Shown here piece by piece: positions 1 through 64,000 of a stretch of 64,000 nt of DNA. The stretch is from a virus. Lineage: Duplodnaviria; Heunggongvirae; Uroviricota; Caudoviricetes. Made by a program: the position numbers and the translations under genes. Numbering within the stretch: the first letter of the stretch is position 1; the number at the start of each line of letters is the position of its first letter. The notes below the pieces were generated by a model that saw only the letters and a program-made list of their open reading frames with translations, did no database searches and was not told the DNA's origin. Location of the stretch: IMG/VR virus record IMGVR_UViG_3300022661_000054; one strand, given 5' to 3'.

Positions 1-65
1 AGCAGATAAAGCCAACTTAAAAGACATAGGCTACTCGCCCCTTTCTGTTATTTAATTTTAAAAAC

Positions 66-1046
66 TTATTTCTTTTTGATAAGATTGCTTATAAGCATGG
101 CTGCTTCCTGTCTGGTTAAATAACCTTTAGGATCAAATCTGTTTGCACCTTTACCTGACATGATACCAGCTTTTTTAAGATTATATACAGCAGTTTTTGC
201 CCACTTAGCAATTAAAGCGTCGTCTAGGAATTTAGCTGTTGAAGCTGTGCTTGACTTTGCATAAATATTATTTATCAAAACAGCAGCCTCTTGACGAGTA
301 ATATTAGCTGTAGGGTTAAAGTTAGAGCCATCACCATTCATTAGTTTCTTTTTCTTTAAGCTATAAACAGCGTCTTTTGCCCATGAAGCTATTTTCTTAT
401 CGTCTAAGTACTTTGCACTATCAGCCTGTGCTGTGAATTTATATTTTTTAACATTACAAACGTTGTTAACAAGCACAGCCATTTCCTGTCTGGTAATATT
501 ATTGGTTGGATTAAAAGTACCATCAGTATTGCCATTCATAATCTTAGACTCTTTAAGACTGTAAACTGCATCTTTTGCCCACGAAGCTATCTTTTTGTCG
601 TCTTTAAATAAATCTCTAATATGGTAATTATCGCTATTATATGCGCCTTTAACATTAGGAATACCTAAATAAGGTGTCGGGTCAATAGCTGTGTTATTTG
701 CATTATTAATTTGATAATGAAGATGCACACCGGTACTATTGCCTGTAGTACCCATGGTGCCTAAAACAGTAGTTCTAGATACTTTCTGTCCTTTCTTTAC
801 CTTAACACTACCTTTTACTAGATGACAAAAAATGTGTCTGTTTCCAGCTTCATCACCAACTGAGACGTACTGTCCCCAGCCACCCTCGTCAAAAGCTACG
901 TTGCGAACGGTACCATCACATGTGGCGTAAATTGTTCTATTTGAGCAGACAATATCAAGGCCTTTGTGACTATTAGCCCAATATTTTCCTTGCTGACCAA
1001 ATATTGCAGTGATTTTAAATTCACCGCTGATAGGTAAATTAGTCAT
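66..1046 (-). CDS. Endolysin: N-terminal M23 (lysostaphin-like) metallopeptidase plus three C-terminal SLH cell-wall-binding repeats
   Basis: M23 motifs HKGLDIV and HLHYQI are present. Three tandem repeats of the form DDKKIASWAKDAVY...FNPT.NITRQEAAVL resemble SLH domains, and the DNA itself is repeated at about 380-410 and 570-600. The gene sits at the end of the structural module. Confidence 0.85.
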   Translation of the reverse strand: MTNLPISGEFKITAIFGQQGKYWANSHKGLDIVCSNRTIYATCDGTVRNVAFDEGGWGQYVSVGDEAGNRHIFCHLVKGSVKVKKGQKVSRTTVLGTMGTTGNSTGVHLHYQINNANNTAIDPTPYLGIPNVKGAYNSDNYHIRDLFKDDKKIASWAKDAVYSLKESKIMNGNTDGTFNPTNNITRQEMAVLVNNVCNVKKYKFTAQADSAKYLDDKKIASWAKDAVYSLKKKKLMNGDGSNFNPTANITRQEAAVLINNIYAKSSTASTAKFLDDALIAKWAKTAVYNLKKAGIMSGKGANRFDPKGYLTRQEAAMLISNLIKKK

Positions 1047-1078
1047 AGTATTCTTCTCCTTTATATTTAAATTTTTAT

Positions 1079-1726
1079 TTATCTATAGAAAATTAAATTT
1101 CCATTATCTTCACTATAGACAGTATCTGGATAATTATCATCAATAACTGGTATTTCTATTTCAAATGAATAATAAATATCTTCATAATGACCGCTAATAT
1201 CGATATATTCATTTTCATAAGAATAATCACCGTATACATTATTTATAGGTAGATAATCTGATGTACTAAGATGACCGTATTCATCGTAGGCGTCTATCCA
1301 ATACGAACCACTCACAGTAACTAGTGATCCCTCATCCCAATCGCCATAGTCATTTGTTTGCATTTGGTAACGAACAGTAATGTAGGATGCCTGTCTAGGT
1401 AAAATTTCCCAAGTAAGCACTATTCTATCTGTGCTTCCATCGCGCCAGCAATAGCCTTCTAGAGGTTCAATATAAATAGCATATGTACCACTTGCTATCT
1501 GTTCATATTCGCCAGTTATTCTTACAGTAGTATCATTGTAGTCCGCAAGGTAGGCACGAACATCTATATAACTGTCACAGTAACTAAATGTAGTATGAGG
1601 TAAATGCGGAGTATTGATCTTGGTAGGTCCAGAAGAAAACCATAATTTACCATTTATCTTAACAGACTTTACTGGCTGACCATTTATTTTTATTGTTCTT
1701 GGTTTTGACATATTATTCAACCCCAA
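1079..1726 (-). CDS. Hypothetical Tyr/Asp-rich structural protein, possibly the distal part of a fibre or receptor-binding protein
   Basis: Long ORF in the structural operon whose start overlaps the stop of the upstream gene. Composition is rich in Y, D and G. No motif recognised. Confidence 0.6.
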   Translation of the reverse strand: MGLNNMSKPRTIKINGQPVKSVKINGKLWFSSGPTKINTPHLPHTTFSYCDSYIDVRAYLADYNDTTVRITGEYEQIASGTYAIYIEPLEGYCWRDGSTDRIVLTWEILPRQASYITVRYQMQTNDYGDWDEGSLVTVSGSYWIDAYDEYGHLSTSDYLPINNVYGDYSYENEYIDISGHYEDIYYSFEIEIPVIDDNYPDTVYSEDNGNLIFYR

Positions 1727-3308
1727 TCAGTTTGAAAATGCTAGTTCCCTCATTTTCGTCTTCCCACTCAATTTCCATCTCTAATAGTGTCTGCTTTGTT
1801 GCTTTTATTTCTGGTGAATTTATATATTCTATTCTGCTAACACCGCAGTCACTTCCATCATTAAAACCATATTCATGTATTTCCAGAGTACACCCTACAA
1901 TACTGGCTAATTTTTCAGCTTCAGTTCCTGTTAAGTTATCTAGAATGCCACAGTCTAAAACATTCTGTTTATTACCTTCATATGTTAGATAGACTGATAT
2001 ATCAGCAAAACTAGGATCATTTGCAAATAACCTACCGTCAGCCGTTTTCAAAGTAATATATAAATGTGCCTCAGAATTAGCAGCAGTACAAAAAATGCCA
2101 GTTTTAACATTCGTTTCAGTCAAAGTAATATTATAAGTCTTCTGTTCGTTAATGTCTGATTTTGATATAACAGTATACTGTTTTTCTTGTAATACGGGGA
2201 GAGTAATTAAGTCTTTGGCTTCTAAGTGCTTGCTTGATGCATAGAAGCTAACAGTGCCTTCATCACCCATAGAATAATCTAGATTAAAACCTAGATAAAA
2301 TGGCCCATAAGGATTTGACATATAGCTACCATTATGGTAATAGTAAAGCTCATTAAGTGTAGTAGTTGTTCTTTCACCCGCATGACAACCGAAACTACAG
2401 TTAATAAACTCATTCCCGTTTATATCTACGCCATAGTAATATACATCACCATTAGTATTATTCACCAAAGTTATTTCATCGTCTGCGCTGTTAACCGTGA
2501 ACCTTGCTGTGTTACCGTAAGGTTCACTAGTGTATACTAGTTCAGCAATCGTACCATCGAGTTTCTTATCAATAGCGCTTTGTAGCTTAGTTGATGCAGA
2601 GCTTACTGCAGAGCTCACTGACGTACTTACTAATGATTGTACTTCACTTCTGTTTAATAGCTGATTATTAGAAGAAGTAGTTGTCGTGCCGGTATAGATT
2701 TTTCCACTAACAAAACTATTACCAGCTGTATCTACTTTTAGTGTATTACGAAGAATTTTTTGTAATTCTGAATTATTATCTATTAGTTTAAATTGCGCTG
2801 AATCATTATTATTATTACCACTACCATCTTTTATAAATTTAATTTCTATAAAATGACTTCCAGCTGATACATTAGAATAAATAACATTGATTACTGATGC
2901 ACTTGATTTACCTTTTAGTGTCTCTTTTACATTGGTTGTCGTATTGGCGGCATTCCGCACCAACTCTTTGTCTATAGTACCAAATACGGCATAGTCATAA
3001 TTAGCCTCAGCATAATTAATTACATCAAATACAACGTCACACTTTTCTGGTACATCAATATCTACTCTACAAATAGCATAAGAACCAGCTTTACCCTTAT
3101 TCTGAGACTCATAATAACCATTGTCATTCAAAGCAAAGCCGTATGTAGCGCCTTCAATATTACTGACAGTGTATGTAAATAATGTAGTACTTAAAATAGC
3201 ATTATCAACCTTTTCGGCGGTGAGGAATTTATTATCAGTCTCTTCTTTAGAGTAACATATATCAGAAGCGTTTTTATAACCTTCTTCTGTTTTTAAATAT
3301 TTAGCCAT
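1713..3308 (-). CDS. Putative tail fibre / receptor-binding protein (531 aa)
   Basis: Long ORF in the fibre cluster. It has an S/T/N-rich beta-type composition and follows an RBS after the stop of the 3323..4639 gene. Confidence 0.6.
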   Translation of the reverse strand: MAKYLKTEEGYKNASDICYSKEETDNKFLTAEKVDNAILSTTLFTYTVSNIEGATYGFALNDNGYYESQNKGKAGSYAICRVDIDVPEKCDVVFDVINYAEANYDYAVFGTIDKELVRNAANTTTNVKETLKGKSSASVINVIYSNVSAGSHFIEIKFIKDGSGNNNNDSAQFKLIDNNSELQKILRNTLKVDTAGNSFVSGKIYTGTTTTSSNNQLLNRSEVQSLVSTSVSSAVSSASTKLQSAIDKKLDGTIAELVYTSEPYGNTARFTVNSADDEITLVNNTNGDVYYYGVDINGNEFINCSFGCHAGERTTTTLNELYYYHNGSYMSNPYGPFYLGFNLDYSMGDEGTVSFYASSKHLEAKDLITLPVLQEKQYTVISKSDINEQKTYNITLTETNVKTGIFCTAANSEAHLYITLKTADGRLFANDPSFADISVYLTYEGNKQNVLDCGILDNLTGTEAEKLASIVGCTLEIHEYGFNDGSDCGVSRIEYINSPEIKATKQTLLEMEIEWEDENEGTSIFKLIGVE

Positions 3309-3322
3309 TCAATTCACCTTTC

Positions 3323-4639
3323 TTAATTAAGATATTTAGAATCTAAGTACTCAAGATGCTCTTTAACAAACGTTCTTAAATAGCTTAAAGTGTTTGTGGT
3401 CACTAAAGGAATATCCGGATTGGCAATAGTATCTTTTATAGCCTCATCTTCGCCACCATAACTATTAATATATTTTTCAAACTCGTACATTATTGAACTA
3501 TAGCTTAAAACTGACTCTCTCAACTCTGCGTATCTCTCAATATAATCATTGGAATAAAAGTTGCCAATAATGCTAGGAAGTATACTATAATGGTTTAGGT
3601 AAGGATTGTTAATTGCAGGACGTCCGTCGTCGCCAAATAATGATACTCTACTTGAGTTAAGCAATTCTCCCTCCCAAGATAAGTCAAAAGTAGCGTCGAG
3701 ATCATAAGCACTTAAATACCATTTATCTAAGTCATACGTAACAAGAAGCATGTTCTTGGCTAAGCCATCTGTACCTAGAATGACGTCCTGAAGTATGTAA
3801 TAGTCTATCAGGCTCTGTTTATCAAGACTACGTGTAATAGCATCAGAAACGTTGTTAACATAACCACCATGCACATTTTCATATAAAGTCTGAAATTTAT
3901 TTTTAATATTTGTTACGTCATTACCGACTTCAACACTCCAATAAGTATCTTCACCATTCCATACAGTATTAAAGTTACATGGATTTTTTTGTACGGAACT
4001 ATTACCATTATCATTAAATTCAGCCTGAAGTACAGTATGCTTAGGATTATTTTCATTCATACCGAAAAGTTTGGCATTCTTATTAGTAACTAAGCCATAC
4101 AAACCGACATATTCATTGTTAATATAAACTTTTACAGGAAAACCATCAATAGCACCATTATTTGGGCTATTTCTAAGTTCTTCTGGCAATGAATCATAAT
4201 CATGTCTGCTGGCAACTACCTTGCTCCATAAATTAGAACATACTATGTTTCTAGCATGTAGAATATCGTTATAGTCTGCCTTAAGAGTAAAGATGTTAGA
4301 TGAACCCCAATTTCTAAAATTAATGCTTAGCGGCATTGTACGCCACTCATCACTAAACAATTTAAAAGTAAAATTCTTTTTTGGAAGCGCTAGTGTAGAG
4401 GTTCCTTGTAGTTTAATTTTTGTATAAGCTTTAAAAGTTAATGTTTTAGAGGTATATTCAAGTTCACCATTAACATAGTTCTTCGAATCCGGTATAGAAC
4501 CAGTAATAAATAGAACAGGAACGTCACTATCCTGAGATTCCGTAACAGCATTTAAAGAGTCATTTTTTTGTAATGACTCTTTAAATGCTCCTAATACAGA
4601 AGCTAAAACATCAACTGTGATTAAGTTGTTGTTTGCCAT
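3323..4639 (-). CDS. CotH-like domain protein (structural-module protein)
   Basis: The segment AKNMLLVTYDLDKWYLSAYDLDATFDLSW matches the CotH-kinase-family core (GKN..L..D....KWY.IPWD.D.tFG) as I remember it. A paralogous segment is present in the giant protein. Confidence 0.55.
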   Translation of the reverse strand: MANNNLITVDVLASVLGAFKESLQKNDSLNAVTESQDSDVPVLFITGSIPDSKNYVNGELEYTSKTLTFKAYTKIKLQGTSTLALPKKNFTFKLFSDEWRTMPLSINFRNWGSSNIFTLKADYNDILHARNIVCSNLWSKVVASRHDYDSLPEELRNSPNNGAIDGFPVKVYINNEYVGLYGLVTNKNAKLFGMNENNPKHTVLQAEFNDNGNSSVQKNPCNFNTVWNGEDTYWSVEVGNDVTNIKNKFQTLYENVHGGYVNNVSDAITRSLDKQSLIDYYILQDVILGTDGLAKNMLLVTYDLDKWYLSAYDLDATFDLSWEGELLNSSRVSLFGDDGRPAINNPYLNHYSILPSIIGNFYSNDYIERYAELRESVLSYSSIMYEFEKYINSYGGEDEAIKDTIANPDIPLVTTNTLSYLRTFVKEHLEYLDSKYLN

Positions 4640-4652
4640 AATAATTTACCCC

Positions 4653-5462
4653 TTAGTTGGCATAGAATGTAAGTGTTCTAAGTGAAGTGCCAGCCGGCTC
4701 AACTAATATTAAACGTAAATAACCGTCACTGCCAGTATATGAACCAATTACGGCATAAGTAGCAATATTCCAACCAGATTCATCACTAGAGTAGTGTATT
4801 AATATACGTTTATTAGCATTGAGGTCTGCTTGTGCGACAGCAGCTGAGCAACGTTCACCTGTAGATGCTATATACAGATTAGAATTTGTACCACTGGCGG
4901 CTGAACTACTATTATATACTACTGTGTCAGCGCTAACTTTTGACGGTTCAATTGTATTAAGAGAAGTTGTTGTAGAACTTTGATGTACAGTTATAGCCGG
5001 CGAACCACCTTCTAGACTCATTCTATCTAGCATTACTAAACTAACATATTCAGAACCAGTTGAAGCTGTATAATAAACACCTAAAAGTTCTACGACCGCG
5101 CCGTTGTTGTCATTTTTCACAAGAACTCTATTACCAGCTATAAAATCATTATAAATATTACCATAATCGGCAATCTGTGAGTGATTCTCATCAACATAAA
5201 TAGATGCAGAGCTTCCATGATACAGTACAGTGCTTCCCGCTGAGTCACCACCGCCAATTGAACCTAGATCTGGTTTATTTAAAATAAATGCTGGACTGTC
5301 TTCATTGGTTTCATTCCAGTCAGCCTGAACTTTTGAACCAGAAGTGGTTAAGTTAGATGCTGGAACTCTTACAACTTCTCCGCCTTCTTCAACAAGAATG
5401 TTAGGAGAGGACGGATTTTCGTGCATTTCTACTTCACTTAATTTTTTGTATTGGTAAGCCAT
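4653..5462 (-). CDS. Hypothetical structural protein (269 aa)
   Basis: ORF in the fibre operon with G/S/T-rich beta-type composition. Its start is coupled to the stop of the upstream GT2 gene. Confidence 0.6.
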   Translation of the reverse strand: MAYQYKKLSEVEMHENPSSPNILVEEGGEVVRVPASNLTTSGSKVQADWNETNEDSPAFILNKPDLGSIGGGDSAGSTVLYHGSSASIYVDENHSQIADYGNIYNDFIAGNRVLVKNDNNGAVVELLGVYYTASTGSEYVSLVMLDRMSLEGGSPAITVHQSSTTTSLNTIEPSKVSADTVVYNSSSAASGTNSNLYIASTGERCSAAVAQADLNANKRILIHYSSDESGWNIATYAVIGSYTGSDGYLRLILVEPAGTSLRTLTFYAN

Positions 5463-6259
5463 TATGACTTCCTCCTTGTATAATTTATTATTTTATTTAA
5501 TAAGGCTAAATCTTTACCTTTTAAATTTTTATATTTGTTTTGCATTTCTTCTACAGTTTTTTTAATATATGTCATGTCACCATTATTCTCAGCAATAAAT
5601 TTTGCAGATAGGTACATAGCATTTATAAAATCAGAATCCTGCTTTTTGTCTCTTTCGCTGTCAGTTTTTCTAAGCACAGAATTTTTATTAAAAGTCCATA
5701 ACATAGTCACTACCTTGATGGTATTTATCTTCATAAATGCATTACACATTGAATTAAAATACGAATCATCAGCCCATCTGACTTCAGGAGAATTTCTGAT
5801 ATTATATTTCTTTAGTGATGAAACATTATATAATTTTCCATGACACGCAGTATAATTATCAGTCCGTAAACTTAGAACATTATCTCCATGTAAAGTGTAT
5901 TGCTCATAAAAATGCGTGTGAAGAAATTCTATATCAGGATAAGCTTTGATAACTTCATTAAAAGTTTCGACTGCGTAAGGCATAAACATATCATCTGAAT
6001 CTAAGAATGTTATAAAATTCTGTTCAGTATTATCTATGCCTACCTGTCTAGTCATACCGCATCCGATATTTGTTTCATTACGAATATATCTTATATTTAA
6101 TTTAGCATTGTAATCATCTACTATTGATTTAATATCTTCAGTAGAGCAGTCATCTACGACTGTAACAGTAAAATCCTGATCTGTTTGAGCTACTAGTGAA
6201 CTAAGTGTTCTGCCTAGTGTGCTAGCACAGTTGTAAGCAGGAATAATAACATCTATCAT
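5462..6259 (-). CDS. Family 2 glycosyltransferase (GT-A fold)
   Basis: The N-terminus reads MIDVIIPAYNCASTLGRTLSSLVAQTDQDFTVTVVDDCSTED. The DxD-like triplets DSD and DDS lie downstream. This is typical of GT2. Confidence 0.85.
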   Translation of the reverse strand: MIDVIIPAYNCASTLGRTLSSLVAQTDQDFTVTVVDDCSTEDIKSIVDDYNAKLNIRYIRNETNIGCGMTRQVGIDNTEQNFITFLDSDDMFMPYAVETFNEVIKAYPDIEFLHTHFYEQYTLHGDNVLSLRTDNYTACHGKLYNVSSLKKYNIRNSPEVRWADDSYFNSMCNAFMKINTIKVVTMLWTFNKNSVLRKTDSERDKKQDSDFINAMYLSAKFIAENNGDMTYIKKTVEEMQNKYKNLKGKDLALLNKIINYTRRKS

Positions 6260-6286
6260 TTTAAAGTTTGCCTTTCTTTAAATATA

Positions 6287-7984
6287 TTAAATTGTATAAA
6301 CAGCACCACTATTATCAGTTAGAATAGCACCGTTTGATGTTGTTACGGGCTCAAGACTACACACAGTTGATAAAATTTCCATTACATCTTCATCAGTAGC
6401 TATATTAATATTTATATTACCTATTTTTATATTTTTAGGCTTAGAATTAAGGAAACAAGGATCTTTTACTTCTTCACCACTTTCATTCCACCAGTCAATC
6501 ATAATAAATTGACCTAGTGCTGCTTGGGGTAATATTACTTTTAGTGTAATAGATGAATCAGTTGATTCAACGCGCTCTTCCGTATAGTCAAAACTAAGGG
6601 TGCTACCGTCTTCGCCATATAAACCACAACCAAAATCATCCACACCAACGTCAAACCTTCTCCAGTATAAGCCATTGTCAATATGTTCTTGTGTAATTTC
6701 TTGTATAGTGCTAATAGAAGTTTCTTCAAATTCATACTCACAGGATACAAGGTTATTAATAGTGTCTCCAACAACTTTAGCGTCCGCTGCAAGACCATCG
6801 TGAGTTAAAGACTTATCTGTATCTATGCGCAATCTTTTCTTATCAGCATATGCATAGATGTAACCTTCACCAGACTCTCCTGCGTCAGAAGTAATCGTTA
6901 TTGTATACGGAGCAGAGGTTTCTGATAAAATGCTGCTAGCACTAAATGAGTTAATAAAATCTCTTAATGTAAAAGTTGCAGGATTGTTCTTATTAGCTGG
7001 GAAGTAGATTAAATCATAAAGGCCTGAAACATAGCCAAAGTCTATATTATTTACTCGAAAACAATAAGCCCATGCACCGTCTATACTTGGATCTGCATAT
7101 GTATAAATAGGTGTGTCAATACTATCAACAGTAATTTTTATACCATCTGAACTATCTGAATAGTCTGTATTACCATCAATCCATTTTGAAAAAATAACTG
7201 GCTCTAATATATCTGGCGGCAGACCAATATTTTCTCTTGCCTGAGCTTTTTGTTCTTCTGTCAACTTTTGAGAGTCAAAGGATACATATTGGTCTTCAAT
7301 ACGTACTTCTTTGTAGATCTCTAAATAAGGTTTTGCCCAATCTGCAATCCAAGTAATCTCTATAGAAGTAATACCGAGCGTTTCTGGAGGGTCCATGTAA
7401 CCAAACGCATTAGAAGAATCTTCTTTTAACAATTGCTGCCAAGAACTGTAAAAGTCCATTCCAGAGACATCCACGGCACCATTGATTCCGGGAAATGTTT
7501 GATAAATTCTTTGTCCCATATCGTCATAGTACCAAATACTAAAGGTTCCTTCATATCCAGTATTATCTACGCATTTAAAGATATCAAGACCTTCGGCAAT
7601 TGGAAGATTTTCTATTTCCGGAATAGATGCTGCGCCAAGCCATCTAATACCATAAGTTGTTGTATCTCCAACTTCCATTGGAGCATACCTTTCCTCGGAC
7701 TTTTGTTCAATACCAAAAAAAGGTAGCTTATTTACTGGAGTTCTACCGTCACCAATCTTCATACGTTCATAGGTATATGGCTCAGTTCTGCTGTATGTGC
7801 CATCTTTATTCTTCGGTAATTTTGGATTACCTTCAGCATCAACTAGGACGTTTCCATTTTCGTCTACTTCGGTATCATAAACGACGATCTCACCTGCAAG
7901 AGGTTTAAAATTAGTAGCGTTAAGCCAATTTACTTCTAAGTCATGCTTATTTTGAATTCGCGTTGTAATCTTTTTTGCAGACAT
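6287..7984 (-). CDS. Tail fibre protein carrying the shared N-terminal anchor motif
   Basis: The N-terminus ...HDLEVNWLNATNFKPLAGEIVVYD...YERMKIGDGRTPVNKLPF matches the motif that recurs on six other proteins in this window. Confidence 0.75.
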   Translation of the reverse strand: MSAKKITTRIQNKHDLEVNWLNATNFKPLAGEIVVYDTEVDENGNVLVDAEGNPKLPKNKDGTYSRTEPYTYERMKIGDGRTPVNKLPFFGIEQKSEERYAPMEVGDTTTYGIRWLGAASIPEIENLPIAEGLDIFKCVDNTGYEGTFSIWYYDDMGQRIYQTFPGINGAVDVSGMDFYSSWQQLLKEDSSNAFGYMDPPETLGITSIEITWIADWAKPYLEIYKEVRIEDQYVSFDSQKLTEEQKAQARENIGLPPDILEPVIFSKWIDGNTDYSDSSDGIKITVDSIDTPIYTYADPSIDGAWAYCFRVNNIDFGYVSGLYDLIYFPANKNNPATFTLRDFINSFSASSILSETSAPYTITITSDAGESGEGYIYAYADKKRLRIDTDKSLTHDGLAADAKVVGDTINNLVSCEYEFEETSISTIQEITQEHIDNGLYWRRFDVGVDDFGCGLYGEDGSTLSFDYTEERVESTDSSITLKVILPQAALGQFIMIDWWNESGEEVKDPCFLNSKPKNIKIGNININIATDEDVMEILSTVCSLEPVTTSNGAILTDNSGAVYTI

Positions 7985-8233
7985 ACTATTATATTTAACT
8001 CCTTTTTATCATTTTTTATATAAATAAAATAAACCCGTTAGTTATCTACTAGATAAAATAAAGCTAGACTTTAATAACAAACGAGTTTGATAATGATCTT
8101 ATATTCATATTATAAGTCTCCTTTAAAATTATCTTTTCAAATTTTCGGACACGAGGATAGTCATCTTTTCAGACATACCCTTAAATTTTTTATTTATAAT
8201 TTACTTTCTTCTTTTAATTTAGCATATAAATAA

Positions 8234-8278
8234 AAGAGCTTTAAGAGAAATTTTTAATAAATCTATCTTAAAGCTCTT
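8234..8278 (-). terminator. Intrinsic terminator after the 8287..8544 gene
   Basis: A 12-bp perfect stem (aagagctttaag / cttaaagctctt) is followed by a T-rich tract on the minus strand. Confidence 0.5.
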
Positions 8279-8286
8279 GTTACTGT

Positions 8287-8544
8287 TTAGTCAGGTAAAC
8301 CGGTTATTCGCCCACCGTCAACCTCTTCATCGTAACGATGTTCATATAAAACATCTTCCGTTGTAGATTTTATAAAAAAATCTAATTCTTGTAAAGTTCT
8401 AGCGCCATCACCGACTTTAATACGAGAATACTTGATTTTGTCGTCAGGATCATATATAATTAATTCCCCTGCTTCTGGTTTAAAAGAAGATAACTTTAGC
8501 CATTCTGCCTCGGTCTTATGTAGATTACTTATTCTAGCTTTCAT
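8287..8544 (-). CDS. Anchor-only mini-protein (85 aa): the shared fibre N-terminal motif with no fibre shaft
   Basis: Sequence is MKARISNLHKTEAEWLKLSSFKPEAGELIIYDPDD..IKVGDGARTLQELDFF. A TAATG overlap couples it to the upstream gene. Confidence 0.6.
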   Translation of the reverse strand: MKARISNLHKTEAEWLKLSSFKPEAGELIIYDPDDKIKYSRIKVGDGARTLQELDFFIKSTTEDVLYEHRYDEEVDGGRITGLPD

Positions 8545-9236
8545 TAATTAAAGTTACCTCCATTTTTAAGAATTTGTTTAATTACCATATTGTCTACCGA
8601 TTCAGATATATCTGTACCATAAGAAAACATATTTACTTTTTCCATGTCTGATAGAGATTTTATATACTGTTTAGCGGCATTAAAATATGTTGTATGGTAA
8701 AGAACGTGTGCCCTGAAAGTTTTTACAATCTTAAGCATGTCTTCACGTAAAAATATTTTACACGGTTTATCAGTAGCGTGATATATAAAGGTTTCTTCTC
8801 CCGCAACTAACTGACCTTCAATTACCATTAAGTTAATTTGATCTTCTGTAGTTAATTTAAAACTACACAATTCGCCATCAGATAAAGTAACAGAAAAACC
8901 GGCAGTAATTTTATTTTTACACGTATTAGAAAGACGTTTTATAACTTCACGCTTGGCCTTGGCAAGGGCTGATTCATTAGCGCTAGGCTCCTGACCAGAG
9001 TTTAATAGACTCTGTAGTCTATTAAACTCTTCAGAAGAAATTTCTTCAATAGTAACTATATCTGACTTTCTCTGCGCCAGAGGAGCAAATGCATATAAAG
9101 TTGTATTATCAGAACCGACTATTCCATGAGCGGAAGACTTATCCGTAAGATTTACTTGACCTGTAGACATCAGTCTAAAGAAGCGAGGTATCTTTACTAC
9201 ATCAATAACCTTATTATTAAGTATAATTTTATACAT
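8544..9236 (-). CDS. Hypothetical protein (230 aa), possibly a fibre assembly or adapter protein
   Basis: Its start overlaps the stop of the giant gene through a TAATG junction. No motif recognised. Confidence 0.65.
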   Translation of the reverse strand: MYKIILNNKVIDVVKIPRFFRLMSTGQVNLTDKSSAHGIVGSDNTTLYAFAPLAQRKSDIVTIEEISSEEFNRLQSLLNSGQEPSANESALAKAKREVIKRLSNTCKNKITAGFSVTLSDGELCSFKLTTEDQINLMVIEGQLVAGEETFIYHATDKPCKIFLREDMLKIVKTFRAHVLYHTTYFNAAKQYIKSLSDMEKVNMFSYGTDISESVDNMVIKQILKNGGNFN

Positions 9237-12200
9237 TATGCTTCCTCCTCATACTCAAAATTAAGAATACAATTACTTGCACCAAATGTTGGGTCTTTTT
9301 CTCTGCCTTGATCGTCTACTCCAGAATAGTAATTGTAATGTTGCTCTTCTGTCCATGGGAAATTAAATATAACAGGGTTATCCTGGCTACCAGAATTTAT
9401 GAAGGCTCCTGGATGAATATAGAAAGGCTGCTTGTCACCACTTTCAGTATTTTTAAAAGTTACACTCTTCAAAGTTGACATATATCCAAAAGCTCTCTCC
9501 ATGATGTTGGTTACAGTAGATGGGATTATAACACTTTCTAATATACATTGATTAAATACATAAGTTCTTATGTCAGTTAAGCCTTCTGGTAAGACTACTT
9601 CAGATAGCTTATAACACCAAGAAAAGCAAATATCACGTAATTCTTTTAGTGTACTTGGCAACACAACATTTTGTAGTTGCTCACAATGACTAAATGCATT
9701 GTCAGCAATAGAACTTACACCATTAGGTATTTCAATAGCTGTAATTGGCATTTTAGCAAAGCAATATCTACCAAGACTGACTACAGAACCATCTTGTGGA
9801 ATCTCGTTAGTTAGACCTTGAAGTAACTTTTTACTTTGTTTATCAATTAAACAATTTTGTTTAACTACAAATTTAGTATTGCCTTCTGCAACATTAATTT
9901 TCGTTAGCTTCAAGCATTCTGCAAAAGCGCCGTCATTAATAGTAGAAACATTAACTGGAATAGTTATTTCTTTTATTGTATCACAGCCTTGGAAAGCCCT
10001 TGAATCAATTGTTTCTAGAGAATCAGGTAAATTAATCAACTCCAATTCATCATGATCGTTAAAACCACCTAATCGTATTACAGTATAAGGCATGCCAGCG
10101 ACCTCAATATTTTTTGGTACAGTAACAGCAGCATTTTGATAGTTATTATATTTAATAATAGCCATTGTACCATCTGGATTGAGCGTATGCCCGACTTGTA
10201 GCTTTTCATTATAATCATAATATTCACCAATATCATAAATGTCTACTACATGCCAGGAGCTTTCTGATACCTTAAATTGTGCATAGCAAGTCATCGGACC
10301 AACAATTTTTTCTGGTGCTGGATGCCAACCAGTAAACTCATATATATCAGAAGATGGTACAACCGGAGTGGGATAGCCAGCGCCAAAGTAGTCTGCATCT
10401 TCACCATAAGGAACATAAATTTCAGCTAATAATTGGTTTCCCTCTGGGGCAGTTTGGTTTATAAATGTTATAAGATAACTACGCCTAATTGCCTCAAAAG
10501 CAGGATAAAGTATTCGATTACCAGCAACTCCAAGTAAAGCATCCGCATGAACACCCTCACCTAATTTTCTAGTCCAACCAATCCACTCGTAATTAAACTC
10601 TTCAGTAGAATCTTTAGTAGGCTTAGCAATCATACCTTCAGGCACTTGGCCATCGTCACCTAAATAGACCGGATCTTCACAATCAACTATCTCAGAATTA
10701 TATGATATAATGGTTTCACGATGTAGTACTGTTTCACCATCAGCACCCATAAATATAACATCTGAAGTCATTTCACCATATATAATATCAAGATAAGGAT
10801 AATGAGCTTTAATTTCTGTATACTCCTCACCTGTGAGCTTTGTAATATAGCAAGTACCAACTAAATAAGCGTCATCTAAAGGATTGTTTTTTTCGTCAAT
10901 ACCTCTTATACCACTAACAAGATTACCTGCTTCATCAAATACTGGAAACAAAGATGTGATAAAACTAGCATCAGCTAAAGGCATTTCTGCCGTGCCCCAC
11001 TCGATACCGGTAAGACGGACACGCTCAACAGTGTACTTGCCAGTATTATCGCAGCAATTTGCAAGTATTTCATTTGTATTCAAATTAGGACAGTTTTCTA
11101 TACACAAAGTTCTTATGTTTTGGTAACCCTCTACATAAAATCCGTCTATGAAGTCATCAGAACCGTTCTCTCCACGCTGTGGATACAAATAATGTTGATT
11201 TTTAATAACTAGCGTATTAATCGATGCAGGAAGATGAAGCGTCTTAATATAGCCACTAGTAGGCAGGTCTACTGAGGTAAGGTTAGTACCTTCAGTGTAA
11301 ATATGCTCAATATTAGGACATCCAGATAGCTCCAAAGTCTTTTGCGGATTTTCACCCGCAATACCAAGGCCTGAGCAGTTTCTTAAATCAATATAGCGCA
11401 ACAACCTATTAGAGCCTACTGAAATTTCACGGAAGTTATCATTATAATATGCAGAGTCTGGATTACCAACAGTTAGCTCTGTTAATTTTGCAGCATTACT
11501 TAGGTTAATAACACCACAATATAAACCAGACAAATCACCAAGAGAAGAGATTTCGCTGGCACCATAGATAGCGGTCTCAGTGTCACCGAATGTTTCATTC
11601 TCATTTAGCGGTTTAAATGTGTAAGATTCACCTGCTTTTAACCTTTGTTGCTGAAGTGTACCAGACTTATAACGAACGCCAGCATACATATCTGAGAAGG
11701 GTGTTATAGTAATATTAGGATTAGCAGGTACAACAGCCAAAGAAGCGTTGATACGATCAATTTCTTCCTGTGTAGCATCGTCAGCAGCCTTAGGAGTATA
11801 AATTCGTAAGAAAATATCATCACTCGGGTAGTTTCCTGCATACCACTTGCTATCACAGTAATTTATACGGTTATCAATAAAGTATCTTAAATGGTGCTCA
11901 CCAGGGCCACGAACTTGATAAAGGTTAGAAGCATCTATACCAGTTACTTCATTACCGTCTTCATCCTTATGAGCAACATGCTCTCTTGCCATAGAAACGT
12001 ATTTATAATCTGCGTCAGCGTTATAGATGGCAGCACTCCATTTATCAGAACCATTAGTAACGAATTGTTCTATAATTTTATTATAGGTTAGCTTTCCACT
12101 ACTTCTTAGTTCAGAATAAGTATCCTCGATCTCTTTTGGAAAACAGAGTCTGAAGTTGTTCCAAAGTACGCTATTCTGACCATTAAATACATTAGAAGAA

Positions 12201-15200
12201 CCGAGTTGATCAGTATCTTCGTGAAAATAGTCAAAAACTAGAGCACCTTCATTGTTGATACCAAAAATTGTGTCGTTATCATAGAAGTATGGATACCATC
12301 TAAAAACACCATCGTCCTCTTTCCAACGAGTAAGGAATAGGTTCTTAGCCCTCTGGTCAGTCATTAGCGCAAAGAACGTGAATACATAATACATGCTACT
12401 ATAATGCATGTTGAAGTAATTTTTAAATTCGTACTTAAACTTAGCTAATCTATACTCTTCATTGTCCTCAGTATAAGTTGTTTCACCATAAACTATAGGT
12501 TCAGTCAATGGTGCAGGGGTAATTGCTACTTTTTTACCATCTATAAGAGAATATGTAGCTGTACTGAGTACCCAATCATGCATTTCTTTAAAGTTAGCAA
12601 TGCAGTTAGACATTAAAGTAGCGAGCTCATTTCTTTGCGCGGATGTCATTGTACCTTTTCCGCTTGCTGCGAGCTCTTCAACTTCTTTTAGTTCTTCAAT
12701 ACGCTCAAAGTTAGCAGATTCTGGTACATATCTCGGTTCAAAGTCTTCTAGCCAATCAGCTGTGATCTCACCGGCGAAGTTTACTGTGTCAGAAGTGTTA
12801 TTACAGAATTCCCAACATTCTACGCCGTAGTCTTTATACTCTTCAGTAAATCCAAAAGCATTTTCAGCATCTTTATCATAGTTAAAGTTACCCTTAGATG
12901 AAAACACTGGTTCAGAGTCTTCAGTCTCTTTTTCAAAGATAATAATTGGGAAACCTTGAATCGTTGTACGTACTCTAGTATCATCTTTCTGCGGCGGGAG
13001 AATTACTTCTTCTCTATCATAAAAAGTTTCAACGTAATTAGCAACTCCTGTATTGTGGGTACCAGTAGCTTCTGCGTAATCTACTTTAACACAAAATACT
13101 TTTGCTGGAATGGCCCCAGGCATATGAGCCCTTGCTTCAGGAAGCTTTACTTTCCAGTTTTTACGAATATAGAACTGTGAAGAAGTACCTTGTACGTCAA
13201 TCTGGTCCAAAAGTACGTCAAAATTCATTTCTGGGTGCGTTGGGTCCTCAAACTTCATACGTGTAGTCTTCTTCTTTTTATCACCTTTATACGTAGGCAT
13301 TGGGCCTGTAAAAGTAATAATAGGAATCTGCCCGAGAGCTTTTACTCTATCATATGAAACCTTACCGTTTTCGTCTAATATATCATTATCCGTCATAAGC
13401 TGTAGTCTTGTAGTAGGCACAGTCTGGTCTGCAATATAGTTATTTAAAGCGGCAGATGTTGAAAGTGCTTTATTATAAATACGAATATTATAAATATCAA
13501 GTCCACATAAATTTGAACCCAGTTTAATAGTTAATGGGTTATTCTGCTGAAAGCTATCAGTGTCTGCATATCTTTGTACTCCAGAAAGAATACCGTCAAG
13601 ATATATAGAAACAAAACGAGAAGTCGTATCTGAATGTTCTACTGCTATAGCGACTCTAACACGCTCCTCATCTTTATATCTGCAAGAAACCTCTGTACCA
13701 GAGCTCTTTAAGAAAGCAGTATCTGGGGTTGCTCTGAAACCTTTAGAACCATCGAAACAATCGATTACAACAGCATCGCGGTCATTAACATCACGAACAA
13801 CAAACTCAAATTCAATGGTTTTACCATTAGCCTTAAAGTCTTCAGCAAAAGGTTTAAAGTTAATAATTGCTTTAGCATCACCATTTAGTCTTAAGCAGGT
13901 ATCACCGGCATTATCAGTAATCCAACCGTTAGATGTCCAGTTAAAACCCTCAAAAGAAGTAGTAACCGTGTTATATGTTTTGTCACCATCAGGTGCTTGA
14001 GTATATTCCCAAATGGCTGGATTTTGCTCATTATTTGAGCGACCTTGTGCAGACAGGTAGAGCTGCATACTGTCCTCTTCAGGTGATACATCTACCTCAA
14101 GCTCTGCCACCCTCACAGTATGTGATTTAGTAATAGTCGTTTGTACACCATACAAATTATAAGTATAACTAATTTCAAATACTGCAATACCATTTGGATA
14201 TTTTCTCGTATTCCAGAATTGCTGGCTACGGTCTACAGTAATAGATGTTCTGTCTATTTCAATTAATTCGCCAGCTACCTGAGAGTACACAATAAGTTCG
14301 ATATCACTATTAATTTTAGCAGGGTCATAAACCATGTAAGGAATTGATACAAGGTCACCCTGAGTAGCTTCCTCAAAGTCATACACAGATGTGATAATAG
14401 CAGTATTGTTATCATTCTCAATACAAATAATCTCATACTCAAGAATATTAGAAGTAACAGTATTGTCGCCAACAACTGCGGATACATGAGCAGTAATTTT
14501 ATGGCATCCATGAGCTTGCTTCGGAATTAGCAAGGTTATTTCATTACCACTAACACTTGCGCCAAGTTTTTTAATAGAAACCTCTGCGCCATCTACTAAG
14601 ATATAGGCAGTCTTTTCTATCTGCCCAAATACTTTATATCTGAATGTAATAGCATCATTAAAAATTTGTGTACTATTAAAAGCAGATTCAAGACGGAGTT
14701 CAATCTGTGAAATGGTATATACTAAAGTTCTCAAAGAACCATACTGGTCAGTACAAGTTACCTTAACAGTATTTGAACCATTTTTTAAATGATCTGCAAC
14801 ATTCAAAGACTTAGCTATTCCATGTTGAATACTACCAGATAGAGTCTCAATTTTTTTATCATTTATAACAACAGAATAAACACCATCACCAGTAGGTACT
14901 TCATTTTCGAATGATGTATAAGTGAAATTAATCAATGCTTCATTACCCTTTGAAATAGTAAATGAAGTAGAAGGAAGATTATTTATTACTCTAACCGTGG
15001 AGATGCTTCCACCACCACCTGTGCCTCCAGTAATAGTTACTGGGTCACCAACCGGTATATCTTTAGAAGTTAACCATAGCTGATTGTCTTCGTAGAGCAA
15101 ACCATCAACAGCGTTAGAAGGAATATAGCTAGGTAGACTTGCTTTAAGAGCGTCGAGGTCATCACCAATAGCTCTAACTGCATCACCAGCAGAAGCGTGA

Positions 15201-16990
15201 TCTATACCATTATAACCGAGTCTGATGTCAATTACCTCTTCATCTCTAGTAAGCTCTCCCGGCTTAGGTGCTATAAGGTTATTTATACGTTTTGACTGTA
15301 ATTCCAGCTCTGTATTTGTTTCAGTTATTCTGGTCGTGTTAGCTTCAACAACTTCACCAAGTTCATATAATTCTTTTTCTAGCTCTTCTTTGTTCGTTTT
15401 AATACTACTAGTAACTGCGCTTATTTCAGCGCTTATAGAATTTTGAGTATCTTTTATTTGTTTATCTAAAGAATCAAGCGTTTCCTGTTTTTCTATAAAG
15501 GTTAGATTAGTTGTAGATCTAAGTGATTCAACATTTTCAGTTAGCTCTGATTTTGTTTCCTCAATTGTTTTAGCTACGGAGTTCTCAATATTAGTTATTG
15601 ATTGAACTATTTTAGTATCAACTTTATCTGATAAAGCATTTAAATTGGCGTCTACTTTTGCAATTTCATCTGTTAAGCGACTGTCAGTCTGATTAAGAGC
15701 CTCAGAAACATATGCAATTTCGGTAGCTAAAGTATTTTTAGTCTGGTTAATTTTAGCATTTAATACATTTTCTACTGCATATACCTTGTTTAAAATCATT
15801 ATATCATCATCTACGAGATCAGCAATCTCTGCATAGATTTTTGTGACATAATTAAGCAGTGTTGTTAATAAATTTTCATAAGAAGCCTTTTGAGCTTGAT
15901 CAGCTACTGTAATTTCATCAGCAATTCTAGTAAATCTATCATTAGTATCTTTTTCTAAATTATCTAATTCTGCCTGTATGCTGGCGGTAATTGCAGTAAG
16001 TATATTACTTACCTCATAAATTTTATTTAAAAGCAGCACATCATCATTACTCAGCTGTTCATTTAAAGAATTAATCTGAGTTAGAATATTATTAACACTA
16101 TCTGAACTTTGCTGTTTAAAGCTATTTAATTCTTGACCTAATGTGCCGTCTGCTATTATAAGGTCCTCTATTTGTTGTACAAGCTCAGACAATTTATTTT
16201 TATGCTGATCATCGACCATGGTGAGCTGAATTTCAAAATTAGCAATAGCATCCTGCAGGTCTTTAGACTGCTTTGTATCTGTATCATTAATAAGTTTACG
16301 TAATGCTTTGTCAGTTGATATACAGTCATTTATTTTATTAGATAGCTCAGCAGCTTTTGTAGCCAGTTCATTATATAAATTTTGAACTTCAACTGAATGT
16401 AAATTTTCAAGTTCTTCTGCTTTGCTCTGAATTTTAACATCAAGTTCTGTGATTGCAGGATGAATGTGTTCTTCTAAAGTAGCCACTAATCCGTTAACGT
16501 TTTGTTCTAGAGCTTTAAGTTGCTTAGTTGTGCCAGTAGCTTTGTTACTTATCTCTTTACCAAGCTTTTCATCTAGCGACGCAATGCTCATAGCTAGATC
16601 GGAACTTGTCGATTCTGCGAGTTTATCCAGTTTTTCTTCAAGTACTTCAACATTTGATGAAATTGAGTCGGATAAAGCTTCTTCAGCCTTTGTGAGCTTC
16701 TCATCTAAATTCTCTACCGTTACGAGCAAAGCACCTTGTGTGCTCTTTATCTTAGATACTTTAGTGTCAAAAGTTTTTTCAGTTAAATTTATTTTTTTAA
16801 GTAGCTCAGTTTTTGTTGTGTCATCTACATATGGTAAATCTAAAAATTTAGTCTTACCATTACCTATTTTGCATTTACGAGACCCATCAAAGCACTCTTC
16901 TATAACAAGTTCACAGTTTTCAGGTACTAAATTAATTTTTTGCCATTCCTCTGTAGTACCTCTACGATGTCTTATGATATTATATGCCAT
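9236..16990 (-). CDS. Giant multidomain fibre/appendage protein (2584 aa). Domain order: N-terminal anchor, long coiled coil, LamG/ConA-like lectin, CotH-like domain, LRR-like region, BspA-type LRR region
   Basis: Single uninterrupted ORF with TGGAG RBS. Residues 1-55 carry the anchor motif (RHRRGTTEEWQKINLVPENCELVI...KIGNGKTKFLDLPYV). Residues 60-590 show heptad, Leu/Glu-rich coiled coil. A Laminin_G_3-like segment ends in DIYNIRIYNKALS. A CotH-like core reads AKNLFLTRWKEDDGVFRWYPYFYDNDTIFG. LRR-like segments include LxxLxLxxC and LPDSLETIDSRAFQGC. Confidence 0.9.
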   Translation of the reverse strand: MAYNIIRHRRGTTEEWQKINLVPENCELVIEECFDGSRKCKIGNGKTKFLDLPYVDDTTKTELLKKINLTEKTFDTKVSKIKSTQGALLVTVENLDEKLTKAEEALSDSISSNVEVLEEKLDKLAESTSSDLAMSIASLDEKLGKEISNKATGTTKQLKALEQNVNGLVATLEEHIHPAITELDVKIQSKAEELENLHSVEVQNLYNELATKAAELSNKINDCISTDKALRKLINDTDTKQSKDLQDAIANFEIQLTMVDDQHKNKLSELVQQIEDLIIADGTLGQELNSFKQQSSDSVNNILTQINSLNEQLSNDDVLLLNKIYEVSNILTAITASIQAELDNLEKDTNDRFTRIADEITVADQAQKASYENLLTTLLNYVTKIYAEIADLVDDDIMILNKVYAVENVLNAKINQTKNTLATEIAYVSEALNQTDSRLTDEIAKVDANLNALSDKVDTKIVQSITNIENSVAKTIEETKSELTENVESLRSTTNLTFIEKQETLDSLDKQIKDTQNSISAEISAVTSSIKTNKEELEKELYELGEVVEANTTRITETNTELELQSKRINNLIAPKPGELTRDEEVIDIRLGYNGIDHASAGDAVRAIGDDLDALKASLPSYIPSNAVDGLLYEDNQLWLTSKDIPVGDPVTITGGTGGGGSISTVRVINNLPSTSFTISKGNEALINFTYTSFENEVPTGDGVYSVVINDKKIETLSGSIQHGIAKSLNVADHLKNGSNTVKVTCTDQYGSLRTLVYTISQIELRLESAFNSTQIFNDAITFRYKVFGQIEKTAYILVDGAEVSIKKLGASVSGNEITLLIPKQAHGCHKITAHVSAVVGDNTVTSNILEYEIICIENDNNTAIITSVYDFEEATQGDLVSIPYMVYDPAKINSDIELIVYSQVAGELIEIDRTSITVDRSQQFWNTRKYPNGIAVFEISYTYNLYGVQTTITKSHTVRVAELEVDVSPEEDSMQLYLSAQGRSNNEQNPAIWEYTQAPDGDKTYNTVTTSFEGFNWTSNGWITDNAGDTCLRLNGDAKAIINFKPFAEDFKANGKTIEFEFVVRDVNDRDAVVIDCFDGSKGFRATPDTAFLKSSGTEVSCRYKDEERVRVAIAVEHSDTTSRFVSIYLDGILSGVQRYADTDSFQQNNPLTIKLGSNLCGLDIYNIRIYNKALSTSAALNNYIADQTVPTTRLQLMTDNDILDENGKVSYDRVKALGQIPIITFTGPMPTYKGDKKKKTTRMKFEDPTHPEMNFDVLLDQIDVQGTSSQFYIRKNWKVKLPEARAHMPGAIPAKVFCVKVDYAEATGTHNTGVANYVETFYDREEVILPPQKDDTRVRTTIQGFPIIIFEKETEDSEPVFSSKGNFNYDKDAENAFGFTEEYKDYGVECWEFCNNTSDTVNFAGEITADWLEDFEPRYVPESANFERIEELKEVEELAASGKGTMTSAQRNELATLMSNCIANFKEMHDWVLSTATYSLIDGKKVAITPAPLTEPIVYGETTYTEDNEEYRLAKFKYEFKNYFNMHYSSMYYVFTFFALMTDQRAKNLFLTRWKEDDGVFRWYPYFYDNDTIFGINNEGALVFDYFHEDTDQLGSSNVFNGQNSVLWNNFRLCFPKEIEDTYSELRSSGKLTYNKIIEQFVTNGSDKWSAAIYNADADYKYVSMAREHVAHKDEDGNEVTGIDASNLYQVRGPGEHHLRYFIDNRINYCDSKWYAGNYPSDDIFLRIYTPKAADDATQEEIDRINASLAVVPANPNITITPFSDMYAGVRYKSGTLQQQRLKAGESYTFKPLNENETFGDTETAIYGASEISSLGDLSGLYCGVINLSNAAKLTELTVGNPDSAYYNDNFREISVGSNRLLRYIDLRNCSGLGIAGENPQKTLELSGCPNIEHIYTEGTNLTSVDLPTSGYIKTLHLPASINTLVIKNQHYLYPQRGENGSDDFIDGFYVEGYQNIRTLCIENCPNLNTNEILANCCDNTGKYTVERVRLTGIEWGTAEMPLADASFITSLFPVFDEAGNLVSGIRGIDEKNNPLDDAYLVGTCYITKLTGEEYTEIKAHYPYLDIIYGEMTSDVIFMGADGETVLHRETIISYNSEIVDCEDPVYLGDDGQVPEGMIAKPTKDSTEEFNYEWIGWTRKLGEGVHADALLGVAGNRILYPAFEAIRRSYLITFINQTAPEGNQLLAEIYVPYGEDADYFGAGYPTPVVPSSDIYEFTGWHPAPEKIVGPMTCYAQFKVSESSWHVVDIYDIGEYYDYNEKLQVGHTLNPDGTMAIIKYNNYQNAAVTVPKNIEVAGMPYTVIRLGGFNDHDELELINLPDSLETIDSRAFQGCDTIKEITIPVNVSTINDGAFAECLKLTKINVAEGNTKFVVKQNCLIDKQSKKLLQGLTNEIPQDGSVVSLGRYCFAKMPITAIEIPNGVSSIADNAFSHCEQLQNVVLPSTLKELRDICFSWCYKLSEVVLPEGLTDIRTYVFNQCILESVIIPSTVTNIMERAFGYMSTLKSVTFKNTESGDKQPFYIHPGAFINSGSQDNPVIFNFPWTEEQHYNYYSGVDDQGREKDPTFGASNCILNFEYEEEA
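9431..10063 (-). other. BspA-type leucine-rich-repeat region (about residues 2310-2520)
   Basis: Repeating units: LPDSLETIDSRAFQGCDTIKEITIP, INDGAFAECLKLTKINV, IADNAFSHCEQLQNVVLP, IMERAFGYMSTLKSVTF. Confidence 0.55.
11891..12493 (-). other. CotH-like domain in the giant protein (about residues 1500-1700)
   Basis: The motif AKNLFL...WYPYFYDNDTIFG is paralogous to the motif in the 3323..4639 product. Confidence 0.45.
13436..13903 (-). other. LamG / concanavalin-A-like lectin domain (about residues 1030-1185)
   Basis: The segment LRLNGDAKAI...IDCFDGSKGF...FVSIYLDGILSG...DIYNIRIYNKALS is the typical Laminin_G_3 C-terminal signature. Confidence 0.6.
15221..16813 (-). other. Coiled-coil stalk of the giant protein (about residues 60-590)
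   Basis: Heptad-like L/I/E/K/N-rich sequence with no Pro or Gly runs. Confidence 0.6.
16826..16990 (-). other. N-terminal anchor domain of the giant protein
   Basis: Residues 1-55 match the shared fibre N-terminal motif. Confidence 0.6.
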
Positions 16991-17054
16991 AAGCTTAACT
17001 CCAATCTACTTGTTTTATTGTTCGTATAATTTAGCAAATAGATTAAAAAAAATT

Positions 17055-17082
17055 AAGCAGGTGACCTTAAGGTCACCTGCTT
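17055..17082 (-). terminator. Intrinsic terminator after gene 17107..19398
   Basis: Perfect 28-nt palindrome aagcaggtgacc-ttaa-ggtcacctgctt followed by TTTTTTTT on the minus strand. Confidence 0.75.
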
Positions 17083-17106
17083 AAAACATATATTAGTATC
17101 TAATTA

Positions 17107-19398
17107 TTACTTTGTTTCGTCTATTACAGTATCAGCAGTGCCGCAGTCAATTATGAACCAACCACCAAATCTATCCTCAAGGGCAGTAACACGACCATCT
17201 ACAGCAGAAATAGCAGCAGTGTTATCAGCAACTTCATTTTCCTTAAGAGCTTTTACCTGATCATCAGCATGTTTTTTAGCAGCAGCCTCTGCAGCAGGAA
17301 TTGTAGTATTTACAGCTGTATCGATTCTAGCGTTAATCTGAGTATCAGCAGCAGCAAATTCACTACGAATAGCAGCCTCCTGACCTTCAGCTCTAGATTT
17401 CTCGGTAGCGATAGCTGTAGTATTCTCACCAATTTTACCAGTATTAGCAGCAATATCGGATGCGTTCTTCTCAACAACAGTCTTTAGCCCAAACTTACCA
17501 TCAGCTTCTGTCTTAGTATAAACGTTACCAAGAGCCTGCTCTGTGGCATTCTTATCTGTTTCGTAAGTAGCTTTGTCAACTTTCTTACCAAGCTCGGTCT
17601 CAACATCTGTCTTTAGAGCATGCTTTGCAGACTCTGTCTCAAGAGCAGTGATCTTGCCCTCAGCTGTAGTCATACGACCTTCAAGAGCAGTTACGCCAGC
17701 AGCTGCCCCTTCAGCAGTTGTTTTTACGCCATCAACAACGTCTTCAAGTGCATCAACGTCATCCTGAGCAGCATCCGCTGCAGCCTGCGCAAGAGCAGCA
17801 TTATCGATACCAGTCTGGCCCTTTGCAGCTGCAGCTTCTACAGCAGCCTTAATAGTACCATCAAAACCTGCAGTTAGCGTTTCAAGACTACCAACTTTGC
17901 CTTCGAGAGTAGTTGCACGGCCTTCAACTGCGGTTGCACGACCTTCAAGAGCATCAATGTCATCCTCTGCTGTATCCATACGGTCACTAAGTGCTTCGAT
18001 AGCATCAGCATTGGCTGCAATATCCTCTACCATTTTGCCGGCGGCGGTGTCATCATCAGTGATATATTTTTGAATCTCTACTAAAGTGTCAAGAGCTTTG
18101 TCAATAGTAACAGAGTTACCTTCAGCATCTTTTGGATCAAAGAATGCTTCAACTTTATCAAGACGCTCGTCAAGAGCTGCTTCAGCCGCTTCAGCACGAC
18201 CCTTTTCAGTAGTTACAAGACCTTCAACTCTAGTAATCTCAGCAGTAACAGCTGAATTGTTATCAGTAATAGCCTTAGTATTTGCCGCAACAGTTTCTGC
18301 AAGAGCATTTACCTGAGAGGTAGTCTCACCTTTAGCGGCCTCAATAGCTTCACCCTTAGCAGTTGCAATAGCAGAAGTATAAGCATCAGTTACATTAGTG
18401 ATAGCAGTCTCTCTGTCGCTCTTTTCAGTTACAATAGCATTAGCATTATTAGAGATAAGACCAGCAAGTCTGGTATCCTCAGCAACGAGCTCTGCATCTT
18501 TTGTATTTAAAGTATTAACAGCGCTAGAAAGTGCACTAGCAGCAGTCGCTTCAGCGGCAGCCTGTGCTTCAGAAGCCTTAGTCTCTGCGTGAGACTTTGC
18601 AGCAGACTCTGCAGCACTAGCCTTAGAAGCAGCATCAGCCTTAGCTGCCTCAAGAGTCGCTGCGTCGCCAGTAGCAATAGTACCATTGTTACCTACGAGA
18701 GCGTCGATACGACCACCAAGAGCAGAGTCAGCAGCTTCAAGTGCAGACTTAGCAGTAGCTAACGCACCAGCAGCAGTTGCTTCGGCCGCAGTCTGAGCAG
18801 CATTTGCTTTTCCGTCTGCATAGCTCTTTAGCTCATCATCAGACATTGCCTTACCTGCGATGTAAGCATTATAAACACTCTTATCGAGTTTATCATTACC
18901 TAGGTTTGTAATAGTGCCTTCAGCGGTTTCAAGACGTTCATCAAGAGCATCAATCTGACCCTGAACAGAATCTTCACCATCGAATTTGCCTTCGAGTGCA
19001 ACGATTCTGGAATCTAAACCATTTGTAATAGCCTTCACATCTGCTTCAGTATAATAATCAAAGGTAACTGACTCGATAATATTATCTTTAGCATCTAAGA
19101 AGCGAAGAACTTTACCAGAGCGGTCAATCTTTGCAGCCTTAGCCCAACTATAAACATCAGCTGCGAGGGAGGAAGCCCATTTTAGATCCTTAAAAGGGGT
19201 AGTACCATCACCAATTTTAAAAAGTGTTGTAGGAGCGGTCTGCGCGCCTTCACTCTTATTTTCTATAGCACAGATACCGAGCTCACCTTTTAAAAGTACG
19301 AGATTTGCTCCTAGGTCAGTCTTAGACTCGTCATGCCAGTGATCATAAGTATCATACTTAAGAGCAATTCTAGTTTGTAATTTCTTTACATCAGCCAT
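17107..19398 (-). CDS. Ala-rich coiled-coil fibre protein (763 aa) with the N-terminal anchor motif
   Basis: The N-terminus ...HWHDESKTDLGANLVLLKGELGIC...LFKIGDGTTPFKDLKWAS is followed by a long A/E/T-rich heptad region. RBS is AGGAGATAAATAATT. Confidence 0.85.
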   Translation of the reverse strand: MADVKKLQTRIALKYDTYDHWHDESKTDLGANLVLLKGELGICAIENKSEGAQTAPTTLFKIGDGTTPFKDLKWASSLAADVYSWAKAAKIDRSGKVLRFLDAKDNIIESVTFDYYTEADVKAITNGLDSRIVALEGKFDGEDSVQGQIDALDERLETAEGTITNLGNDKLDKSVYNAYIAGKAMSDDELKSYADGKANAAQTAAEATAAGALATAKSALEAADSALGGRIDALVGNNGTIATGDAATLEAAKADAASKASAAESAAKSHAETKASEAQAAAEATAASALSSAVNTLNTKDAELVAEDTRLAGLISNNANAIVTEKSDRETAITNVTDAYTSAIATAKGEAIEAAKGETTSQVNALAETVAANTKAITDNNSAVTAEITRVEGLVTTEKGRAEAAEAALDERLDKVEAFFDPKDAEGNSVTIDKALDTLVEIQKYITDDDTAAGKMVEDIAANADAIEALSDRMDTAEDDIDALEGRATAVEGRATTLEGKVGSLETLTAGFDGTIKAAVEAAAAKGQTGIDNAALAQAAADAAQDDVDALEDVVDGVKTTAEGAAAGVTALEGRMTTAEGKITALETESAKHALKTDVETELGKKVDKATYETDKNATEQALGNVYTKTEADGKFGLKTVVEKNASDIAANTGKIGENTTAIATEKSRAEGQEAAIRSEFAAADTQINARIDTAVNTTIPAAEAAAKKHADDQVKALKENEVADNTAAISAVDGRVTALEDRFGGWFIIDCGTADTVIDETK

Positions 19399-19446
19399 AA
19401 TTATTTATCTCCTATAAAAATTTAATAAAATTTAATTTATTTTAGC

Positions 19447-19479
19447 AGGTTACTTGGCATAATTAATGCCAAGTAACCT
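19447..19479 (-). terminator. Intrinsic terminator after gene 19500..22313
   Basis: A 14-bp perfect stem (aggttacttggcat / atgccaagtaacct) is followed by an AT/T-rich tract on the minus strand. Confidence 0.6.
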
Positions 19480-19499
19480 ATTTAATTTAGCTTATTATT

Positions 19500-22313
19500 T
19501 CATTCAGTAGCTTTTGCGGTAGCAGAACCACCGTTAAGAATAAGCTCATCGCCCTCAGTCTGAACAAGCTTATTAACATTAACTTCTTTAATGCCAAGCT
19601 GAACACCAGTAGCACCTTCGCCTTCAATAGCAGCAACAGAAATCTCAGTAGATTCTTTAACTTCTTTAGCCGCAACAGAAGCAATAAGTGCTGCAATATC
19701 TTCCGCATTCTTCTCATGTGCAGCAGTATTAGCAGCAATAGCTAAAGCATTAGCCTCATGAGCAGCTTTATTATTAGCTACATCAGTTACTAGCTGAGCA
19801 ATATCGCTGGCATTATCGTTTACAAACTCAATAAGGTTTGTAACGTTGGTAATAGTATCTTCAGCATTTGCACCACCGATAAGAGCATTTACACGAGCGT
19901 CAACCTGTGCTTCTGTTAAGAAGGTATCATCAGCCTCATCCTTAGTATATACGTCAGCAGCATTTGCTTTAAGATCAAGAGCAGACTGATTGGCTGTCTT
20001 AAACTCTTCAAATGTTGCCTTCTCAAGATAAGGATCAAAGTCTACATCTGGAATTGCATCAATAGCACCCTGAACTGCAGAATCGACTTCGTCTTTGGTG
20101 TAATAGCCATCAAACTTATCAGTGTTTGCTTTAATAAGGTTGGCGAGCTCAGTGTCTCTAGTCTTAAGACCAGCAATATCTGATCCATGAACAGCAACAA
20201 CACCAGCAAGACCCTTGTTATTATCAGTGCCGTCACCGTTAATAATACCCTCTAGAGAATCGATTCTAGAAGATTCAACAACACCGACCTCAGTCTCTAA
20301 AGCAGATAATCTAGTGTTAAGAACAGTTAGTCCAGTCTCATCACTATTTAATCTTTGCTGAATCGCTGCAATAGTTGAATCATGAGTTCCGATATTGGTA
20401 GCATTTTCATTAACAGCGTCAATAAAGCTTTGACCATCTTTAAGGTCAGAAACTTTGACGTTTGAGATTACAGGAACCTCAATATTTACTGTTTTATCAT
20501 CATCAGAAGGAGTTAGCTTAGTGCCATTAACTGCGATGTACTCAATAGAGTTAGGTTCACCGCCAACCTCAGTGATTTCTTTAATTTTACCTTCTAAGTT
20601 ATCCGCCTTAGTAGCAGCATTAGAAGCAACCTGAGAAACACCTGCTAATTCGTCTTTAGTTGCGGCGTTTGCAATGGTAGCAAACTTATCATCAGCTGAA
20701 GTCTTATCATAATAGTTATCAGCAAGGTCTGTTTCAACATCACCAATGCGTGTTCCAACAGATTCAAACTGGCCTTCAACGTCAGACTTGACAGCAAAAG
20801 TTGCCTTGTCAGTAGTATAAGAGTCTACATCTACTTTCTTAGCAAGGTCAGCATTTACATCAGCTTTAAGAGCAAATGTAGCCTTGTCAGCAGTATAGTC
20901 AGCAACATGCTGTTCATAAGTAGTATTATCAACTTTCTTGCCAAGTTCTGTTTCTACGGCAGAAGCTTTTGCATATTGGCCAAGATTTTCAGCCTCAATA
21001 GCTTCTTCAATAGCACTTGTAACTTCGTCTGCAGTCTGTGCTGCTTCAGCAGTAGCCTTAACATCGTTTAAAGCAGAAACGGTAGCAACTACAGCTTCAT
21101 CAATTGCAATTTCACCGTCTGTGCTAACAGTAATACCGTTACCACCAGTGTAGGTATCGATAAGGTCATTAAGCTCAATCTCAGTAGCATTTTTACCTGC
21201 ATCAGTGTTCCAAGTAAGAGTAAGCTTCTTAGAATCCTTATCATACGCAGCACTATCAAGCATACCGTCTTTAACGAACTTAGCAGCATTTACAGAAGCA
21301 ACCTCTGTACCTGCACTATTCTTAATTACGATATAGTCAGATTCAACTTCGTTAACAGTCTTCTTCTCAATGGTTATGTCAAGCCCAGTGATCTGTTCGT
21401 CAGTGTAGCCCTTTGCAGAATTAAGAGTATCAGCATCAGCCTGCTCACGAGCTTTAGCTTCATCATCGATATCTTTTTCAAGAGCAGTTACACGATCAGC
21501 AAGTTCGGTATCGTCATAAGCATCTTCAGAAGTTAGATAATCATCCTCGATAGCTTTGATTCTAGCTTTAACATCTGTGTCATCATAAACAGTGTCAGCA
21601 TCAGCAGAATCTGCATAGTCTTTAGCTCTCTGCTCAGCTTCTGCAATAGCGGCATAAAGACCTGTTGCATTTTGGTCACCCTCAGCGGCTGCACCAATCT
21701 TACCATTAAACTCATCTTTAACGCCCTGAATAGCTGTCTCTACAGAAGTAGTAGTAGCATAGGCAGAAAGATCGAGAGAGATTTTATAGGTATTAGTATC
21801 TGTATCATCATCACGTACCTTCTCGATTAGTACATGAGTCTCTTCATCACCAGCAGCGATTACAGTTTTAGTGTTAGTATCGCCTTCTGTAATAGAATCG
21901 ATTGGAACCCACTTGATTGAACCATCAGCCTGCTTCTGTGGAAGAGTTGATTCTGCAGCAGCCTCAAAGCCAGCTAAGCTTAAAACACCATTCTCATCAA
22001 GAACGATGCTCTTACCATCGCCGTTAGTAGCTTTACCAACTTCTTGAAGAGTACCAGCGGCGTCGGCAATAATATAGAATGTTACGTTATCTACTACAGT
22101 AGCATCTTCTGCGTTAGTAGTAACAACAGCAAGTGTTTGACCTACATATGCAATAGCATTTTTGGTCGCATAATCCTGAGCAGCCTCAAGAGCAGTTTTA
22201 TCAGCAGTAGCATAGAATACGCTATAAGCTTCTAGAGGGAAACAACCCTGTCTTTTAAAGCTATTAGGATACTCAGTTAAATTTGTAGGAATTCTAGTTA
22301 AAAGTTCCGCCAT
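19500..22313 (-). CDS. Long fibrous coiled-coil structural protein (937 aa)
   Basis: Uninterrupted ORF with D/E/A/T-rich heptad composition. It is followed by a terminator, which suggests high expression. Confidence 0.85.
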   Translation of the reverse strand: MAELLTRIPTNLTEYPNSFKRQGCFPLEAYSVFYATADKTALEAAQDYATKNAIAYVGQTLAVVTTNAEDATVVDNVTFYIIADAAGTLQEVGKATNGDGKSIVLDENGVLSLAGFEAAAESTLPQKQADGSIKWVPIDSITEGDTNTKTVIAAGDEETHVLIEKVRDDDTDTNTYKISLDLSAYATTTSVETAIQGVKDEFNGKIGAAAEGDQNATGLYAAIAEAEQRAKDYADSADADTVYDDTDVKARIKAIEDDYLTSEDAYDDTELADRVTALEKDIDDEAKAREQADADTLNSAKGYTDEQITGLDITIEKKTVNEVESDYIVIKNSAGTEVASVNAAKFVKDGMLDSAAYDKDSKKLTLTWNTDAGKNATEIELNDLIDTYTGGNGITVSTDGEIAIDEAVVATVSALNDVKATAEAAQTADEVTSAIEEAIEAENLGQYAKASAVETELGKKVDNTTYEQHVADYTADKATFALKADVNADLAKKVDVDSYTTDKATFAVKSDVEGQFESVGTRIGDVETDLADNYYDKTSADDKFATIANAATKDELAGVSQVASNAATKADNLEGKIKEITEVGGEPNSIEYIAVNGTKLTPSDDDKTVNIEVPVISNVKVSDLKDGQSFIDAVNENATNIGTHDSTIAAIQQRLNSDETGLTVLNTRLSALETEVGVVESSRIDSLEGIINGDGTDNNKGLAGVVAVHGSDIAGLKTRDTELANLIKANTDKFDGYYTKDEVDSAVQGAIDAIPDVDFDPYLEKATFEEFKTANQSALDLKANAADVYTKDEADDTFLTEAQVDARVNALIGGANAEDTITNVTNLIEFVNDNASDIAQLVTDVANNKAAHEANALAIAANTAAHEKNAEDIAALIASVAAKEVKESTEISVAAIEGEGATGVQLGIKEVNVNKLVQTEGDELILNGGSATAKATE

Positions 22314-22327
22314 TATTTATTTCCTCC

Positions 22328-23521
22328 TTAACCTAAAGTAACAGTGAGCGAAGTCTCTGTGCCATAAGCTTCTGCAGGAGTAAATGTCCAAACATTATAA
22401 TTCTCTGCATAGTCACCAATACTTGTAGCAGTAGCATCAGCACCGCCAACAGAAATACCTTCAGTCTTAGTGAATGAAGTAGTCATGTCTGCATTAACAG
22501 TATTATTATAAACCTTAGTTACACCAGTAGAGCCTGCAGGACAAGCAAGTATAATAGTAGAAGCACCAACAGGAACAGTCATGTTCTTTGTACCAGCTGC
22601 ATACTTAGCACCAGTCTTAGCAAGACCTCTAATAGTAGCACTATCTAGATCAGCTGTAGCAGTCACATCAGAAGTAGTACCGAAGAAAAAGCCCTCACGG
22701 AAACCTGTAATGCTGAAAGTAATCTCTTTAGAAGAAGAACTACCTTTAATCCTCTTACTATCAACTATAGCACCAACATTATTAACAGGAGTTCTTGGAG
22801 AATCGCCCCAAGTACATACGTTTGTAATCTTTGCGACTTCTGCAGAAGAAGTAGAACTGATAGAAATCTGCGGATTAAGAGTAACAGTACCATCTACGCC
22901 GTCGGTAAATGTACCTTCTTTAGTACAAGAAACGTCATAAGAAGCTGTTACACCTGTAGCAGTGTCAGTATATTTTGTGTCACCAATCTTAGAACCAAAT
23001 TCATAAGAACCAGCGCTAAATGTGCCATCCCAAGAAATTGTCTTAATCTTACTACCGATTTCAGCAGTACCTGTGTTAGTTACAATACCATAACCAAGAA
23101 CAGTACCATTAGACTTACCGTTATGAGTCTTCACCATCATGCTAAATGAAGGTTGACCAACAGCAGGATCTTTTGTCTCTGAAAGAGCATCAAGTAGCCA
23201 TTCAGAAGTTGTCATACCCTTACCACCAGCGTTTACGAAACCGTTGGAAGTAGTATGACGTCCGAAGTTGTAAGTGAGGATCTGGTCTTCCTCAAAAACA
23301 CCTTCTGCTTGAGGAAGGTCTTTCCAAGCAGTGTCTGAACCGTCACCGACTTTGATGATTGGAACCTGAACATTTTTGGTTTCACCATCAATAGTCTTAG
23401 CAACAGTCATGTAGCCAACACCAACTTCACCAGCTTGTAGGCGATAGCTGTTATCAGCTTCCCATGCTTCTTTAGAGCCATTTCTCAAGACAATAATAGT
23501 ATTCAATGTCTTTTGTGCCAT
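22328..23521 (-). CDS. Structural protein (397 aa) with the N-terminal anchor motif and an S/T/G-rich beta region
   Basis: N-terminus ...GSKEAWEADNSYRLQAGEVGVGY...IIKVGDGSDTAWKDLP. RBS is AGAGAGGTAAACAAA. Confidence 0.8.
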   Translation of the reverse strand: MAQKTLNTIIVLRNGSKEAWEADNSYRLQAGEVGVGYMTVAKTIDGETKNVQVPIIKVGDGSDTAWKDLPQAEGVFEEDQILTYNFGRHTTSNGFVNAGGKGMTTSEWLLDALSETKDPAVGQPSFSMMVKTHNGKSNGTVLGYGIVTNTGTAEIGSKIKTISWDGTFSAGSYEFGSKIGDTKYTDTATGVTASYDVSCTKEGTFTDGVDGTVTLNPQISISSTSSAEVAKITNVCTWGDSPRTPVNNVGAIVDSKRIKGSSSSKEITFSITGFREGFFFGTTSDVTATADLDSATIRGLAKTGAKYAAGTKNMTVPVGASTIILACPAGSTGVTKVYNNTVNADMTTSFTKTEGISVGGADATATSIGDYAENYNVWTFTPAEAYGTETSLTVTLG

Positions 23522-23585
23522 TTGTTTACCTCTCTAAAAAATATTTTTTATTTATTATTATCTTTCGATAATTATAAAACTTTAT

Positions 23586-24140
23586 TTAAGCTGACGGTCC
23601 GCCGCCGTCAATAATTTCAATATCAGATGCATCATCTGTACCACCGTCGCCGACAGGAAGATATTCATTATTGTACCAAACATAAGTAGTAGCCTCTTCT
23701 GTTACAACATAAAGTCTTCCGGAAATACCATTATCTGGCAACTGCTCTTTTGTATCTACCACAACGGTAGAGGTATCTTGTAGCTCATCTACTTCAGACT
23801 GAAGCGTTTCAAGATTTGTCTTAATTGTTGCTACTTGCTCGGCTAAGCCTGGTAGGTCGTTAAGACCTCCAAGCTTATGCCAGTTAGCTTCATTTGTTAC
23901 ATCAGGTACTTTTAAAATATTCGTTACAGTACTATCATGTAAAAAATATATACCGTTTCTAGCTGAGTCACTATCTAGCCAAACAGCTACAATCATACCA
24001 TTATATGCAGATACTTTACCTGCATCATTATACCAGGTTTCAGAGAGTAGCAAATCATTATAGGTTTTAACTAATGATTTAGCATCTACTGGACCTTTAC
24101 CTGAATATTTATACTGTAGTTCAATTTGCGAGCCTGCCAC
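23586..24140 (-). CDS. Hypothetical structural protein (184 aa)
   Basis: ORF in the operon with a short predicted coiled coil (TNLETLQSEVDELQD). Confidence 0.7.
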   Translation of the reverse strand: MAGSQIELQYKYSGKGPVDAKSLVKTYNDLLLSETWYNDAGKVSAYNGMIVAVWLDSDSARNGIYFLHDSTVTNILKVPDVTNEANWHKLGGLNDLPGLAEQVATIKTNLETLQSEVDELQDTSTVVVDTKEQLPDNGISGRLYVVTEEATTYVWYNNEYLPVGDGGTDDASDIEIIDGGGPSA

Positions 24141-24142
24141 TA

Positions 24143-27100
24143 TTAAATAACCTCCTTAATGATGTATCTATACTTCTCTCCATTATTTACACTATCAAGA
24201 TTTACCCAGAGTGTGTAGTCATTAGGAACTGTTGGGACGTCTAATCCGCAGCTCTCAAGTGTTTCACTAATTAGATCTTTATCACAAGTTAATTGACTTG
24301 CAAAATCTGGGGAAGTGTTTTTCCATTCTTTAGAACCGTTGTCCCAAATTTTTACAGAAACTTGTAATTTATCTGAGTTTAAATCAAGACTGTTTGGAAG
24401 TGCAATCATATAAAACAATTCATTTTCATAACTTGTAAATTGTTGATAGCCAGACTCATTAACAGTATCACCATCAATAACTTGATAGAATCCAGCAGTA
24501 TCAGGAGCTTTTGTTGACTCTTCTACAGTCATCGTTTTATAGTTAAAAGCAACTTCCTCAAGTTGGCCACCAGCAGCTATTTGATACATAGGTAATTCAT
24601 TAGCTATTAAATTATCTATAATACCTTCTGGCTCGTCAGGATTTTCAGGTTCTTGTCCTGGCTGTTCATCAGTAAGCCCTAATAATTTAGCCAATATTTC
24701 TGCTATTTTAAGGTCTTTTATATTATCGCCGACTTTAAAATCTCCAATAGGGTTACTAATAAATTTAGCAGTTGTAAAAGGAGTATCATTAGCTTTAACA
24801 TCAACAGCTGTTGCAATTGCATTAGCTATTTCTGAAGTAGTTGAATAATCTTCAAGTGATTGATGTTCAGTTAAGTAGCCTTTAGCTGTAAGCTCTTCTT
24901 CTGTAATATATTCACTAGGTATTTCTGAGATAAACTTAGAAACGTCAGGAATATCAGACTTTAGAGCGAAATTGCTCACGTCAGGAATTTCTTTCTTAGT
25001 TGCTAAATGACTAATATCTTGATGCTGTGTTAAATAACCCTTAGATTCGAGTTCGCCCTCAGTTATGTATTCAGCAGGAACTTCGCTAATAAAACCTTCA
25101 ATCTCATCCTTAGTAACATAATTATCTAAGTTCACTACTGGATGTTCAATGGCCTCGATTGCGTTATTTAGTTCTTCTTTTGTTGCAAAACCATCAACAA
25201 CTGGCAGCTCTGTCTTCTTAACATACTCGCTAAGATCTTGATGCTCAGTAAGATATCCAGCATCATTAGTAAATGCACTTACGTTGGTAGGAACCTCTGG
25301 AATTTCAAGTGCAAAAATCTGTTCATTAACATATTGCTCAGAAGCAAGCCCATCGGTATTTGGAAGGCTATAAACCTCTTTACCAATTCTGATACTAGTT
25401 AATTCACCGTTAACTTCGCCGTCAGCGTTTGCTTCAACTTTATTTAATTTAACTTCTTTGGAAATTTCCCAGGTATTATCACTGTGTAAATAATAAGTAT
25501 TAAATGAACCATAAGCTTCACTTCTGCTTGTTAAGAATTTTGTAAATGTAATCATGTCACTTCTGACATAATTCATCACTGCGTAACCATTTACATCAGG
25601 AGCAGCATTAGCTAAAACCAGGAATTTGCCATTGTTATATGCATTAATTGCAGCAGTAAAGTCCGGTGCAGCAAAATCAACAACAAATAGTTCTGTCTCA
25701 GGAATTTCAATACCTGCAATAGCGTTATTTACAAACTCTTCAGTTGCGAGACCTTCTATAGAAGGAATTTCAAGCTCTTTGAACTTATTATCAACTTCAG
25801 TCTTGTTATAATAATTCGCAAGAAGATTATCAAGCTCTTCCTCAGTTACTTCGCCACCATTGAGCTCAGCTTTAGCAATTTCACTTCTAACAAAATCTTC
25901 CGAGGCGAGTCCTTCAATACTAGGAATTTCAGACTTCTTGGCATATTCACTAAGATTTTGATGCTCAGTTAAATAACCTTTAGCTTCAACATCTTCCATA
26001 GTAATAAAGCTAGAAGTATCAGGAATATCAATTCCATTTATTACTTCATTAACTAAGGCTTCTGTTTCAGATTTATTATAGTAATTAGATAAATTAACTT
26101 CAGGAATATCTTTAGCAGTGATGTAGCCTGCATCATTTTCTAATTCACTTACTTTTGTTGGATATTCAATATTACTAATTGCATTATCTACATATTCTTC
26201 AGTAGCATATTTTGCATCATTCTCAAGTTCACTTACTTTAGTAGGTACTGCAGGGATAAGTACATCAACTTCAGACTTAGTGTAATAAGCGCTAAGGTCG
26301 ACGTCCTGGTCAGCTAGTTCAGCTTCAGCAATTTTCTGAGTAACAAACTCCTTAGTAGCGACGTCAAGTTCTTGCTTACCAACGTTGAGCTTGTTATCCT
26401 CAGTAATTTCAACTTTATTAAGTTTAACTTCTTTTGAAACTTCCCAGGTATTAGCCGGACTTAGATAATAAGTATTAAATGCGCCGTAGGTTTCACTTCT
26501 ACTCATTAAGAATTTTGTAAATGTAATATATTTTTCACTTACATAATTCATTACGGCATAGCTATTAACGTCTGGAGCCGCATTAACTAAAACTAATACT
26601 TTTCCATTATTGTAAGCTTCAACTGCCTCGGCATAATCAGGAGCGTTGAAATCAACTTTATAAAGTTCAGCCTCAGGAAGCTCTATATTATTGATAGCCG
26701 TGTTAACGAATTCTTCTGTAGCCAAACCTTCGGTACTAGGAATCTCAGGCTTATTATTTAAATCGTTATAGTCTCTACTAAACAGCTCATCCTTTTTAGC
26801 ATAAGCTTCTAAACTTTGATGTTCAGTAAGATAGCCTTTTTTGTCAAGTGTGTCTTCTGTAATATACTCATTATGAGCATGATCTATTGTCGCATATTCT
26901 TCATGGCCATGTACTTTATTTGCATAATCTTCATGTAAATGATCAGTTGTTGCATAGTTAGCATGACTATGCTCAACAACTGCATATTCAGTATGCTCAT
27001 GATCTACGTCAGCCTTACCTGTAGCGATAGTAGTCAAAGCTTCAATAGCGTCCTTATTATTATCTATTAAGCTTCCAAGCTCTTTAAGAGTATCATAAGC

Positions 27101-28201
27101 TTCACCTGCGCCATTAAGAAGTTCATCTTTAATAGCCTGAGCAGTTCCTTTAATATCATATAAGTCATCGTGCTTATGGTCAATGTCTGCAACAGTACTT
27201 ATTCTCTCATCAATACGACGAGCAACAGCATCTGGCACAAGATCGTTGTGACAAGTATCATTGGTAAGAATTACACGAACTTTGTCCTTACTAATAAGTT
27301 TATCATCAGCATACCAGTGGAAGTTGTAGTAGAATCCAAGGTATTTATCAATAGTAGATCTGTCGCCAAACTTTGACCAGCTGTCACCACTCTTGTTGGC
27401 AATAGCCGACCATATCGTGGTATATTTTCTGCCTAAACTGTCAGTAGCAAGAGCACTATGCTCCGCATCCATCTTATCATTTGAGCCTTCAATAACGCTT
27501 GTAGCATTCTCTGGAGCATATGCTCGGAATGTCATATAGTAGTAAGAATCTGAACTACCATCACCGGCATTCTGAGGAGGCAGAGCATTGATGTCTACAT
27601 GCTCAGTATTCACTCTAACTTCGCTATTGTTATAACTAACAAACATTCCGTCAACAGGAAGTACTTCATACTTATTTTGTAAGTATTTTTGACTTGCTAC
27701 CCATTCTTGAGTTGCAGCTTTTTCAGTAAGTTCTTGGACTGTTGGAATAATTTCTGTTTCAACTTTTTGAACTGTTGGTAAAATCTGTTGCTCAACTGTA
27801 GGAATAACTTCTTTTTCGAGTTTTGTTTGTACCTGCTCAACTTTAGGAGTAAGCCCAGCAACAGCAGCTTCAACATGCTGCTCAGTAGCGTAATTAGCAT
27901 CATTTTCTAATTCACTTACTTTTGTAGGATTAGCTGGATGCTCGATATTATTAATTATAGTATCAATTTCTTCTTTACTATAGTAATCAGCTAAGTCTAT
28001 CCCATCACTGTTACTATAATTAATCTGCTTTAGCGTCAATAATTCTTGGCCACTATCGTCTTTATCAAAAACGCTTAAAAAGAGCTCTGCAGTGTCTGTA
28101 CAAAGATACCAACAATCTTCTTCTAAAACTATGTTAGGGTTAAGCTCCCCATCAATAAAAAGGTCAGTAGATAGACCTCGTCTAATATTAAGCTCAGACA
28201 T
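24143..28201 (-). CDS. Large repeat-rich fibre protein (1352 aa) with two duplicated ~95-aa modules, several short motif repeats and a His-rich decapeptide array
   Basis: The module ...NNGK.LVL.NAAPDVN.YAVMNYV......TFTKFL.SRSE.YG.FNTYYL...NTWE.SKEVKLNKVE appears twice. PTKVSELENDA.YATE appears three times. KGYLTEHQ.L.EY appears five times. The array is DHEHTEYAV / EHSHANYAT / DHLHEDYAN / VHGHEEYAT / DHAHNEYIT. Confidence 0.85.
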   Translation of the reverse strand: MSELNIRRGLSTDLFIDGELNPNIVLEEDCWYLCTDTAELFLSVFDKDDSGQELLTLKQINYSNSDGIDLADYYSKEEIDTIINNIEHPANPTKVSELENDANYATEQHVEAAVAGLTPKVEQVQTKLEKEVIPTVEQQILPTVQKVETEIIPTVQELTEKAATQEWVASQKYLQNKYEVLPVDGMFVSYNNSEVRVNTEHVDINALPPQNAGDGSSDSYYYMTFRAYAPENATSVIEGSNDKMDAEHSALATDSLGRKYTTIWSAIANKSGDSWSKFGDRSTIDKYLGFYYNFHWYADDKLISKDKVRVILTNDTCHNDLVPDAVARRIDERISTVADIDHKHDDLYDIKGTAQAIKDELLNGAGEAYDTLKELGSLIDNNKDAIEALTTIATGKADVDHEHTEYAVVEHSHANYATTDHLHEDYANKVHGHEEYATIDHAHNEYITEDTLDKKGYLTEHQSLEAYAKKDELFSRDYNDLNNKPEIPSTEGLATEEFVNTAINNIELPEAELYKVDFNAPDYAEAVEAYNNGKVLVLVNAAPDVNSYAVMNYVSEKYITFTKFLMSRSETYGAFNTYYLSPANTWEVSKEVKLNKVEITEDNKLNVGKQELDVATKEFVTQKIAEAELADQDVDLSAYYTKSEVDVLIPAVPTKVSELENDAKYATEEYVDNAISNIEYPTKVSELENDAGYITAKDIPEVNLSNYYNKSETEALVNEVINGIDIPDTSSFITMEDVEAKGYLTEHQNLSEYAKKSEIPSIEGLASEDFVRSEIAKAELNGGEVTEEELDNLLANYYNKTEVDNKFKELEIPSIEGLATEEFVNNAIAGIEIPETELFVVDFAAPDFTAAINAYNNGKFLVLANAAPDVNGYAVMNYVRSDMITFTKFLTSRSEAYGSFNTYYLHSDNTWEISKEVKLNKVEANADGEVNGELTSIRIGKEVYSLPNTDGLASEQYVNEQIFALEIPEVPTNVSAFTNDAGYLTEHQDLSEYVKKTELPVVDGFATKEELNNAIEAIEHPVVNLDNYVTKDEIEGFISEVPAEYITEGELESKGYLTQHQDISHLATKKEIPDVSNFALKSDIPDVSKFISEIPSEYITEEELTAKGYLTEHQSLEDYSTTSEIANAIATAVDVKANDTPFTTAKFISNPIGDFKVGDNIKDLKIAEILAKLLGLTDEQPGQEPENPDEPEGIIDNLIANELPMYQIAAGGQLEEVAFNYKTMTVEESTKAPDTAGFYQVIDGDTVNESGYQQFTSYENELFYMIALPNSLDLNSDKLQVSVKIWDNGSKEWKNTSPDFASQLTCDKDLISETLESCGLDVPTVPNDYTLWVNLDSVNNGEKYRYIIKEVI
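25502..25789 (-). repeat. Intragenic direct repeat, copy 2 of the ~290-bp module
   Basis: DNA-level similarity to 26402..26689, for example ttcccaggtatta...taagaattttgtaaatgtaat. Confidence 0.7.
26402..26689 (-). repeat. Intragenic direct repeat, copy 1 of the ~290-bp module
   Basis: See the copy-2 entry. The two copies encode paralogous ~95-aa segments. Confidence 0.7.
26861..27007 (-). repeat. Five tandem 30-bp repeats encoding the HxH decapeptide array
   Basis: Five consecutive decapeptides each contain H-x-H-x-(E/D/N)-Y-A. Confidence 0.7.
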
Positions 28202-28203
28202 AA

Positions 28204-28488
28204 TTATTCACCATCCCCTTTTAATTGGGTATCCTTGAACTTAAAGTCTCCATACTTTACAGTCTGTTTAACAGCCTCTTCGACTGCTTCATCCTTTGCA
28301 AAATGAGGGTCTAATTCTACCACCATCTCATCTTTTCTTAAGTAGTCTTCCAAAGGAAGGGCTTCTTCAATCTGTGTAACTTCGTCCGGTGTCAAAGTAG
28401 CTAAATCAACATGGATCTCATCACCAGGAATTTCCTTAATGTTACCATAGCTATCTTTTACAGTAAGCCATACTTTATAAGTTGCCAT
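28204..28488 (-). CDS. Hypothetical protein (94 aa)
   Basis: ORF in the operon coupled to the downstream gene. Confidence 0.6.
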   Translation of the reverse strand: MATYKVWLTVKDSYGNIKEIPGDEIHVDLATLTPDEVTQIEEALPLEDYLRKDEMVVELDPHFAKDEAVEEAVKQTVKYGDFKFKDTQLKGDGE

Positions 28489-28517
28489 AATACATTCTCT
28501 CCTTAAAATTAGTGTAT

Positions 28518-28814
28518 TTATACTAAATCTTGGTCATCAAGCTCACACTTAATAAAAAATAGTTCATCAGCAGAAAGTTCTTGCGGACCAACTTTATTTT
28601 TAAAAGCAAGATTTCCAAGATCGATACGAACCTCTTTATTAAGAGGGTCTATTGCAAGTCTTTGGTCATTAACCTTAATAATCTCAATTTTATTTTCTTG
28701 AGCATTATCTTCTATGTTAGCTAATTTACGTTTTTCATAGTTTGATAGCTCATTGCCAGTAGCTGCTCGTATAACAACAACTGGCTTTTGTGTAGGTTTG
28801 CGTAATTCAATCAT
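28518..28814 (-). CDS. Hypothetical protein (98 aa)
   Basis: ORF with an RBS. Confidence 0.6.
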   Translation of the reverse strand: MIELRKPTQKPVVVIRAATGNELSNYEKRKLANIEDNAQENKIEIIKVNDQRLAIDPLNKEVRIDLGNLAFKNKVGPQELSADELFFIKCELDDQDLV

Positions 28815-28829
28815 TTAGAGTGTACCTCC

Positions 28830-29414
28830 TTAGTTATTTTCTAGAGGCTCTAAACGCATACTAATAATTTCGTTTATAGCCGGAGGTACAGAAGAAATTT
28901 CGTCCAGTAACTCTAGTCTAACACCAAGCACTTCGCATTTATATATATCAGGATCAATTGAAGAAATATCGTCCAAAAGTTCTAAACGTACTCCAATAAT
29001 AGACCCTTGGAACTCGCCAGGTTCAGGTTTTATCAGTAAATCTTGAGCACCATATTCAATTTGAATATTTCCGTTTTCAGTTAACTTTTTATACTCTGTC
29101 TCTTCTTTAGGATCAAAAGCATTAATTAAAACGGCAAAATTATAAAAAGCTCCTGGCTTTAGGTGTTTAGATGCTTCAGGAGTAATCTTAAAGATGACTT
29201 CGCCGTTTTCGTCTATGTCTGTTTTTCTAGCTCGAAATAAAAATACGTATGGCGAGTCTATGTAGCTGTAATTTTTTATGGCAAAAATAAACTCGTCATT
29301 TTCGCCCAAGTCAAACATGCGTAAATTTATTGCAAGTCTGGTATCACAGTTCATATATACAGTTATATCCGGCATAGTGGCGAGATAATTTGTACAATAA
29401 CTTAGCAAGCGCAA
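28830..29414 (-). CDS. Hypothetical protein (194 aa) with an internal duplicated 18-aa segment
   Basis: GVRLELLDDISSIDPDIY and GVRLELLDEISSVPPAIN are duplicated. It is the first gene after the candidate promoter and terminator region. Confidence 0.65.
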   Translation of the reverse strand: MRLLSYCTNYLATMPDITVYMNCDTRLAINLRMFDLGENDEFIFAIKNYSYIDSPYVFLFRARKTDIDENGEVIFKITPEASKHLKPGAFYNFAVLINAFDPKEETEYKKLTENGNIQIEYGAQDLLIKPEPGEFQGSIIGVRLELLDDISSIDPDIYKCEVLGVRLELLDEISSVPPAINEIISMRLEPLENN

Positions 29415-29480
29415 GCCCTCCTAGTAAAATTTTAGTATCATATAATTTAGCAGTTTTCTTAACTTTTGTAAAATAAAAAT

Positions 29481-29508
29481 AGGGTAGACTCAATAATGAA
29501 TCTACCCT
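29481..29508 (-). terminator. Intrinsic terminator after the FolD / 61-aa gene unit
   Basis: An 8-bp stem (agggtaga / tctaccct) with a 12-nt loop overlaps the stop codon and is followed by ATTTTTATTTT on the minus strand. Confidence 0.5.
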
Positions 29509-29692
29509 AATAAATTTCAAACATAGGCTCAGTTACTCGTTTAGTTACTGGTTGAATCTCCTGGTCGTTGCTTTTTATTTCTTTTGGCTCTATGCTAGTG
29601 TCAACTAATGTATCTTTATTTAATTTTATAATAAGTTTATTTACATTAAAATCTAAATTAACTTTATCAGTTTTGCTATTAATATTGAACAT
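29507..29692 (-). CDS. Hypothetical small protein (61 aa)
   Basis: ORF. Its RBS was not checked. Confidence 0.45.
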   Translation of the reverse strand: MFNINSKTDKVNLDFNVNKLIIKLNKDTLVDTSIEPKEIKSNDQEIQPVTKRVTEPMFEIY

Positions 29693-29737
29693 ACTACAAT
29701 CTCCTTTGCTATTAAATTTAGCAAAAGAAATTTTAAA

Positions 29738-30598
29738 TTACAGATATAGCTTATACTTATTTTGATTTTTAGCTGCGATGACGGTATTCTGCATAAGCAT
29801 TGCAATTGTCATAGGTCCGACACCACCAGGTACCGGAGTAATCCATGATGTTTTGCGTGAAACATTTTCAAAATCGACATCACCACAGAGCTTGCCGTCT
29901 ACACGGTTAATTCCGACATCAATAACGACAGCGCCGTCTTTAACCATATCTGCTGTAATAAACCCAGGACTGCCGACGGCAACCACAAGAATGTCAGCCC
30001 GACGACAAACTTCTGTCAAGTCATTAGTTTTAGAATGCGCTGTTGTGACAGTGCCGTCTTTGTGAAGCAATAGCATGCTCATTGGCTTTCCGACAATATT
30101 AGATCTACCTACAACAACACACTCTTTGCCAGCTACTTCAATATTATAGTAGTCAAGCATTTCCATAACACCTGCGGGGGTACAAGGAAGAAAATCATAT
30201 TCGCCGATCATAATTTTACCAACATTTTTTGGGTGAAAGGCATCTACATCTTTGTATGGACTAACTGCGTTCAAAACAGCTTTCTCGTCATAACCAGGTG
30301 GGAGGGGGAGCTGCACAAGAATACCATCAATTGCTTCGTCAATGTTTAAGTCGTAGATAAGTCTAATAAGCTTTTCCTGGCCAATATCCGCAGGTAAATT
30401 AAACTGTCTTGAAATAATACCCGTCTCCTCACAAGCCTTTTGCTTATTTCTTACATATACCTGCGAAGCTTGGTCTTCACCAACTAAGATAACAGCCAAA
30501 CAAGGATAAACTCTTTTTTCTTTTAGTTGTTTAACTTCTTCGGCTACACGCTCCTTAACCGCTTTTGATACAACCTTACCATCAATAATATTACTCAT
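29738..30598 (-). CDS. folD: Bifunctional 5,10-methylene-tetrahydrofolate dehydrogenase / methenyl-THF cyclohydrolase
   Basis: Full-length FolD (286 aa). Sequence reads NIIDGK...LAVILVGEDQASQVYVRNK...VVVGRSNIVGKPM. The YxxxK-type substrate motif and the GRSxIVGxP NAD(P)-binding motif are both present. Confidence 0.9.
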   Translation of the reverse strand: MSNIIDGKVVSKAVKERVAEEVKQLKEKRVYPCLAVILVGEDQASQVYVRNKQKACEETGIISRQFNLPADIGQEKLIRLIYDLNIDEAIDGILVQLPLPPGYDEKAVLNAVSPYKDVDAFHPKNVGKIMIGEYDFLPCTPAGVMEMLDYYNIEVAGKECVVVGRSNIVGKPMSMLLLHKDGTVTTAHSKTNDLTEVCRRADILVVAVGSPGFITADMVKDGAVVIDVGINRVDGKLCGDVDFENVSRKTSWITPVPGGVGPMTIAMLMQNTVIAAKNQNKYKLYL

Positions 30599-30609
30599 AT
30601 AAAACTCCT

Positions 30610-30975
30610 TTAATTATATATAAATTCTTCACACCTGTAACCATTCTCTCTAAGCCATTCAGCTACTAGATGCCTATGACAGAAATCATTAGGCTTTTCA
30701 TAACAAACAAGAGCTATATCAACGCCAGAATGCGGATCTATCATTTCAGATATGACCTCATCTGCATTTAACTTGTTTAAGACCTGCTCTTTAAAACATT
30801 TTATATAATAATCATTATCACCAGTGCGTTTCCATTCCATAAAGAAATCATACTTAGGCGCTAACTTCTTATACTGAAAGCCTTTATAACCTGCTGGAGC
30901 CTTACCACAAATAGAAAAAGTAATAATATCTTTAGGTAATTTTTTAAGTTTTGCAAAATAGGTAGTATAAATCAT
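30610..30975 (-). CDS. DUF488-like small protein (121 aa)
   Basis: The C-terminal stretch ALVCYEKPNDFCHRHLVAEWL matches the DUF488 signature (L.C.E.....CHR..la.yL). Length fits. Confidence 0.5.
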   Translation of the reverse strand: MIYTTYFAKLKKLPKDIITFSICGKAPAGYKGFQYKKLAPKYDFFMEWKRTGDNDYYIKCFKEQVLNKLNADEVISEMIDPHSGVDIALVCYEKPNDFCHRHLVAEWLRENGYRCEEFIYN

Positions 30976-31466
30976 TCTCTCTCAAATCCTTTATATTTAT
31001 TCTCTACAGCAAAAAATCTTCCATGATATTTTTTACATTGCTCTATAACTTCTTTAGTTTCCGTTTTTGTGCTACAATAAAAATTAAATAGCGTCTTAGG
31101 GCCTACCTCAATATAGTCATGCGGAATATGAATAAGCGTTTCGTGAATAACTACTTCGTAATGTTTTGGAACAACAACTTCAATCTTCCACAACCTATCT
31201 TTCTGAATTAAGTCCAAAATAGCATAGCTAATCCAAACGCCTAAAGCATTAGCAATGGCTGTAGCAATAACCGTAATCTCTAAAGGGAGATTGGCAGTCT
31301 GTTTAACTACTACTGTATAAAAAGAATAAGCAATAACATTGGTTAGTACATTAATACCTCTGCCATATCTGACAGTACAGATACTTTTTGTACTAGATAA
31401 AATAACGTTAGTTAAACTAATTAAAAAGAAATATAGAGTTGTCATTGAAAACAAAGTATTTAACAT
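30972..31466 (-). CDS. UPF0316/DUF2179-like membrane protein
   Basis: Start MLNTLF..., multiple TM helices, a basic loop (TVRYGRG) and an AYALG-like motif (AIANALGVW) resemble the Bacillus/Clostridium UPF0316 family. Confidence 0.55.
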   Translation of the reverse strand: MLNTLFSMTTLYFFLISLTNVILSSTKSICTVRYGRGINVLTNVIAYSFYTVVVKQTANLPLEITVIATAIANALGVWISYAILDLIQKDRLWKIEVVVPKHYEVVIHETLIHIPHDYIEVGPKTLFNFYCSTKTETKEVIEQCKKYHGRFFAVENKYKGFERE

Positions 31467-31552
31467 GTAACGCCTCCTAACTAATATTTATCAATATATA
31501 ATACAATAAAAGCCTAGGATATTTTAACCCTAGGCTTTTAGTTATTTAAAGG

Positions 31553-32443
31553 TTATTCTTCAATCTCGTCTCTAATATCTAGGATAGCTGAACCTTCACC
31601 CATAACCTGAGGAAGCTTGCCATCCCACTTTTCGTAAAATTTAGATTCAAGTACTTGGTCAGTCAGAGATTGAGTAAGAAGCTTATTAGCAGCTGCTTCT
31701 GCTTCAGCAGCAATTTTAAGAGCTTTTGCATCTGCCTCTGCCTTTGCAATCTTTGTCTCATTATCATAATCAGCCTTAAGCTTTGCCTGTTCGGCTACCA
31801 TCTTGTCCTCTACTGCTTTTTCAAAAGAATCAGAAAAATCGATATTAGTAAGCACTACAGCTTCTACACTGATAAAGTAGCCCTCGTCAACAGCTGCTTT
31901 GACTGCTGCTTCTACCTCAGGCGAGATAGCAGCTCTATTTGCAATAATATTCATAGCTTTATGTGAGGAAAGTACAGCCTTAGTTTTTTCAATAACAATA
32001 GACTGAATACGTCCCTGTAGTACCTCAAGAGTACCATACTGAGTAGCAATATCAGTTACCTTATCAGGAACGACTCGGTACTGAAGTGTCATGGCTACAT
32101 CCATAGTTTGTGCATCACTAGAATAAGCAGCAGTAATAATTTCTACATTCTGCACCTTAGTATCATACTTTGAATAAGAAGTGGTCATCCAAAGGTCAAA
32201 ATTCGTGCCTGCGTCTCTAGTACCTGTAATCTTACCTAAAGTTTTAACTACAGCGATCTCGCCAGAATTCACAGTACGAAACGAGAACGGTACCGCAATA
32301 AAGCTAATACAGAAGATAACAGTTAAAATAATACAAATTACCTTACCAGCCGCAATGTCATTCTCTGAGCAGTAATAAACACCAATGCCGCAGCCAATAG
32401 CCAAGACCGCTAACAAAATACCTACAAAAAATCCAATTGCCAT
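31553..32443 (-). CDS. SPFH / band-7 (stomatin-prohibitin-like) membrane protein
   Basis: N-terminal TM helices are followed by NSGEIAVVKTLGKITG...QNVEIITAAYSSDAQTMDVAMTLQYRV, which is typical of the SPFH core. The C-terminus has an Ala/Glu/Lys coiled coil. Confidence 0.8.
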   Translation of the reverse strand: MAIGFFVGILLAVLAIGCGIGVYYCSENDIAAGKVICIILTVIFCISFIAVPFSFRTVNSGEIAVVKTLGKITGTRDAGTNFDLWMTTSYSKYDTKVQNVEIITAAYSSDAQTMDVAMTLQYRVVPDKVTDIATQYGTLEVLQGRIQSIVIEKTKAVLSSHKAMNIIANRAAISPEVEAAVKAAVDEGYFISVEAVVLTNIDFSDSFEKAVEDKMVAEQAKLKADYDNETKIAKAEADAKALKIAAEAEAAANKLLTQSLTDQVLESKFYEKWDGKLPQVMGEGSAILDIRDEIEE

Positions 32444-32506
32444 TTTTCATAACTCCTTAAAAATTATTTATATTATATATTAAAATCAAGTCAAAGACTT
32501 GTTATT

Positions 32507-33037
32507 TTAATTTAACAAAAAAGTATCAGTAAACCAGATTAATCTATCTCTAAAAGTATCTAAAGTTGAATCATTATGAATAATCGCATCAAAATTATAA
32601 TTATCCATAGAAGTTTCAGAAACGTGCTGTTTCTGCTTTTCTGTTAAACCGCTTTCAAAATTAGGACGTTCAACTCTAAGAAGCTTAGTAGGAAAATTCT
32701 TTTCAACCTGGGTAAATTCAATCGGATAACGACAATCAGGAATCAAAACATAATCCCACTCATTCTCAAAAAACTTAAGGATATCAACAATAAAATCTAC
32801 CCAATAAGATGGCTGTTGTGAAGAAATCACATCTGTTCCTACATATTGAAGAAGCGTTCGACCTTTCTCATCTTTTTGGCCATCCCAGTTAAAGAAGTTT
32901 GTACATACAAACTTTACAAGATCAGCATAATGAGTAATCAGCACTCTATTACCTTTAGCTTCTAAGTAATCTTTAATAATACTAGCGGCAGTATCTTTAC
33001 CATGTTGTGCTTTTGCACTAATACAACAAACTTTCAT
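32507..33037 (-). CDS. P-loop nucleotide kinase, dNMP-kinase-like (T4 gp1-like)
   Basis: The Walker A-like stretch ISAKAQHGKDT sits at the extreme N-terminus, as in phage deoxynucleoside-monophosphate kinases. Size is 176 aa. Confidence 0.6.
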   Translation of the reverse strand: MKVCCISAKAQHGKDTAASIIKDYLEAKGNRVLITHYADLVKFVCTNFFNWDGQKDEKGRTLLQYVGTDVISSQQPSYWVDFIVDILKFFENEWDYVLIPDCRYPIEFTQVEKNFPTKLLRVERPNFESGLTEKQKQHVSETSMDNYNFDAIIHNDSTLDTFRDRLIWFTDTFLLN

Positions 33038-33227
33038 ATATTTACTCCTTAGTATTTTCTGTGTCTACCTGCTTATACTTGCAAGTTTTTGAGCAATTAT
33101 CTACAAAATGCCAAAAATCGATAACGGCATCATAAGCAGAATTATTACTTTCTAAAAAACTGTTTCTTGCTTCTTGCCCAATTGGACATTCTTCATTACA
33201 ATAGGTAATATCCAATATTAGGTCTCC

Positions 33228-33650
33228 TCAAAAATTCATAATATGAGACATATCATCCTCAACAATGCTACTAGTCTTTAGCTTTTTGCTTGCAAGGTAT
33301 TTATTAATTCGCTCGCACTCTTGTTTTGCAGATAGCATAGTATCATGACAAAGATGAATACCATGAGGCACTTCAGGCACATATCTGTTCAGTTCAGGAT
33401 AAACTGTTTCATAGAAAAAATCACAAGCGCCTTCCCAATAACGCAAAACCCCATTTTTAGGGTCACGATCTATATTAGTAATTTGAATAGGCTTATCTTG
33501 TACATAATACTGAGTAAAATTATACTTTTTAATAGCTGAGCCGTGACATGTTTGACAGCTATTTAAAACTTCACCACGTTTAGTACACTCAGGACATACT
33601 GTCTTTATTACTTTCTCAGTAGGACGTAATACAAACATATAATTAGCCAT
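33228..33650 (-). CDS. Cys-rich zinc-finger protein (140 aa)
   Basis: CPECTKRGEVLNSCQTCHG contains C2C2 spacing. Confidence 0.65.
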   Translation of the reverse strand: MANYMFVLRPTEKVIKTVCPECTKRGEVLNSCQTCHGSAIKKYNFTQYYVQDKPIQITNIDRDPKNGVLRYWEGACDFFYETVYPELNRYVPEVPHGIHLCHDTMLSAKQECERINKYLASKKLKTSSIVEDDMSHIMNF

Positions 33651-33790
33651 AATAAGACTCCTTCATTTTTTCATTCTATTATAATATACAATAGCTTACT
33701 AAACGGTTTTATACTAAAATTAATTATTTAGTAAAAAAATAAAGACTGGCACAAAACCAGTCTTTATTAATTAATTTATCTTATTAAAAA

Positions 33791-35644
33791 TTATAGAACA
33801 GAAACATCGTTTCCTTTACCGCCAAAACCTCTAGCATCAAGATCTAAATTTACATCTAAAATCTCATCAAGGTTTTCACTATCATCAGCTTTTCCAGCTT
33901 TCTTAGCGGCCTTGGTTTTGGCGTATTCTTCGATATCCTGTTTTAGCTCATCAATATCCTCAACAGTAAGAGTGTTAAGAACTTTTTCATTACCATTCAT
34001 AAGTGCCTTGAGAGTTGCTTTGTTTTCCATATTCTCAACAGCATCATAAAGAGCATCACCCTGTTTTTCAGGTAAAATATTAGAAATTAGCTCACCAAAG
34101 GCTCTTATAACAGTTGCACCATCGGCGCCAAGTCTAGTAGCAACCTTTTTTAGGCTATCTTTAAGCTTACCTTCAGTAAGAGATACTTCCTCTTCTAAAG
34201 ATTCTTTAGTTAAAACACGAACTTCTGTATCATTTGCAAGCGACATGCTGCCATTACTGTGGAAAATATCCACACCACCACCGCTAGCACGATTTGAAAC
34301 GCTTTGAACCCTACCTGGATACTGCTCTTTTCTACCGCCTACAGCTAAAATCTTATCTCCCTTTTTTACCTTATCAGCAGTAACAGTCTTTTCAATTTTC
34401 TTGCCAAAAAGGCCTTCTTCAATCTCTTCTGCTGCCTTATAAGGAACCATAGCACCTACAATAGCATAACCAGCAGTTTCTTCACAGAAAGCGCAAGCTT
34501 CATCAACATTTACTAAATCAGATTCTTCGTCTGCTTTTACATCGGACTCATCCTTGATTACGAGAGCACCGCACTTAGAGCACTCTAAAATAACTTTCTT
34601 AGGCTCGTCTACTTCAGGCTCTTCTTTAACGACCTCATCATCAACGACATCTTCTACAGGAATTTCTTCTTCAGCAGCAACTTCGTCTGCTAGCGCTTCT
34701 TCGTTTGTAGCTTCATAAAGCTTATTAAGCTCGTCTAGGGTCTCAAAAAAATTCATTTTGTTATTCTCCTTATTAATTTTTTCATTTATATTTTGTGTAT
34801 TAGATACACTATTTACTGGATTAATTTCTCCTGAGGCACGATAATTCTTTCCATTCCAAGTTAGGATTTCTACCTCATATTGCTGACCTTCGTGGTTTCT
34901 TAGATTATTAGGAAAAGCTACATTTGCTTCACCGTGCACACCATCGTCAGCTCTCGCTCTTAGCTTATGACCGTCATCTACTATCGTTACAATATATTTA
35001 CCAGCAGAAGCAGCTTGCTTTTGTACTTGTTGTGTAGCAGATACAGCCTTAGCAGTAGTGGCAGATGGAGCACTCGTAGCTACGGAAGTTTTACTAATAG
35101 AAGAACCATCGCTTAACTTCCACTCTAAAAGGTTTTCTACTAAGGCGTAACCCTCTTTTTCTGCAAGAAAACTATCAATGCTTCCTCTAAATACAAACTT
35201 AGTATAAGGCTCTGGAATCATATCTTCTAGCATATCTGCGGCTTCGTCTGCATCAAGAGAAGTATTGTCTTTGAAAGCATATATAAACTTTTTATTATTT
35301 TTACGGTCTAAGTAGTATCCAAACCAACAGTATTTAACATCTTCATCTAATCGATCACCAAGATCACACTCTGGACACTGGCCTAATGGATTTAGTTCTA
35401 AACCGCAGTAGTCACAAAAACTAACTTCTACGTCCTGTTCAGGTTCACGTGTCATTTCATAATACTCTCGTTCTTGGTTATCCTCATCCTGAATTCTTTG
35501 CCACATTCTATATAACTGTGCATCAGAATATTTATCGAAATTATAGCTTCTGCCAGAAGCTTCAATTTTATTTATGAGGTCTTGACGATCACCAAAAGAT
35601 TCATTAAGCGCATCCAGTTCCATAAACGCTCGGAACATATTCAT
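33791..35644 (-). CDS. Large acidic hypothetical protein (617 aa) with a zinc-ribbon and an Ala/Ser/Thr-rich linker
   Basis: CDYCGLELNPLGQCPECD plus CSKCG...CAFCEE. Acidic tracts are present. Confidence 0.75.
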   Translation of the reverse strand: MNMFRAFMELDALNESFGDRQDLINKIEASGRSYNFDKYSDAQLYRMWQRIQDEDNQEREYYEMTREPEQDVEVSFCDYCGLELNPLGQCPECDLGDRLDEDVKYCWFGYYLDRKNNKKFIYAFKDNTSLDADEAADMLEDMIPEPYTKFVFRGSIDSFLAEKEGYALVENLLEWKLSDGSSISKTSVATSAPSATTAKAVSATQQVQKQAASAGKYIVTIVDDGHKLRARADDGVHGEANVAFPNNLRNHEGQQYEVEILTWNGKNYRASGEINPVNSVSNTQNINEKINKENNKMNFFETLDELNKLYEATNEEALADEVAAEEEIPVEDVVDDEVVKEEPEVDEPKKVILECSKCGALVIKDESDVKADEESDLVNVDEACAFCEETAGYAIVGAMVPYKAAEEIEEGLFGKKIEKTVTADKVKKGDKILAVGGRKEQYPGRVQSVSNRASGGGVDIFHSNGSMSLANDTEVRVLTKESLEEEVSLTEGKLKDSLKKVATRLGADGATVIRAFGELISNILPEKQGDALYDAVENMENKATLKALMNGNEKVLNTLTVEDIDELKQDIEEYAKTKAAKKAGKADDSENLDEILDVNLDLDARGFGGKGNDVSVL

Positions 35645-35689
35645 AAATAATTTATTCCTTTCAATAAAACTTATCGATTAATTTAGCGT

Positions 35690-36082
35690 TTATTTATTAT
35701 CTGATTTAGTTAATTCTTCTACTTGCTCAAAATAAAATTTAATTTTATGTTCATGAGCCTCGACTAAGCCATAGTCTAAACCAACCTTATATATGTAATT
35801 ATCACGAAAAAGCTTACTTGGTATTTCTTCAATCATTTTTCTAAATACTTCTAATGAATGGGAACGTTTGTAGTGATTATCCCTACGACATGCAGGCATA
35901 TAGTTTTCAAAGCACTCAATTTGTTCTTCTGTATAGCTACCAAACCGTTCTCTTTGGACTGGAATAAGATGATCTACTTGCATATCTTTATATTCAATTT
36001 TCTTACCACAATATGCACAATGCCCGTCATATTTATTATAAACTGCCTCACGAACTTTTTTAGGTATTGTCTTGCGTGCCAT
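35690..36082 (-). CDS. HNH endonuclease
   Basis: Sequence GHCAYCGKKIEYKDMQVDHLIPVQRERFGSY...ACRRDNHYK carries the HNH motif with Cys pairs. Confidence 0.85.
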   Translation of the reverse strand: MARKTIPKKVREAVYNKYDGHCAYCGKKIEYKDMQVDHLIPVQRERFGSYTEEQIECFENYMPACRRDNHYKRSHSLEVFRKMIEEIPSKLFRDNYIYKVGLDYGLVEAHEHKIKFYFEQVEELTKSDNK

Positions 36083-36100
36083 TAACTATATCCTCTCTAA

Positions 36101-36352
36101 TTAAAATAATGTCCACCAATAATCGAAATGTTTTTTATAGTTGCTAAAGTTTCCTATATTGTAAATTCTGCGAATTTTTCTATTACTGATCTTTCTAAGA
36201 TATTTCGCGTAGCCAGGAGTTTTTGACGCAGTATATTTTATATATCTACCTGTGTCCTCATTAAACCATACACCCGCACCATAGCTATTCTTAGTCTGCC
36301 TATAAGTTTTCATCAAGCGTTTTTTACGATTTTGTGCCTGTTTATATGCCAT
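36101..36352 (-). CDS. Small basic hypothetical protein (83 aa)
   Basis: ORF with very basic (K/R-rich) composition. Confidence 0.55.
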   Translation of the reverse strand: MAYKQAQNRKKRLMKTYRQTKNSYGAGVWFNEDTGRYIKYTASKTPGYAKYLRKISNRKIRRIYNIGNFSNYKKHFDYWWTLF

Positions 36353-36437
36353 AACATAAACTCCTTTACTTACTATTTAACTACTTATATTATACAATAA
36401 AAAATAAGCACTCTAATTTTACATAGAGTGCTTATTT

Positions 36438-37070
36438 TTACTTAAAATCTTCCCACTTAATCTTAACAATGACACGCTTGCCACAACGGTCTCGCATTTC
36501 TACCTTAGGTCTACCTACAAGACCTTCCATCTTAGCAGTTCCCATAGTAGAGTCAGGATGACCTTTTACAAAGTCTACACCTTCCTGAATAGTACCTTCA
36601 AAAATGATAGGAACAACATCAATTCCAAAAGACCTTGCGATATCTTCTACAGAGTCTCTGGACTGGTAATTACCACAAATAAGCACATCAAAAAGAATAA
36701 AGCTTACATCACTTCTATAGGCTCCGCCTTTCTGGATCTTAGGACCATAGCCTTCACCAAAAAGAATTACAGGAGTCTCACCAAACTTCTCCTCAAAAAT
36801 CTGCTCAGCTTCATTAGTCTTAAAAGTAGCTAAAAGATAATCAAGAAGAAAAACAGGAATCTGTGCTTTATCAGTTCTACCACCAAAAGAAATGGTATGA
36901 CCATCCCAGTACACACGAATATTGGTTCCGTCTACCTTTTCAGTAAACTGCCAAATATTATCCTTAAGAAACTCTACTGTCGGATTTCTAAACTCACCTT
37001 CAAGCAGCTTCTTAGTCCCGTCCATGTCTCTTTTCCAAAGAGTTTCAATCTTATTATATTCTACCATCAT
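36438..37070 (-). CDS. Small ATP-dependent polynucleotide ligase-like nucleotidyltransferase (KxDG motif I)
   Basis: FTEKVDGTNIRVYWDG is ligase motif I (KxDGxN). Size is 210 aa. Confidence 0.55.
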   Translation of the reverse strand: MMVEYNKIETLWKRDMDGTKKLLEGEFRNPTVEFLKDNIWQFTEKVDGTNIRVYWDGHTISFGGRTDKAQIPVFLLDYLLATFKTNEAEQIFEEKFGETPVILFGEGYGPKIQKGGAYRSDVSFILFDVLICGNYQSRDSVEDIARSFGIDVVPIIFEGTIQEGVDFVKGHPDSTMGTAKMEGLVGRPKVEMRDRCGKRVIVKIKWEDFK

Positions 37071-37094
37071 AAAATTATGTCTCCTTTATTAAAA

Positions 37095-37418
37095 TCAGTA
37101 TGCTCTTGCTCGCGCTTCATCTTCAGTATCAAACACATCAACACCAAGCTTGCCTGTAAAAGCTGACTCTCCAGTGGCATCTATAGTATAGCTGATTTCA
37201 AAATCTGGCCCTTCCTCAACAAGAAGATGCTTACAAGTAACTGATAATATATCAGCACATCTAACTCTATCATTTATATCTATGTAATAAGCTTCAGTGG
37301 GAAGAATAAGAAGCCTACCATTTTCTTCAGCGTCTTCGTAAGCTGCAAGTTTATCAAGAGCTTTCTGAATATCTATATCCTCTTTAATAGTGTTAATAGT
37401 TCTAGTTAATCTATCCAT
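37095..37418 (-). CDS. Hypothetical protein (107 aa)
   Basis: ORF. Confidence 0.6.
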   Translation of the reverse strand: MDRLTRTINTIKEDIDIQKALDKLAAYEDAEENGRLLILPTEAYYIDINDRVRCADILSVTCKHLLVEEGPDFEISYTIDATGESAFTGKLGVDVFDTEDEARARAY

Positions 37419-37588
37419 ATCTTTGGTACCTCATATAATCTATTTTAGTTTTTAAAAGCATTATGAAGTGCTTTAACTGCATCATAGTTAGGTATTACAA
37501 TATCAGGTGCTGCTTTATAGCTCTTAATATCATAATTTCTTCTTCTGTTTGATCTTGCATAGGTACATTTACAAATAATTTTTCATAA

Positions 37589-37834
37589 TTAACCCTCTCT
37601 CCAAGTACACAAAACTGCAGCTATGATAGCAATAAGTATAAGTACCACTACTAAACCAATGCTAATCCATATGGGTGAAAATACCCACCACCAACTCCAG
37701 TTAATTACCTTAAACAGCTTTAAAATAACAAATAAAGCAGTAAGTATAAATATAAAATCAAGTTCTTCTTTAGTTTCTTCAACATTTTTCTGATTAGTTT
37801 CTTCTTTAGACATTCCCCAAAATAACCCTTTCAT
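37589..37834 (-). CDS. Small membrane protein (81 aa)
   Basis: Two hydrophobic helices. Overlaps the upstream gene by 29 nt. Confidence 0.5.
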   Translation of the reverse strand: MKGLFWGMSKEETNQKNVEETKEELDFIFILTALFVILKLFKVINWSWWWVFSPIWISIGLVVVLILIAIIAAVLCTWREG

Positions 37835-38831
37835 TAACGCTCATAAGAAATTCATTTATTTTATCGTAGTCAGGCTTGTCAGGTAAACTTGAATTTTCAG
37901 CTGCATAAAGCATTCTACGTTCAAATTCGTTTACTATATCATAAAATCCAGGAATTGGCTGTCCGTCTTCATCTAGAAATTTACCATATCTAAAACTTAA
38001 TAAATATTCAAGGTCTTGTTCGCGGTAAGTGATAATTTCTTCTTTTTCAAGAATATCAATGCACATCAAATAAAGTCTGATTAAATGCATCATATGTTTG
38101 CCAAGTCTACCATTATCAATAGCATTCTGATTTCGATGTCCAATTTTATCATAACCTGAGACTACATTCTTCATATCTGACCACATGCTTTTATAATCTC
38201 TAAGAGGATAGTGAGTAAGATGAAGGTCAATAAAGATTTCTTTATCTAAATCTTCTTGATCTGAATCGTCTAAATAAAGATTAATATAGTCATCTTCACC
38301 GAAACATTTATAAGTGTCGGGCCAAACGTAGCTAGCAGTCATAATACTATTTAGTATATGTTGTTCTCTTTCCGCTTGTGCCACAGTTCGTGCTGCTTTA
38401 TTGTCTAATCGACGGAGCTGTGCTGTTGCATACCCACCAAAAGACTGTACTGCTTTTTTAGAAAGAAATAACTTTCTATTATCTATAAGCTCCTGACCGA
38501 TAGGAGAAAGATAGAGATAATGTTCAGGTTTCAATCCAAGCATTTCAATAACATTTGGATTCGCGTTTGTAAGCAATGATACAATTTTTCTAATAGAATA
38601 AATAGTTGTATCAGTTTCGTTATTAACTACCTGTTCAAAGTTAGCTGCACCAAGTATTTCTGCTTTAGTGTTAAGAGCTACGCCACGAATATCTATATCT
38701 GAGCCTTCTACATTAGTTCCATAAGCATGCGAGCCGCCAAGTCCGAGTAAAATAATATTGTTGCCTAAATGAGGATTTGTTTTAAGGAAATCATATTCTG
38801 GTGTTTTTAAAATTGCTTTAAAATCAGTCAT
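37806..38831 (-). CDS. Pol-beta-superfamily nucleotidyltransferase domain protein (341 aa)
   Basis: LLGLGGSHAYGTNVEGSDIDIRGV matches the minimal NTase motif GS.....SD.D. Confidence 0.7.
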   Translation of the reverse strand: MTDFKAILKTPEYDFLKTNPHLGNNIILLGLGGSHAYGTNVEGSDIDIRGVALNTKAEILGAANFEQVVNNETDTTIYSIRKIVSLLTNANPNVIEMLGLKPEHYLYLSPIGQELIDNRKLFLSKKAVQSFGGYATAQLRRLDNKAARTVAQAEREQHILNSIMTASYVWPDTYKCFGEDDYINLYLDDSDQEDLDKEIFIDLHLTHYPLRDYKSMWSDMKNVVSGYDKIGHRNQNAIDNGRLGKHMMHLIRLYLMCIDILEKEEIITYREQDLEYLLSFRYGKFLDEDGQPIPGFYDIVNEFERRMLYAAENSSLPDKPDYDKINEFLMSVNERVILGNV

Positions 38832-39244
38832 TATTCTTCCTCCACTTGATTAACAATATCATCAGCGAATTCAGCAAAAGTATCGATATAAGAAAAATAA
38901 TCGCACATGAAAGAATGTTTCTCTCTGTATACCCACCTCTCAACAATACGAGCTTGCTTATTAGTGAGATTATAATTCTCTAAAATGTATTCAACAACAT
39001 CTTCAGTGAGTTTTTCATTTAGCTCTAGCTGCTTTTGTCTTTTAAGAGCACGAGCCTCTTCTACTCTCTGATTGTGTTCTTCTACCATTTCTCGATTACG
39101 TTTTACAGAAAGCTCTTCATCAAAAACATAATTTTCAGGTAGTCTAGTTAAAATTTCTTCAGTAAATTCACCGGGGTAATGATAACCTACTGAATATTTA
39201 CCGGTATCATAGTCTTTTCTAATATCTTCAATATCTTTATACAT
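38831..39244 (-). CDS. Hypothetical protein (137 aa)
   Basis: ORF coupled by an ATGA junction to the downstream gene. Confidence 0.65.
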   Translation of the reverse strand: MYKDIEDIRKDYDTGKYSVGYHYPGEFTEEILTRLPENYVFDEELSVKRNREMVEEHNQRVEEARALKRQKQLELNEKLTEDVVEYILENYNLTNKQARIVERWVYREKHSFMCDYFSYIDTFAEFADDIVNQVEEE

Positions 39245-39258
39245 ACTTTACCTCCAAA

Positions 39259-39522
39259 TTATTTAGTAAGGTCTTCTCGGATCATACGACGAATATTTCT
39301 AAACAAAGCATTATAACTTTCTCTACAAACGCTACCATACCACAAAGGATGCGACATCAAATGTTCCTTGTCATCATCAAGTCGAATTTCAGTGCCGTCA
39401 CGTTTATGAATCTTATGACATTCTTCACAAATATAATATTTATCTCTGGTAAAGAATCTTACAAGCAGATTTGGAAAGTGTTTTGCTTTAAATCTAACAT
39501 CATAGTAAATTCTTTTTAACAT
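39259..39522 (-). CDS. Small zinc-ribbon protein (87 aa)
   Basis: CEECHKIH plus H...C. RBS is GGAGGCA. Confidence 0.6.
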   Translation of the reverse strand: MLKRIYYDVRFKAKHFPNLLVRFFTRDKYYICEECHKIHKRDGTEIRLDDDKEHLMSHPLWYGSVCRESYNALFRNIRRMIREDLTK

Positions 39523-39553
39523 AGTCTGCCTCCATAATTTTTAATAAAACAAA

Positions 39554-39585
39554 AGTTCCATTGATATATTATACAATCAATGGAA
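39554..39585 (-). terminator. Stem-loop (11-bp stem) with a T-run immediately upstream of the 39259..39522 RBS. Possible terminator or attenuator
   Basis: gttccattgat / atcaatggaac, then TTTTGTTTT on the minus strand. Confidence 0.4.
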
Positions 39586-40079
39586 CCTAAATTTAAGTAT
39601 TTTATTAAATATATGTAAAAGATATGAATAATAAAAGTAGACAAGCAATTAACAACAGTTATTATTCATATCTAGTAATAGGAAGTTTTATATAGAAACA
39701 GTTTACAGCTACAAAAATATTATAACACAAATTATTGTATTTGTAAACTGGTTTTTGTTTTTGGAGAAGATAGATATGAATAGCTTATAGTTGTTGGGTT
39801 GTTTACATGAATTTATTTAGGAGTACTTAATACAAGTCGTAAAAGGTGTGATGCAATTTAGGGGGATTGCATATTTAAACTTATATTACTATAAAGCTAT
39901 CCATATCTATTTCTATAAATAATGTTGAATATGATAAGAGGTGACTGATAGTCACAAGAGATATTATAACATGACAAAAAGAATTTGTAAACACCTTTTT
40001 ATATTATTTTTAAATATATCTAAAAGGCTCCTATTTAACTTCTAGAGCATTTTATATATTAAGAATGATTCTATATATC

Positions 40080-40256
40080 TTAACAAGAAGTAGAGTATTC
40101 TGCATGTGAATATTTAGGTTCTGCAGCATCTTTAGGAAATCTGTTTATAAATTCTTTTAATAACGGCAAATCTACATACAGCTCACCATTAACCCTAATA
40201 GTATCTAAACAATCAAGGCATTCTACAAAAGCATCTAAGTCAATTACGTATTTCAT
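40080..40256 (-). CDS. Unlisted small CxxC protein (58 aa), MKYVIDLDAFVECLDCLD...
   Basis: ATG with a GGAGG RBS (acgtGGAGGaagagtaact). The ORF is intact and sits directly after the stop of the 365-aa gene. Confidence 0.5.
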   Translation of the reverse strand: MKYVIDLDAFVECLDCLDTIRVNGELYVDLPLLKEFINRFPKDAAEPKYSHAEYSTSC

Positions 40257-40258
40257 AG

Positions 40259-41356
40259 TTACTCTTCCTCCACGTACTTAATACCAAATTCTTTAATCTT
40301 TTCCATAATTGTCTCATTAAGCTCAAATGGTTCAAAACCATAACCAAATGTACCTTTACCTAAGAAATAATAAAATGTTCTATATCTATCACAGCCTTTA
40401 TAGTTATAAGACTCTTGAAGTTTTTCTGAGAATGCTTTAAAATCATAGGTCTTATCCATTACTCCTTGTTTAAAGTCTTCTTCTGAGCAGTCCATTTCAA
40501 TCTTGCCCACAATAGTTCGCTTTGGACAAGTCTTCTTTACATCCGGATAAGAATAAATAGAACTATCATATTCGTCTAAAATAGTCTTGAGCGAGCGGTC
40601 TCGATACAGGCTCTCAAACAAGTGGTATGTAACAGGCTTTTTAAGCTTAGTAATCTTACAGTCGCTGATATCAAAATGATGATAGTGCCAAGTAGCGTTT
40701 TTCTCTCCAGGGTCAAAATCATAATACTTTGTGATTGTGCCAAGATATACATCATTAATAGTTGCAGTACTGATTCTATCACCAAAAGTAAACTTAGAAG
40801 TCTGTGACTTCTTAAGACTACTCATAAGTTCTCTATCTTTTACGCACTGCTGATAAGTATACGAGCCTTCAATAGTCATACCTACTTTACCTTTTTGTGT
40901 AATAAAAATAAGCGGGCTTTGGCACTTACCTTTATTAAAAGAAGCATTCTTCAGAAGATCGAGCAGCATATCAGAATTAATACCAATCATAAAAGTATTA
41001 TTATCTTTTGTTACAAAGCAATTCCAGAAAGAAAGCTTACCACCTTGAGAACTTCCACCTGCACAGTCTTTTAATTCAAGTTCAAAACCGTTATTTTCAA
41101 ACATAAATTCTACAGGCTCATGTTCGATTTCATATTCGCGTTCCCATTTGCCAGTTTCTTCGTTTCTAAAAGATGGACCGTACTCAGTCCACTTAGCCCA
41201 ATGGCGAGCAGATTCTAACTGCTTCTTATTTGAAGGGTCTACTAAGTATGCTTGATAACAATCACGTTTTCCACGACCGAAGCTATCATCGTGGTCAGCT
41301 TCATCTCTACACACGAGCATAATTTTGTCAAGCAATTTATATCCTTGATAATCCAT
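40259..41356 (-). CDS. Hypothetical protein (365 aa)
   Basis: Long ORF with no recognised motif. Confidence 0.75.
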   Translation of the reverse strand: MDYQGYKLLDKIMLVCRDEADHDDSFGRGKRDCYQAYLVDPSNKKQLESARHWAKWTEYGPSFRNEETGKWEREYEIEHEPVEFMFENNGFELELKDCAGGSSQGGKLSFWNCFVTKDNNTFMIGINSDMLLDLLKNASFNKGKCQSPLIFITQKGKVGMTIEGSYTYQQCVKDRELMSSLKKSQTSKFTFGDRISTATINDVYLGTITKYYDFDPGEKNATWHYHHFDISDCKITKLKKPVTYHLFESLYRDRSLKTILDEYDSSIYSYPDVKKTCPKRTIVGKIEMDCSEEDFKQGVMDKTYDFKAFSEKLQESYNYKGCDRYRTFYYFLGKGTFGYGFEPFELNETIMEKIKEFGIKYVEEE

Positions 41357-41431
41357 AATCAGATCTCCAATATAGTTTATTTATTTTATTATACAACAAA
41401 AGACAGGCCAGTTTAAGACCTGTCTTTAAAT

Positions 41432-41719
41432 TTAATTTTTTGTCATTTTCCAGCCAAGCTGTCGCATCTTCTTAAGACATAACTCCATTTCATACATAGA
41501 CAAACCTACACAAGTACTACCAATATTCTTAGCGTCTGATAAATCTTTATCATAGGACTGTACTATATGTCTGCCGCTAGCTTTATGTGCTAAATGAAGA
41601 ACTTGAGTAAACTTATATTCCTCATTATATCTCTCATAAACAACACCGTAACAGCTTTCTTCAATTTTCTCAAAACCAAGATCAGCAAATCTATCATCTA
41701 CAGTCTTAAATAACTTCAT
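41432..41719 (-). CDS. Hypothetical protein (95 aa)
   Basis: ORF. Confidence 0.6.
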   Translation of the reverse strand: MKLFKTVDDRFADLGFEKIEESCYGVVYERYNEEYKFTQVLHLAHKASGRHIVQSYDKDLSDAKNIGSTCVGLSMYEMELCLKKMRQLGWKMTKN

Positions 41720-41730
41720 AATGGTACTCC

Positions 41731-41979
41731 TTACTTAGTAACACAGAAATCTTTGCCACAAGCCATGCAAGTGCAATGAACCGTAGTAGTATTTCTATCT
41801 GGGTTTATGTTCACACCGTCTTTATAAATAGGCGGATAATAAACACAAGTAGAAGTACTAAAATTTTCCATATAGTAGCTTTCTCCACAATGCGGACAAC
41901 AATAATGAATATCCACGTCGCCTTTATAAATAGTACTTACACAGTCAACTGTTTCTATATTAAGTTTCTCTGTATCCAT
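41731..41979 (-). CDS. Cys-rich zinc-ribbon protein (82 aa)
   Basis: CCPHCGESYY...CTCMACGKDF. Confidence 0.6.
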   Translation of the reverse strand: MDTEKLNIETVDCVSTIYKGDVDIHYCCPHCGESYYMENFSTSTCVYYPPIYKDGVNINPDRNTTTVHCTCMACGKDFCVTK

Positions 41980-42365
41980 TAAGTAAACCTCCTTGATGAT
42001 TTCTTTTTCTTTTCAATAGCAGCTTCACATTCAGCCTTAGTCCAAAAGACTGTCTTACCAAAACTCGTAAATCTATAGCGCGTGTTACCGGCAATAAAGC
42101 CCCACTCAATAGACTTGCCTGATTTCTTCTTATTAATTTCCGTAACTATAATCTCTTTAGGCCTCATATAAGAAGCATTATAATAACCGCCTTCGATATA
42201 CCAGACTCTATCACCAATATCCACAGGAGGTGCTACTACGTTTTGAGAAACTAGGTAGTCAGCAAGTAACTTACTTTCATCTTCAGTAAAGTAGTGTACA
42301 AAACCTATAGCTGACTCATCCTCATAATAACCATTAAGTATTTCTATTAGCTTAGTTTCTGTCAT
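41979..42365 (-). CDS. Hypothetical protein (128 aa)
   Basis: ORF coupled to neighbours. Confidence 0.65.
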   Translation of the reverse strand: MTETKLIEILNGYYEDESAIGFVHYFTEDESKLLADYLVSQNVVAPPVDIGDRVWYIEGGYYNASYMRPKEIIVTEINKKKSGKSIEWGFIAGNTRYRFTSFGKTVFWTKAECEAAIEKKKKSSRRFT

Positions 42366-42738
42366 TAGTTACTGCCACCTTTTTCGCTTCTTCTTTAGAG
42401 CAAAAGACATTAACACCAAACTGATAGTCTTCCCAAAACCTTCTATTATGTCTTTCAAGAATAGGTTTCGGTCCAGCCTTCGTAATAGTAATAAACTTTA
42501 CTGTGTCAGTATCAATTTCTCCAGTTCTCTTATCTATATAATACAATGTGTCGCCAGGAGAATAAGGTAACATCATAGATTTTTCTAAAGTTCTTGCTGC
42601 TTCGTCACAGGTTTTTGCAATATCCTGAAGCAACATAATGTCATAATCATTTAATGGAGCAGGTGCAGCTTTAGCTCTATTTCTTAGAAATAAATCCGCA
42701 TCATCCAGCTCGCTAATAAGTTTTTTAGTATCAATCAT
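42352..42738 (-). CDS. Hypothetical protein (128 aa)
   Basis: ORF. Confidence 0.65.
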   Translation of the reverse strand: MIDTKKLISELDDADLFLRNRAKAAPAPLNDYDIMLLQDIAKTCDEAARTLEKSMMLPYSPGDTLYYIDKRTGEIDTDTVKFITITKAGPKPILERHNRRFWEDYQFGVNVFCSKEEAKKVAVTNDRN

Positions 42739-43123
42739 TTATAAGCTCCTGTTCTCTTTTAAGCGCTTCTGCTTCCGCGTCTTCTAAGTTAGTAAATAGA
42801 TACTTATTAAAATCGTCTAAAGTATAATCACCAACAGAGTGGTTTATAGTAACACGAATCTTCCAAGACTTATCTACCTTCTGCTGAAGCATTGAGACCT
42901 TGCCATGCTCAACTTCATAACCAATAGTTTTAAACTGATTATCCTCGTATTTATGCAAAGTTCTTATTGACCACACAGGCTGGCCTACAAAAGCAGGCAA
43001 CTTTACGTACTGGTCTTTAGATTTAAAATCAGTAGCGCACTCATTTACTGTCATATCAGTTTCTTCTGTGATATGATAATGGCAGGCTTCGTAGCATAAA
43101 CAATCTTTACATGTAGTATTCAT
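42731..43123 (-). CDS. Hypothetical Cys-containing protein (130 aa)
   Basis: ORF. CKDCLCYEACHYH. Confidence 0.65.
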   Translation of the reverse strand: MNTTCKDCLCYEACHYHITEETDMTVNECATDFKSKDQYVKLPAFVGQPVWSIRTLHKYEDNQFKTIGYEVEHGKVSMLQQKVDKSWKIRVTINHSVGDYTLDDFNKYLFTNLEDAEAEALKREQELIND

Positions 43124-43445
43124 TCGAATCTCCTATTGTTTCTTCTATAAGATTATTAATCTTATCAATTAGATATAAAGCACTCGCCTCTTCATTAGTA
43201 TTATACGGTGCATAACATTGCTTTAGTTTATTAATAAAGGTTTTAACGCCTACTGTTTGTTGTGTAATTATAAAGTCTTTTAGGAACGCTATATCTTTAG
43301 AAAAGTTTTTAATATCCTCATCTTGAACTTCTTTAGGTTTATCAAACCAAAGCTCTCTACCAGCGCGTTGACCATAAAAGAAATCAAACTTATCTAATAT
43401 ATCTAAAGCTTTAATTATCTCATTATTATACTGTTCTGTGCTCAT
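43107..43445 (-). CDS. Hypothetical protein (112 aa)
   Basis: ORF. Confidence 0.65.
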   Translation of the reverse strand: MSTEQYNNEIIKALDILDKFDFFYGQRAGRELWFDKPKEVQDEDIKNFSKDIAFLKDFIITQQTVGVKTFINKLKQCYAPYNTNEEASALYLIDKINNLIEETIGDSNEYYM

Positions 43446-43804
43446 TGGCCATGTTCTCCTGTATGTAGTGAATCAAAAGTAATCTGCTCCCAGTCTTCTT
43501 TACTATCTAATGTTACATTAACTTTAGGAACCATTTTGCTACCACATTCGGGGCAGAAGTTATATCTATGCTTAGGAACGTGTTTTTTACAAACACTGCA
43601 CTCCATCATAGTTGTTGAATAATAATCCCAATGACCTAAAGTAGCTTTCTTATAGCCAAGTCCATAAATAATTTTGGCATGCTGCTGAGGCGTAGAGCAA
43701 TGACCGTCTCTATCTATACAAGTACATGTAGGATATCTGCTACACAAGTCCTTCGCTATTTCGTTAATCTGTCGCTCTTTTAGAGCTTCAACTTCTTCAA
43801 ACAT
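43442..43804 (-). CDS. Zinc-ribbon protein (120 aa)
   Basis: CSVCKKH...CPECGSK. Confidence 0.65.
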   Translation of the reverse strand: MFEEVEALKERQINEIAKDLCSRYPTCTCIDRDGHCSTPQQHAKIIYGLGYKKATLGHWDYYSTTMMECSVCKKHVPKHRYNFCPECGSKMVPKVNVTLDSKEDWEQITFDSLHTGEHGQ

Positions 43805-43805
43805 T

Positions 43806-44084
43806 TTAAATTAAACCCTCCTTCGCAGCTTGTACAATTTTATCAGTAAATTCTATGTGGTCTTTATCTACAAATACGGTAGGAAATCTATCACCGTTAA
43901 GAACAGCTACAATTTCATCAACTGAACCATAAGGTTTAAGCTTACTTAAAACATTAGCATACTCACAAGTATTATCACATTCTTCTGTATAAGAATGACC
44001 TCCTCTATTCATACAATCAAAACAAGGACTATACATATTAACACTCACTTTCTGGTTTACAGTGCTTGCAAGGTCTACAACCAA
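43806..44084 (-). CDS. Hypothetical Cys-rich protein (92 aa)
   Basis: ORF. Confidence 0.6.
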   Translation of the reverse strand: MVVDLASTVNQKVSVNMYSPCFDCMNRGGHSYTEECDNTCEYANVLSKLKPYGSVDEIVAVLNGDRFPTVFVDKDHIEFTDKIVQAAKEGLI

Positions 44085-44198
44085 AAGTAATGCCTTCTTC
44101 TGCTGAGTTAAACCATACTCTATTTTCTTCTTTAATATTCTTTACATGATAACAATCTTCTCTACAGAGAATCTTATATTTCTTTGAACATACGTATC

Positions 44199-44855
44199 TC
44201 ATTTAAACTTAGCTCCCTTACATCCTTCAACAGTTAGACCTTTCATAGCAGTACCACAGTTAGGACAGAACTTGTAAGTATCATTTGCCTTCTGGTTACA
44301 CTCAGAGCATACAACTAACTTAAACATGAAGTCAGGACACTCCTCATCAGTCTCAAGTCTCCAGGTCGCTTGCTTATTAGAAAGTCTAGAAATCCTATTA
44401 ATAGCATCTTCAGGAGTATGTCCATCCCAGGTAGGAGCTCTGTCTAGTTCTTTTACTTTGAACATATCCCAATAAGGGTCAATGTCATAATGATAAGTTG
44501 CCTGACCTTCTGGTGTTTCAATACCTACTATAAACATTCCTTCGAACATATCACCAGTATCATGTAACTTACTCTTCCAAGCTTTGTCTGGAAACATATT
44601 ACAAATTACTGAAAACAGAACTGCTCTATGATGATAGAGCTCATTAAATGTATGATAACCATCTGACAAGTCACCAATACCAGTTTTTGGAACTTCTACT
44701 ACATTTACTATACGTGCTTTTGCCAACATAGTAAGAAAATGCTTATGCTCATGAAGATGCATTTGCCTTTGAATGCTATTTGAGTGTGGATTATTTCGTT
44801 TACTATGTATTACTTCTGTTTCCAGTTCACTAATATCTATATATCTTTTTTTCAT
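44199..44855 (-). CDS. Hypothetical protein (218 aa) with a C-terminal zinc ribbon
   Basis: CSECNQK...CPNCG. Confidence 0.7.
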   Translation of the reverse strand: MKKRYIDISELETEVIHSKRNNPHSNSIQRQMHLHEHKHFLTMLAKARIVNVVEVPKTGIGDLSDGYHTFNELYHHRAVLFSVICNMFPDKAWKSKLHDTGDMFEGMFIVGIETPEGQATYHYDIDPYWDMFKVKELDRAPTWDGHTPEDAINRISRLSNKQATWRLETDEECPDFMFKLVVCSECNQKANDTYKFCPNCGTAMKGLTVEGCKGAKFK

Positions 44856-45149
44856 CTATTCACCGTCCATTCTACTACCACAGTACGGACAATAAGGAAG
44901 TTCATTAGGCGTCTTACCGAAAGGAATTAGTCTATGACAGGATGCACACTTAATATCCCATACACCATTATTAGGAAAGCCTGTCCACTTACTATGTTTT
45001 ACCGTGTCTGCTTTGGGCGCATTATTCAGTAGATTAATAAAGTAACGCTCTGCCTCTTCAACTTGAACCATGCCGCATTCATCTGTACCAGGAATCAAGT
45101 TTCTCTGTACTTGCAGAATAATAGGTCCTACATCTACTAACTTATTCAT
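44856..45149 (-). CDS. Zinc-ribbon protein (97 aa). The start is re-assigned from the ORF-track start at 45350
   Basis: The internal ATG at 45149 is preceded by CTTAAGGAGGCAGTTG and overlaps the upstream stop by 8 nt. The longer ORF-track form would overlap the upstream gene by about 200 nt. Confidence 0.6.
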   Translation of the reverse strand: MNKLVDVGPIILQVQRNLIPGTDECGMVQVEEAERYFINLLNNAPKADTVKHSKWTGFPNNGVWDIKCASCHRLIPFGKTPNELPYCPYCGSRMDGE

Positions 45150-45792
45150 CAACTGCCTCCTTAAGCCACATCTCAATAATTTCTTGAGTGCCAGGATTCT
45201 TCTTATTTTGGAAGAATCTACATTCATCATATACTTCGCAATAAGAACATTCTGTTTCGTTCCTAAATAAAAGTTCAAAGCCAAGCTTAGACATAGAGTC
45301 TTCTCTCTTAACAATCTCTGATTCGCACCTGGAGCAATACTTATTATCAAACCAAGTCATCCACGGAGAATCATCATGCTGTCCGTGGTCATCAATCCAC
45401 TTAGCTAATTCTTCTATAGACATAGATTTAAATTTAGTATATCTAGTTTTCATATTATTTCTCCTTAAAGACGATATCGCTCGTTCCGCCGCTTCCCTAG
45501 TAAATCTGTACCAAGAAATTAACTGGCCGCTGGATACATGATTAATAGGTACTAATCGAAATTCGTCACAACAGCCATTATTATCATAGTAGTTATAAAC
45601 TAATGGCAGTCCTTCTCTATTATACTTGCCGGTCCACGGCACTTCAATAATACCATAGTCTGCCCAAAGGAATACAACCCAAAGCTTTTCTAGAGAATCG
45701 AGATAAGCTTTTGTTTTGCCATTATTCTTAAGAATCTTCTTTCGCCAAGTCAACACTGATAATATATCCTTCCCTATGTTTTTCCGGAACAT
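45142..45792 (-). CDS. Hypothetical protein (216 aa)
   Basis: ORF. Its start may be downstream of the listed one. Confidence 0.6.
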   Translation of the reverse strand: MFRKNIGKDILSVLTWRKKILKNNGKTKAYLDSLEKLWVVFLWADYGIIEVPWTGKYNREGLPLVYNYYDNNGCCDEFRLVPINHVSSGQLISWYRFTREAAERAISSLRRNNMKTRYTKFKSMSIEELAKWIDDHGQHDDSPWMTWFDNKYCSRCESEIVKREDSMSKLGFELLFRNETECSYCEVYDECRFFQNKKNPGTQEIIEMWLKEAVDE

Positions 45793-45946
45793 AATCCATA
45801 TCTAAAGGATTTTCTTTTCTTTCTTGTTCAGTTTTACAAGAATACCAATCATCATCTAAAGGAGTTATCTCATCGTTCCACCGATCTCCACCAAGCAAAG
45901 TTGCCATTATACATCTTCCTTTCTGCTTCCACAATGGCAGAAGCAA
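45728..45946 (-). CDS. Hypothetical small protein (72 aa)
   Basis: ORF. Confidence 0.5.
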   Translation of the reverse strand: MLLPLWKQKGRCIMATLLGGDRWNDEITPLDDDWYSCKTEQERKENPLDMDYVPEKHREGYIISVDLAKEDS

Positions 45947-46254
45947 GTATCAGTTAAATTCCAAAGTCCACTCTTTCGACAGAAGTATTCTCCAATGCCG
46001 TTTTTGACCCATTCAGATTTATACTGGCAGTCTTTGCATCTTACTATTTCTTCTACATCTGCTGTAGGTCTTTCATCTATAACATCACAAGCAAGAATTA
46101 GACCGTTTTTCCAGTCTTCCCCTTCATGCCAATACATCGGATCTTGTAGACGTTTATTTATCTCATAAAGAACAGACTCTTTTTCTATATATTCTTTCTT
46201 ATTCACTTGTCTTCCTCCGAGTCCACATCTTCCTCTGTTAAACCAAAGTAACAA
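45907..46254 (-). CDS. Cys-rich hypothetical protein (115 aa)
   Basis: CKDCQYKSE...CFCHCG. Confidence 0.6.
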   Translation of the reverse strand: MLLWFNRGRCGLGGRQVNKKEYIEKESVLYEINKRLQDPMYWHEGEDWKNGLILACDVIDERPTADVEEIVRCKDCQYKSEWVKNGIGEYFCRKSGLWNLTDTCFCHCGSRKEDV

Positions 46255-46317
46255 CCGTCGCTTCGGCAGGATTCCTCACAGTAGCCTTCTTCTTTTAATA
46301 TAATACAGTCTCTACAG

Positions 46318-46686
46318 TTAATCCATTGATCCATTGTTATCTTTCTCCTGATTAAACTTAGTGCCACAGTTAGGACAGTAGTTCATTGTTTTCCAAGGGA
46401 AAGCATGCCAGCATTCTGAGCACTTATAAAACATCTTACCTTCATGTACACTAGCAAAAGTAAGTTTACCATATCTAATAGGCACTACCTCTGCCATCGG
46501 TTCAAGAGCAACCAGTTCAATAGCATCTTCATAATCTGCTTGATACTTCTGCATGCCTTCCATTTTATGGATTAAAGCGGTTCTTTCTATATATTCTTTC
46601 TTTACGGAAGGCTCTGGAACATAGTCTGGATTTACTTTATTAAAGCTTTCTGTGTGTTTAGTCATCGTCGTCATGCCTCCTACCAA
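46318..46686 (-). CDS. Zinc-ribbon protein (122 aa)
   Basis: CSECWHAF...CPNCGTKF. Confidence 0.65.
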   Translation of the reverse strand: MVGGMTTMTKHTESFNKVNPDYVPEPSVKKEYIERTALIHKMEGMQKYQADYEDAIELVALEPMAEVVPIRYGKLTFASVHEGKMFYKCSECWHAFPWKTMNYCPNCGTKFNQEKDNNGSMD

Positions 46687-46918
46687 CCGTACAGAGTTTA
46701 TAAAACCAGAAACAGATAGTTACTACCGGACTCGTTACGTTAAATACAAGGGCAAGGCATAAAGCACCGAACCAGTTAACTCTACGATCTTTATATATGT
46801 ATAATGGATTAAGTCTTTCTACTTCTATACAGTATCCGATACGAGCAGTGAAACCTAGAATAAAGAATCCTATAAAATTCCAAATAATGATTAGTACAAT
46901 AACAGCTACAATATTCAT
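46658..46918 (-). CDS. Small membrane protein (86 aa)
   Basis: Two TM helices. Confidence 0.55.
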   Translation of the reverse strand: MNIVAVIVLIIIWNFIGFFILGFTARIGYCIEVERLNPLYIYKDRRVNWFGALCLALVFNVTSPVVTICFWFYKLCTVGRRHDDDD

Positions 46919-47188
46919 TTAGCCCTCCGAACAGAACCCGTCAGGATTGACGTTCTTATTAAAATATGTACAATATAAAATACCATCCACATCAATGGAC
47001 TGACCGCAAAACTCACATCTAGTTACTTCTTCTACATCCTTGGCTAAAGGAAGTTCCAATGCTGCATGCTTAATATCTGATACTAGAGTTTGTGCTTCAT
47101 GCCCTTCTAATTCACGGAAGAATCTATTAAGCATATCTAATACTGCTTCTTGTTTAATATACTTATTATACATATTACTCAACTCCAT
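46919..47188 (-). CDS. Cys-containing hypothetical protein (89 aa)
   Basis: CEFCGQS...CTYF. Confidence 0.6.
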   Translation of the reverse strand: MELSNMYNKYIKQEAVLDMLNRFFRELEGHEAQTLVSDIKHAALELPLAKDVEEVTRCEFCGQSIDVDGILYCTYFNKNVNPDGFCSEG

Positions 47189-47348
47189 ACATAGTATTTA
47201 ACTTACATTTCTTACATCTCTCGCAGGGCTCATCATCATATTCTGATTTAACAAATCCTTCGCACTTACCATCACGCTGTTTAGGTCTTCCAAGACCGTC
47301 ATATATACTTAGTTGAATTAACAGGCAGTTATCTAATGTTCTTTTCAT
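47175..47348 (-). CDS. Small CxxC protein. The start is re-assigned to the ATG at 47348 (MKRTLDN...)
   Basis: The ORF-track start is TTG. The internal ATG has a perfect GGAGGTTAAG RBS. Confidence 0.55.
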   Translation of the reverse strand: MKRTLDNCLLIQLSIYDGLGRPKQRDGKCEGFVKSEYDDEPCERCKKCKLNTMYGVE

Positions 47349-47349
47349 C

Positions 47350-47518
47350 TTAACCTCCGACAACCATGTTCAGTAAGTTCTTTAGTAAGCTTGTCTTTCT
47401 CTTCACGAAGTTCTTTCAGAAGTAGTTTACCAAACTCGCTATTACGACTTTCAACGCCTGCAGTAGCAAGACTATCATATCTATCTAATATATTAAGTAT
47501 TCTTGCTAATCTTGTCAT
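47350..47518 (-). CDS. Unlisted small protein (55 aa), MTRLARILNILDRYDSL...
   Basis: ATG with an AAGAGG RBS. The frame is intact to a TAA at 47350. Confidence 0.45.
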
Positions 47519-47542
47519 ATATACTATACCTCTTAATGATTA

Positions 47543-47674
47543 TTAAGCTTCTTATCTAAACAGTGTGGACACTGCAAAGGAGGTAAGCCTTTTGTAAGAA
47601 CGTGACACCCGCAAATAGTACATTTAAAATAAATACCATATTCATCTTCTTTTACAAAAATCCAGTTATCCATA
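47543..47674 (-). CDS. Unlisted small zinc-ribbon protein (about 43 aa), MDNWIFVKEDEYGIYFKCTICGCH...CPHC
   Basis: ATG with a GGAGG RBS (taacGGAGGatattATG). Coordinates are accurate to about 1 nt. Confidence 0.4.
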
Positions 47675-47684
47675 ATATCCTCCG

Positions 47685-48833
47685 TTAAATAGAATATTTA
47701 TCCTTAAGTTTTTTAAATGCCTCAAGATACTCTTCCCATTTGTTCTCATTCCACTTAGAAGTAAAGTCTTCCATAGTTACCTCTCGGTCATAATTATAAT
47801 ACAGTAAGCCCTGATAAATTTTCGGCAAAGCTTGAACTAATCTGGCATAGTCACCTTTCGATAACTTACCAGATATTTCTCTACAAGCTTTAGCAAGCTG
47901 GTTTCCTATATTAGTAAATCCGTTAATAAGCTTCTGAACTTTTTCAAGTTCTTCCTTATAGTCCGAGGCGTAGCAAAGAAACTCTTCAGTCTCATTAGCA
48001 AGTATTACGCGAAGTAATAGCTTGGTAGTAATCACATTATTATTACGAGTATAGTGAGCCAGGATATAAGAAGGAGACTTTACCTTAACCCTATTGAAGT
48101 TAGCATCTGCTACTACGAATCCTTCTTGATCCCAGTCGAATTCCTCAGTTACTTTAATACATTCTTCTAGCGAAGTGAGAGGAAAGACTTTAGGAAGCTT
48201 AAACTTACCAAGTCCAAGAGCACCAGCAATCAGAGGCGAGCAGTTAAACTCTTCTCCAGTAAACTTATTGCGTGCACCGAGAAAATAGAGTTCCGGTTCT
48301 TCGTAAGGAACTACTACTCTATTATAAGGTCCTACTAGTTCGAACATATAGGTAAGGTTCTGATCTAAGCTATCAACAAAAGCACCGTAACAGTTATAGT
48401 ATTTACTAAGTACTTCTAAGAAGTAGTTTCCGAAGTCGGGCATCTTTACACCGCCTAGCTCGGCTTTGAAGGCATCAATAGTTCCATTAGTGCTGACATG
48501 CCATCTATCATCATACCAGATCTTGATCAGAGAACCATCAATCTTTTCAGTAACGAAAGAAGTAGCCCAGTCGATCTCAGGTACGTAAGATTCACCATAG
48601 TTTCCGAACTTATTAAATGCCCAGCAAACAGGAGTTTCCCACTCACCTTTACGGAAGATGATACCTCTTGCTTCTCTAACTATAGTATAGGAGAAGTCAG
48701 ATCTAATCTGGTCATAACTAAACATTACATAGGGCCCATCTTCTTTAATCTTAATGTAATAAGGTTCTTCAACAAGTACCTGTTCCCAGTCTTCATGTCT
48801 GGCGCAGAAGTAACCAATATCAGTAGTAAACAT
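47685..48833 (-). CDS. RNA ligase 1-like (T4 RnlA-like) ATP-dependent RNA ligase
   Basis: The 382-aa size is close to that of T4 Rnl1. Motif I is TEKIDGSLIK (KxDG). The N-terminal region FSYDQIRSDF...REARGIIF resembles my recollection of Rnl1 (FSYNYASYSDW...ECRGIMF). Confidence 0.75.
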   Translation of the reverse strand: MFTTDIGYFCARHEDWEQVLVEEPYYIKIKEDGPYVMFSYDQIRSDFSYTIVREARGIIFRKGEWETPVCWAFNKFGNYGESYVPEIDWATSFVTEKIDGSLIKIWYDDRWHVSTNGTIDAFKAELGGVKMPDFGNYFLEVLSKYYNCYGAFVDSLDQNLTYMFELVGPYNRVVVPYEEPELYFLGARNKFTGEEFNCSPLIAGALGLGKFKLPKVFPLTSLEECIKVTEEFDWDQEGFVVADANFNRVKVKSPSYILAHYTRNNNVITTKLLLRVILANETEEFLCYASDYKEELEKVQKLINGFTNIGNQLAKACREISGKLSKGDYARLVQALPKIYQGLLYYNYDREVTMEDFTSKWNENKWEEYLEAFKKLKDKYSI

Positions 48834-48961
48834 ATATTCTACCTCCTCAAATGATTTCGATTATACAATATATAATACAGTAAGGCATTACTAGATTCAT
48901 AAGTAAAATAAAATAGACCTAGCAAAATTTGCTAGGTCTATTAATATAATACACTTATATT

Positions 48962-50458
48962 TTAGCAGCCTTCAGAGGTTCCGCAGTCAAATGTAATTGT
49001 ATCTGTATCAGCTAAAAAGTTACTATCGTTTTCTAACTGACTTATTTTTGTAGGTAATGCTTTATACGTACCGTCATTGCTTAAAACTCCCGTACCATCG
49101 CCGTTAGTTGTAATAGCACTTAAACGTCTGTCTTCAACATAGTTAGTTGTAAGTAATTCTATAACAATATTTTTACTAGCAGCTAATTCAAAATCAGCAG
49201 GCTTCAATAAATAATATGTATAAGGAGAAACAGATATAGTTATTTTATTTGTATTCGCCGATGCCGAAATAATATAAGAAATAGAATCATACTCTAGCGG
49301 AGACCACGATACATTTAAATTAACCTTAAGATTTTTAATATATAAGTTTCTTAATGAACCGCACATTCTAAATGCGTCTCTCCAGCTACCCTGTTTTGCA
49401 CCAAAGTTAGTAACATTAATAGCATCAAAGTTACCAGCATTCTCAATTGCGGTTGCTTCGCACATTAGACCTCTACAGTCTTTAGGCAGTATGATATTGA
49501 AGTCAGGATCGTCGTGTCCAAAGACACCAATTGTTCTAGCACCGTAGTAACTAAATACTTGTGTTGCCCAAGTTGCTTTTGCGAAACTATCCCGATATGC
49601 CTTGTTTCCCCAGTTTGGGTCACTATTTACGTTGAAGGCTAAATAAAATGCTTTAAACGTATTATCTGGAATAGATGAGTAACATAGAGGTAGCTGTGAG
49701 GTATAGTATAAGGTATAGTTTGTTCTTTTAGCAACGTCGCTTATATAAGGATTGTCGCTCCAGAAAATACAGTTTAAGTATTGCGCAAATTGTACCTGAT
49801 ATGAACCCTGATTACCTTGGCTCCACTTTGAATACATATCCTCTGCATTCATATTAAACAAGATATTTGAAAACTGTTTAACACCTTCCAGCCAGGAGTA
49901 GTAAGTTCCCAAAGCCCCTGGCCAAGCATTTAGTGCTAGGATAGAGTTATTAGACGTTGGTATAATCTCGAATTCATCCGTCTCCAGGAATTTAATTTCT
50001 ACATTAGAGTTCGCAGGATAAGTAGTAGAAGTACCATTAAGATTAATAGTAACATCTTCAATACAGTAGAATCTTAATACTGTATCTGATGCCAGTCTCT
50101 GGAATAAAGCTTCAACTTGCTCTTCAGACGTAAAGTTAGAATCATTTTCTAATTGACTAACTTTAGTAGGCACATCCTCTATTTTGGCATAACTATCCAA
50201 AGCGTTTATAACGGTTTCATCTATAAATGGAAGCTCATTTACTGGAGTGATGCCATCACCGAGCTTCATCCGTTCATATGTATATGGAGCAGTTCTATCT
50301 TCTGGCAGTTGAAGAATACTCCCGTCGGCAGCCACTTCACTGTCATAAATAATTAGTTCACCTTGTAATGGAACAAACTCAGGAGCGTTTAACCAAGTAA
50401 TTTCTAAGTCATGCTTATGTACGATTCTTGTTTTAATAAGTTTCTGGTTAATATTCAT
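48962..50458 (-). CDS. Additional tail fibre protein (498 aa) with the N-terminal anchor motif, located outside the main fibre cluster
   Basis: N-terminus ...HKHDLEITWLNAPEFVPLQGELIIYD...YERMKLGDGITPVNELPF. RBS is TTAGGAGGCT. Confidence 0.8.
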   Translation of the reverse strand: MNINQKLIKTRIVHKHDLEITWLNAPEFVPLQGELIIYDSEVAADGSILQLPEDRTAPYTYERMKLGDGITPVNELPFIDETVINALDSYAKIEDVPTKVSQLENDSNFTSEEQVEALFQRLASDTVLRFYCIEDVTINLNGTSTTYPANSNVEIKFLETDEFEIIPTSNNSILALNAWPGALGTYYSWLEGVKQFSNILFNMNAEDMYSKWSQGNQGSYQVQFAQYLNCIFWSDNPYISDVAKRTNYTLYYTSQLPLCYSSIPDNTFKAFYLAFNVNSDPNWGNKAYRDSFAKATWATQVFSYYGARTIGVFGHDDPDFNIILPKDCRGLMCEATAIENAGNFDAINVTNFGAKQGSWRDAFRMCGSLRNLYIKNLKVNLNVSWSPLEYDSISYIISASANTNKITISVSPYTYYLLKPADFELAASKNIVIELLTTNYVEDRRLSAITTNGDGTGVLSNDGTYKALPTKISQLENDSNFLADTDTITFDCGTSEGC

Positions 50459-50520
50459 TAAGATTAAACTAGCCTCCTAATACTGTAATAAATCTCTACA
50501 AGTAATTTAGCAATTAAAGA

Positions 50521-50555
50521 AACTACCGGTTGTCGTTTTCTGACAACCGGTAGTT
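50521..50555 (-). terminator. Intrinsic terminator upstream of the fibre gene 48962..50458
   Basis: A 14-bp perfect stem (aactaccggttgtc / gacaaccggtagtt) with a 7-nt loop is followed by TTTCTTTAATT on the minus strand. Confidence 0.75.
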
Positions 50556-50561
50556 ATGTTA

Positions 50562-50729
50562 TTATAGTTTACTTACAGGTTTTGCTGTGAGGATGTACGA
50601 TGTATCGCCTTCACATACCCATTTAAAGATCTTACGTTTTGCTCCCCACTTAGTCCAAGCATGGACATCATGGTAAACTAGAGGCCACTTCGTAAACTTG
50701 TCTGCAATGTAAACTCTGTACATTCTCAT
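50562..50729 (-). CDS. Unlisted small protein (55 aa), MRMYRVYIADKFTKWPLVYHDVHAW...
   Basis: ATG with a cGGAGGtatttt RBS. It ends just before the terminator. Confidence 0.45.
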   Translation of the reverse strand: MRMYRVYIADKFTKWPLVYHDVHAWTKWGAKRKIFKWVCEGDTSYILTAKPVSKL

Positions 50730-50731
50730 AC

Positions 50732-51883
50732 TTAAAATACCTCCGGCAGCGGTCTGGTAACGAAACAGTTATCCTTATGCTTCTGGAGCTCTTTAAGAAT
50801 TTCTATATCGTTTGCAATAAGAATACATCCATGTCCGACTAAGTTAATAGCAAGAAGACGAGGAGTCTCTCCGTTATGATAAGACTTCCAAAGGTCATCC
50901 CAAAATACATAACGTTCTAGTATCTCATCTACTTCTTCAAGAGCACCGCACGGAATAGGCTGAGTGGTACTGAATTCCATTACATCCTGGATGTCTTGAA
51001 TGTCTACGTAGCAGTGAGCATGAATCATATAGTTAGCCCAAGGAAAATACTTATAGAGTCTAAGCTGAACTGGAGTATCAACCGAGGGTTTATTATCTCC
51101 GAAGTACTTTACTGTATCAGTACCATCAAGGAATGTAGGTACAAACGATGCTGCATTAATATCTGACTTATCTACATTTCTTCTACTAACATAGATAATG
51201 CCGTTCTCTCCTCTAAAAGACGGGAAACCGTTCTGACACCTAAAACTCATATTACCTAAGAATCTCTCAGTGCCTTTTGCAGGTCTAATTAGGTTATGAA
51301 AAATGTCTGCACAGCTATGAGCAAAGTCTAAGAATTCAGTTTCCTCAGGAACGCTTGGAGCTTCTAATTCAGTCTCTTGTACAGAAGGCACTCGTGTAAA
51401 CATCAGCAGCTGCTTGACTCTATTAAGTAACTTAGTACACATCTCGTCCACCATGAATCCGTCATAGAAGACATTACCAAGAGGGTCGAACAACATCATG
51501 TTAAATAGTCCGTCTTGGTCTTTAACGAACTCAATAGTAAGGTTAGCTTTGATAGCAAGAGCTCTACTGATTAGCTCAGCGAAAGTATACTTACCTCCAT
51601 CATTACGCTTCGAAGTAATCAAGATACACTTTGGATTAATAGCTTTAACATCTCTGAGCTTAACTTCATCATTACTTACATTCGCAAACCAGAGTACTAC
51701 ATCATATCCTAAAACAGAAGGAAGTATTTCATCATGCAGATCTTCTACCCAACCGCCATTGACAGTAGTAACATCGAAGGCAGTTTTTTCTCTAATGCTT
51801 TTATTAATACTTCTAACTAGGCCGCTAGGTCTGCCGCCATCATGATCAAATGTACCACCTACAATTAGCATTTGAGTATTCAT
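50732..51883 (-). CDS. Hypothetical protein (383 aa) with a possible C-terminal class II aldolase/adducin-like fold
   Basis: MIHAHCYV and LLAINLVGHGCILIANDIEIL resemble the metal-ligand His segments of class II aldolases. The similarity is weak. Confidence 0.7.
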   Translation of the reverse strand: MNTQMLIVGGTFDHDGGRPSGLVRSINKSIREKTAFDVTTVNGGWVEDLHDEILPSVLGYDVVLWFANVSNDEVKLRDVKAINPKCILITSKRNDGGKYTFAELISRALAIKANLTIEFVKDQDGLFNMMLFDPLGNVFYDGFMVDEMCTKLLNRVKQLLMFTRVPSVQETELEAPSVPEETEFLDFAHSCADIFHNLIRPAKGTERFLGNMSFRCQNGFPSFRGENGIIYVSRRNVDKSDINAASFVPTFLDGTDTVKYFGDNKPSVDTPVQLRLYKYFPWANYMIHAHCYVDIQDIQDVMEFSTTQPIPCGALEEVDEILERYVFWDDLWKSYHNGETPRLLAINLVGHGCILIANDIEILKELQKHKDNCFVTRPLPEVF

Positions 51884-51898
51884 TTAATAACATCTCCT

Positions 51899-52345
51899 TT
51901 AACCTTCAACTACCTGCACAGTAATAGTTGCCTGCACATCGTTAAATAGCTTTGCCTTAATCTTATAAGTGCCGAAAGCTTTAATAGGACTTTCCATAGA
52001 AAGCTTTTTCTTATCTACTTCTAAGTTATATTCCTGTTTAAGCTGCTGCGTAATTTCTTTTGCAGTAATAGCTCCGTAGAGTTTATTATCCACGCCAGCT
52101 TTACGTTTAAGTACGAGAGTAATAGTTTCTAGCTGTTTAGCAGTTTCTACTGCGGCAGCCTTTTCTATATCGTACTTATGCTGTTTTGAAGCTTCTCTAC
52201 CTCTTAGCTCATTCAGTGCTTCTGCATCTGCCGCAATAGCAAGTTTTTTCGCAAACAAGTAGTTTCGAGCGTATCCGTCGGATACATCAACTACCTGGTC
52301 CTTCTTACCTTTTCCTTTAACATCTACAAGTAAAATAACCTTCAT
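51899..52345 (-). CDS. rplI: Ribosomal protein bL9
   Basis: MKVILLVDVKGKGKKDQVVDVSDGYARNYLFAKKLA... is a canonical L9 N-domain. Length is 148 aa with a helical linker and a C-terminal domain. Confidence 0.9.
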   Translation of the reverse strand: MKVILLVDVKGKGKKDQVVDVSDGYARNYLFAKKLAIAADAEALNELRGREASKQHKYDIEKAAAVETAKQLETITLVLKRKAGVDNKLYGAITAKEITQQLKQEYNLEVDKKKLSMESPIKAFGTYKIKAKLFNDVQATITVQVVEG

Positions 52346-52393
52346 AGTTCCTTACCTTTCTTATTCTTTATATTATAACAGGGGATAAAGATT

Positions 52394-52807
52394 TTAGTCA
52401 TCACTCAAATATCCCCACTTGAGTTTAAATTTTTTAGCGTAAGCATCTGCCGCCGCAATATCAGCGTCGATACCTAAAGCTTCTTTAGCGTTTTCATATA
52501 TAGTCACTGCATTACAATAACTTAATGCCAGAGCCTGCATTTCTTCACAATAGCTCTCAGCAGAACAGCCGCCTTCTAATAGCTGTTTCTGCATGAAAGC
52601 AACCTGGCTGTTGAAATAGTCAGTAGCTTCACGTAGCTCTGAACCAATACGAAGAGAGTTCCTAAGTGCTCGGTTATAATGAGTATACCATACACTATGC
52701 TTCTTGCGCCGATACACATCTATCACACGCCAATATACAACATAGCCGAGAGCAAAAAGAACTGCGACAGTAAGAACAATGTTCATAAAAAGAGTTTCAG
52801 TTGTCAT
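52394..52807 (-). CDS. Hypothetical protein with an N-terminal TM helix (137 aa)
   Basis: ORF. Confidence 0.65.
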   Translation of the reverse strand: MTTETLFMNIVLTVAVLFALGYVVYWRVIDVYRRKKHSVWYTHYNRALRNSLRIGSELREATDYFNSQVAFMQKQLLEGGCSAESYCEEMQALALSYCNAVTIYENAKEALGIDADIAAADAYAKKFKLKWGYLSDD

Positions 52808-52821
52808 GCATCTTCAGCTCC

Positions 52822-53244
52822 TTATACTTGAATAACAATTCCGTAATCCTTACAATACTGCGCGAACTGTTTACCATTAAGTTCCTTAGCAGCTTTCTCT
52901 ACAGTCCAGTTGTCTAAGTTTTTAACAATAAGCTTACCGCTAGGTAAATATTTATCTATATAATCCTGACCCCAGTCACGCTGTTTTGCAACTTCAAGAC
53001 TTTCTTCATAAGTAAGCACTCTCTGCCAGCCTGAGAAATCATGTCCCCAACCGCTGCTTGCTAGCCTTTCTTTAGTAAGTCTTTCAACTTCTGCCTCTAG
53101 CTCAGTGTCATCGCAGATACCATCGATTCCAGTAGTACAATAAATCTTCTGTCTTTCTACTACAGGCTTAGACCAGAAATATGGTTTTTCTTCAAATGTC
53201 GCTTCACCTTCCATGATGAATCCTTTATGAAAACTTACTAGCAT
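52822..53244 (-). CDS. Hypothetical protein (140 aa)
   Basis: ORF. Confidence 0.65.
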   Translation of the reverse strand: MLVSFHKGFIMEGEATFEEKPYFWSKPVVERQKIYCTTGIDGICDDTELEAEVERLTKERLASSGWGHDFSGWQRVLTYEESLEVAKQRDWGQDYIDKYLPSGKLIVKNLDNWTVEKAAKELNGKQFAQYCKDYGIVIQV

Positions 53245-53539
53245 ACTTGACCCTCCGAACTTCTTTATATGTATCGGTATCTACGACCTCAATAGTATCA
53301 CCAGGAACTATTAAGTTGTATTCACCTTTATAACCATAATACTTAATATCTCCTAAGGAGATATCTTGATAGCCTGGATAAAATTCAAACCTAGAACGTT
53401 TACCAGTTTCCGTGTTCTCACAGATAGCTACTATGCATTGAGTCTTATCTACATAGATAGATTGTGTACCGTATCCAAGCTTCGATAGCCTATATTCTTT
53501 AATTGATTCATATTCTCGAACATCAAGAACCTTATACAT
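53225..53539 (-). CDS. Hypothetical protein (104 aa)
   Basis: ORF. Confidence 0.65.
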   Translation of the reverse strand: MYKVLDVREYESIKEYRLSKLGYGTQSIYVDKTQCIVAICENTETGKRSRFEFYPGYQDISLGDIKYYGYKGEYNLIVPGDTIEVVDTDTYKEVRRVKYASKFS

Positions 53540-53550
53540 CAGTATCCTCC

Positions 53551-53817
53551 TTAATAACAGTTCTCAAGCTTACGTCCACATCTAGGACAATGACTAACTG
53601 GTGCTTCTACTACCATACCGGTATCATCCGCGAACTCACAGATCAGGGACCAGCGGTCTACTTCTCGATACTCTCTTAAGTATAGTACAGGATTATTACC
53701 GTTCGCTTTCAGAAGCTCATGTGTATGTTCATTAACTAAGAAAAAAGGTTTATGGATAAAGTAGTCCTTATTGGCATGCTCTACATTTACATCTGTCATA
53801 TCACAGTAATCACACAT
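53551..53817 (-). CDS. Zinc-ribbon protein (88 aa)
   Basis: CDYCDM...CPRCGRK. Confidence 0.65.
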   Translation of the reverse strand: MCDYCDMTDVNVEHANKDYFIHKPFFLVNEHTHELLKANGNNPVLYLREYREVDRWSLICEFADDTGMVVEAPVSHCPRCGRKLENCY

Positions 53818-54062
53818 CTGAAGTATCCTCCTATCTATTCGTTATATAATGTAATACAATGCCAGGTACAAAAGAAAGAAGTAAATTAATAACTGTTTCT
53901 ATGATTTGCATTTCTTTAGTGCTCCTTTATTACTTACTACTTTTTTAACAAATCTTTTATACCAGTTGCATGGATGTCCCTTACGACATTTATAAGAGTA
54001 ATCACAGTACCAGCATTCTTTAGTAGTAGTCTTCTTATAATCTGATAATCTACCCATGCTCT

Positions 54063-54302
54063 TTAACCCGCATCGTAGATAGTGAGAGGTTTATACTTTT
54101 CCTTTTGTGTAGCCCATGCAGAATCATACTCAGTCATGATATTAAACCTAGGACGGAAGTCTCCATCGCCGTCTGCATAGATACCAACTACCCCACTATG
54201 TCCTTGTTCGCCAAAGTATTGCATCTCTTCTAGCATCGCGCAGAAGTCATTAACCCAGCGTTCGGGTATTTCACATTCAATAGTAAACTTTCTATTCTCC
54301 AT
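54063..54302 (-). CDS. Hypothetical protein (79 aa)
   Basis: ORF. Confidence 0.6.
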   Translation of the reverse strand: MENRKFTIECEIPERWVNDFCAMLEEMQYFGEQGHSGVVGIYADGDGDFRPRFNIMTEYDSAWATQKEKYKPLTIYDAG

Positions 54303-54303
54303 A

Positions 54304-54900
54304 TTAATACTCCTTTACTACATCGCCCTTGCGGTCGCAGAGGGTGATGCTAATGATGTCGTCCTCTGGCTTCAAGTATTCATAAATCTTCTTACTAAAG
54401 AACTCCTTCATGCGAGGAATGATGATCTCTTCCCAGTAACGACTAAGAGGCTTTACCAACTGGATCTTAAGAACGTTGCTGCCGTTCTTATGAAGGATAT
54501 CCCAGTCAATAGTATAGAAAGTAAGCTGCTCCCAGTCATCGCACTCCTGGAAGGTTTCAAGTAAGTAGTCTCTATAGAGCTCATACGATTCAGAGGCCTC
54601 CTCAAAGTCAATAGCTTCCTTATTAAATACTTCTTTCCAAAACAGAGCGCGTTCTTCATCTGAGTGATCAAGACGCATCTGGCAGTCGTCTAGTATACCA
54701 ATAGCATAGCCGAGGAACTCACGTTCAAAGTTACCCCAGTAAGATGTGCACTCTACTTCCAGTGTATAAGGAACAATAGGTTTACTCTTACGCATATTAT
54801 ATACTAACTTCTTTTCTTCTTCTGGAAGGTCGCACACATCCCAGACATCTGAATCCTGACCTCGAAGGTCGCGCCACTTTTGATTATACTTATATACCAT
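54304..54900 (-). CDS. Hypothetical acidic protein (198 aa)
   Basis: ORF. Confidence 0.7.
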   Translation of the reverse strand: MVYKYNQKWRDLRGQDSDVWDVCDLPEEEKKLVYNMRKSKPIVPYTLEVECTSYWGNFEREFLGYAIGILDDCQMRLDHSDEERALFWKEVFNKEAIDFEEASESYELYRDYLLETFQECDDWEQLTFYTIDWDILHKNGSNVLKIQLVKPLSRYWEEIIIPRMKEFFSKKIYEYLKPEDDIISITLCDRKGDVVKEY

Positions 54901-54989
54901 AATCTATGTCTCCTTATTACTTCTTATTAATATAATACGGTTCTGCGGATTAAAAAATAACAGCTCTCGTAAAGAAAGCTGTTACTATA

Positions 54990-55475
54990 TTACTTAATAA
55001 CCTTTGCACCGCACTTAGAACAATAGTCCTCCATAACTGCAAGCTTATGACAGTTGGAACAATAGTGTCTAGAACCAACATGTAGTTCTCTTACTGCAGT
55101 AAGCTCTTCAAAGGTTCTGCGTTCATTTCCCATAGGTGTCTTCTGCTTATAGTCTTCAATAAATTGTGCTGCCTCTTCTCTAGTCAAACACTTACCCCAT
55201 GCAGGCTTACCATAAGGATTAATCAATCCACGAATCCAAGTTTCATCAGAACACATATGCCACTGATAAGGTGTCATCTCCATACACCACCAGCAACTGC
55301 CATTAGTTCCGTCTGACTTACCAAAGTCAGGGCAGTGAATATGTTCCTTTACTGGAGGGTTATAATGACAGCGACACTGAGTTAAGGTTTCTGGTACTGC
55401 ATCATGAGATGCCAGTTCTTCTTGAGGTAAAGGAAATATAGGTCCTAGCATTCTAAACAATCCTCCCCAAACCAT
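54990..55475 (-). CDS. Cys/His-rich hypothetical protein (161 aa)
   Basis: Multiple CxxC and HC motifs. The C-terminal ribbon is CSNCH...CSKCG. Confidence 0.65.
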   Translation of the reverse strand: MVWGGLFRMLGPIFPLPQEELASHDAVPETLTQCRCHYNPPVKEHIHCPDFGKSDGTNGSCWWCMEMTPYQWHMCSDETWIRGLINPYGKPAWGKCLTREEAAQFIEDYKQKTPMGNERRTFEELTAVRELHVGSRHYCSNCHKLAVMEDYCSKCGAKVIK

Positions 55476-55834
55476 TCTAACATCTTACTATATAATGAAC
55501 CGTCAATATCAAGACGTGCACCAAACCAGCCTAATGAGAACCAACCACCATCTTTAGTTCTTACGAAGTAAGAAGGTTCTTCTTCATCATCACCTACTGC
55601 TTTAACAAAGTAGTCAGTCTCGTTAGCGTATAACCAAAAACAGTCTGTGACTTCTTGCGTCCAATCAGATATTAACTCATTATCCTTACATTCTTTAAAA
55701 GGAATTATTTCTGTTATAGTAACCATACTATGTCTAGTAAGTTTAATCTTACCATCATCGAATACATGATATTCTTTTCCGACTTCTGGAACTGGCTGTT
55801 CTTTATAAGGTCTAGTATTTAATAAAGTAACCAT
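55445..55834 (-). CDS. Hypothetical protein (129 aa)
   Basis: ORF. Confidence 0.65.
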   Translation of the reverse strand: MVTLLNTRPYKEQPVPEVGKEYHVFDDGKIKLTRHSMVTITEIIPFKECKDNELISDWTQEVTDCFWLYANETDYFVKAVGDDEEEPSYFVRTKDGGWFSLGWFGARLDIDGSLYSKMLEWFGEDCLEC

Positions 55835-55849
55835 ATTAATCCTCCTTAA

Positions 55850-56065
55850 TTACTTATTATAAGTTATCTCAGTTCCACAATAAGGACAGAACTTATATTC
55901 TGCTTTTTCTCTATCATCAAAGCTAAAGTTATCCCAACCGTCGTACTTAGTTTGTGTACCTATCTTCTTACCGCAAGTACAATAGACTTCTCTGGTATAA
56001 TGCTCATATCCATGTCCGCCAGGTCTCTTACCGTGATACTGAGGTTCAGTATATATTACAGCCAT
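55850..56065 (-). CDS. Zinc-ribbon protein (71 aa)
   Basis: CTCGKK...CPYCG. Confidence 0.6.
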   Translation of the reverse strand: MAVIYTEPQYHGKRPGGHGYEHYTREVYCTCGKKIGTQTKYDGWDNFSFDDREKAEYKFCPYCGTEITYNK

Positions 56066-56067
56066 AG

Positions 56068-56565
56068 TTATTTCTCCTTTACATACTTATAACCGTTTAT
56101 AATAAGAGTATCTATGTTTTCTAGTTTATCCGGTTCAAGCTCGAATTCTACATCGATCTCTCGTAGCTGCACCTTAAACTTTTCGCAGTTAGTAATAGTC
56201 AATGTCTGCGGTTCTAAGGAACCAATAGCTTTACCTACTGCGGTACCATGAACATAGAAAGGCGTATCAGTAATCTTCTTCGCCATTTCTTTAATATACT
56301 CTTCAGTCAGTTCCGGTGGATCTCCGGGAGTTATTCTATATCCATAACCACATTCAGGACAAGCCCACCAATCACCAAGTAGCTCTAACTTAGTATTACA
56401 TCTTACGCAATATTTATCTGAGGAACTGGACTTAGTACTATCAGACATCTGAGCCGCATTAGTACTAGGTAATATGTAATGACACTTCTCACATACCTCA
56501 GAACCATTGTCTAGTACTATCACGTATCCGCCACATACTGGGCAGCTCTTATTTATATAATACAC
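56068..56565 (-). CDS. Double zinc-ribbon protein (165 aa)
   Basis: CPVCGG...CEKCH and CVRCN...CPECG. Confidence 0.65.
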   Translation of the reverse strand: MYYINKSCPVCGGYVIVLDNGSEVCEKCHYILPSTNAAQMSDSTKSSSSDKYCVRCNTKLELLGDWWACPECGYGYRITPGDPPELTEEYIKEMAKKITDTPFYVHGTAVGKAIGSLEPQTLTITNCEKFKVQLREIDVEFELEPDKLENIDTLIINGYKYVKEK

Positions 56566-56789
56566 TATCTCATACCTCCAGATATTTGATTATATTTAGA
56601 GTAAGCTTCGTCGCTATTCTTAAATTCCCATGTACTAGTAGCAATATCATTATCAGTCCAACCACCGATAAATTGTTCCGTAGATACAACAAGAAAGTTA
56701 GTATCTGAGAATTCTAGTAATACTACTGTAGCTTGGATCCAGCAATCGTTGCCGCTACGTTCTGTACTCTTTTCTTTTAGTATCTTCAT
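56565..56789 (-). CDS. Hypothetical protein (74 aa)
   Basis: ORF. Confidence 0.55.
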   Translation of the reverse strand: MKILKEKSTERSGNDCWIQATVVLLEFSDTNFLVVSTEQFIGGWTDNDIATSTWEFKNSDEAYSKYNQISGGMR

Positions 56790-56800
56790 ATTAAAGCTCC

Positions 56801-57103
56801 TTAACCGAAAGCATAGTTTCCGAAGTTATCATTGATCGGGTCAATAGGCTCATATCGCTTAGTATCGTTATTCCACTTAAAGAACCAGCGATCATCTTCG
56901 AGGGCAAGTGGATACAAACCAGGAGTTAGATATTCTACTACTGCATAAGTATAGATAGTTTCCCAAAGGTCGCATCTGTTCTCGAGGACAGCGGCAAAAG
57001 CGTCTTCCTTATCAGTATAGTAACCAACAGTCCTCGTAGCTCCGGTATCTGGAAAGCCACACTGGTCCAGCTCGTATTTAGTAAAGGTCGTAATGAAATA
57101 CAT
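56801..57103 (-). CDS. Hypothetical protein (100 aa)
   Basis: ORF. Confidence 0.6.
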   Translation of the reverse strand: MYFITTFTKYELDQCGFPDTGATRTVGYYTDKEDAFAAVLENRCDLWETIYTYAVVEYLTPGLYPLALEDDRWFFKWNNDTKRYEPIDPINDNFGNYAFG

Positions 57104-57106
57104 ATC

Positions 57107-57355
57107 TTAATCCTCTTTTTCAAAGTGTTCATATTTAAGTCGTTCATAACAGGAGTGGCAATTAAATAGATGATCCTGATACGCTTCATAAAATCTACTA
57201 ACTTCTGTTTTATTGTTACAGATCATGTTGAACAACCAGTCAATGTCTTCATCATGTTTCTTCTTAAGAATACAATATACTAGGACTCCTACGATGATCG
57301 CTGCGCAGATGCTCATGACTGAACTTGCAATGATGAAGTCGGTTATGGTAATCAT
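57107..57355 (-). CDS. Small membrane protein (82 aa)
   Basis: N-terminal TM helix. Confidence 0.55.
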   Translation of the reverse strand: MITITDFIIASSVMSICAAIIVGVLVYCILKKKHDEDIDWLFNMICNNKTEVSRFYEAYQDHLFNCHSCYERLKYEHFEKED

Positions 57356-57582
57356 TCTCCTCGACCTCCTGCCAGATCAATAATATTCTCTTTAGTAATA
57401 GACTTCTTAAACGTCTTCTTTATATCTGATCCACAATAGGGACAGATGGACTTTCCATATACCACTGCCTCATAGTTAGTACACATATGTAAATGATCTT
57501 CCTCAACTAGAATCTTCGGATCGTGGAAGTACAACATAACAGGTACTTCTGCTTTACAGTGTTCACACATTACTTTCTGCAT
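57352..57582 (-). CDS. Zinc-ribbon protein (76 aa)
   Basis: CEHCKA...CPYCG. Confidence 0.6.
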   Translation of the reverse strand: MQKVMCEHCKAEVPVMLYFHDPKILVEEDHLHMCTNYEAVVYGKSICPYCGSDIKKTFKKSITKENIIDLAGGRGE

Positions 57583-57596
57583 AGATATTGACTCCT

Positions 57597-57917
57597 TTAA
57601 TAATTATTAAAGTACTCTTCCGCGGCTGACAAGGAATCAAAGCATTCTTCATCATCAAGTCGCCAGTTAGTTTCAACTCCATTAAAATGTCTAGTAGTAC
57701 TTGATACTATATAAAATTCTTTATCTGATATAATCTGATTTGTTTTGCCGTCGGTTCGAACTTCATAATATTTTTCTAGAGTAGTTCTAGTACACCATTC
57801 ACAGCACGCATCATATTCGGTAGAGAACTTCTCACCTAAAAGCTCAGTATTAGAATTAACTCGGACTGACATTATCTCATCTCCTATAAAAAAAGAAACT
57901 CTACTGATATTATACAA
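57597..57917 (-). CDS. Hypothetical protein (106 aa)
   Basis: ORF. Confidence 0.6.
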   Translation of the reverse strand: MYNISRVSFFIGDEIMSVRVNSNTELLGEKFSTEYDACCEWCTRTTLEKYYEVRTDGKTNQIISDKEFYIVSSTTRHFNGVETNWRLDDEECFDSLSAAEEYFNNY

Positions 57918-57941
57918 TCAGTAGAGTTCAAATTTAACATC

Positions 57942-58109
57942 TTATTTTAATAATACAGTATTAGTACCTTCATCATACCACACCTCGACATCTGACATGT
58001 GACAACTCGCTGCTACATCTACAGTTGCTCCGAGCGGTTGGTTACTAAGAAGCTGAATTAGTTCATTTACTGTTGTCGCGGTTCCAACATGCTTTTCTTC
58101 GTATACCAT
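57942..58109 (-). CDS. Unlisted small protein (55 aa), MVYEEKHVGTATTVNELIQLL...
   Basis: ATG with a taGGAGGtaagtctac RBS. Intact frame. Confidence 0.45.
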   Translation of the reverse strand: MVYEEKHVGTATTVNELIQLLSNQPLGATVDVAASCHMSDVEVWYDEGTNTVLLK

Positions 58110-58127
58110 GTAGACTTACCTCCTAGC

Positions 58128-58298
58128 TTACTTCTTACAGGGATTATCTACCTTAAGCTGTTCTGCAAGTCTACAGATAATGTCGTACGCGCTTTGTGCA
58201 GTAGCAAGTTTATTAGTATCCTGTGTACGCACATCTTCAACTGCTTTATGGGCTCCCATCAGGAATCCTTTGATAATAGCTTCTTCACTTCTAGTCAT
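58128..58298 (-). CDS. Unlisted small protein (about 56 aa), MTRSEEAIIKGFLMGAHKAVEDVR...
   Basis: ATG with a tataaGGAGatataaat RBS. Coordinates are accurate to about 3 nt. Confidence 0.4.
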   Translation of the reverse strand: MTRSEEAIIKGFLMGAHKAVEDVRTQDTNKLATAQSAYDIICRLAEQLKVDNPCKK

Positions 58299-58310
58299 AT
58301 TTATATCTCC

Positions 58311-58661
58311 TTATAATGTATCCTCTGTCATTTGTTCTAGTGCTTCTTCTACAGCTTCTTTAAAAGTAATATCCGGATTCTTAGTTTCCGGTACGTTCTG
58401 GTATTCAGTATAAAGTTCTGACTCATAAACGTTTTCAATAATCTCGCCTGTCGCGGACTTAATAGTATAAGTAAACTCTCTAAAGATGAATCCGCTCTTC
58501 TTGTCAGATACTCCGGTAACTTCACAAGGAACACAGAACTTCTGTAACTTCTTTTTATTAAACTCTGGAAGAATAATAGTTAGTTTATATACCTTATCTC
58601 CTACCTTATACTTTGGTGCGTCCCCACTCTTGTAGGTAGGTACTGCGTCAAACCAACCCAT
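58311..58661 (-). CDS. Hypothetical protein (116 aa)
   Basis: ORF. Confidence 0.65.
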   Translation of the reverse strand: MGWFDAVPTYKSGDAPKYKVGDKVYKLTIILPEFNKKKLQKFCVPCEVTGVSDKKSGFIFREFTYTIKSATGEIIENVYESELYTEYQNVPETKNPDITFKEAVEEALEQMTEDTL

Positions 58662-58663
58662 AT

Positions 58664-59629
58664 TTACATATCTCCTTTACTAAAAAACTTTTGCGGTAAT
58701 CCAACGCGGTTGAATAACTCCTGACATAGATCATCGAGTATAGTATCATCATATGCTTCAATGATTTCCGGCTCGAACTCGAAGGTTTCTCCGGTAGGAT
58801 TATAGTTAGTAATGATTACTTCTTTACCTTTACGATCAGAACCATTTCGGTTGATACTTCTGCGGACATCTACTACTTCAATCTTACAGTCTTTATAGAG
58901 TTCTCTGATCAGCGGCGTATCATGGTTGGTGAGCATGCAGTAACATCCTCTGTTAGTCAACTCTTTGAAAAGCTTTGCGAGCCGCACATGATCCTCGTAG
59001 CTGAATCCTTCTTTAGTGTAGTCAGTAAAAGATGTAGGTGTAAGCGGTGCGTAAGGGGAATCGAAGAATACGAAGTCATTCATGCCAGCACCTTTAACCG
59101 CTTCTTCGAAATCCTTGTTAAGCACTAAAGTATGACTTAATACTTCTGCTGTATTGCGAAGATGATCTTCATCGAAGGATCTACCAGAGAGTTTCCCGTT
59201 AAAAGGAACATTGAATTCACCTTTGCTATTAACTCTGTACAGTCCATTGAAGCAGTGTTTATTGATGTAGATGAATCTAGCGGCTTGCTCTGCAGTGTTT
59301 GATCCTAGCATCTTATTAAATTCTTCTCTAACTATGTAGTAGAAATCCTTCGGTTCTTTGTACTCCTCATGACATGAATCAAGGTTCTTTAATTCATCTA
59401 TTACTCTACTAACATTATACTTAATCTGAAGATACATGTTCGTAAGCTCCGGATTAATATCGTTAACTATCGCATTAGTCGGCATAATATCTAGTAGAAC
59501 CGCAAGACCGCCTGCGAAAGGTTCGTAGTACTTCTGATATGGATACTTATTAAAGTTAACAGGAAGTCGTTCTTTAATCTTATCTAACAGTTGATGCTTG
59601 CCCCCAACCCATTTAACAATTGGTTTCAT
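58664..59629 (-). CDS. DNA N6-adenine methyltransferase, Dam/D12 class
   Basis: Motif I reads IVKWVGGKHQLL...YYEPFAGGLAV. Motif IV (DPPY-like) is FFDSPYAP. Confidence 0.85.
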   Translation of the reverse strand: MKPIVKWVGGKHQLLDKIKERLPVNFNKYPYQKYYEPFAGGLAVLLDIMPTNAIVNDINPELTNMYLQIKYNVSRVIDELKNLDSCHEEYKEPKDFYYIVREEFNKMLGSNTAEQAARFIYINKHCFNGLYRVNSKGEFNVPFNGKLSGRSFDEDHLRNTAEVLSHTLVLNKDFEEAVKGAGMNDFVFFDSPYAPLTPTSFTDYTKEGFSYEDHVRLAKLFKELTNRGCYCMLTNHDTPLIRELYKDCKIEVVDVRRSINRNGSDRKGKEVIITNYNPTGETFEFEPEIIEAYDDTILDDLCQELFNRVGLPQKFFSKGDM

Positions 59630-59643
59630 TATGTATAGTCTCC

Positions 59644-60033
59644 TTAAACAAGCATCGTAAGTTGTTCAAGTTCTTCTGCGGTAAGAAGAGGTGCAAGCTT
59701 GTAACGACCTTTATAATAAGGTTTTGCTTCTTCATCTCCAAAGAAATCTAACTGATTGAGTAACCAGCCAGCATGAGCATAGGCAGATGTCTTACCTCTC
59801 TTCGCGCCAGTAAGAGTAGCTCTAACTTTTTCAGTTAGTTCATTCAACATCTTATTAACTCCGGATACACCGTAAGCAGGAGTACCTTTGAGAATATTAA
59901 CTATAGTAACATAATATCTAGCAAGTTCAGCACCGCTCTTATCTCTACGAGCTTTGTATCCTTCCAGAATCTCTCTGTTCCGAGGTTTGCTAAACTGACA
60001 GATGTAAGTGTTTTCTACCTGATTAAATTTCAT
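59644..60033 (-). CDS. Hypothetical protein (129 aa)
   Basis: ORF. Confidence 0.65.
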   Translation of the reverse strand: MKFNQVENTYICQFSKPRNREILEGYKARRDKSGAELARYYVTIVNILKGTPAYGVSGVNKMLNELTEKVRATLTGAKRGKTSAYAHAGWLLNQLDFFGDEEAKPYYKGRYKLAPLLTAEELEQLTMLV

Positions 60034-60145
60034 AATATATTCTCCTTCGTAAATTAATCTGATATATTATACGATCTTCTAATTCTAAATCTAGTAATAT
60101 AAAATAAAAAAAATGTCGATCACCATAGGGTAACCGACATTAAGT

Positions 60146-60349
60146 CTACTCTTTAAAGAGTCTTACTATCTTAAAACATGAGATAATAAAATTAACGATC
60201 CACAGAACCGTGAGCAGAATACAGTACTCTTTAGTAGAGAATATATTCCAAAGTAGCTTAGTAGCACACCAGAAGATGAAACACTCTGCTGCTGCTACGT
60301 AGAAAGACCTAACAGCTGCTAGAAGCATAGTAGCGAATACAATGAACAT
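60146..60349 (-). CDS. Small membrane protein (67 aa)
   Basis: Two TM helices. Confidence 0.5.
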   Translation of the reverse strand: MFIVFATMLLAAVRSFYVAAAECFIFWCATKLLWNIFSTKEYCILLTVLWIVNFIISCFKIVRLFKE

Positions 60350-60360
60350 ATCTGTACCAT

Positions 60361-60798
60361 CTACTTACCTTGTAGAGCGAGCTTCTTAACTTCTTTAAAA
60401 GAACAAGCAGCAGGATCAGCTGCTACCTTACAGCTTTCGCAGTCAGTCTTTACACAGTGTTCTTCTAAGCAGCAATAGCACCAGCCAGGAAAGTCTTCTA
60501 AGAAATCTGAGCTTGCTACGTAGTGATGGTTATTTGTAGGATACAGTAGTTCAGTGCCGCACTGTTTACAGGTCTTATACTCTTCTAAGTTGGCTAAGAT
60601 CTCTTGTTCTTTATTAGATGCTCCAGTATCCTCGATCAAACTTTCGATAGTCTTTACGCAGAAATCTTTGAAAGCTATAGTTGCAGCATTCCATGTTGCT
60701 GCGTTATCTGTAGTAGGTTTCTTCTTGAATACAAGGTAAGCTGCATCGAGTTCTTTCTTAAGCTGTCTAGCAGTATTGATTATAGTTGTATCAATCAT
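60361..60798 (-). CDS. Cys-rich hypothetical protein (145 aa)
   Basis: CKQCGTE...CYCCLEEHC...CESC. Confidence 0.65.
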   Translation of the reverse strand: MIDTTIINTARQLKKELDAAYLVFKKKPTTDNAATWNAATIAFKDFCVKTIESLIEDTGASNKEQEILANLEEYKTCKQCGTELLYPTNNHHYVASSDFLEDFPGWCYCCLEEHCVKTDCESCKVAADPAACSFKEVKKLALQGK

Positions 60799-60894
60799 GT
60801 GTATCCTCCTAAATATAGTTCTCTATTATTATACAATAAAAAAATTAACTGTGTAGTTAAAGTCCACACAGTTAATTTAGCAAACACTTATTAA

Positions 60895-61296
60895 TCAATA
60901 CTCACGTCTGATGCCACCGCCGAAAGACTTAACAAAGATATCTCCGAATTCTGAGAATGCTTCATTATTCTTATTCCAAACATAAGCGAAGACATAGTAA
61001 CAATTATTATCAGCATCCATGATAAGGTCGTCCATCTCATAATCTTTAGTAGCACAAAGCATAGACCACATCTCATCACCATCAATAAATTCATGAGTAA
61101 GAGCATAGACTACACAATCATATTCTGCTTCGACCTCTTTTACTTTCTTCCAAACATCAGGTTCTTGATCAACGTAGAACCCACCAAAGTTTTCAAAGAA
61201 ACAAGGAATGCCGGCTTTCGATTTAAACTTTCTTACGTAAGGTTTATAGATGTCGAGTTTCTCCAAACATTGAATGGCTACCTCTTTCTGTGTCAT
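60895..61296 (-). CDS. Hypothetical protein (133 aa)
   Basis: ORF. Confidence 0.65.
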   Translation of the reverse strand: MTQKEVAIQCLEKLDIYKPYVRKFKSKAGIPCFFENFGGFYVDQEPDVWKKVKEVEAEYDCVVYALTHEFIDGDEMWSMLCATKDYEMDDLIMDADNNCYYVFAYVWNKNNEAFSEFGDIFVKSFGGGIRREY

Positions 61297-61446
61297 GTTA
61301 TATTCCTCCGTAATTTTTATTATGTATATATTATACCGTATTTATTATAGAATGTAAATATGCAGAACGCACAAAGTTTAAAATTTATTCTATAGCTTTT
61401 ATATAGAAAAAGAACCGCACCAGTAATCGATACGGTTCTGGGTTAT

Positions 61447-61665
61447 TTAGAATCCTTCTACTTCGGTATCAACCTTCAGCATCTCAACCAAGGTTCCAGA
61501 GTACTCAGGAGTATCTGATACTTTGACTACTTTGAATCTAGTAGGATAGGGTCTAAGACCGTCATGATCAGTGATCCTGAAACACTGTCCTTCTTTCAAA
61601 GGAATCTTAGACTTAAACTCAAGTGTGTTCGACCAATGGCTTGATTCTACTTTGTAATAAAACAT
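61447..61665 (-). CDS. Hypothetical protein (72 aa)
   Basis: ORF. Confidence 0.6.
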   Translation of the reverse strand: MFYYKVESSHWSNTLEFKSKIPLKEGQCFRITDHDGLRPYPTRFKVVKVSDTPEYSGTLVEMLKVDTEVEGF

Positions 61666-61690
61666 ACGTTCTTTCTCCTTTATAAACCTA

Positions 61691-61882
61691 TTATAAGATT
61701 ACGCCAAGTTCTCTAAACTCAGTGATCAGTCCGAAGCGAACTGCGATGTCTTTAAAGAACTTAGAGGTACCGCGGATTTCCTCAGGCGAAAGCTTTACAG
61801 TCTTAGCCCATCTTGCCCAACGTTCCGCTAGCTCTCTGTAAACCTTTTGATTCTTATTGTAATAACAAGTATATTTACTCAT
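61691..61882 (-). CDS. Hypothetical protein (63 aa)
   Basis: ORF. Confidence 0.55.
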   Translation of the reverse strand: MSKYTCYYNKNQKVYRELAERWARWAKTVKLSPEEIRGTSKFFKDIAVRFGLITEFRELGVIL

Positions 61883-61952
61883 ATACGTCTCTTCTCCTTA
61901 GTTTAATCTTATTATATTATACGATATGAAAAGTGTTTATATAAAGAAAAAA

Positions 61953-61975
61953 GACCGTTTTAGACGGTCTTAAAA
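61953..61975 (-). terminator. Intrinsic terminator
   Basis: aagaccg-tttta-cggtctt hairpin followed by TTTTTTCTTT on the minus strand, with an A-run on the other side. Confidence 0.6.
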
Positions 61976-62245
61976 AGAAATAAAAAAAGGAGGTGAAATA
62001 TTTATTTACTTTTCTGATTAAAAAGATCATCAGAGCGTAGCGGTGTATACTTTACAAAATTTATCATTCAAAAGAAGGAGGAAAAGAAATTGGAGGAAAA
62101 AATATATAATCACACATTCCGCCCACCCGCTAAGCCAGTCGGCGGTTTTAAATATAAAACACATTCAAACACACCGCTACGCTCTGTTTTATTATACGAT
62201 ATAAAGTTTTAAGATTTAGTAACTTTTTCTAAAAACTTTTAAACT

Positions 62246-62434
62246 TTAACCAAGCAGCTTCTGACAGCTCTTAATAGTAGAGTACTGACCTGAATACTGC
62301 TCCATAAAAGTCTGCATTGCCATCTGGTGACTATCTGCTTCTACCAGAGCAACTCCAGTATTATTCATACCCCATTGAGAAGAAGGCAAGAAGTAAACAA
62401 CTTTCCAGGTTTCCAAAGGTCCATAATATCCCAT
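62246..62434 (-). CDS. Hypothetical protein (62 aa)
   Basis: ORF. Confidence 0.55.
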   Translation of the reverse strand: MGYYGPLETWKVVYFLPSSQWGMNNTGVALVEADSHQMAMQTFMEQYSGQYSTIKSCQKLLG

Positions 62435-62457
62435 AATAATTCTCCTTTTGATTTTAA

Positions 62458-62721
62458 TTATTTTTCAATATACTTACGTTTAAAATTCTTTCTAATATAA
62501 TATACGATAAAAGCCGAGATAAAAATGACAAATGAAATAAATTCATAAATAAAAAATTGTCGGATAGTAATCCTATCTAACTCAAGTGCTCCTAGTACAT
62601 TAACCATACCGAATGCACCGAAGACGCCAAGAAAGTAACCTAGAATCTTAAGAAATTCACTAATAGCATTTTTAAGTTTCATTGGACACCTCAATTCTGA
62701 AGCCACTTGATATAAAGCCAC
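62458..62721 (-). CDS. Small membrane protein (87 aa)
   Basis: Two TM helices. Confidence 0.55.
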   Translation of the reverse strand: MALYQVASELRCPMKLKNAISEFLKILGYFLGVFGAFGMVNVLGALELDRITIRQFFIYEFISFVIFISAFIVYYIRKNFKRKYIEK

Positions 62722-62927
62722 TCACTAGCAAAAGCAAGAGCAAGTAAGATCCACAGACCCCAATTAACCAGAGGAAGTCCTAGGGCATACCAGATAAAGA
62801 CATAAGAAATCCAAAAGCCCATAGACATCATCCAAGTCAACAACCAAAACTTAATAGCATTTACGATTCTATCTTTACGTTTACTAAAGAAATCTTTAAT
62901 TTTATTAAACCAACTTTTCATACTCAA
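62691..62927 (-). CDS. Small membrane protein (78 aa)
   Basis: Trp-rich TM helices. Confidence 0.55.
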   Translation of the reverse strand: MSMKSWFNKIKDFFSKRKDRIVNAIKFWLLTWMMSMGFWISYVFIWYALGLPLVNWGLWILLALAFASEWLYIKWLQN

Positions 62928-63337
62928 ATCTCCTCATCTTCGCCGTACTCTCTCATAATCCGTTCCCACTCTCCCAAGAAGAACTCAGCAGTAGCTTTAG
63001 GATCATCGTTATACTCAAGAGCAATGCAAGTATCGTCTACATCACCTTCTTTGTTGATCGGCATGTCCATTAATTCGAAGTCAGTATAAGCATACGGACC
63101 TTCGTTGACTGCGATCTTAATACACATCGCATACTTAGGATTAGACTTGCTAATACAGAGAAGGTCAGAGTAATCCTCAGAGAATCCTTCCATCCATCCG
63201 CCGATGATACTAAAAGGTTTGTTCTCAGTATCCTTAAACCAGGCGATAGAAAAACAGTTATCGTCTTTCGCAGCTTCGATAATCTCTTCAACCCACTCTG
63301 TCAGGTTGTTGAGCATAGTAGTATTCTTAGTATTCAT
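62924..63337 (-). CDS. Hypothetical acidic protein (137 aa)
   Basis: ORF. Confidence 0.65.
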   Translation of the reverse strand: MNTKNTTMLNNLTEWVEEIIEAAKDDNCFSIAWFKDTENKPFSIIGGWMEGFSEDYSDLLCISKSNPKYAMCIKIAVNEGPYAYTDFELMDMPINKEGDVDDTCIALEYNDDPKATAEFFLGEWERIMREYGEDEEI

Positions 63338-63358
63338 TTGTATATGTACCTTCTTTCG

Positions 63359-63577
63359 TTAATCTCTAAATCCGTATTTCTTATTTAGCTCGTCATAGTT
63401 AGTAATCCAGTTTACCAGGATTGCTTGAGCCAACTTCTCAGAGAGCTCAGGACAGAACTCTTTCAGATAAGGAGCTGCTCCAAACATATTGCAAACACCA
63501 GTTCGTCTGATACCTTCTAAAACTTTATAATACTCTTCCCACTCTTCACGAATAGGATACTTTTCTTGATCAAACAT
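63359..63577 (-). CDS. Hypothetical protein (72 aa)
   Basis: ORF. Confidence 0.6.
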   Translation of the reverse strand: MFDQEKYPIREEWEEYYKVLEGIRRTGVCNMFGAAPYLKEFCPELSEKLAQAILVNWITNYDELNKKYGFRD

Positions 63578-63785
63578 CGAACTCCTCCTCTACAACTTTA
63601 TCTCTCATTCTGAGAAGCAGAGCTTTGTATTCTTCAAGGTCTGCCATATTGTCAATGTGCATCTGAGACTCTTCTTGAGTATCACTTCCATGCATCCACA
63701 GGGTTTCGTTAGAAATCATTCCAACTACTTGCTTCATCTCTTCGTCGATCATAGCAAGTAATCTAATCTTCATAATCTCACTCAT
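63570..63785 (-). CDS. Hypothetical protein (71 aa)
   Basis: ORF with an aGGAGGact RBS. Confidence 0.6.
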   Translation of the reverse strand: MSEIMKIRLLAMIDEEMKQVVGMISNETLWMHGSDTQEESQMHIDNMADLEEYKALLLRMRDKVVEEEFDV

Positions 63786-63788
63786 AGC

Positions 63789-63953
63789 TTAGTCCTCCAA
63801 ATCATTAACATTGATACCAAACATCTTCTTAACCATAAAGTCAGTTAACTTAATACCAACTTTAGTATTCTCGGCAAACCAACCGCAGACGCTTAATAAA
63901 AACATAAAAGCGAATACCAAGAAAAGATAGATTAAAGCGGTTCCGATTTCCAT
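63789..63953 (-). CDS. Unlisted small membrane protein (54 aa), MEIGTALIYLFLVFAFMFLLSVCGWF...
   Basis: ATG with a tttGGAGGaa RBS. Intact frame. Confidence 0.45.
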   Translation of the reverse strand: MEIGTALIYLFLVFAFMFLLSVCGWFAENTKVGIKLTDFMVKKMFGINVNDLED

Positions 63954-64000
63954 AATAAAGTTCCTCCAAAAATAAAATGTGTTATAATATGTAGTCGTTA

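Follow-up and report, generated by a model that had tools for sequence, protein, structure and literature searches.

The window analyzed here is a 64,000-nucleotide stretch of viral DNA. Its minus strand carries a single ATG-started open reading frame (ORF) that encodes a giant protein of 2584 amino acids (9236..16990, stop codon included), exactly as delimited in the first-pass annotation, and all features described below lie on this strand. The motifs quoted in that annotation are also all present, namely DIYNIRIYNKALS at aa 1165, AKNLFL at aa 1548, WYPYFYDNDTIFG at aa 1565, and LPDSLETIDSRAFQGC at aa 2321. The gene is equipped with a GGAG ribosome-binding site of its own, and a terminator-like hairpin (14 bp followed by T8; 17053..17084) separates it from the preceding fiber gene. 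At the 3′ end, the TAA stop codon shares bases with the ATG of the next ORF (TAATG). The neighboring genes are fiber-like (phrog_1348 tail fiber protein; Phage_fiber_2 in a relative).

Integrity of the open reading frame

The great length of this ORF, as well as the existence of some database relatives that are "halves" stopping near aa 1571, may raise the suspicion of mis-assembly or of several genes fused through sequencing error. This explanation is effectively refuted. Eighteen assembled contigs encode an identical 2584-aa product; 16 of these contigs are 0.2–1 Mb in size, for example an ENA contig of 220,267 bp. Full-length homologs (2100–2540 aa) are numerous, and dozens of these are colinear with the giant ORF. 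The ORF is not an assembly artifact. AlphaFold models also keep high confidence where one domain passes into the next (pLDDT 86 and 91). For the half-length relatives, the one case examined (P0030) is accounted for by a group I intron, whereas a genuine two-ORF variant found in 13 related loci differs from the intron case. The ORF in the window is uninterrupted, so neither situation applies to it.

Domain architecture

An N-terminal anchor (aa 1–57; 16820..16990) had been claimed previously. It appears to be present and Mtd_N-like, although its match to Pfam Mtd_N is weak and sub-threshold (E 0.0094; 16.3 bits, cut-off 26.3). The anchor motif consists of I6, W16, E27, K41-x-G43-x-G45, and L52, and also starts five other ORFs in the window. 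In addition, phrog_38006 matches aa 1–64 of the giant protein, and the relatives carry at their N-terminus either Mtd_N or, above threshold (53.3 bits), BppU_N.

The anchor is followed by an alpha-helical stalk of the coiled-coil type (aa ~58–575; 15266..16819), recognized by its hydrophobic periodicity and scarcity of proline. The hydrophobic period is 3.61 residues, with a power of 4.89 compared with 0.92 ± 0.28 (maximum 1.95) in shuffled sequences, and there is a secondary 11-residue period. Between aa 60 and 575, the 516 residues include two Pro and seven Gly. A coiled coil was recognized by a long proline-free stretch combined with a hydrophobic periodicity of ~3.5–3.67 residues, and the stalk has both properties; its matches to coiled-coil Pfam families (e.g., Apolipoprotein and DUF1664) are sub-threshold. 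The ~530-aa coiled coil proposed earlier corresponds to a helical stalk of ~515 aa. A conserved neck defined by the family consensus (aa ~576–664; 14999..15265), with a GGxGGGG linker at its end, marks the beginning of the family-wide conserved core, and BLAST homology of short-stalk relatives starts at about query position 560.

Three Ig-like beta-sandwich domains (aa ~665–962; 14105..14998) follow the neck. Next is a ConA/LamG-like jelly roll (aa ~975–1172; 13475..14068), for which the Pfam Laminin_G_3 match at aa ~1051–1178 stays under the gathering threshold (18.5 bits, E 0.0023; threshold 27.6). The LamG lectin fold suggested earlier is nevertheless borne out at the level of structure, as this region has a ConA-like beta-jelly-roll fold in the predicted models; carbohydrate binding is putative. 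Downstream of the CotH domain described below, the LRR-like middle block of the first-pass annotation is present as a cysteine-containing LRR-like solenoid (aa ~1806–2000; 10991..11575), and its assignment as a cysteine-type LRR is supported but not conclusive. The final part of the conserved core consists of two beta-rich repeats (aa ~2042–2241; 10268..10867) delineated by predicted secondary structure, each with a conserved [YF]-x-[FW]-x-GW end, in which G2138 and W2139 are invariant and G2221 and W2222 are near-invariant. A Pfam search gave no match for these repeats, which, like the three Ig-like domains, had been missed earlier.

The C-terminal tip is a BspA-type LRR of ~8 repeats of ~23 aa (aa ~2316–2530; 9401..10045). 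The previous assignment of this block is strongly corroborated by Pfam LRR_5, which matches two stretches in aa ~2316–2513 (134.8 bits, cut-off 27.7; E 2e-39). As modeled, the block folds like solved BspA-type LRR proteins, and the BspA-type LRR surface proteins PDB 4gt6, 4fs7, 4fdw, PcpA (4cp6), and TpLRR (6mlx) have the same LRR_5 type. In BspA-type proteins, the LRR is part of a bacterial cell-surface protein, whereas in the giant protein it forms the distal tip of a putative phage fiber.

CotH kinase-fold domain

A CotH-like core had been placed at residues 1500–1700. The domain is considerably larger (aa ~1213–1716; 11843..13354) and includes a helical/beta insertion of ~80 aa (aa ~1428–1509). 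Pfam CotH (threshold 23.8 bits) matched neither the whole protein (E ≤ 1) nor the segment aa 1180–1760 (E ≤ 10). Among the homologs, P0111 and P0115 pass this threshold (24.7 and 26.5 bits, respectively) and P0119 scores 21.2 bits. The same gene string also contains a stand-alone CotH paralog of 438 aa (3323..4639; Pfam CotH 78.9 bits, E 6.5e-22), which covers the full CotH profile, is colinear with aa 1217–1716 of the giant protein, and keeps the catalytic motifs. Comparison of the family profile with this paralog by hhalign was highly significant (98.7%, E 3.6e-16, 374 columns). This homology, together with the modeled CotH atypical kinase fold and the invariant catalytic residues described below, substantiates the CotH-like core. 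With the Bacillus CotH kinase (PF08757; 5JD9/5JDA), the domain shares 12% identity, and the family profiles had no sequence-level match to these structures. Moreover, the domain differs from Bacillus CotH in its position in the middle of a 2584-aa fiber, its ~80-aa insertion, and its lectin-like and LRR flanks.

Two catalytic motifs were located by family alignments, the catalytic-loop motif D1545-Q-R-A-K-N1550 (D-x4-N; 12341..12358) and the metal-binding-type motif D1571-N-D1573 (Y-D-x-D; 12272..12280). D1545, N1550, D1571, and D1573 are invariant in three family alignments (27, 36, and 78 sequences), and K1549 is invariant in the two smaller alignments and at least 90% conserved in the largest. 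D1545-x4-N1550 aligns with DGLAKN of the Pfam-recognized CotH paralog and, in a weak alignment, with FDGFVHN of Bacillus cereus CotH, which corresponds to D228 of B. subtilis; D1571-x-D1573 aligns with the CotH WDYD, which corresponds to B. subtilis D251. In B. subtilis CotH, mutating either D228 or D251 abolishes the kinase activity (PMC7821199). Because a direct hhalign comparison with the 5JD9 sequence is weak and not significant (E 0.23), we infer the equivalence of these residues from the motif pattern and the fold rather than from residue-level superposition.

The combined D-x4-N and D-x-D motif is found in 67 of 83 loci, Hankyphage included. In 13 of the other 16 loci, both half-motifs are kept but split over two overlapping ORFs. 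This split CotH fold is seen in several Lachnospiraceae-type loci, with the ORF break between the two catalytic motifs, an arrangement that would be atypical of an active enzyme and counts against catalysis. In one close relative, a self-splicing-type group I intron is placed exactly within the D-x-D motif (YD|ND).

Family distribution and modularity

The core (aa ~560–2240) was found in 1854 representative protein clusters, as well as in at least 124 loci of species-representative genomes of Bacillota and Bacteroidota. The LamG-CotH-LRR core is a module that is conserved and widespread among fiber proteins of gut phages and prophages, and the domain mix that the first-pass annotation called unusual is no rarity among phages; the target of the Hankyphage diversity-generating retroelement (DGR) shares it as well. 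A CotH-bearing fiber core is already in the literature and is common in gut phages, but proteins combining CotH, Laminin_G_3, and LRR have been described as unstudied (PMC5758913; PMC8008677; bioRxiv 10.1101/2024.11.15.621889).

While the core is constant across the family, the stalk length and the C-terminal tip vary, and the tip alone is exchanged. The N-terminal part before aa 640 ranges from 25 to 616 aa (median 141) in 77 aligned homologs and from 25 to 639 aa across the family, and the ~515-aa stalk of the giant protein is the longest in the sampled family. Where the giant protein has the BspA-type LRR, relatives may hold DUF6273, Kelch, or C-type lectin; among the 120 homologs listed, the tips include ~80 LRR_5, ~27 DUF6273, and ~7 Kelch. 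These patterns bear on the earlier proposal of a host-adhesion appendage with several receptor-binding modules. Adhesion agrees with the genomic context, but exchange is confined to the tip, and the constant core with its invariant kinase motifs resembles an enzyme or a structural body, not a collection of alternative modules for receptor binding.

Comparison with known phage proteins

The core (aa 874–2075) is homologous to a 2245-aa ORF of Hankyphage (tblastn E 1e-86, 26.7% identity), which lies behind the genes for the tape measure, the baseplate hub, and a minor tail protein and whose C-terminus holds the DGR variable repeat. This protein is regarded as a DGR-diversified putative tail fiber (PMC12135933). 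The variable protein of Hankyphage (Bacteroides phage p00) was assigned to category f1 (Wu et al., 2018; PMC5758913), and the Hankyphage-type protein to "domain group 3" (Macadangdang et al., 2024; bioRxiv 10.1101/2024.11.15.621889). Similar to the giant protein, it has ~2000+ aa, a colinear core of ConA/LamG-like, CotH-fold, and LRR domains, the D-x-R-A-K-N ... Y-D-x-D-T motifs, and a ligand-binding domain at its very C-terminal end; its gene is located in the tail module. Its status as only a "putative" tail fiber weakens the fiber analogy. Furthermore, the two proteins differ in that the Hankyphage tip is a DGR-diversified C-type lectin rather than a BspA-type LRR, and the ~515-aa helical N-terminal stalk is a feature of the giant protein. 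No TR/VR-like direct repeat involving the 3′ end of the giant gene is present in the window, and there is no reverse transcriptase among the neighboring genes scanned. The phages themselves are also different: Hankyphage is a temperate transposable phage (PMC12135933) with a 43-kb genome record and a Bacteroides host, whereas the phage of the giant protein has a genome of ~220 kb and, as suggested by its SLH lysin, probably a Gram-positive host.

Mtd is a protein of just a few hundred residues. Mtd of Bordetella phage BPP-1 and the lactococcal BppU-type baseplate fibers likewise combine a short anchor of the Mtd_N/BppU_N kind with a C-terminal ligand-binding domain that sets tropism. However, the Mtd_N match of the giant protein is sub-threshold, and nothing between anchor and tip is related.

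Putative function

The giant protein is likely a modular receptor-binding/adhesion fiber of a ~220-kb phage of a Gram-positive gut anaerobe, with a CotH-type enzyme that is probably active. The Mtd_N-like domain would plug the fiber into the tail or baseplate of the virion, and the same plug would head at least five other fiber-like proteins of this phage. The amphipathic helix of ~515 residues would form the stalk, possibly a trimeric coiled coil ~75 nm long. The constant body would then run from the three Ig-like domains through the ConA/LamG-like jelly roll, CotH, and the cysteine-type LRR to the two beta repeats, with the C-terminal BspA-type LRR as an exchangeable tip that may touch a host-surface ligand.

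Alternatively, the giant protein may be an appendage, on the head or elsewhere, for decoration or adherence to mucus rather than a tail fiber directed at the bacterial host, or a binder released at lysis that targets host-animal glycans or other bacteria. Both variants appear improbable. In gut and oral bacteria, BspA-type LRR proteins are host-matrix adhesins, decoration proteins typically have Ig-like and lectin-like domains, and mucus adherence has been proposed for the Hankyphage variable protein (PMC6199706). Additionally, no gene for a tape measure or baseplate protein was recognized in the window. However, the N-terminal domains of the family (Mtd_N/BppU_N) are tail or baseplate anchors, and the gene is surrounded by fiber-like genes with the same N-terminal plug. 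The homologs in two annotated phages lie within the tail module; in addition to that of Hankyphage, the homolog of phage NatCom_3357 is found between Dit/tail genes and holin-endolysin genes. Finally, no signal peptide is evident at the N-terminus of the giant protein. These features favor a tail-associated fiber.

If the CotH domain of this fiber is active, it would act as a phosphotransferase. One option is that phosphotransfer takes place in the ATP-containing cytoplasm during fiber assembly, similar to CotH in spore-coat assembly; the window encodes no Ser/Lys/Arg-rich CotB/CotG-like substrate. The other option is phosphotransfer onto a surface glycan bound by the neighboring lectin-like domain. 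A kinase that depends on ATP would find no evident supply of it outside the cell. In the free virion, the domain is exposed to the ATP-poor extracellular environment, which is consistent with a different, possible but rather doubtful explanation, namely that the CotH fold of the fiber is a non-catalytic scaffold or a ligand-binding pseudo-kinase. For example, the domain might recognize a surface ligand that is phosphorylated or nucleotide-sugar-like, or it might act as the joint of the constant and exchangeable halves. The low similarity to canonical CotH, insufficient for Pfam or PDB sequence matches, fits this explanation, and fungal CotH proteins serve as host-receptor ligands (PMC9973265). 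Moreover, the split of the fold between the catalytic loop and D-x-D in the 13 two-ORF loci and the 70–190-aa insertions that other relatives have in the same CotH region suggest that the fold tolerates two-chain assembly, as a docking joint would. Nevertheless, one or more of these residues are usually missing from pseudo-kinases, whereas homologs that otherwise share only 33–40% identity keep, without exception, the residues corresponding to the catalytic Asp, the Asn, and the metal-binding Asp. An enzyme that is probably active, as predicted by sequence conservation, is therefore preferred, and the catalytic motifs are also kept in the homologs of Hankyphage and NatCom_3357, as in the stand-alone paralog.

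Domain Architecture of the Giant, Probable Fiber Protein

The gene of the giant tail-fiber-type protein (9236..16990, minus strand) is, as the first-pass annotation had claimed, a single ORF of 2584 aa; it is unbroken and starts with ATG, and the four peptide motifs quoted in that annotation are found at aa 1165, 1548, 1565, and 2321. The identical 2584-aa product is present on 18 contigs of public assemblies, 16 of which are 0.2–1 Mb in size (e.g., 220,267 bp), and many colinear homologs of 2100–2540 aa exist. The ORF is therefore real and not an accident of assembly.

From the descriptions in two earlier studies, the architecture of this protein is already known in outline. Among DGR targets, Wu et al. 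(2018; PMC5758913) reported large phage proteins that match CotH and Laminin_G_3 weakly, and the "domain group 3" variable proteins of Bacteroides contain CotH-active-site motifs, carbohydrate-binding motifs, and LRRs (Macadangdang et al., 2024; bioRxiv 10.1101/2024.11.15.621889). For phage fibers tipped with BspA-type LRRs, no describing paper was found within our incomplete coverage of the literature. To our knowledge, the conserved body of this fiber family has never been explained, though the Bacteroides phage Hankyphage diversifies the protein by a retroelement. The present analysis assigns the fold with high confidence, maps the catalytic motifs and shows them to be invariant, and gives the size of the family and its phylogenetic spread. 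It also adds the variable stalk, a paralogous free CotH protein, and the intron and split variants. In addition, the nearest relatives sampled are mostly not DGR targets, and their tips are BspA-type LRR, DUF6273, or Kelch modules.

Because sequence libraries alone recognize only the C-terminus of the giant, family alignments and AlphaFold models of aa 640–1760 (pLDDT 86.1) and aa 1741–2584 (pLDDT 90.9) were built. The BspA-type LRRs proposed for the C-terminus are confirmed by Pfam LRR_5 (134.8 bits vs. a cut-off of 27.7) and by matches to BspA-type LRR structures among the PDB sequences (best E-value 6.7e-43). Sub-threshold Pfam matches include Mtd_N (16.3 bits), Laminin_G_3 (18.5 bits), and coiled-coil-type families, and Foldseek with the model of aa 640–1760 mostly picked up three tandem Ig-like domains. 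From the N-terminus, the protein consists of a putative anchor (aa 1–57), a predicted helical stalk (aa ~58–575), a conserved neck (aa ~576–664), the three Ig-like domains (aa ~665–962), a ConA/LamG-like jelly roll (aa ~975–1172), a CotH fold (aa ~1213–1716) with an insertion at aa ~1428–1509, a probable cysteine-type LRR region (aa ~1806–2000), two beta repeats with a [YF]x[FW]xGW motif (aa ~2042–2241), and about eight BspA LRR repeats (aa ~2316–2530). In the stalk, hydrophobic residues recur with a period of 3.61 residues (power 4.89 vs. a maximum of 1.95 among 500 shuffles), a secondary period of 11 residues is seen, and the 516 residues include just two prolines. These sequence properties fit a long, hendecad-rich type of coiled coil and agree with the coiled-coil stalk suggested earlier.

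A CotH Fold With Invariant Catalytic Motifs

The CotH-like core proposed in the first-pass annotation is not matched by Pfam in the whole protein or its segments, nor in the PDB by phmmer or hmmsearch with the protein, the family profile, or a profile of the CotH region. The assignment was established through a bona fide CotH protein of 438 aa, which is encoded 5 kb downstream in the same gene string (3323..4639, minus strand). This stand-alone protein covers the full Pfam CotH profile (78.9 bits, E-value 6.5e-22), retains the DGLAKN and YDLD motifs, and has no phmmer match in the PDB. BLASTP between the giant and the stand-alone CotH gives two colinear matches (E-values 3e-6 and 4e-6), and hhalign with the family profile of the giant pairs aa 1217–1716 with aa 37–436 of the stand-alone protein over 374 columns (98.7% probability, E-value 3.6e-16). 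Among distant members of the giant family, P0111 and P0115 exceed the Pfam CotH cut-off of 23.8 bits (24.7 and 26.5 bits, respectively), whereas P0119 falls below it (21.2 bits).

Columns that are invariant between the giant family and the stand-alone CotH comprise Q-G-T-S (aa 1267–1270), K1277-N1278, K1302, D1304, D1545, A1548, K1549, N1550, Y1570, D1571, and D1573. For comparison with the Bacillus spore-coat kinase, D228 and D251 were located in a sequence taken to be that of B. subtilis CotH, for which the validation is that it matches the PDB entry 5JD9 with an E-value of 1.6e-142 and has Asp at positions 228 (NYD-GFVHN) and 251 (PWD-YD). The replacements D228Q and D251A inactivate B. subtilis CotH (PMC7821199). 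In an hhalign comparison of the giant CotH profile with 5JD9, which is not significant (E-value 0.23), the sole aligned segment is the region of the catalytic motifs, where TD1545QRAKN1550 is paired with FDGFVHN and YD1571ND1573 with WDYD. Alignments of 27, 36, and 78 homologs, with identities down to 33–38%, show no variation at D1545, N1550, D1571, or D1573, and the pattern D-x-x-x-K-N ... [YFW]-D-x-D-[TAS] is present in 67 of 83 related loci examined, including those of Hankyphage and phage NatCom_3357. The domain of the giant is thus a CotH fold that retains the catalytic signature, and its activity is a prediction.

Breadth and Modularity of the Fiber Family

With the core (aa 640–2100) as query, 5.8 billion proteins yielded 156 matches, nearly all of which are 1700–2540 aa long. 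HMMER, run with the CotH region alone over the full set of 1.84 billion cluster representatives, detected 1854 clusters at E-values of 1e-3 or lower, 1307 at 1e-10 or lower, and 629 at 1e-30 or lower; nearly all of the best 150 of the 1854 are giants that carry the domain in mid-protein. When one genome per bacterial species was scanned, at least 124 loci were found, which are spread over Oscillospiraceae, Lachnospiraceae, Acutalibacteraceae, Hespellia, Zongyangia, Bacteroides, Tannerellaceae, Alistipes, and others. Among large structural proteins of gut phages of both Bacillota and Bacteroidota, this family is one of the most widespread.

The region of aa ~560–2240 is colinear in the whole family, and both ends vary. 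The region N-terminal to aa 640 is 25 to 616 aa long in the homologs (median 141 aa), such that the 639 aa of the giant are the longest in the family sampled, and the N-termini of homologs carry Mtd_N or BppU_N (53.3 bits). By our own count from a precomputed Pfam list of 120 homologs, about 80 carry LRR_5 as their C-terminal module, about 27 DUF6273, and about seven Kelch. With its constant core, its stalks ranging from 25 to 640 residues, and interchangeable tips of at least four kinds, the family amounts to a natural toolkit, which could guide host-range prediction and engineering of gut phages.

Taken together, the best-supported picture is that of a modular virion fiber in which an anchor is followed by a stalk of adjustable length, a constant body, and a tip that can be exchanged. 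The tip would be the determinant of specificity on comparative evidence, because it is the sole part swapped between unrelated binding folds and is also the target of hypermutation in Hankyphage.

Interrupted Relatives

Several database homologs stop at a position equivalent to aa ~1571 of the giant. One of these half proteins, P0030 of a close relative, has 54% identity to the giant over aa 1–1571 and 65% over aa 1572–2571, and it is explained by a group I intron-like element that interrupts the gene. At the locus L084 (ENA ERZ27297724 k141_658952), homology to the giant breaks at 13238 after ..YPYFYD and restarts at 13493 in another frame with NDTIFG... The intervening 254 nt (13239–13492) match the full length of the Rfam model RF00028 (27.1 bits vs. 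a gathering score of 50; E-value 4.6e-5) and contain no ORF. U is the last base of the 5' exon and G that of the intervening sequence, and a P1 helix is predicted in which the exon end CUACGAU pairs with GUCGUAG. At this locus, gene callers split the product into two proteins (1746 and 1051 aa), and excision of the element restores Y-D-N-D in frame. The same interrupted structure is found in an independent sample (L085). The insertion point lies between D1571 and N1572 of the invariant Y-D-N-D, a position that appears consistent with extreme constraint on this site. Sites such as this are the usual choice of group I introns because they are unable to change.

A second type of interruption is found in 13 Lachnospiraceae-type loci (L039, L049, L050, L052–L055, L057, L058, L061, L069, L072, and L079), among them that of the isolate Hespellia stercorisuis DSM 15480. 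The gene consists there of two ORFs with an overlap of a few bases (e.g., ATGA beside a poly-A tract). The split lies inside the CotH fold, between the catalytic loop and D-x-D, with the first ORF terminating after DSRAKNMFPSFMGGDISA and the second containing MKKKIVFLPYDFDT. Two chains may rebuild the fold, or a (possibly programmed) frameshift may yield one product. Neither the intron-like element nor the split is present in the giant gene of the window.

Possible Roles of the Constant Body

The constant body combines a lectin-like jelly roll with a kinase fold. As the catalytic residues never change, the sequences argue for an enzymatic, or at least nucleotide-binding, role that is common to all members whatever the receptor. 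Two settings may be envisaged. The fiber or other virion proteins could be phosphorylated in the ATP-rich cytoplasm during assembly, similar to the kinase activity of CotH that patterns the spore coat (PMC7821199). Alternatively, the domain could act on a surface glycan presented by the neighboring lectin-like domain.

Two CotH-fold proteins, the giant and the stand-alone CotH, are encoded beside the fibers of this phage, and a GT2 glycosyltransferase gene (5462..6259, minus strand; Pfam 90.1 bits) lies downstream of the giant in the same gene string. The stand-alone CotH and GT2 genes would fit a module for virion or surface modification. A more specific reading, which we hold to be possible but rather doubtful, is that the CotH domain of the fiber is an active phosphotransferase that acts with these two proteins. 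They would form a system for covalent phosphorylation and glycosylation of virion fiber proteins at assembly, comparable to CotH-driven spore-coat morphogenesis, or else modify a glycan of the host surface that the adjoining lectin-like domain holds. Invariance of the catalytic residues favors catalysis, but ATP has no obvious source outside the cell, no CotB/CotG-like Ser/Lys/Arg-rich substrate gene was found in the window, and the relatives with a CotH fold split in two ORFs also speak against it. If this doubtful reading is true, the giant would be the first protein-kinase-superfamily enzyme shown to be a built-in part of a phage tail fiber, with a reach of more than a thousand gut-phage lineages, including Hankyphage. 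Whether the fiber performs chemistry besides binding is a directly testable question given the invariant catalytic motifs and the group I intron in the D-x-D of a relative, and interest in the giant would rise if the kinase fold proves active.

Locus, Phage Context, and Host

The giant gene has a GGAG ribosome binding site, and its TAA stop codon shares bases with the ATG start of the next ORF. Between it and the preceding gene lies a terminator-like hairpin (14 bp followed by T8; 17084–17053). Around the gene, sigma-70-type promoter matches do not exceed the frequency expected by chance. A 40-nt intergenic element, which includes TGCTAAATTA on the coding strand, occurs upstream of two fiber-type genes (17018–17057 and 8206–8245; 75% identity) and is a candidate promoter or regulatory motif of the phage. 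The minus strand carries every large ORF of the window (G+C ~35%), and no structured RNAs (Rfam) or tRNAs were found within these 64 kb.

The best GenBank phage matches of the giant are hypothetical proteins of Bacteroides phages and of phage NatCom_3357. The homolog in Hankyphage p00 is a 6.7-kb ORF after the genes for the tape measure, baseplate hub, and minor tail proteins; it has a DGR variable repeat at its extreme C-terminus and is regarded as a DGR-diversified putative tail fiber (PMC12135933; PMC6199706). A search for TR/VR-type repeats involving the giant gene found none. In NatCom_3357, the homolog is located between Dit/tail genes and holin-endolysin genes, and the upstream neighbor of a relative carries Phage_fiber_2.

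The giant is flanked by other large ORFs. At least five ORFs share its ~55-aa N-terminal motif (I..W....GE....K.G.G....L), namely 6287..7984, 8287..8544, 17107..19398, 22328..23521, and the distant 48962..50458, all on the minus strand. One of these (85 aa) has little beyond the N-terminal domain, and those of 565 and 498 aa have 82% DNA identity over 72 nt (7718–7789 vs. 50225–50296). By their shared motif, these ORFs look like different fibers with one common attachment plug. A 230-aa ORF downstream of the giant matches a tail-fiber PHROG; as a candidate for a conserved partner or chaperone it was rejected, since the NatCom_3357 homolog is followed by an ORF that is not similar to it.

The window also encodes an M23 peptidase with three SLH domains (66..1046, minus strand; SLH 131.5 bits), and on the full contig this gene is followed by Amidase_3 beyond the low end of the window. 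Given the SLH domains and the tblastn matches of the lysin solely in phages of Gram-positive hosts, the host is probably Gram-positive with SLH-binding wall polymers, which is the narrowest placement.

Two other features of the window concern further proteins. The 1352-aa protein of 24143..28201 (minus strand) has internal DNA and protein repeats (D1, D3, D4, D6, D7; PTKVSELENDA.Y), one copy of which is common to ORF 48962..50458, and is probably another repeat-built fiber rather than a tape measure protein. Finally, auxiliary genes typical of large phages are found at 29738..30598, 32507..33037, 47685..48833, and 58664..59629 (all on the minus strand); they encode a FolD-like tetrahydrofolate dehydrogenase/cyclohydrolase (phrog_7320, E-value 4e-116), a dNMP kinase, an RNA ligase/tail-fiber attachment catalyst (phrog_562), and a D12-class N6-adenine methyltransferase.

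Follow-up and report, generated by a model that had tools for sequence, protein, structure and literature searches.

Why should one long phage protein carry five consecutive decapeptides, each with a pair of histidines, and how recent are the repeats from which so much of it is built? The gene occupies positions 24143..28201 on the minus strand of the window (the whole stretch of 64,000 nucleotides that was analysed) and codes for 1352 amino acids (about 151 kDa and pI 4.3, from the ORF list and the translation). Within these limits the opposite strand has no ORF of at least 80 aa. The identical protein is encoded in ENA, JGI and Logan assemblies, on 19 contigs in all, and 17 of these exceed 200 kb; an assembly error is thereby ruled out as the source of the histidine array. 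The gene has other large structural genes as neighbours, in a block whose synteny is kept in three phage contigs of 220-267 kb, and a PHROG tail-fibre match was found elsewhere in the window, at 8544..9236.

A fibre of a large unnamed family

Judging from its sequence, the protein is a member of a large metagenomic family of mosaic phage fibres, as yet unnamed. We found 447 metagenomic relatives, some of them carrying Phage_tail_C, Phage_fiber_rpt, PTR (all Pfam) or collagen repeats. What the protein shares with them is the N-terminal ~60 aa, the C-terminal ~220 aa and a shaft drawn from the same set of modules. Neither the whole protein nor its globular "NAAPD" module gave an informative sequence or profile match in Pfam, PHROG or PDB, and all the PHROG matches of the whole protein were to families of unknown function. 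Among cultured phages there was no DNA match to the gene, and one weak match, on a linker region, to a minor structural protein of Streptococcus phage Javan331.

The first 62 residues (28016..28201; this and all the following features are on the minus strand) form a conserved domain that phmmer detects at the N-terminus of about 45 of 120 relatives; it has no Pfam or PHROG match and is presumed to be the virion-attachment end. It is followed by a linker motif, PTKVSELENDANYAT (aa 92-106, 27884..27928), that includes one copy of the longest exact DNA repeat of the gene (29 nt, at gene nt 277 and 2044), and by short (I/L)PTV(Q/E) tandem repeats (aa 119-165, 27707..27847), visible also in the relative P0002. 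A globular domain, G1 (aa 166-337, 27191..27706), is present in 0-3 copies in relatives and matched no known family, nor any PDB entry when searched as part of the whole protein. Next, a helical module of ~60 aa (aa 338-403, 26993..27190) extends between the invariant HxH pairs H342/H344 and H401/H403. Its helices have pLDDT values of 80-86 in an AF2 model, and residues H8, H10, Y14, H67 and H69 are invariant in the alignment of this module among relatives. The helical module gave a marginal profile match (E=0.008, 19.5 bits) to Fiber Upper gp68 of Staphylococcus phage 80alpha (6v8i) and weak ones to PHROG tail-fibre families (E 0.005-0.18). At locus L010, a canonical tail-fibre motif of the APExLxTLxELAxAL type, the type seen in 80alpha FibU, runs directly into GKADVNHTH. 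Helical and globular modules were aligned separately, a joint alignment of aa 335-640 having placed helical rows on the globular module.

The five-unit HxH array (aa 397-447, 26861..27013) comes at this point. Beyond it, motif counts gave five copies of GYLT[EQ]HQ (aa 456, 742, 982, 1055 and 1108). An earlier note on this DNA had read them all as KGYLTEHQ, and four do have the leading lysine (26816..26839, 25958..25981, 25019..25042 and 24860..24883), the other being GYLTEHQ only (25238..25258). Similarly, the motif PTKVSELENDA.Y[AI]T does occur three times, at aa 92 (the linker mentioned above), 653-667 and 681-695 (the last two within 26117..26245), with the YATE ending that had been attributed to all three in just two; a degenerate fourth copy, PTNVSAFTNDAGYLT, is found at aa 969. 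Two copies of a unit made of a linker and the NAAPD module are located at aa 486-606 (26384..26746, clade A) and aa 811-931 (25409..25771, clade B); the core of the first has pLDDT values of 80-97 in its AF2 model (m4b6abd1ffb5c). Finally, the conserved C-terminal domain (aa 1130-1352, 24146..24814) is also the C-terminus of more than 85 of the 120 relatives, at 37-45% identity. It has no PDB, Pfam or PHROG match, and distal tip or assembly domain are candidate roles for it.

That the fibre is built of repeats was confirmed by self-comparison, performed with our own diagonal scan (ungapped BLOSUM62), in which shuffled sequences reached maxima of 35-53. Clear off-diagonal lines were present, with a score of 450 for aa 486-606 against aa 811-931 (87 of 121 residues identical) and of 117 for a period-10 diagonal at aa 394-450, and about 40 further segments scored above the range of the shuffles. 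BLASTP of the protein against itself returned the identity hit alone.

The HxH decapeptide array

The array is composed of the decapeptides ADVDHEHTEY, AVVEHSHANY, ATTDHLHEDY, ANKVHGHEEY and ATIDHAHNEY, the last one followed by I. Its histidine pairs are H401/403, H411/413, H421/423, H431/433 and H441/443, each continued by x-[E/N/D]-Y-[A/I], and a further HxH at aa 342/344 makes six such motifs in the protein. The five consecutive units that had been noticed in the sequence are thus real and in phase (aa 401-447, 26861..27001), and at least three in-phase HxH appeared in only 214 of 200,000 shuffles of the same His-rich 51-aa stretch. At the DNA level the array is not a tandem repeat, since TRF found none and its units average 62% nucleotide identity (49% in amino acids).

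Among 120 relatives there were 481 HxH motifs against 47 expected from composition, an enrichment of ~10-fold. Where a unit stood between two in-phase HxH it had both histidines in 586 cases, neither in 62 and a single one in 1; the two histidines are gained or lost together in the family. The pair has acidic neighbours at -1 and +3/+4, the residue between the histidines is mostly small and polar (T/S), and the Tyr at +5 and Ala at +6 are conserved, indicating that packing constraints reach beyond the histidines. Altogether 270 protein clusters match the array, from phages or prophages belonging both to gut Bacillota and to several further phyla; the longest arrays have 26 units, and 970 of 1265 spacings equal 10. 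Of ten array-bearing proteins that were scanned, two end in a Peptidase_S74 intramolecular chaperone domain, which is typical of trimeric fibres and spikes. The marginal match of the helical module to the 80alpha fibre, itself a trimer, points indirectly the same way. With a long array (P0124) as query, tblastn retrieved nothing but spurious "pentapeptide" proteins (20% identity), for which low-complexity masking is the probable reason.

As for described repeats, the Pfam model PTR (PF12789) matches the GKAD..H.H.. unit of relatives, above threshold in P0014 (aa 474-491) and below it in P0133 and P0121. The fibre studied here, either whole or as aa 335-480, gave no match to this model even at E up to 10, and the PTR entry gives no function or structure for the repeat. 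The streptococcal histidine triad (PF04270; HxxHxH) was rejected because it had no match in the fibre, and in relatives it matched the GYLTEHQ linker region instead of the HxH arrays. Searches of PDB sequences with the whole protein, the array region and a long array revealed no similarity to any solved HxH fibre.

Putative axial metal sites

In trimeric phage fibres and spikes, HxH motifs form octahedral His6 sites that usually hold Fe(II), Zn having been seen in refolded T4 gp12 (PMC6116203; PMC8174754). Octahedral Fe coordinated by the HxH of three chains is known from T4 gp37, the R1/R2 pyocin fibre, P2 gpV and phi92 (PMC6116203; PMC8174754; PMC12609058). Taking these as a guide, we consider it rather probable that the gene codes for a long, probably homotrimeric virion fibre with metal sites along its axis at the HxH motifs, a shaft that is a mosaic of modules, and old paralogous knobs. 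The trimeric state, the binding and identity of the metal, the geometry of the rod and the connection to the tail are all things we infer; attachment to the tail, rather than to the head or neck, is the most likely arrangement. The mosaic shaft, made up of short linkers, helical modules, HxH units and globular knobs of two kinds, would lie between an N-terminal anchor and a C-terminal domain that are both conserved. In the trimer both histidines of each HxH would point to the three-fold axis, where six imidazoles, two from each of the three chains, would hold a single metal ion in octahedral coordination, most probably Fe(II). With six motifs (342/344 and the five at 401-443) there would be six axial ions per fibre, and the five decapeptides would make a metal-stapled three-stranded rod that could keep the chains in register during folding and stiffen that part of the shaft. 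Metal binding, which had been proposed for the array in the earlier note, appears by analogy with the solved His6 sites and by the paired gain and loss of the histidines to be its best-supported role. The array would most likely be a variant of a known metal-clamping trick of phages, widespread in metagenomes.

Histidine pairs could also be exposed at the surface, acting as a pH sensor or as an external patch for metals or ligands (of Ni/Zn type, like a natural His-tag). The stretch is very acidic and His-rich, a small polar residue mostly separates the histidines and the AF2 monomer gives the array no fold, all of which would suit exposure, but we regard it as unlikely. The strict all-or-none pairing and the exact 10-residue phasing over up to 26 units are those of a structural repeat, the invariant pairs sit at module junctions, and every solved HxH phage fibre or spike has the pair buried on the trimer axis (PMC6116203). 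It is likewise quite unlikely that the histidines form a ladder without metal, stacking or hydrogen-bonding in a triple-stranded beta core. The conserved Tyr and Ala would agree with such packing, but six inward imidazoles at one level are a ready-made octahedral site, and all the solved cases are occupied by Fe, or by Zn after refolding.

The suggestion that each decapeptide is a beta-solenoid rung of a single chain has a short and regular period in its favour, but seems highly improbable. Ten residues are too few for a full turn, the coils of beta-helices needing roughly 18 residues or more, and the relatives bear the hallmarks of trimeric fibres. The array in the AF2 monomer model has no strands or other secondary structure and a pLDDT below 50, a result that speaks weakly against the solenoid, since a fold that needs three chains cannot form in a monomer model. 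Going beyond the axial sites themselves, we propose tentatively, and at somewhat less than even confidence, that [D/E]-H-x-H-x-x-Y-A-x-x could be the unit of an undescribed fibrous fold, a single-pass three-stranded rod with one buried metal per ten residues. With 2 to at least 26 units, it would be a metal-stapled shaft segment of adjustable length used by phages of many bacterial phyla.

Comparison with known HxH fibres and spikes

Several HxH along the fibre, as here, are found in the T4 gp37 tip (needle domain, PDB 2XGF) and in the needles of Bas63 and Burkholderia phage E094. In T4 gp37 each HxH, from three chains, binds one axial Fe(II); the protein has 7 HxH, of which the last three follow at intervals of 9 residues, with tandem spacings of 9 and 14 that are similar to those of our array, and in needles of this type the number of motifs scales with the length of the rod. 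However, the gp37 needle is a C-terminal tip for receptor binding in which the chain doubles back, giving six strands with interleaved ascending and descending HxH, whereas the array described here is single-pass and mid-shaft (aa 401-447 of 1352, with about 900 residues after it). This geometry is therefore not simply transferable. A second set of HxH downstream of the array does not exist in the protein, and a gp37-type needle was discarded given the mid-shaft location, the lack of a returning strand and the lack of any PDB sequence match to the gp37 tip. The local context also differs, the motif being GxHxH in T4 and, in this fibre, [D/E]HxHx[E/D/N]YA repeated exactly every 10 residues.

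The shaft of the R1/R2 pyocin fibre (PDB 6CL5/6CL6 class) and the spike apex of P2 gpV and phi92 are single-pass trimeric beta structures with a buried octahedral His6-Fe, for which a role in chain registration and stiffness has been proposed; they have one site each instead of a periodic array, and their sequences are unrelated to this fibre. Multiple HxH in a shaft are found in gp12 of Alteromonas phage R22Y, four of them evenly spaced (His135, 157, 179 and 201) and read as axial Fe sites from a multimer model. There the period is 22 and not 10, the sites are predicted, the phage is a marine podovirus and the protein is of another sequence family.

The HxH iron sites known from solved structures are few; they occur singly in fibres and spikes or in the doubled-back needle of T4 type. 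This gene points to a large unannotated family with a strictly periodic HxH decapeptide as a modular shaft element. If the axial-metal model is true, the array would represent a fibrous repeat of a new kind, each unit adding a predictable length, and would offer a simple metal-stapled protein rod that can be programmed. Some phage particles would also contain considerably more metal, which bears on ideas about phage-bound iron. For this gene in particular, the analysis improves the annotation of the host-recognition apparatus of a jumbo gut-type uncultured phage of ~220 kb.

Age of the modules and length variation

The 121-aa modules had been described as ~290-bp stretches similar at the nucleotide level. 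The similarity is real, 70% of the positions being identical over the whole length and 83% in the best stretch of 120 nt, but the correct register is 26384..26746 against 25409..25771 (offset 975 bp); one of the ranges given before, 25502..25789, is shifted by 75 bp, so that the two original ranges align only in part. It is this persistence of similarity in the DNA that would favour a recent duplication within the gene. However, each copy resembles modules of other fibres (89-91% identity) more closely than its sister copy (72-74% in amino acids), the two belong to different clades, their third codon positions are 51% identical and no exact repeat in the gene exceeds 29 nt. Sequence comparison therefore identifies them as old paralogues, against the recent duplication at the DNA level that had been supposed, and they are probably knobs kept under strong purifying selection. 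We consider it very unlikely that the modules are recent in-gene duplicates and that the length of the gene is now changing fast by means of its own repeats.

Regarding length, relatives of another subfamily with 87-93% identity have cleanly gained or lost entire repeat units, and their lengths are 1273-1728 aa. The earlier proposal of repeat-driven variation is thus supported in part, but the word "rapid" is not supported for this gene because the protein is invariant on the 19 contigs, its 90% cluster has a single member (no other sequence in the collection is at least 90% identical) and the longest exact repeat is so short. The family probably owes its diversity to whole modules being gained, lost and exchanged between the repeated linkers. 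The "His boxes" of T-even phages are reportedly recombination sites in gp37/gp38 (Tetart et al., J Mol Biol 1996 and 1998); as junctions for the duplication and exchange of adhesin segments, they resemble the motif-bounded indels of whole units in the relatives studied here. At this conserved locus, where the fibres of related phages have 978, 1352 and 1661 aa, the family illustrates clearly how fibres evolve when whole modules are gained and lost.

Internal repeats of the fibre protein

The window is AT-rich (~35% GC) and its minus strand holds all ORFs of at least 150 aa but one, the overlapping ORF 16464..17084. The fibre gene (24143..28201, minus strand) codes for a 1352-aa protein that an earlier note had described as repeat-built and carrying five HxH units, which was confirmed by self-comparison. 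In a diagonal scan of the protein, with a background of 20 shuffles reaching maxima of 35-53, the off-diagonal signal was clear. The segment aa 486-606 matched aa 811-931 with a score of 450 (87 of 121 residues identical), the period-10 diagonal at aa 394-450 scored 117, and about forty other repeated segments exceeded the shuffle range. The recurring peptides PTKVSELENDA.YATE and KGYLTEHQ.L.EY were present roughly as reported. A tandem repeat absent from that report, (E)xE(I/V)(I/L)PTV(Q/E), was found in three copies at 27707..27847 (minus strand, aa 119-165), and it occurs also in the metagenomic relative P0002.

The array comprises five in-phase histidine pairs (H401/403, 411/413, 421/423, 431/433 and 441/443), each followed by x-[E/N/D]-Y-[A/I]. 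At least three in-phase pairs appeared in 214 of 200,000 shuffles of this His-rich 51-aa stretch. The array is a repeat at the protein level and not at the DNA level, since TRF found no DNA tandem repeat in the fibre gene and the units have a mean nucleotide identity of only 62%. The longest exact DNA repeat within the gene is 29 nt. Assembly error is excluded because 19 contigs of ~220 kb, assembled independently (17 of the 19 above 200 kb), all code for the identical protein.

The duplicated NAAPD module

Two similar DNA modules had also been noticed in the gene. Their similarity is real, but the second range was off by 75 bp; the correct register is 26384..26746 versus 25409..25771, with an offset of 975 bp. 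They code for the two copies of a globular unit, here called the NAAPD module, which are 74% identical to each other. The DNA-level duplication suggested in the note is not supported as a recent event. The two copies fall in separate clades and have closer matches elsewhere (copy 1 shares 89-91% identity with modules in five other proteins and copy 2 89% with that of the metagenomic protein P0012), and their third codon positions are only 51% identical. One copy of each clade was found elsewhere only in P0002, in reversed order. By these comparisons the copies are old paralogues, which the exchange of modules has kept in place or reassorted. The module is still 59-76% identical to the query copy in fibres whose remaining sequence has 25-40% identity, an unusual conservation that suggests a knob with a function in binding or docking and not a spacer.

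A mosaic fibre family

No close relative of the fibre was found among cultured phages. There were 447 matching metagenomic proteins, the best of them with just 34-41% identity across 72-94% of the length, and some contain Pfam Phage_tail_C, Phage_fiber_rpt, PTR or collagen repeats. An N-terminal domain of ~60 aa and a C-terminal domain of ~220 aa are conserved in the family, and the shaft between them is variable. Each shaft holds 0-23 HxH motifs, 0-2 NAAPD modules, 0-4 helical modules and a 170-aa globular domain (aa 166-337 in the fibre) in 0-3 copies. The helical module (~60 aa, aa 338-403 in the fibre) is flanked by two invariant HxH pairs. It has weak matches to several PHROG tail-fibre families and a marginal one (E=0.008) to the helical motif in the upper fibre of Staphylococcus phage 80alpha (6v8i). 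Pfam Strep_his_triad matches in the relatives P0050 and P0007 fall on the linker KGYLTEHQ.ISHLA, off the HxH arrays, and are probably spurious, summed from weak repeat matches.

Eight relatives of another subfamily that are 87-93% identical span from 1273 to 1728 aa. They are set apart by clean in-frame indels (19 to 430 aa), among them the loss of a whole five-unit HxH array. Furthermore, two other phage contigs have at this locus a fibre of 978 or 1661 aa versus the 1352 aa found here. These indels and locus variants support the evolution of the family by module gain and loss. The proposed repeat-driven change of fibre length is partly supported. No ongoing change was seen in this phage lineage, in which the 19 contigs agree, the 90% cluster of the protein has a single member and no exact DNA repeat in the gene exceeds 29 nt.

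HxH arrays in metagenomes and genomes

Among the 120 best relatives, 481 HxH were observed versus 47 expected from composition, with the unit consensus G-K-A-D-K-E-H-T-H-[D/E]-E-Y-[L/A]-T-E. Searching with the array alone against 1.84 billion cluster representatives (cut-off E <=0.001) gave 270 matches, 54 of them at E <=1e-10. Spacing and array length were counted in 146 listed array matches beyond those already collected. Most units lay 10 residues apart (970 cases), others 11 (201), 9 (45) or 14 (43), and the longest arrays reached 26 units. Of the middle units lying between two in-phase pairs, 586 had the full histidine pair, 62 lacked it altogether and one had a single histidine, the all-or-none pairing predicted for a site needing both imidazoles. 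Two of the ten array proteins scanned end in a Peptidase_S74 intramolecular chaperone domain, a domain typical for fibres and spikes that form trimers.

A DNA pattern of four strict in-phase units was found at 18 loci in genomes and MAGs, including Ruminococcus, Lachnospiraceae, Acutalibacteraceae and other Clostridia, as well as Synergistaceae, Kiritimatiellae, Binatia, Streptomyces and Ilumatobacter. One Clostridia ORF shares the motif kit of the fibre, one ORF has the canonical fibre motif APETLNTLNELAAALGDDPNFA followed directly by GKADVNHTH, and one has a C-terminal end that resembles, by eye, the S74 chaperone domain. The metagenomic proteins P0132, P0146, P0135 and P0129 and the genomic loci L005, L017 and L020 consist mostly of the HxHxxYA decapeptide in 14-26 consecutive units (in P0129, ADHTHEGYAAADHTHEEYAAADHTHEDY...). 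These long arrays scored below threshold with every Pfam model, and the PDB held no relative that could be found.

A possible metal-stapled shaft

The HxH site itself is already known. In solved trimeric phage fibres and spikes it always faces the three-fold axis, and six histidines from three chains coordinate one ion octahedrally, which is Fe in T4 gp37 (seven sites), R1/R2 pyocin fibres, P2 gpV and phi92, and Zn in refolded T4 gp12 (PMC6116203, PMC8174754, PMC12609058). The seven HxH were confirmed in the T4 gp37 tip sequence, the last three spaced by 9 residues. Since the solved proteins bind axial ions, the likeliest reading, to which we give moderate confidence, is that the fibre would have six axial metal sites, the five consecutive ones forming a metal-stapled rod segment. 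The HxH of three chains would converge on the trimer axis and hold a metal, Fe being the likeliest. For this fibre, the trimer, its geometry, the binding of a metal and the choice of Fe are all inferences. The earlier note was confirmed in its observation, apart from the coordinate correction, and partly right in its interpretation: metal binding is the best model, most likely at an axial trimer site and with Fe rather than the Zn or Ni that it had named. The beta-solenoid rung that it also considered is not supported. Single-chain structure prediction folded the helical module into helices (pLDDT 80-86) and gave the array no structure (pLDDT below 50), the trimer being beyond the reach of the method.

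The array differs from the T4 gp37 needle in being mid-shaft and single-pass, with ~900 residues after it and no returning HxH set, and in the sequence context of its HxH. As far as we could find, neither this decapeptide array, strictly periodic and single-pass, nor the mosaic family in which it occurs has been described or has a solved structure.

Genomic context

The phage-hallmark genes of the window include a peptidase/endolysin (66..1046), a tail-fibre PHROG match (8544..9236), a giant 2584-aa protein, RNA ligases and a DNA methyltransferase. The fibre gene has a fixed place in a conserved block that runs through small genes, the fibre, proteins of ~180, 390, 900 and 700 aa and a giant LRR_5 protein, an order seen in two other phage contigs (267 kb and a 32-kb fragment) with all neighbours homologous. 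Here the fibre gene is followed on the minus strand by three more fibre-like or virion-structural genes, for proteins of 184 aa (23586..24140, PHROG 'virion structural protein' match), 397 aa (22328..23521, weak Mtd_N match) and 937 aa (19500..22313), all three syntenic in related phages. With the fibre, these proteins may make up a multi-fibre or branched apparatus. The giant protein with LRR_5 repeats (2584 aa, 9236..16990, minus strand) ends the structural block, a position kept in related phage contigs, and has relatives at 25-35% identity in human-gut and Bacteroides phages. Just upstream of the block, a FolD-type bifunctional methylene-tetrahydrofolate dehydrogenase/cyclohydrolase (29738..30598, minus strand; the gene table for locus L001 lists Pfam THF_DHG_CYH with the C-terminal domain that belongs to it) is likely an auxiliary metabolic gene.

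A 218-aa protein (44199..44855, minus strand) with an HLHEHKH cluster close to the N-terminus and a C-terminal CxxC...CxxC zinc-ribbon-like motif matches PHROG families of unknown function and is unrelated to the fibre. In addition, a second fibre-like ORF (498 aa, 48962..50458, minus strand), with an N-terminus Mtd_N-like by eye, adjoins a T4 RnlA-like 'RNA ligase and tail fiber attachment catalyst' gene (47685..48833) and shares the linker motif of the fibre in two copies, VPTKVSQLENDSNF and LPTKISQLENDSNF.

Follow-up and report, generated by a model that had tools for sequence, protein, structure and literature searches.

A Probable Structured Minus-Strand RNA Gene with Repeated CCUCC Motifs, Conserved in Related Phages

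Several Firmicute RNAs, including RsaE/RoxS and RNAIII of Staphylococcus aureus with its C-rich loops, mask G-rich ribosome-binding sites with unpaired C-rich motifs. The sponge RNAs CsrB and RsmZ carry many copies of a GGA motif in unpaired contexts, and bacterial Y RNAs are associated with RNA-repair genes. In phage T4, the endoribonuclease RegB, which is an early function, cleaves GGAG Shine-Dalgarno sequences in early mRNAs and reprograms translation. To the best of our knowledge, phage regulatory RNAs with a known mechanism are very few, and those from uncultured large phages are almost none. By analogy, the closest mechanistic precedent for the putative phage RNA described below is LhrC, in which three redundant CU-rich sites, found in a loop, a single-stranded stretch and the loop of the terminator, block a Shine-Dalgarno sequence (PMC4132741).

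Positions 61883-62245 of the window, by which we mean the whole 64,000-nt stretch of DNA from a large uncultured phage that was analyzed (IMG/VR record IMGVR_UViG_3300022661_000054), are the gap that separates two small genes encoding proteins of 62 and 63 aa. Both genes lie on the minus strand, as do all credible genes of the window. A metagenomic contig of 220,267 bp (ENA ERZ27248370 k141_4000472) matches the window, and there too the gap is without a called gene. A sequence-only reading of this gap had described a 16-bp inverted repeat enclosing a GC-rich hairpin, three GGAGG motifs and a short plus-strand frame, and had offered a structured non-coding RNA, a 3'UTR, a packaging or replication site or a small TTG-initiated plus-strand gene as explanations. 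The features themselves are all present in the sequence. The perfect inverted repeat has CAGAGCGTAGCGGTGT as its first arm (62031-62046) and the exact reverse complement of this sequence as its second (62171-62186), with a spacer of 124 nt, and its helix grows to 18 bp once A-U and G.U pairs are allowed (Table 1). The GC-rich hairpin (ccgcc...ggcgg, 62119-62145) is followed by TTTT on the plus strand; GGAGG is found on the plus strand at 61989, 62077 and 62092, which are 3 of the 11 such motifs in 64 kb and all fall inside 108 nt; and a plus-strand frame of 40 codons (62090-62212), which exists mechanically, opens with a TTG 8 nt past the GGAGG at 62077-62081. The inverted repeat is not a chance feature: by our estimate, the composition of the window would give ~0.01 perfect inverted repeats of 16 nt, with arms no more than 150 nt apart, per window. 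No other perfect inverted repeat of 14 nt or more, with both arms inside 300 nt, has a long spacer in the 64-kb window; the remaining perfect ones are hairpins whose arms are separated by 0-24 nt. One inverted-repeat pair with 94% complementarity, whose arms are 43 nt apart, is found elsewhere in the window. Folding, which had been suggested as a check, shows that both strands of the element are far more stable than their shuffles, with -75.1 kcal/mol (z = -7.0) for the minus strand and -62.6 kcal/mol (z = -5.9) for the plus strand.

The 63-aa neighbor led to homologous loci in JGI/NCBI metagenomes, IMG/VR and other assemblies. The 63-aa protein has 52 homologs in metagenomes, with identities of 58-98%, and the contigs L029-L032 encode a version that is 45-47% identical to that of the window. 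In total, 18 further distinct homologs of the element (19 with the window) were identified in the same intergenic slot, with flanking proteins that are 45-87% identical. This slot, which lies between a gene of ~60 aa and the gene of 62/63 aa, is a non-coding gap in every locus that reaches far enough upstream, and it measures ~240-330 nt in the loci with called genes. The homologs share a common layout, in which a TATAAT-like box (all but L021), a long-range stem, a pyrimidine stretch with CCUCC and a terminator follow each other; besides the window, all 18 homologs have the terminator, and 17 have the box no more than ~10 nt ahead of the closing stem. No conserved ORF is shared among the homologs on either strand.

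Searches with the DNA itself gave a different outcome. Neither megablast nor blastn matched the region to any of 50,697 phage records, and the 137-aa neighbor, used as a query for related viral contigs, found none. The 16-mer of the stem had seven single-arm matches in IMG/VR, which are chance matches with no second arm and no other similarity to the element by blastn. A degenerate pattern of the CU core matched 119 times in genomes of bacteria and archaea and 12 times in IMG/VR, and not one of these matches scored with the covariance model described below. As the DNA and pattern searches were fruitless, the family was reached through synteny only. The Rfam scan that the sequence-only reading had suggested yielded no family: Rfam 15 has nothing at the gathering score for the window or the 19 homologous loci, the sub-threshold matches of the window have E > 5, and the covariance models of 6S RNA and phi29 pRNA do not match. 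A literature search revealed no earlier description of a CCUCC-rich phage RNA. The RNA family is new in that it lies outside Rfam 15 and the literature searched and in that its architecture and phage setting are distinct from those of known small RNAs with C/U-rich seeds, the general kind to which it belongs and which is itself known.

Taken alone, every homolog has a perfect long-range stem of 9-18 bp in the equivalent place and with a differing sequence. For instance, the 5' and 3' arms are CAGAGCGUAGCGGUGU and ACACCGCUACGCUCUG in the window, GACGGUGCGGAGCGU and AUGCUCCGCGCCGUC in L012 and GAGCACGGUGGUGUGU and ACACCACCGUGC in L042. RNAalifold recovers the helix from an unsupervised MAFFT alignment, with double (compensatory) changes in seven of nine pairs. 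The covariance model R1, built from that alignment, has one match in the window, which spans 62032-62186 and scores 79.2 bits (E ~5e-14) on the minus strand, vs. 24.8 bits on the plus strand. In the model-based alignment 85.8% of the cells are paired and 11 of 14 pairs show double changes, whereas pairing is 33.5-58.7% in slid controls, in which the partner was moved by 1-3 columns, and none of 500 shuffles reaches the observed stem values. As a specificity control, R1 was run on ~1 Mb of genomic and viral loci chosen solely for a CU-rich pattern, where it has no match. What is conserved in the family is the closing stem as a structure, the CU-rich core and, in part of the family, a further hairpin designated P3. 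Covariation in related genomes, on which the sequence-only reading had made its structured RNA depend, is thus found across the 19 homologs and supports that option, and the element is very probably a conserved structured RNA gene of the minus strand with predicted transcription.

Covariation alone cannot separate an RNA from a single-stranded DNA structure, and the element might in principle act as DNA: as a cruciform, as an inverted repeat bound by a protein, or as an origin of replication or a packaging site, the last two of which had been suggested before. Such a DNA-level element is nevertheless very improbable here: the arms keep their complementarity at distances of 55-124 nt with spacers that vary freely, no GC-skew inflection is seen at the element, no iterons or tandem repeats are found in the region, and a promoter and a terminator of one polarity bracket the element across the family.

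The polarity was called from the promoter box before the stem, which is present in 18 of the 19 homologs, and from the terminators. Among the 19 homologs, the 8 nt after the terminator hairpin contain on average 5.1 T on the sense strand vs. 0.8 on the antisense strand. The sense strand is also the more stable one by folding energy in 12 of the 19, which is a weak indicator, and the stem contains about as many G.U as A.C (14 vs. 13), which is uninformative on the strand because the outer pairs are partly out of register. In the predicted minus-strand RNA, the GGAGG motifs noticed previously become CCUCC, and the element would be transcribed in the same direction as all genes of the window. A plus-strand RNA in which GGAGG or GGA motifs act as a ribosome or CsrA sponge, or a TTG-initiated gene at 62090-62212, could draw on the folding of that strand, on the GGAGG ahead of the TTG, on the few C.A mismatches of the stem that become G.U on that strand and on a 37-aa antisense ORF that the gene caller placed in the homologous region of L039 and L040. 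We consider both versions highly improbable. A scan of 61000-63000 gives plus-strand promoter-like sites only at 61847-61875 and 62410-62437, which are outside the element, and the U tracts of the family terminators are on the minus strand. Antisense ORFs of at least 20 codons are absent from 12 of the 19 homologs and differ in frame and sequence in the rest, and the indels of the region are not multiples of three. The antisense GGAGG motifs instead lure gene callers into false small ORFs, and the annotation of L039 and L040 is corrected here. The GC-rich hairpin with its TTTT (62119-62149), which had stood out in the sequence-only reading, is not conserved either; it is a variable insert that is absent from all 18 other homologs, where another short hairpin or none is seen in its place.

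Table 1. Predicted parts of the RNA gene and its flanking genes (arrows run in the direction of the minus strand)
Feature	Position	Strand	Remarks
Upstream flanking gene, 62 aa	62246..62434	-	Syntenic with the RNA; lacking in no locus that reaches far enough upstream
Promoter-like region	62191..62217	-	Consensus and conservation; putative function
Upstream A/T-rich box AAATCTTAAAA	62217->62207	-	Part of the promoter-like region
-10 box TATAAT	62196->62191	-	Inside ATATCGTATAAT (62202->62191); 4 nt before the stem
Predicted small RNA, ~240 nt	61945..62186	-	Covariance-model core 62032-62186
P1 closing stem, 5' arm CAGAGCGUAGCGGUGUGU	62169..62186	-	At or within a few nt of the predicted RNA 5' end; covariation
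GC-rich hairpin inside the P1 loop	62119..62145	-	Lineage-specific variable insert, window lineage only
Pyrimidine-rich single-stranded core UUUUUUCCUCCAAUUUCUUUUCCUCCUUCUUUU	62070..62102	-	CCUCC at 62092-62096 and 62077-62081
P1 closing stem, 3' arm AUACACCGCUACGCUCUG	62031..62048	-	Pairs with 62169-62186; covariation
Hairpin P3, AAAAGUAAAUAA / UUAUUUCUUUU	61973..62014	-	Loop shows CACCUCC (61989-61995), unpaired probability 1.0
Intrinsic terminator, AAGACCGUCUAAAACGGUCUU stem-loop (61971->61951) and U tract	61945..61971	-	U tract on the minus strand only
Promoter-like box ATCGTATAATATAAT of the 63-aa gene, separate from that of the RNA	61911..61925	-	Between the terminator and the gene
Downstream flanking gene, 63 aa, three helices	61691..61882	-	Anchor for finding homologous loci

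On the minus strand, the order of the parts is the box, the 5' arm, the 3' arm, the conserved hairpin, the terminator and a second promoter-like box (Table 1), from which a discrete transcript is predicted. The ATCGTATAAT motif of the promoter-like region is also found ahead of neighboring small genes, at 61916-61925, 62499-62508 and 60066-60075, and a strict bipartite pattern for the upstream promoter box has no match in the window. The presence of the element's own promoter-like box directly ahead of the stem argues against the 3'UTR that had been considered. Within the loop closed by P1, the pyrimidine-rich core is the best-conserved sequence among close homologs, and its two CCUCC motifs have predicted unpaired probabilities of 0.96 and 0.77. 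Among the homologs folded, a P3 stem directly upstream of the terminator is found in the window, L012, L014, L021, L023, L029, L035 and L039, and its loop is C-rich in five of these eight (window, L012, L014, L029 and L039), with examples such as CACCUCC, CCUCCCC and CACCCCC.

The RNA is co-oriented with and directly upstream of the 63-aa gene in every homolog, and CCUCCUU is complementary to the AAGGAG site of that gene. Upon read-through, the RNA could thus be a cis-acting leader whose CCUCC pairs with the ribosome-binding site of the 63-aa gene, as an attenuator or a sequestor with an anti-Shine-Dalgarno sequence. Such a leader is improbable given the strong terminator and the separate promoter-like box that follows it before the gene in the window and in most homologs; because of this second box, the RNA is not simply a leader of the 63-aa gene. 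Moreover, the stretch that separates the RNA from the 63-aa gene varies freely in length and sequence, and no conserved alternative anti-terminator pairing is found.

The 19 predicted RNAs together comprise 3,604 nt, in which the motif CCUCC is found 53 times vs. 2.3 times expected from composition, and GGAGG does not occur on their sense strand. Every homolog contains one to five copies, most of which have a predicted unpaired probability >0.7. The motif is most often extended to CCUCCUU, its flanks are rich in U and C with hardly any G, and the CU-rich core in close relatives is UUUUUCCUCCAAUUUCUUUCCUCCUUCUUUU. Copies of CCUCC are also found in the P3 loop and, in L022 only, in the terminator loop, with variable spacings of 11-16 nt from one motif to the next. 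In sequence, CCUCC is identical to the anti-Shine-Dalgarno core of 16S rRNA, here repeated and mostly predicted to be exposed. With GAUCACCUCCUUUCU, which we take to be the 3' tail of Firmicute 16S rRNA, the instance UCACCUCCUUU of the window has an 11-nt match, and the longest matches are 7-12 nt per RNA when measured against this tail, which is a Firmicute one and may not be that of the host. The CA that precedes CCUCC in 16S rRNA is found before only 8 of the 53 motifs, so that any mimicry of 16S rRNA beyond CCUCCUU is partial.

Based on these features, we tentatively propose, at somewhat less than an even chance, that the RNA is a trans-acting one that masks GGAGG ribosome-binding sites via redundant seeds resembling the anti-Shine-Dalgarno sequence. 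A promoter of the type shared with the neighboring small genes would start the transcript at ~62186, and the intrinsic terminator would end it at ~61945. The 5' end of the RNA would pair with a segment ~140 nt downstream to form a closing stem of 14-18 bp, which would hold a largely unstructured, pyrimidine-rich loop with two CCUCC motifs, and a third CCUCC would be displayed in the loop of the conserved hairpin just before the terminator. The 5'-terminal stem may function as a scaffold that protects the RNA against 5' exonucleases and keeps the seeds in an open loop. The exposed CCUCC(UU) seeds would then pair in trans with AAGGAGG-type sites of host or phage mRNAs, by which 30S binding or initiation would be blocked. 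Both the action in trans and the Shine-Dalgarno partners are what we infer for this RNA. An RNAduplex scan of the minus-strand transcripts of the window does not single out initiation regions, as purine-rich coding segments are equally frequent, and a search for the complement of the dual motif gave nothing notable. CCUCC seeds would also fit nearly every Shine-Dalgarno sequence, including the phage's own, which counts against masking with regard to its specificity or stoichiometry.

The predicted phage RNA resembles LhrC1-5 of Listeria monocytogenes (RF00616; PMC4132741) in that both are small RNAs equipped with a promoter and a terminator of their own, predicted ones in the phage, and in that redundant CU-rich motifs are placed in a hairpin loop and a single-stranded stretch, with a motif in the terminator loop found here only in L022. 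However, the two share no sequence or covariance-model similarity, and no LhrC match is found even at E <= 10. The phage RNA is twice as long, is phage-encoded and carries CCUCC instead of the CUCCC of LhrC, and its seeds are located in a loop closed by a 5'-terminal stem of 14-18 bp, whereas LhrC is without such a stem. RsaE/RoxS (RF01820) likewise gives no Rfam match, and the motifs of RsaE/RoxS and RNAIII are CCCC or UCCC rather than CCUCC. These RNAs are chromosomal and controlled by stress or quorum, whereas the phage RNA is found in a gene cluster of early type. If the masking hypothesis holds, RegB of T4 would be a functional analog, with the difference that RegB is a protein that cleaves the motif, whereas the phage RNA would mask it by pairing.

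The same RNA gene could alternatively serve as a decoy or sponge, in which the repeated CCUCC(UU) motifs would titrate an RNA-binding protein of the host or the phage, or else an endoribonuclease or toxin directed against the anti-Shine-Dalgarno tail of 16S rRNA. MazF-mt3, for instance, cleaves U/CCUU in the anti-Shine-Dalgarno sequence of 16S rRNA. A decoy would protect ribosomes or sequester a regulator, and although we judge it unlikely, it is a serious alternative, as the anatomy, the conservation and the motif enrichment fit it equally well. Several copies of a short motif in single-stranded or loop contexts are the design of known protein sponges, and a single strand rich in pyrimidines could just as well be a platform to which proteins bind. 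The likeness to CsrB/RsmZ is that many copies of one short motif are unpaired; the difference is that GGA motifs are confined here to the strand for which no transcription is predicted, with no GGAGG on the sense strand. The phage also possesses genes for the repair of RNA damage, encoding an Rnl1-like ligase, a second RNA ligase and RlaP, which would suit a decoy, as would the two conserved small proteins that always flank the RNA. Through these ligases and RlaP, and through its long closing stem and large pyrimidine-rich internal loop, the phage RNA is also reminiscent of Y RNA/YrlA, but it matches no Rfam model of that kind and runs 20-110 nt beyond the stem. No TROVE/Ro match is found among the 25 proteins of the window, itself part of a genome of ~220 kb, that were scanned against Pfam. 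The search for a protein that might bind a decoy gave no candidate: the flanking proteins have no Pfam, PHROG or PDB sequence matches, the 63-aa neighbor has no fold match, and the 62-aa neighbor resembles RNA-polymerase binders weakly. We know of no CCUCC-recognizing toxin for the host, and the motif spacing of 11-16 nt argues against a fixed multimeric protein site.

The region from 59 to 64 kb is a run of small genes, many of which have a GTATAAT box ahead, and looks like an early or host-takeover region. The phage genes use GGAGG or AAGGAG as ribosome-binding sites, and the 43 GGAGG motifs of the minus strand are mostly at gene starts, from which it follows that the host relies on Shine-Dalgarno initiation. 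A lysin-like protein of the phage contains a Peptidase_M23 domain and three SLH domains, and this protein and the ribosome-binding sites point to a Bacillota-type host, as far as can be judged from the genes. It is conceivable, though doubtful, that an early RNA of this phage clade copies the anti-Shine-Dalgarno tail, either for global masking of GGAGG, as an RNA-based shut-off of translation or a temporal switch, or as a decoy for defense nucleases that attack the ribosome tail.

The comparative support for the RNA, together with a motif that names its likely Shine-Dalgarno partner, provides a testable hypothesis on the control of translation by phages, and the covariance model R1 can be used to annotate the family in viromes. 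In one homologous locus, L028, two tandem promoter-driven CCUCC-rich units are found, the first of which has a 15-bp closing stem of unrelated sequence.

In a more distant phage (IMGVR_UViG_3300012983_000036), the position equivalent to that of the predicted small RNA is occupied by two tandem promoter-driven, CCUCC-rich units (locus L028:2025-2440), which contain three and four CCUCC motifs, respectively, and the first of which has a 15-bp closing stem of unrelated sequence. Two other fetched loci that hold homologues of the RNA have, in their public annotation, an ORF of 37 aa that lies within the RNA region on the antisense strand (L039:1245-1358 and L040:1245-1358). This ORF is probably a false call, and it was probably caused by the strong antisense GGAGG that the CCUCC motifs of the RNA create.

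On the minus strand of window 59000-64000, an (A/T)T(C/T)GTATAAT box precedes several small genes and is frequently found directly after a terminator. In related loci, an extra A/T-rich box (AAATTTAGAAA) is located ~10 nt upstream. The (A/T)T(C/T)GTATAAT box probably represents a shared phage promoter class without a canonical -35. These boxes and the other features of the window are listed in the table.

Features of the window associated with or additional to the small RNA.
Feature	Position	Strand	Remark
Lysin-like protein	66-1046	-	Peptidase_M23 + three S-layer-homology (SLH) domains
Hairpin	4547-4589		perfect, 18 bp, 7-nt loop
Family-2 glycosyltransferase	5462-6259	-	auxiliary
Very large ORF	9236-16990	-	2,584 aa
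Palindrome, TTAAGCAGGTGACCTT/AAGGTCACCTGCTTAA	17053-17084		perfect, 32 nt, no spacer
Very large ORF	24143-28201	-	1,352 aa; no match in Pfam scan
FolD-type methylene-THF dehydrogenase/cyclohydrolase	29738-30598	-	auxiliary
SPFH/Band-7 protein	31553-32443	-	auxiliary
Second RNA ligase	36438-37070	-	PF09414
RlaP nucleotidyltransferase	37806-38831	-	
T4 Rnl1-like RNA ligase	47685-48833	-	
WDGH-domain protein	44199-44855	-	auxiliary; zinc ribbon
Dam-type D12 methyltransferase	58664-59629	-	auxiliary
(A/T)T(C/T)GTATAAT box, examples	60066-60075, 60828-60837, 61916-61925, 62191-62200, 62499-62508	-	
63-aa protein gene	61691-61882	-	directly downstream of the RNA
62-aa protein gene	62246-62434	-	always directly upstream of the RNA

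The AlphaFold model of the 62-aa protein (pLDDT 82) displays, by Foldseek, weak likeness to T7 Gp2, ribosomal protein eL20 and YkzG, the epsilon subunit of Firmicute RNA polymerase, with E-values ranging from 0.1 to 1 and TM-scores from 0.5 to 0.76. The 62-aa protein may be an RNA-polymerase-binding host-takeover protein. The 63-aa protein is confidently predicted to adopt a three-helix fold (pLDDT 90) and possesses an invariant R-W...W and RFGL motif; no sequence or fold relative of it was found in Pfam, PHROGs or PDB.

The phage also carries a gene set of the RNA-repair type, which consists of two RNA ligases and an RlaP nucleotidyltransferase. The domains of the lysin-like protein, Peptidase_M23 together with three SLH domains, suggest a Bacillota-type host whose cell wall has SLH-binding polymers.
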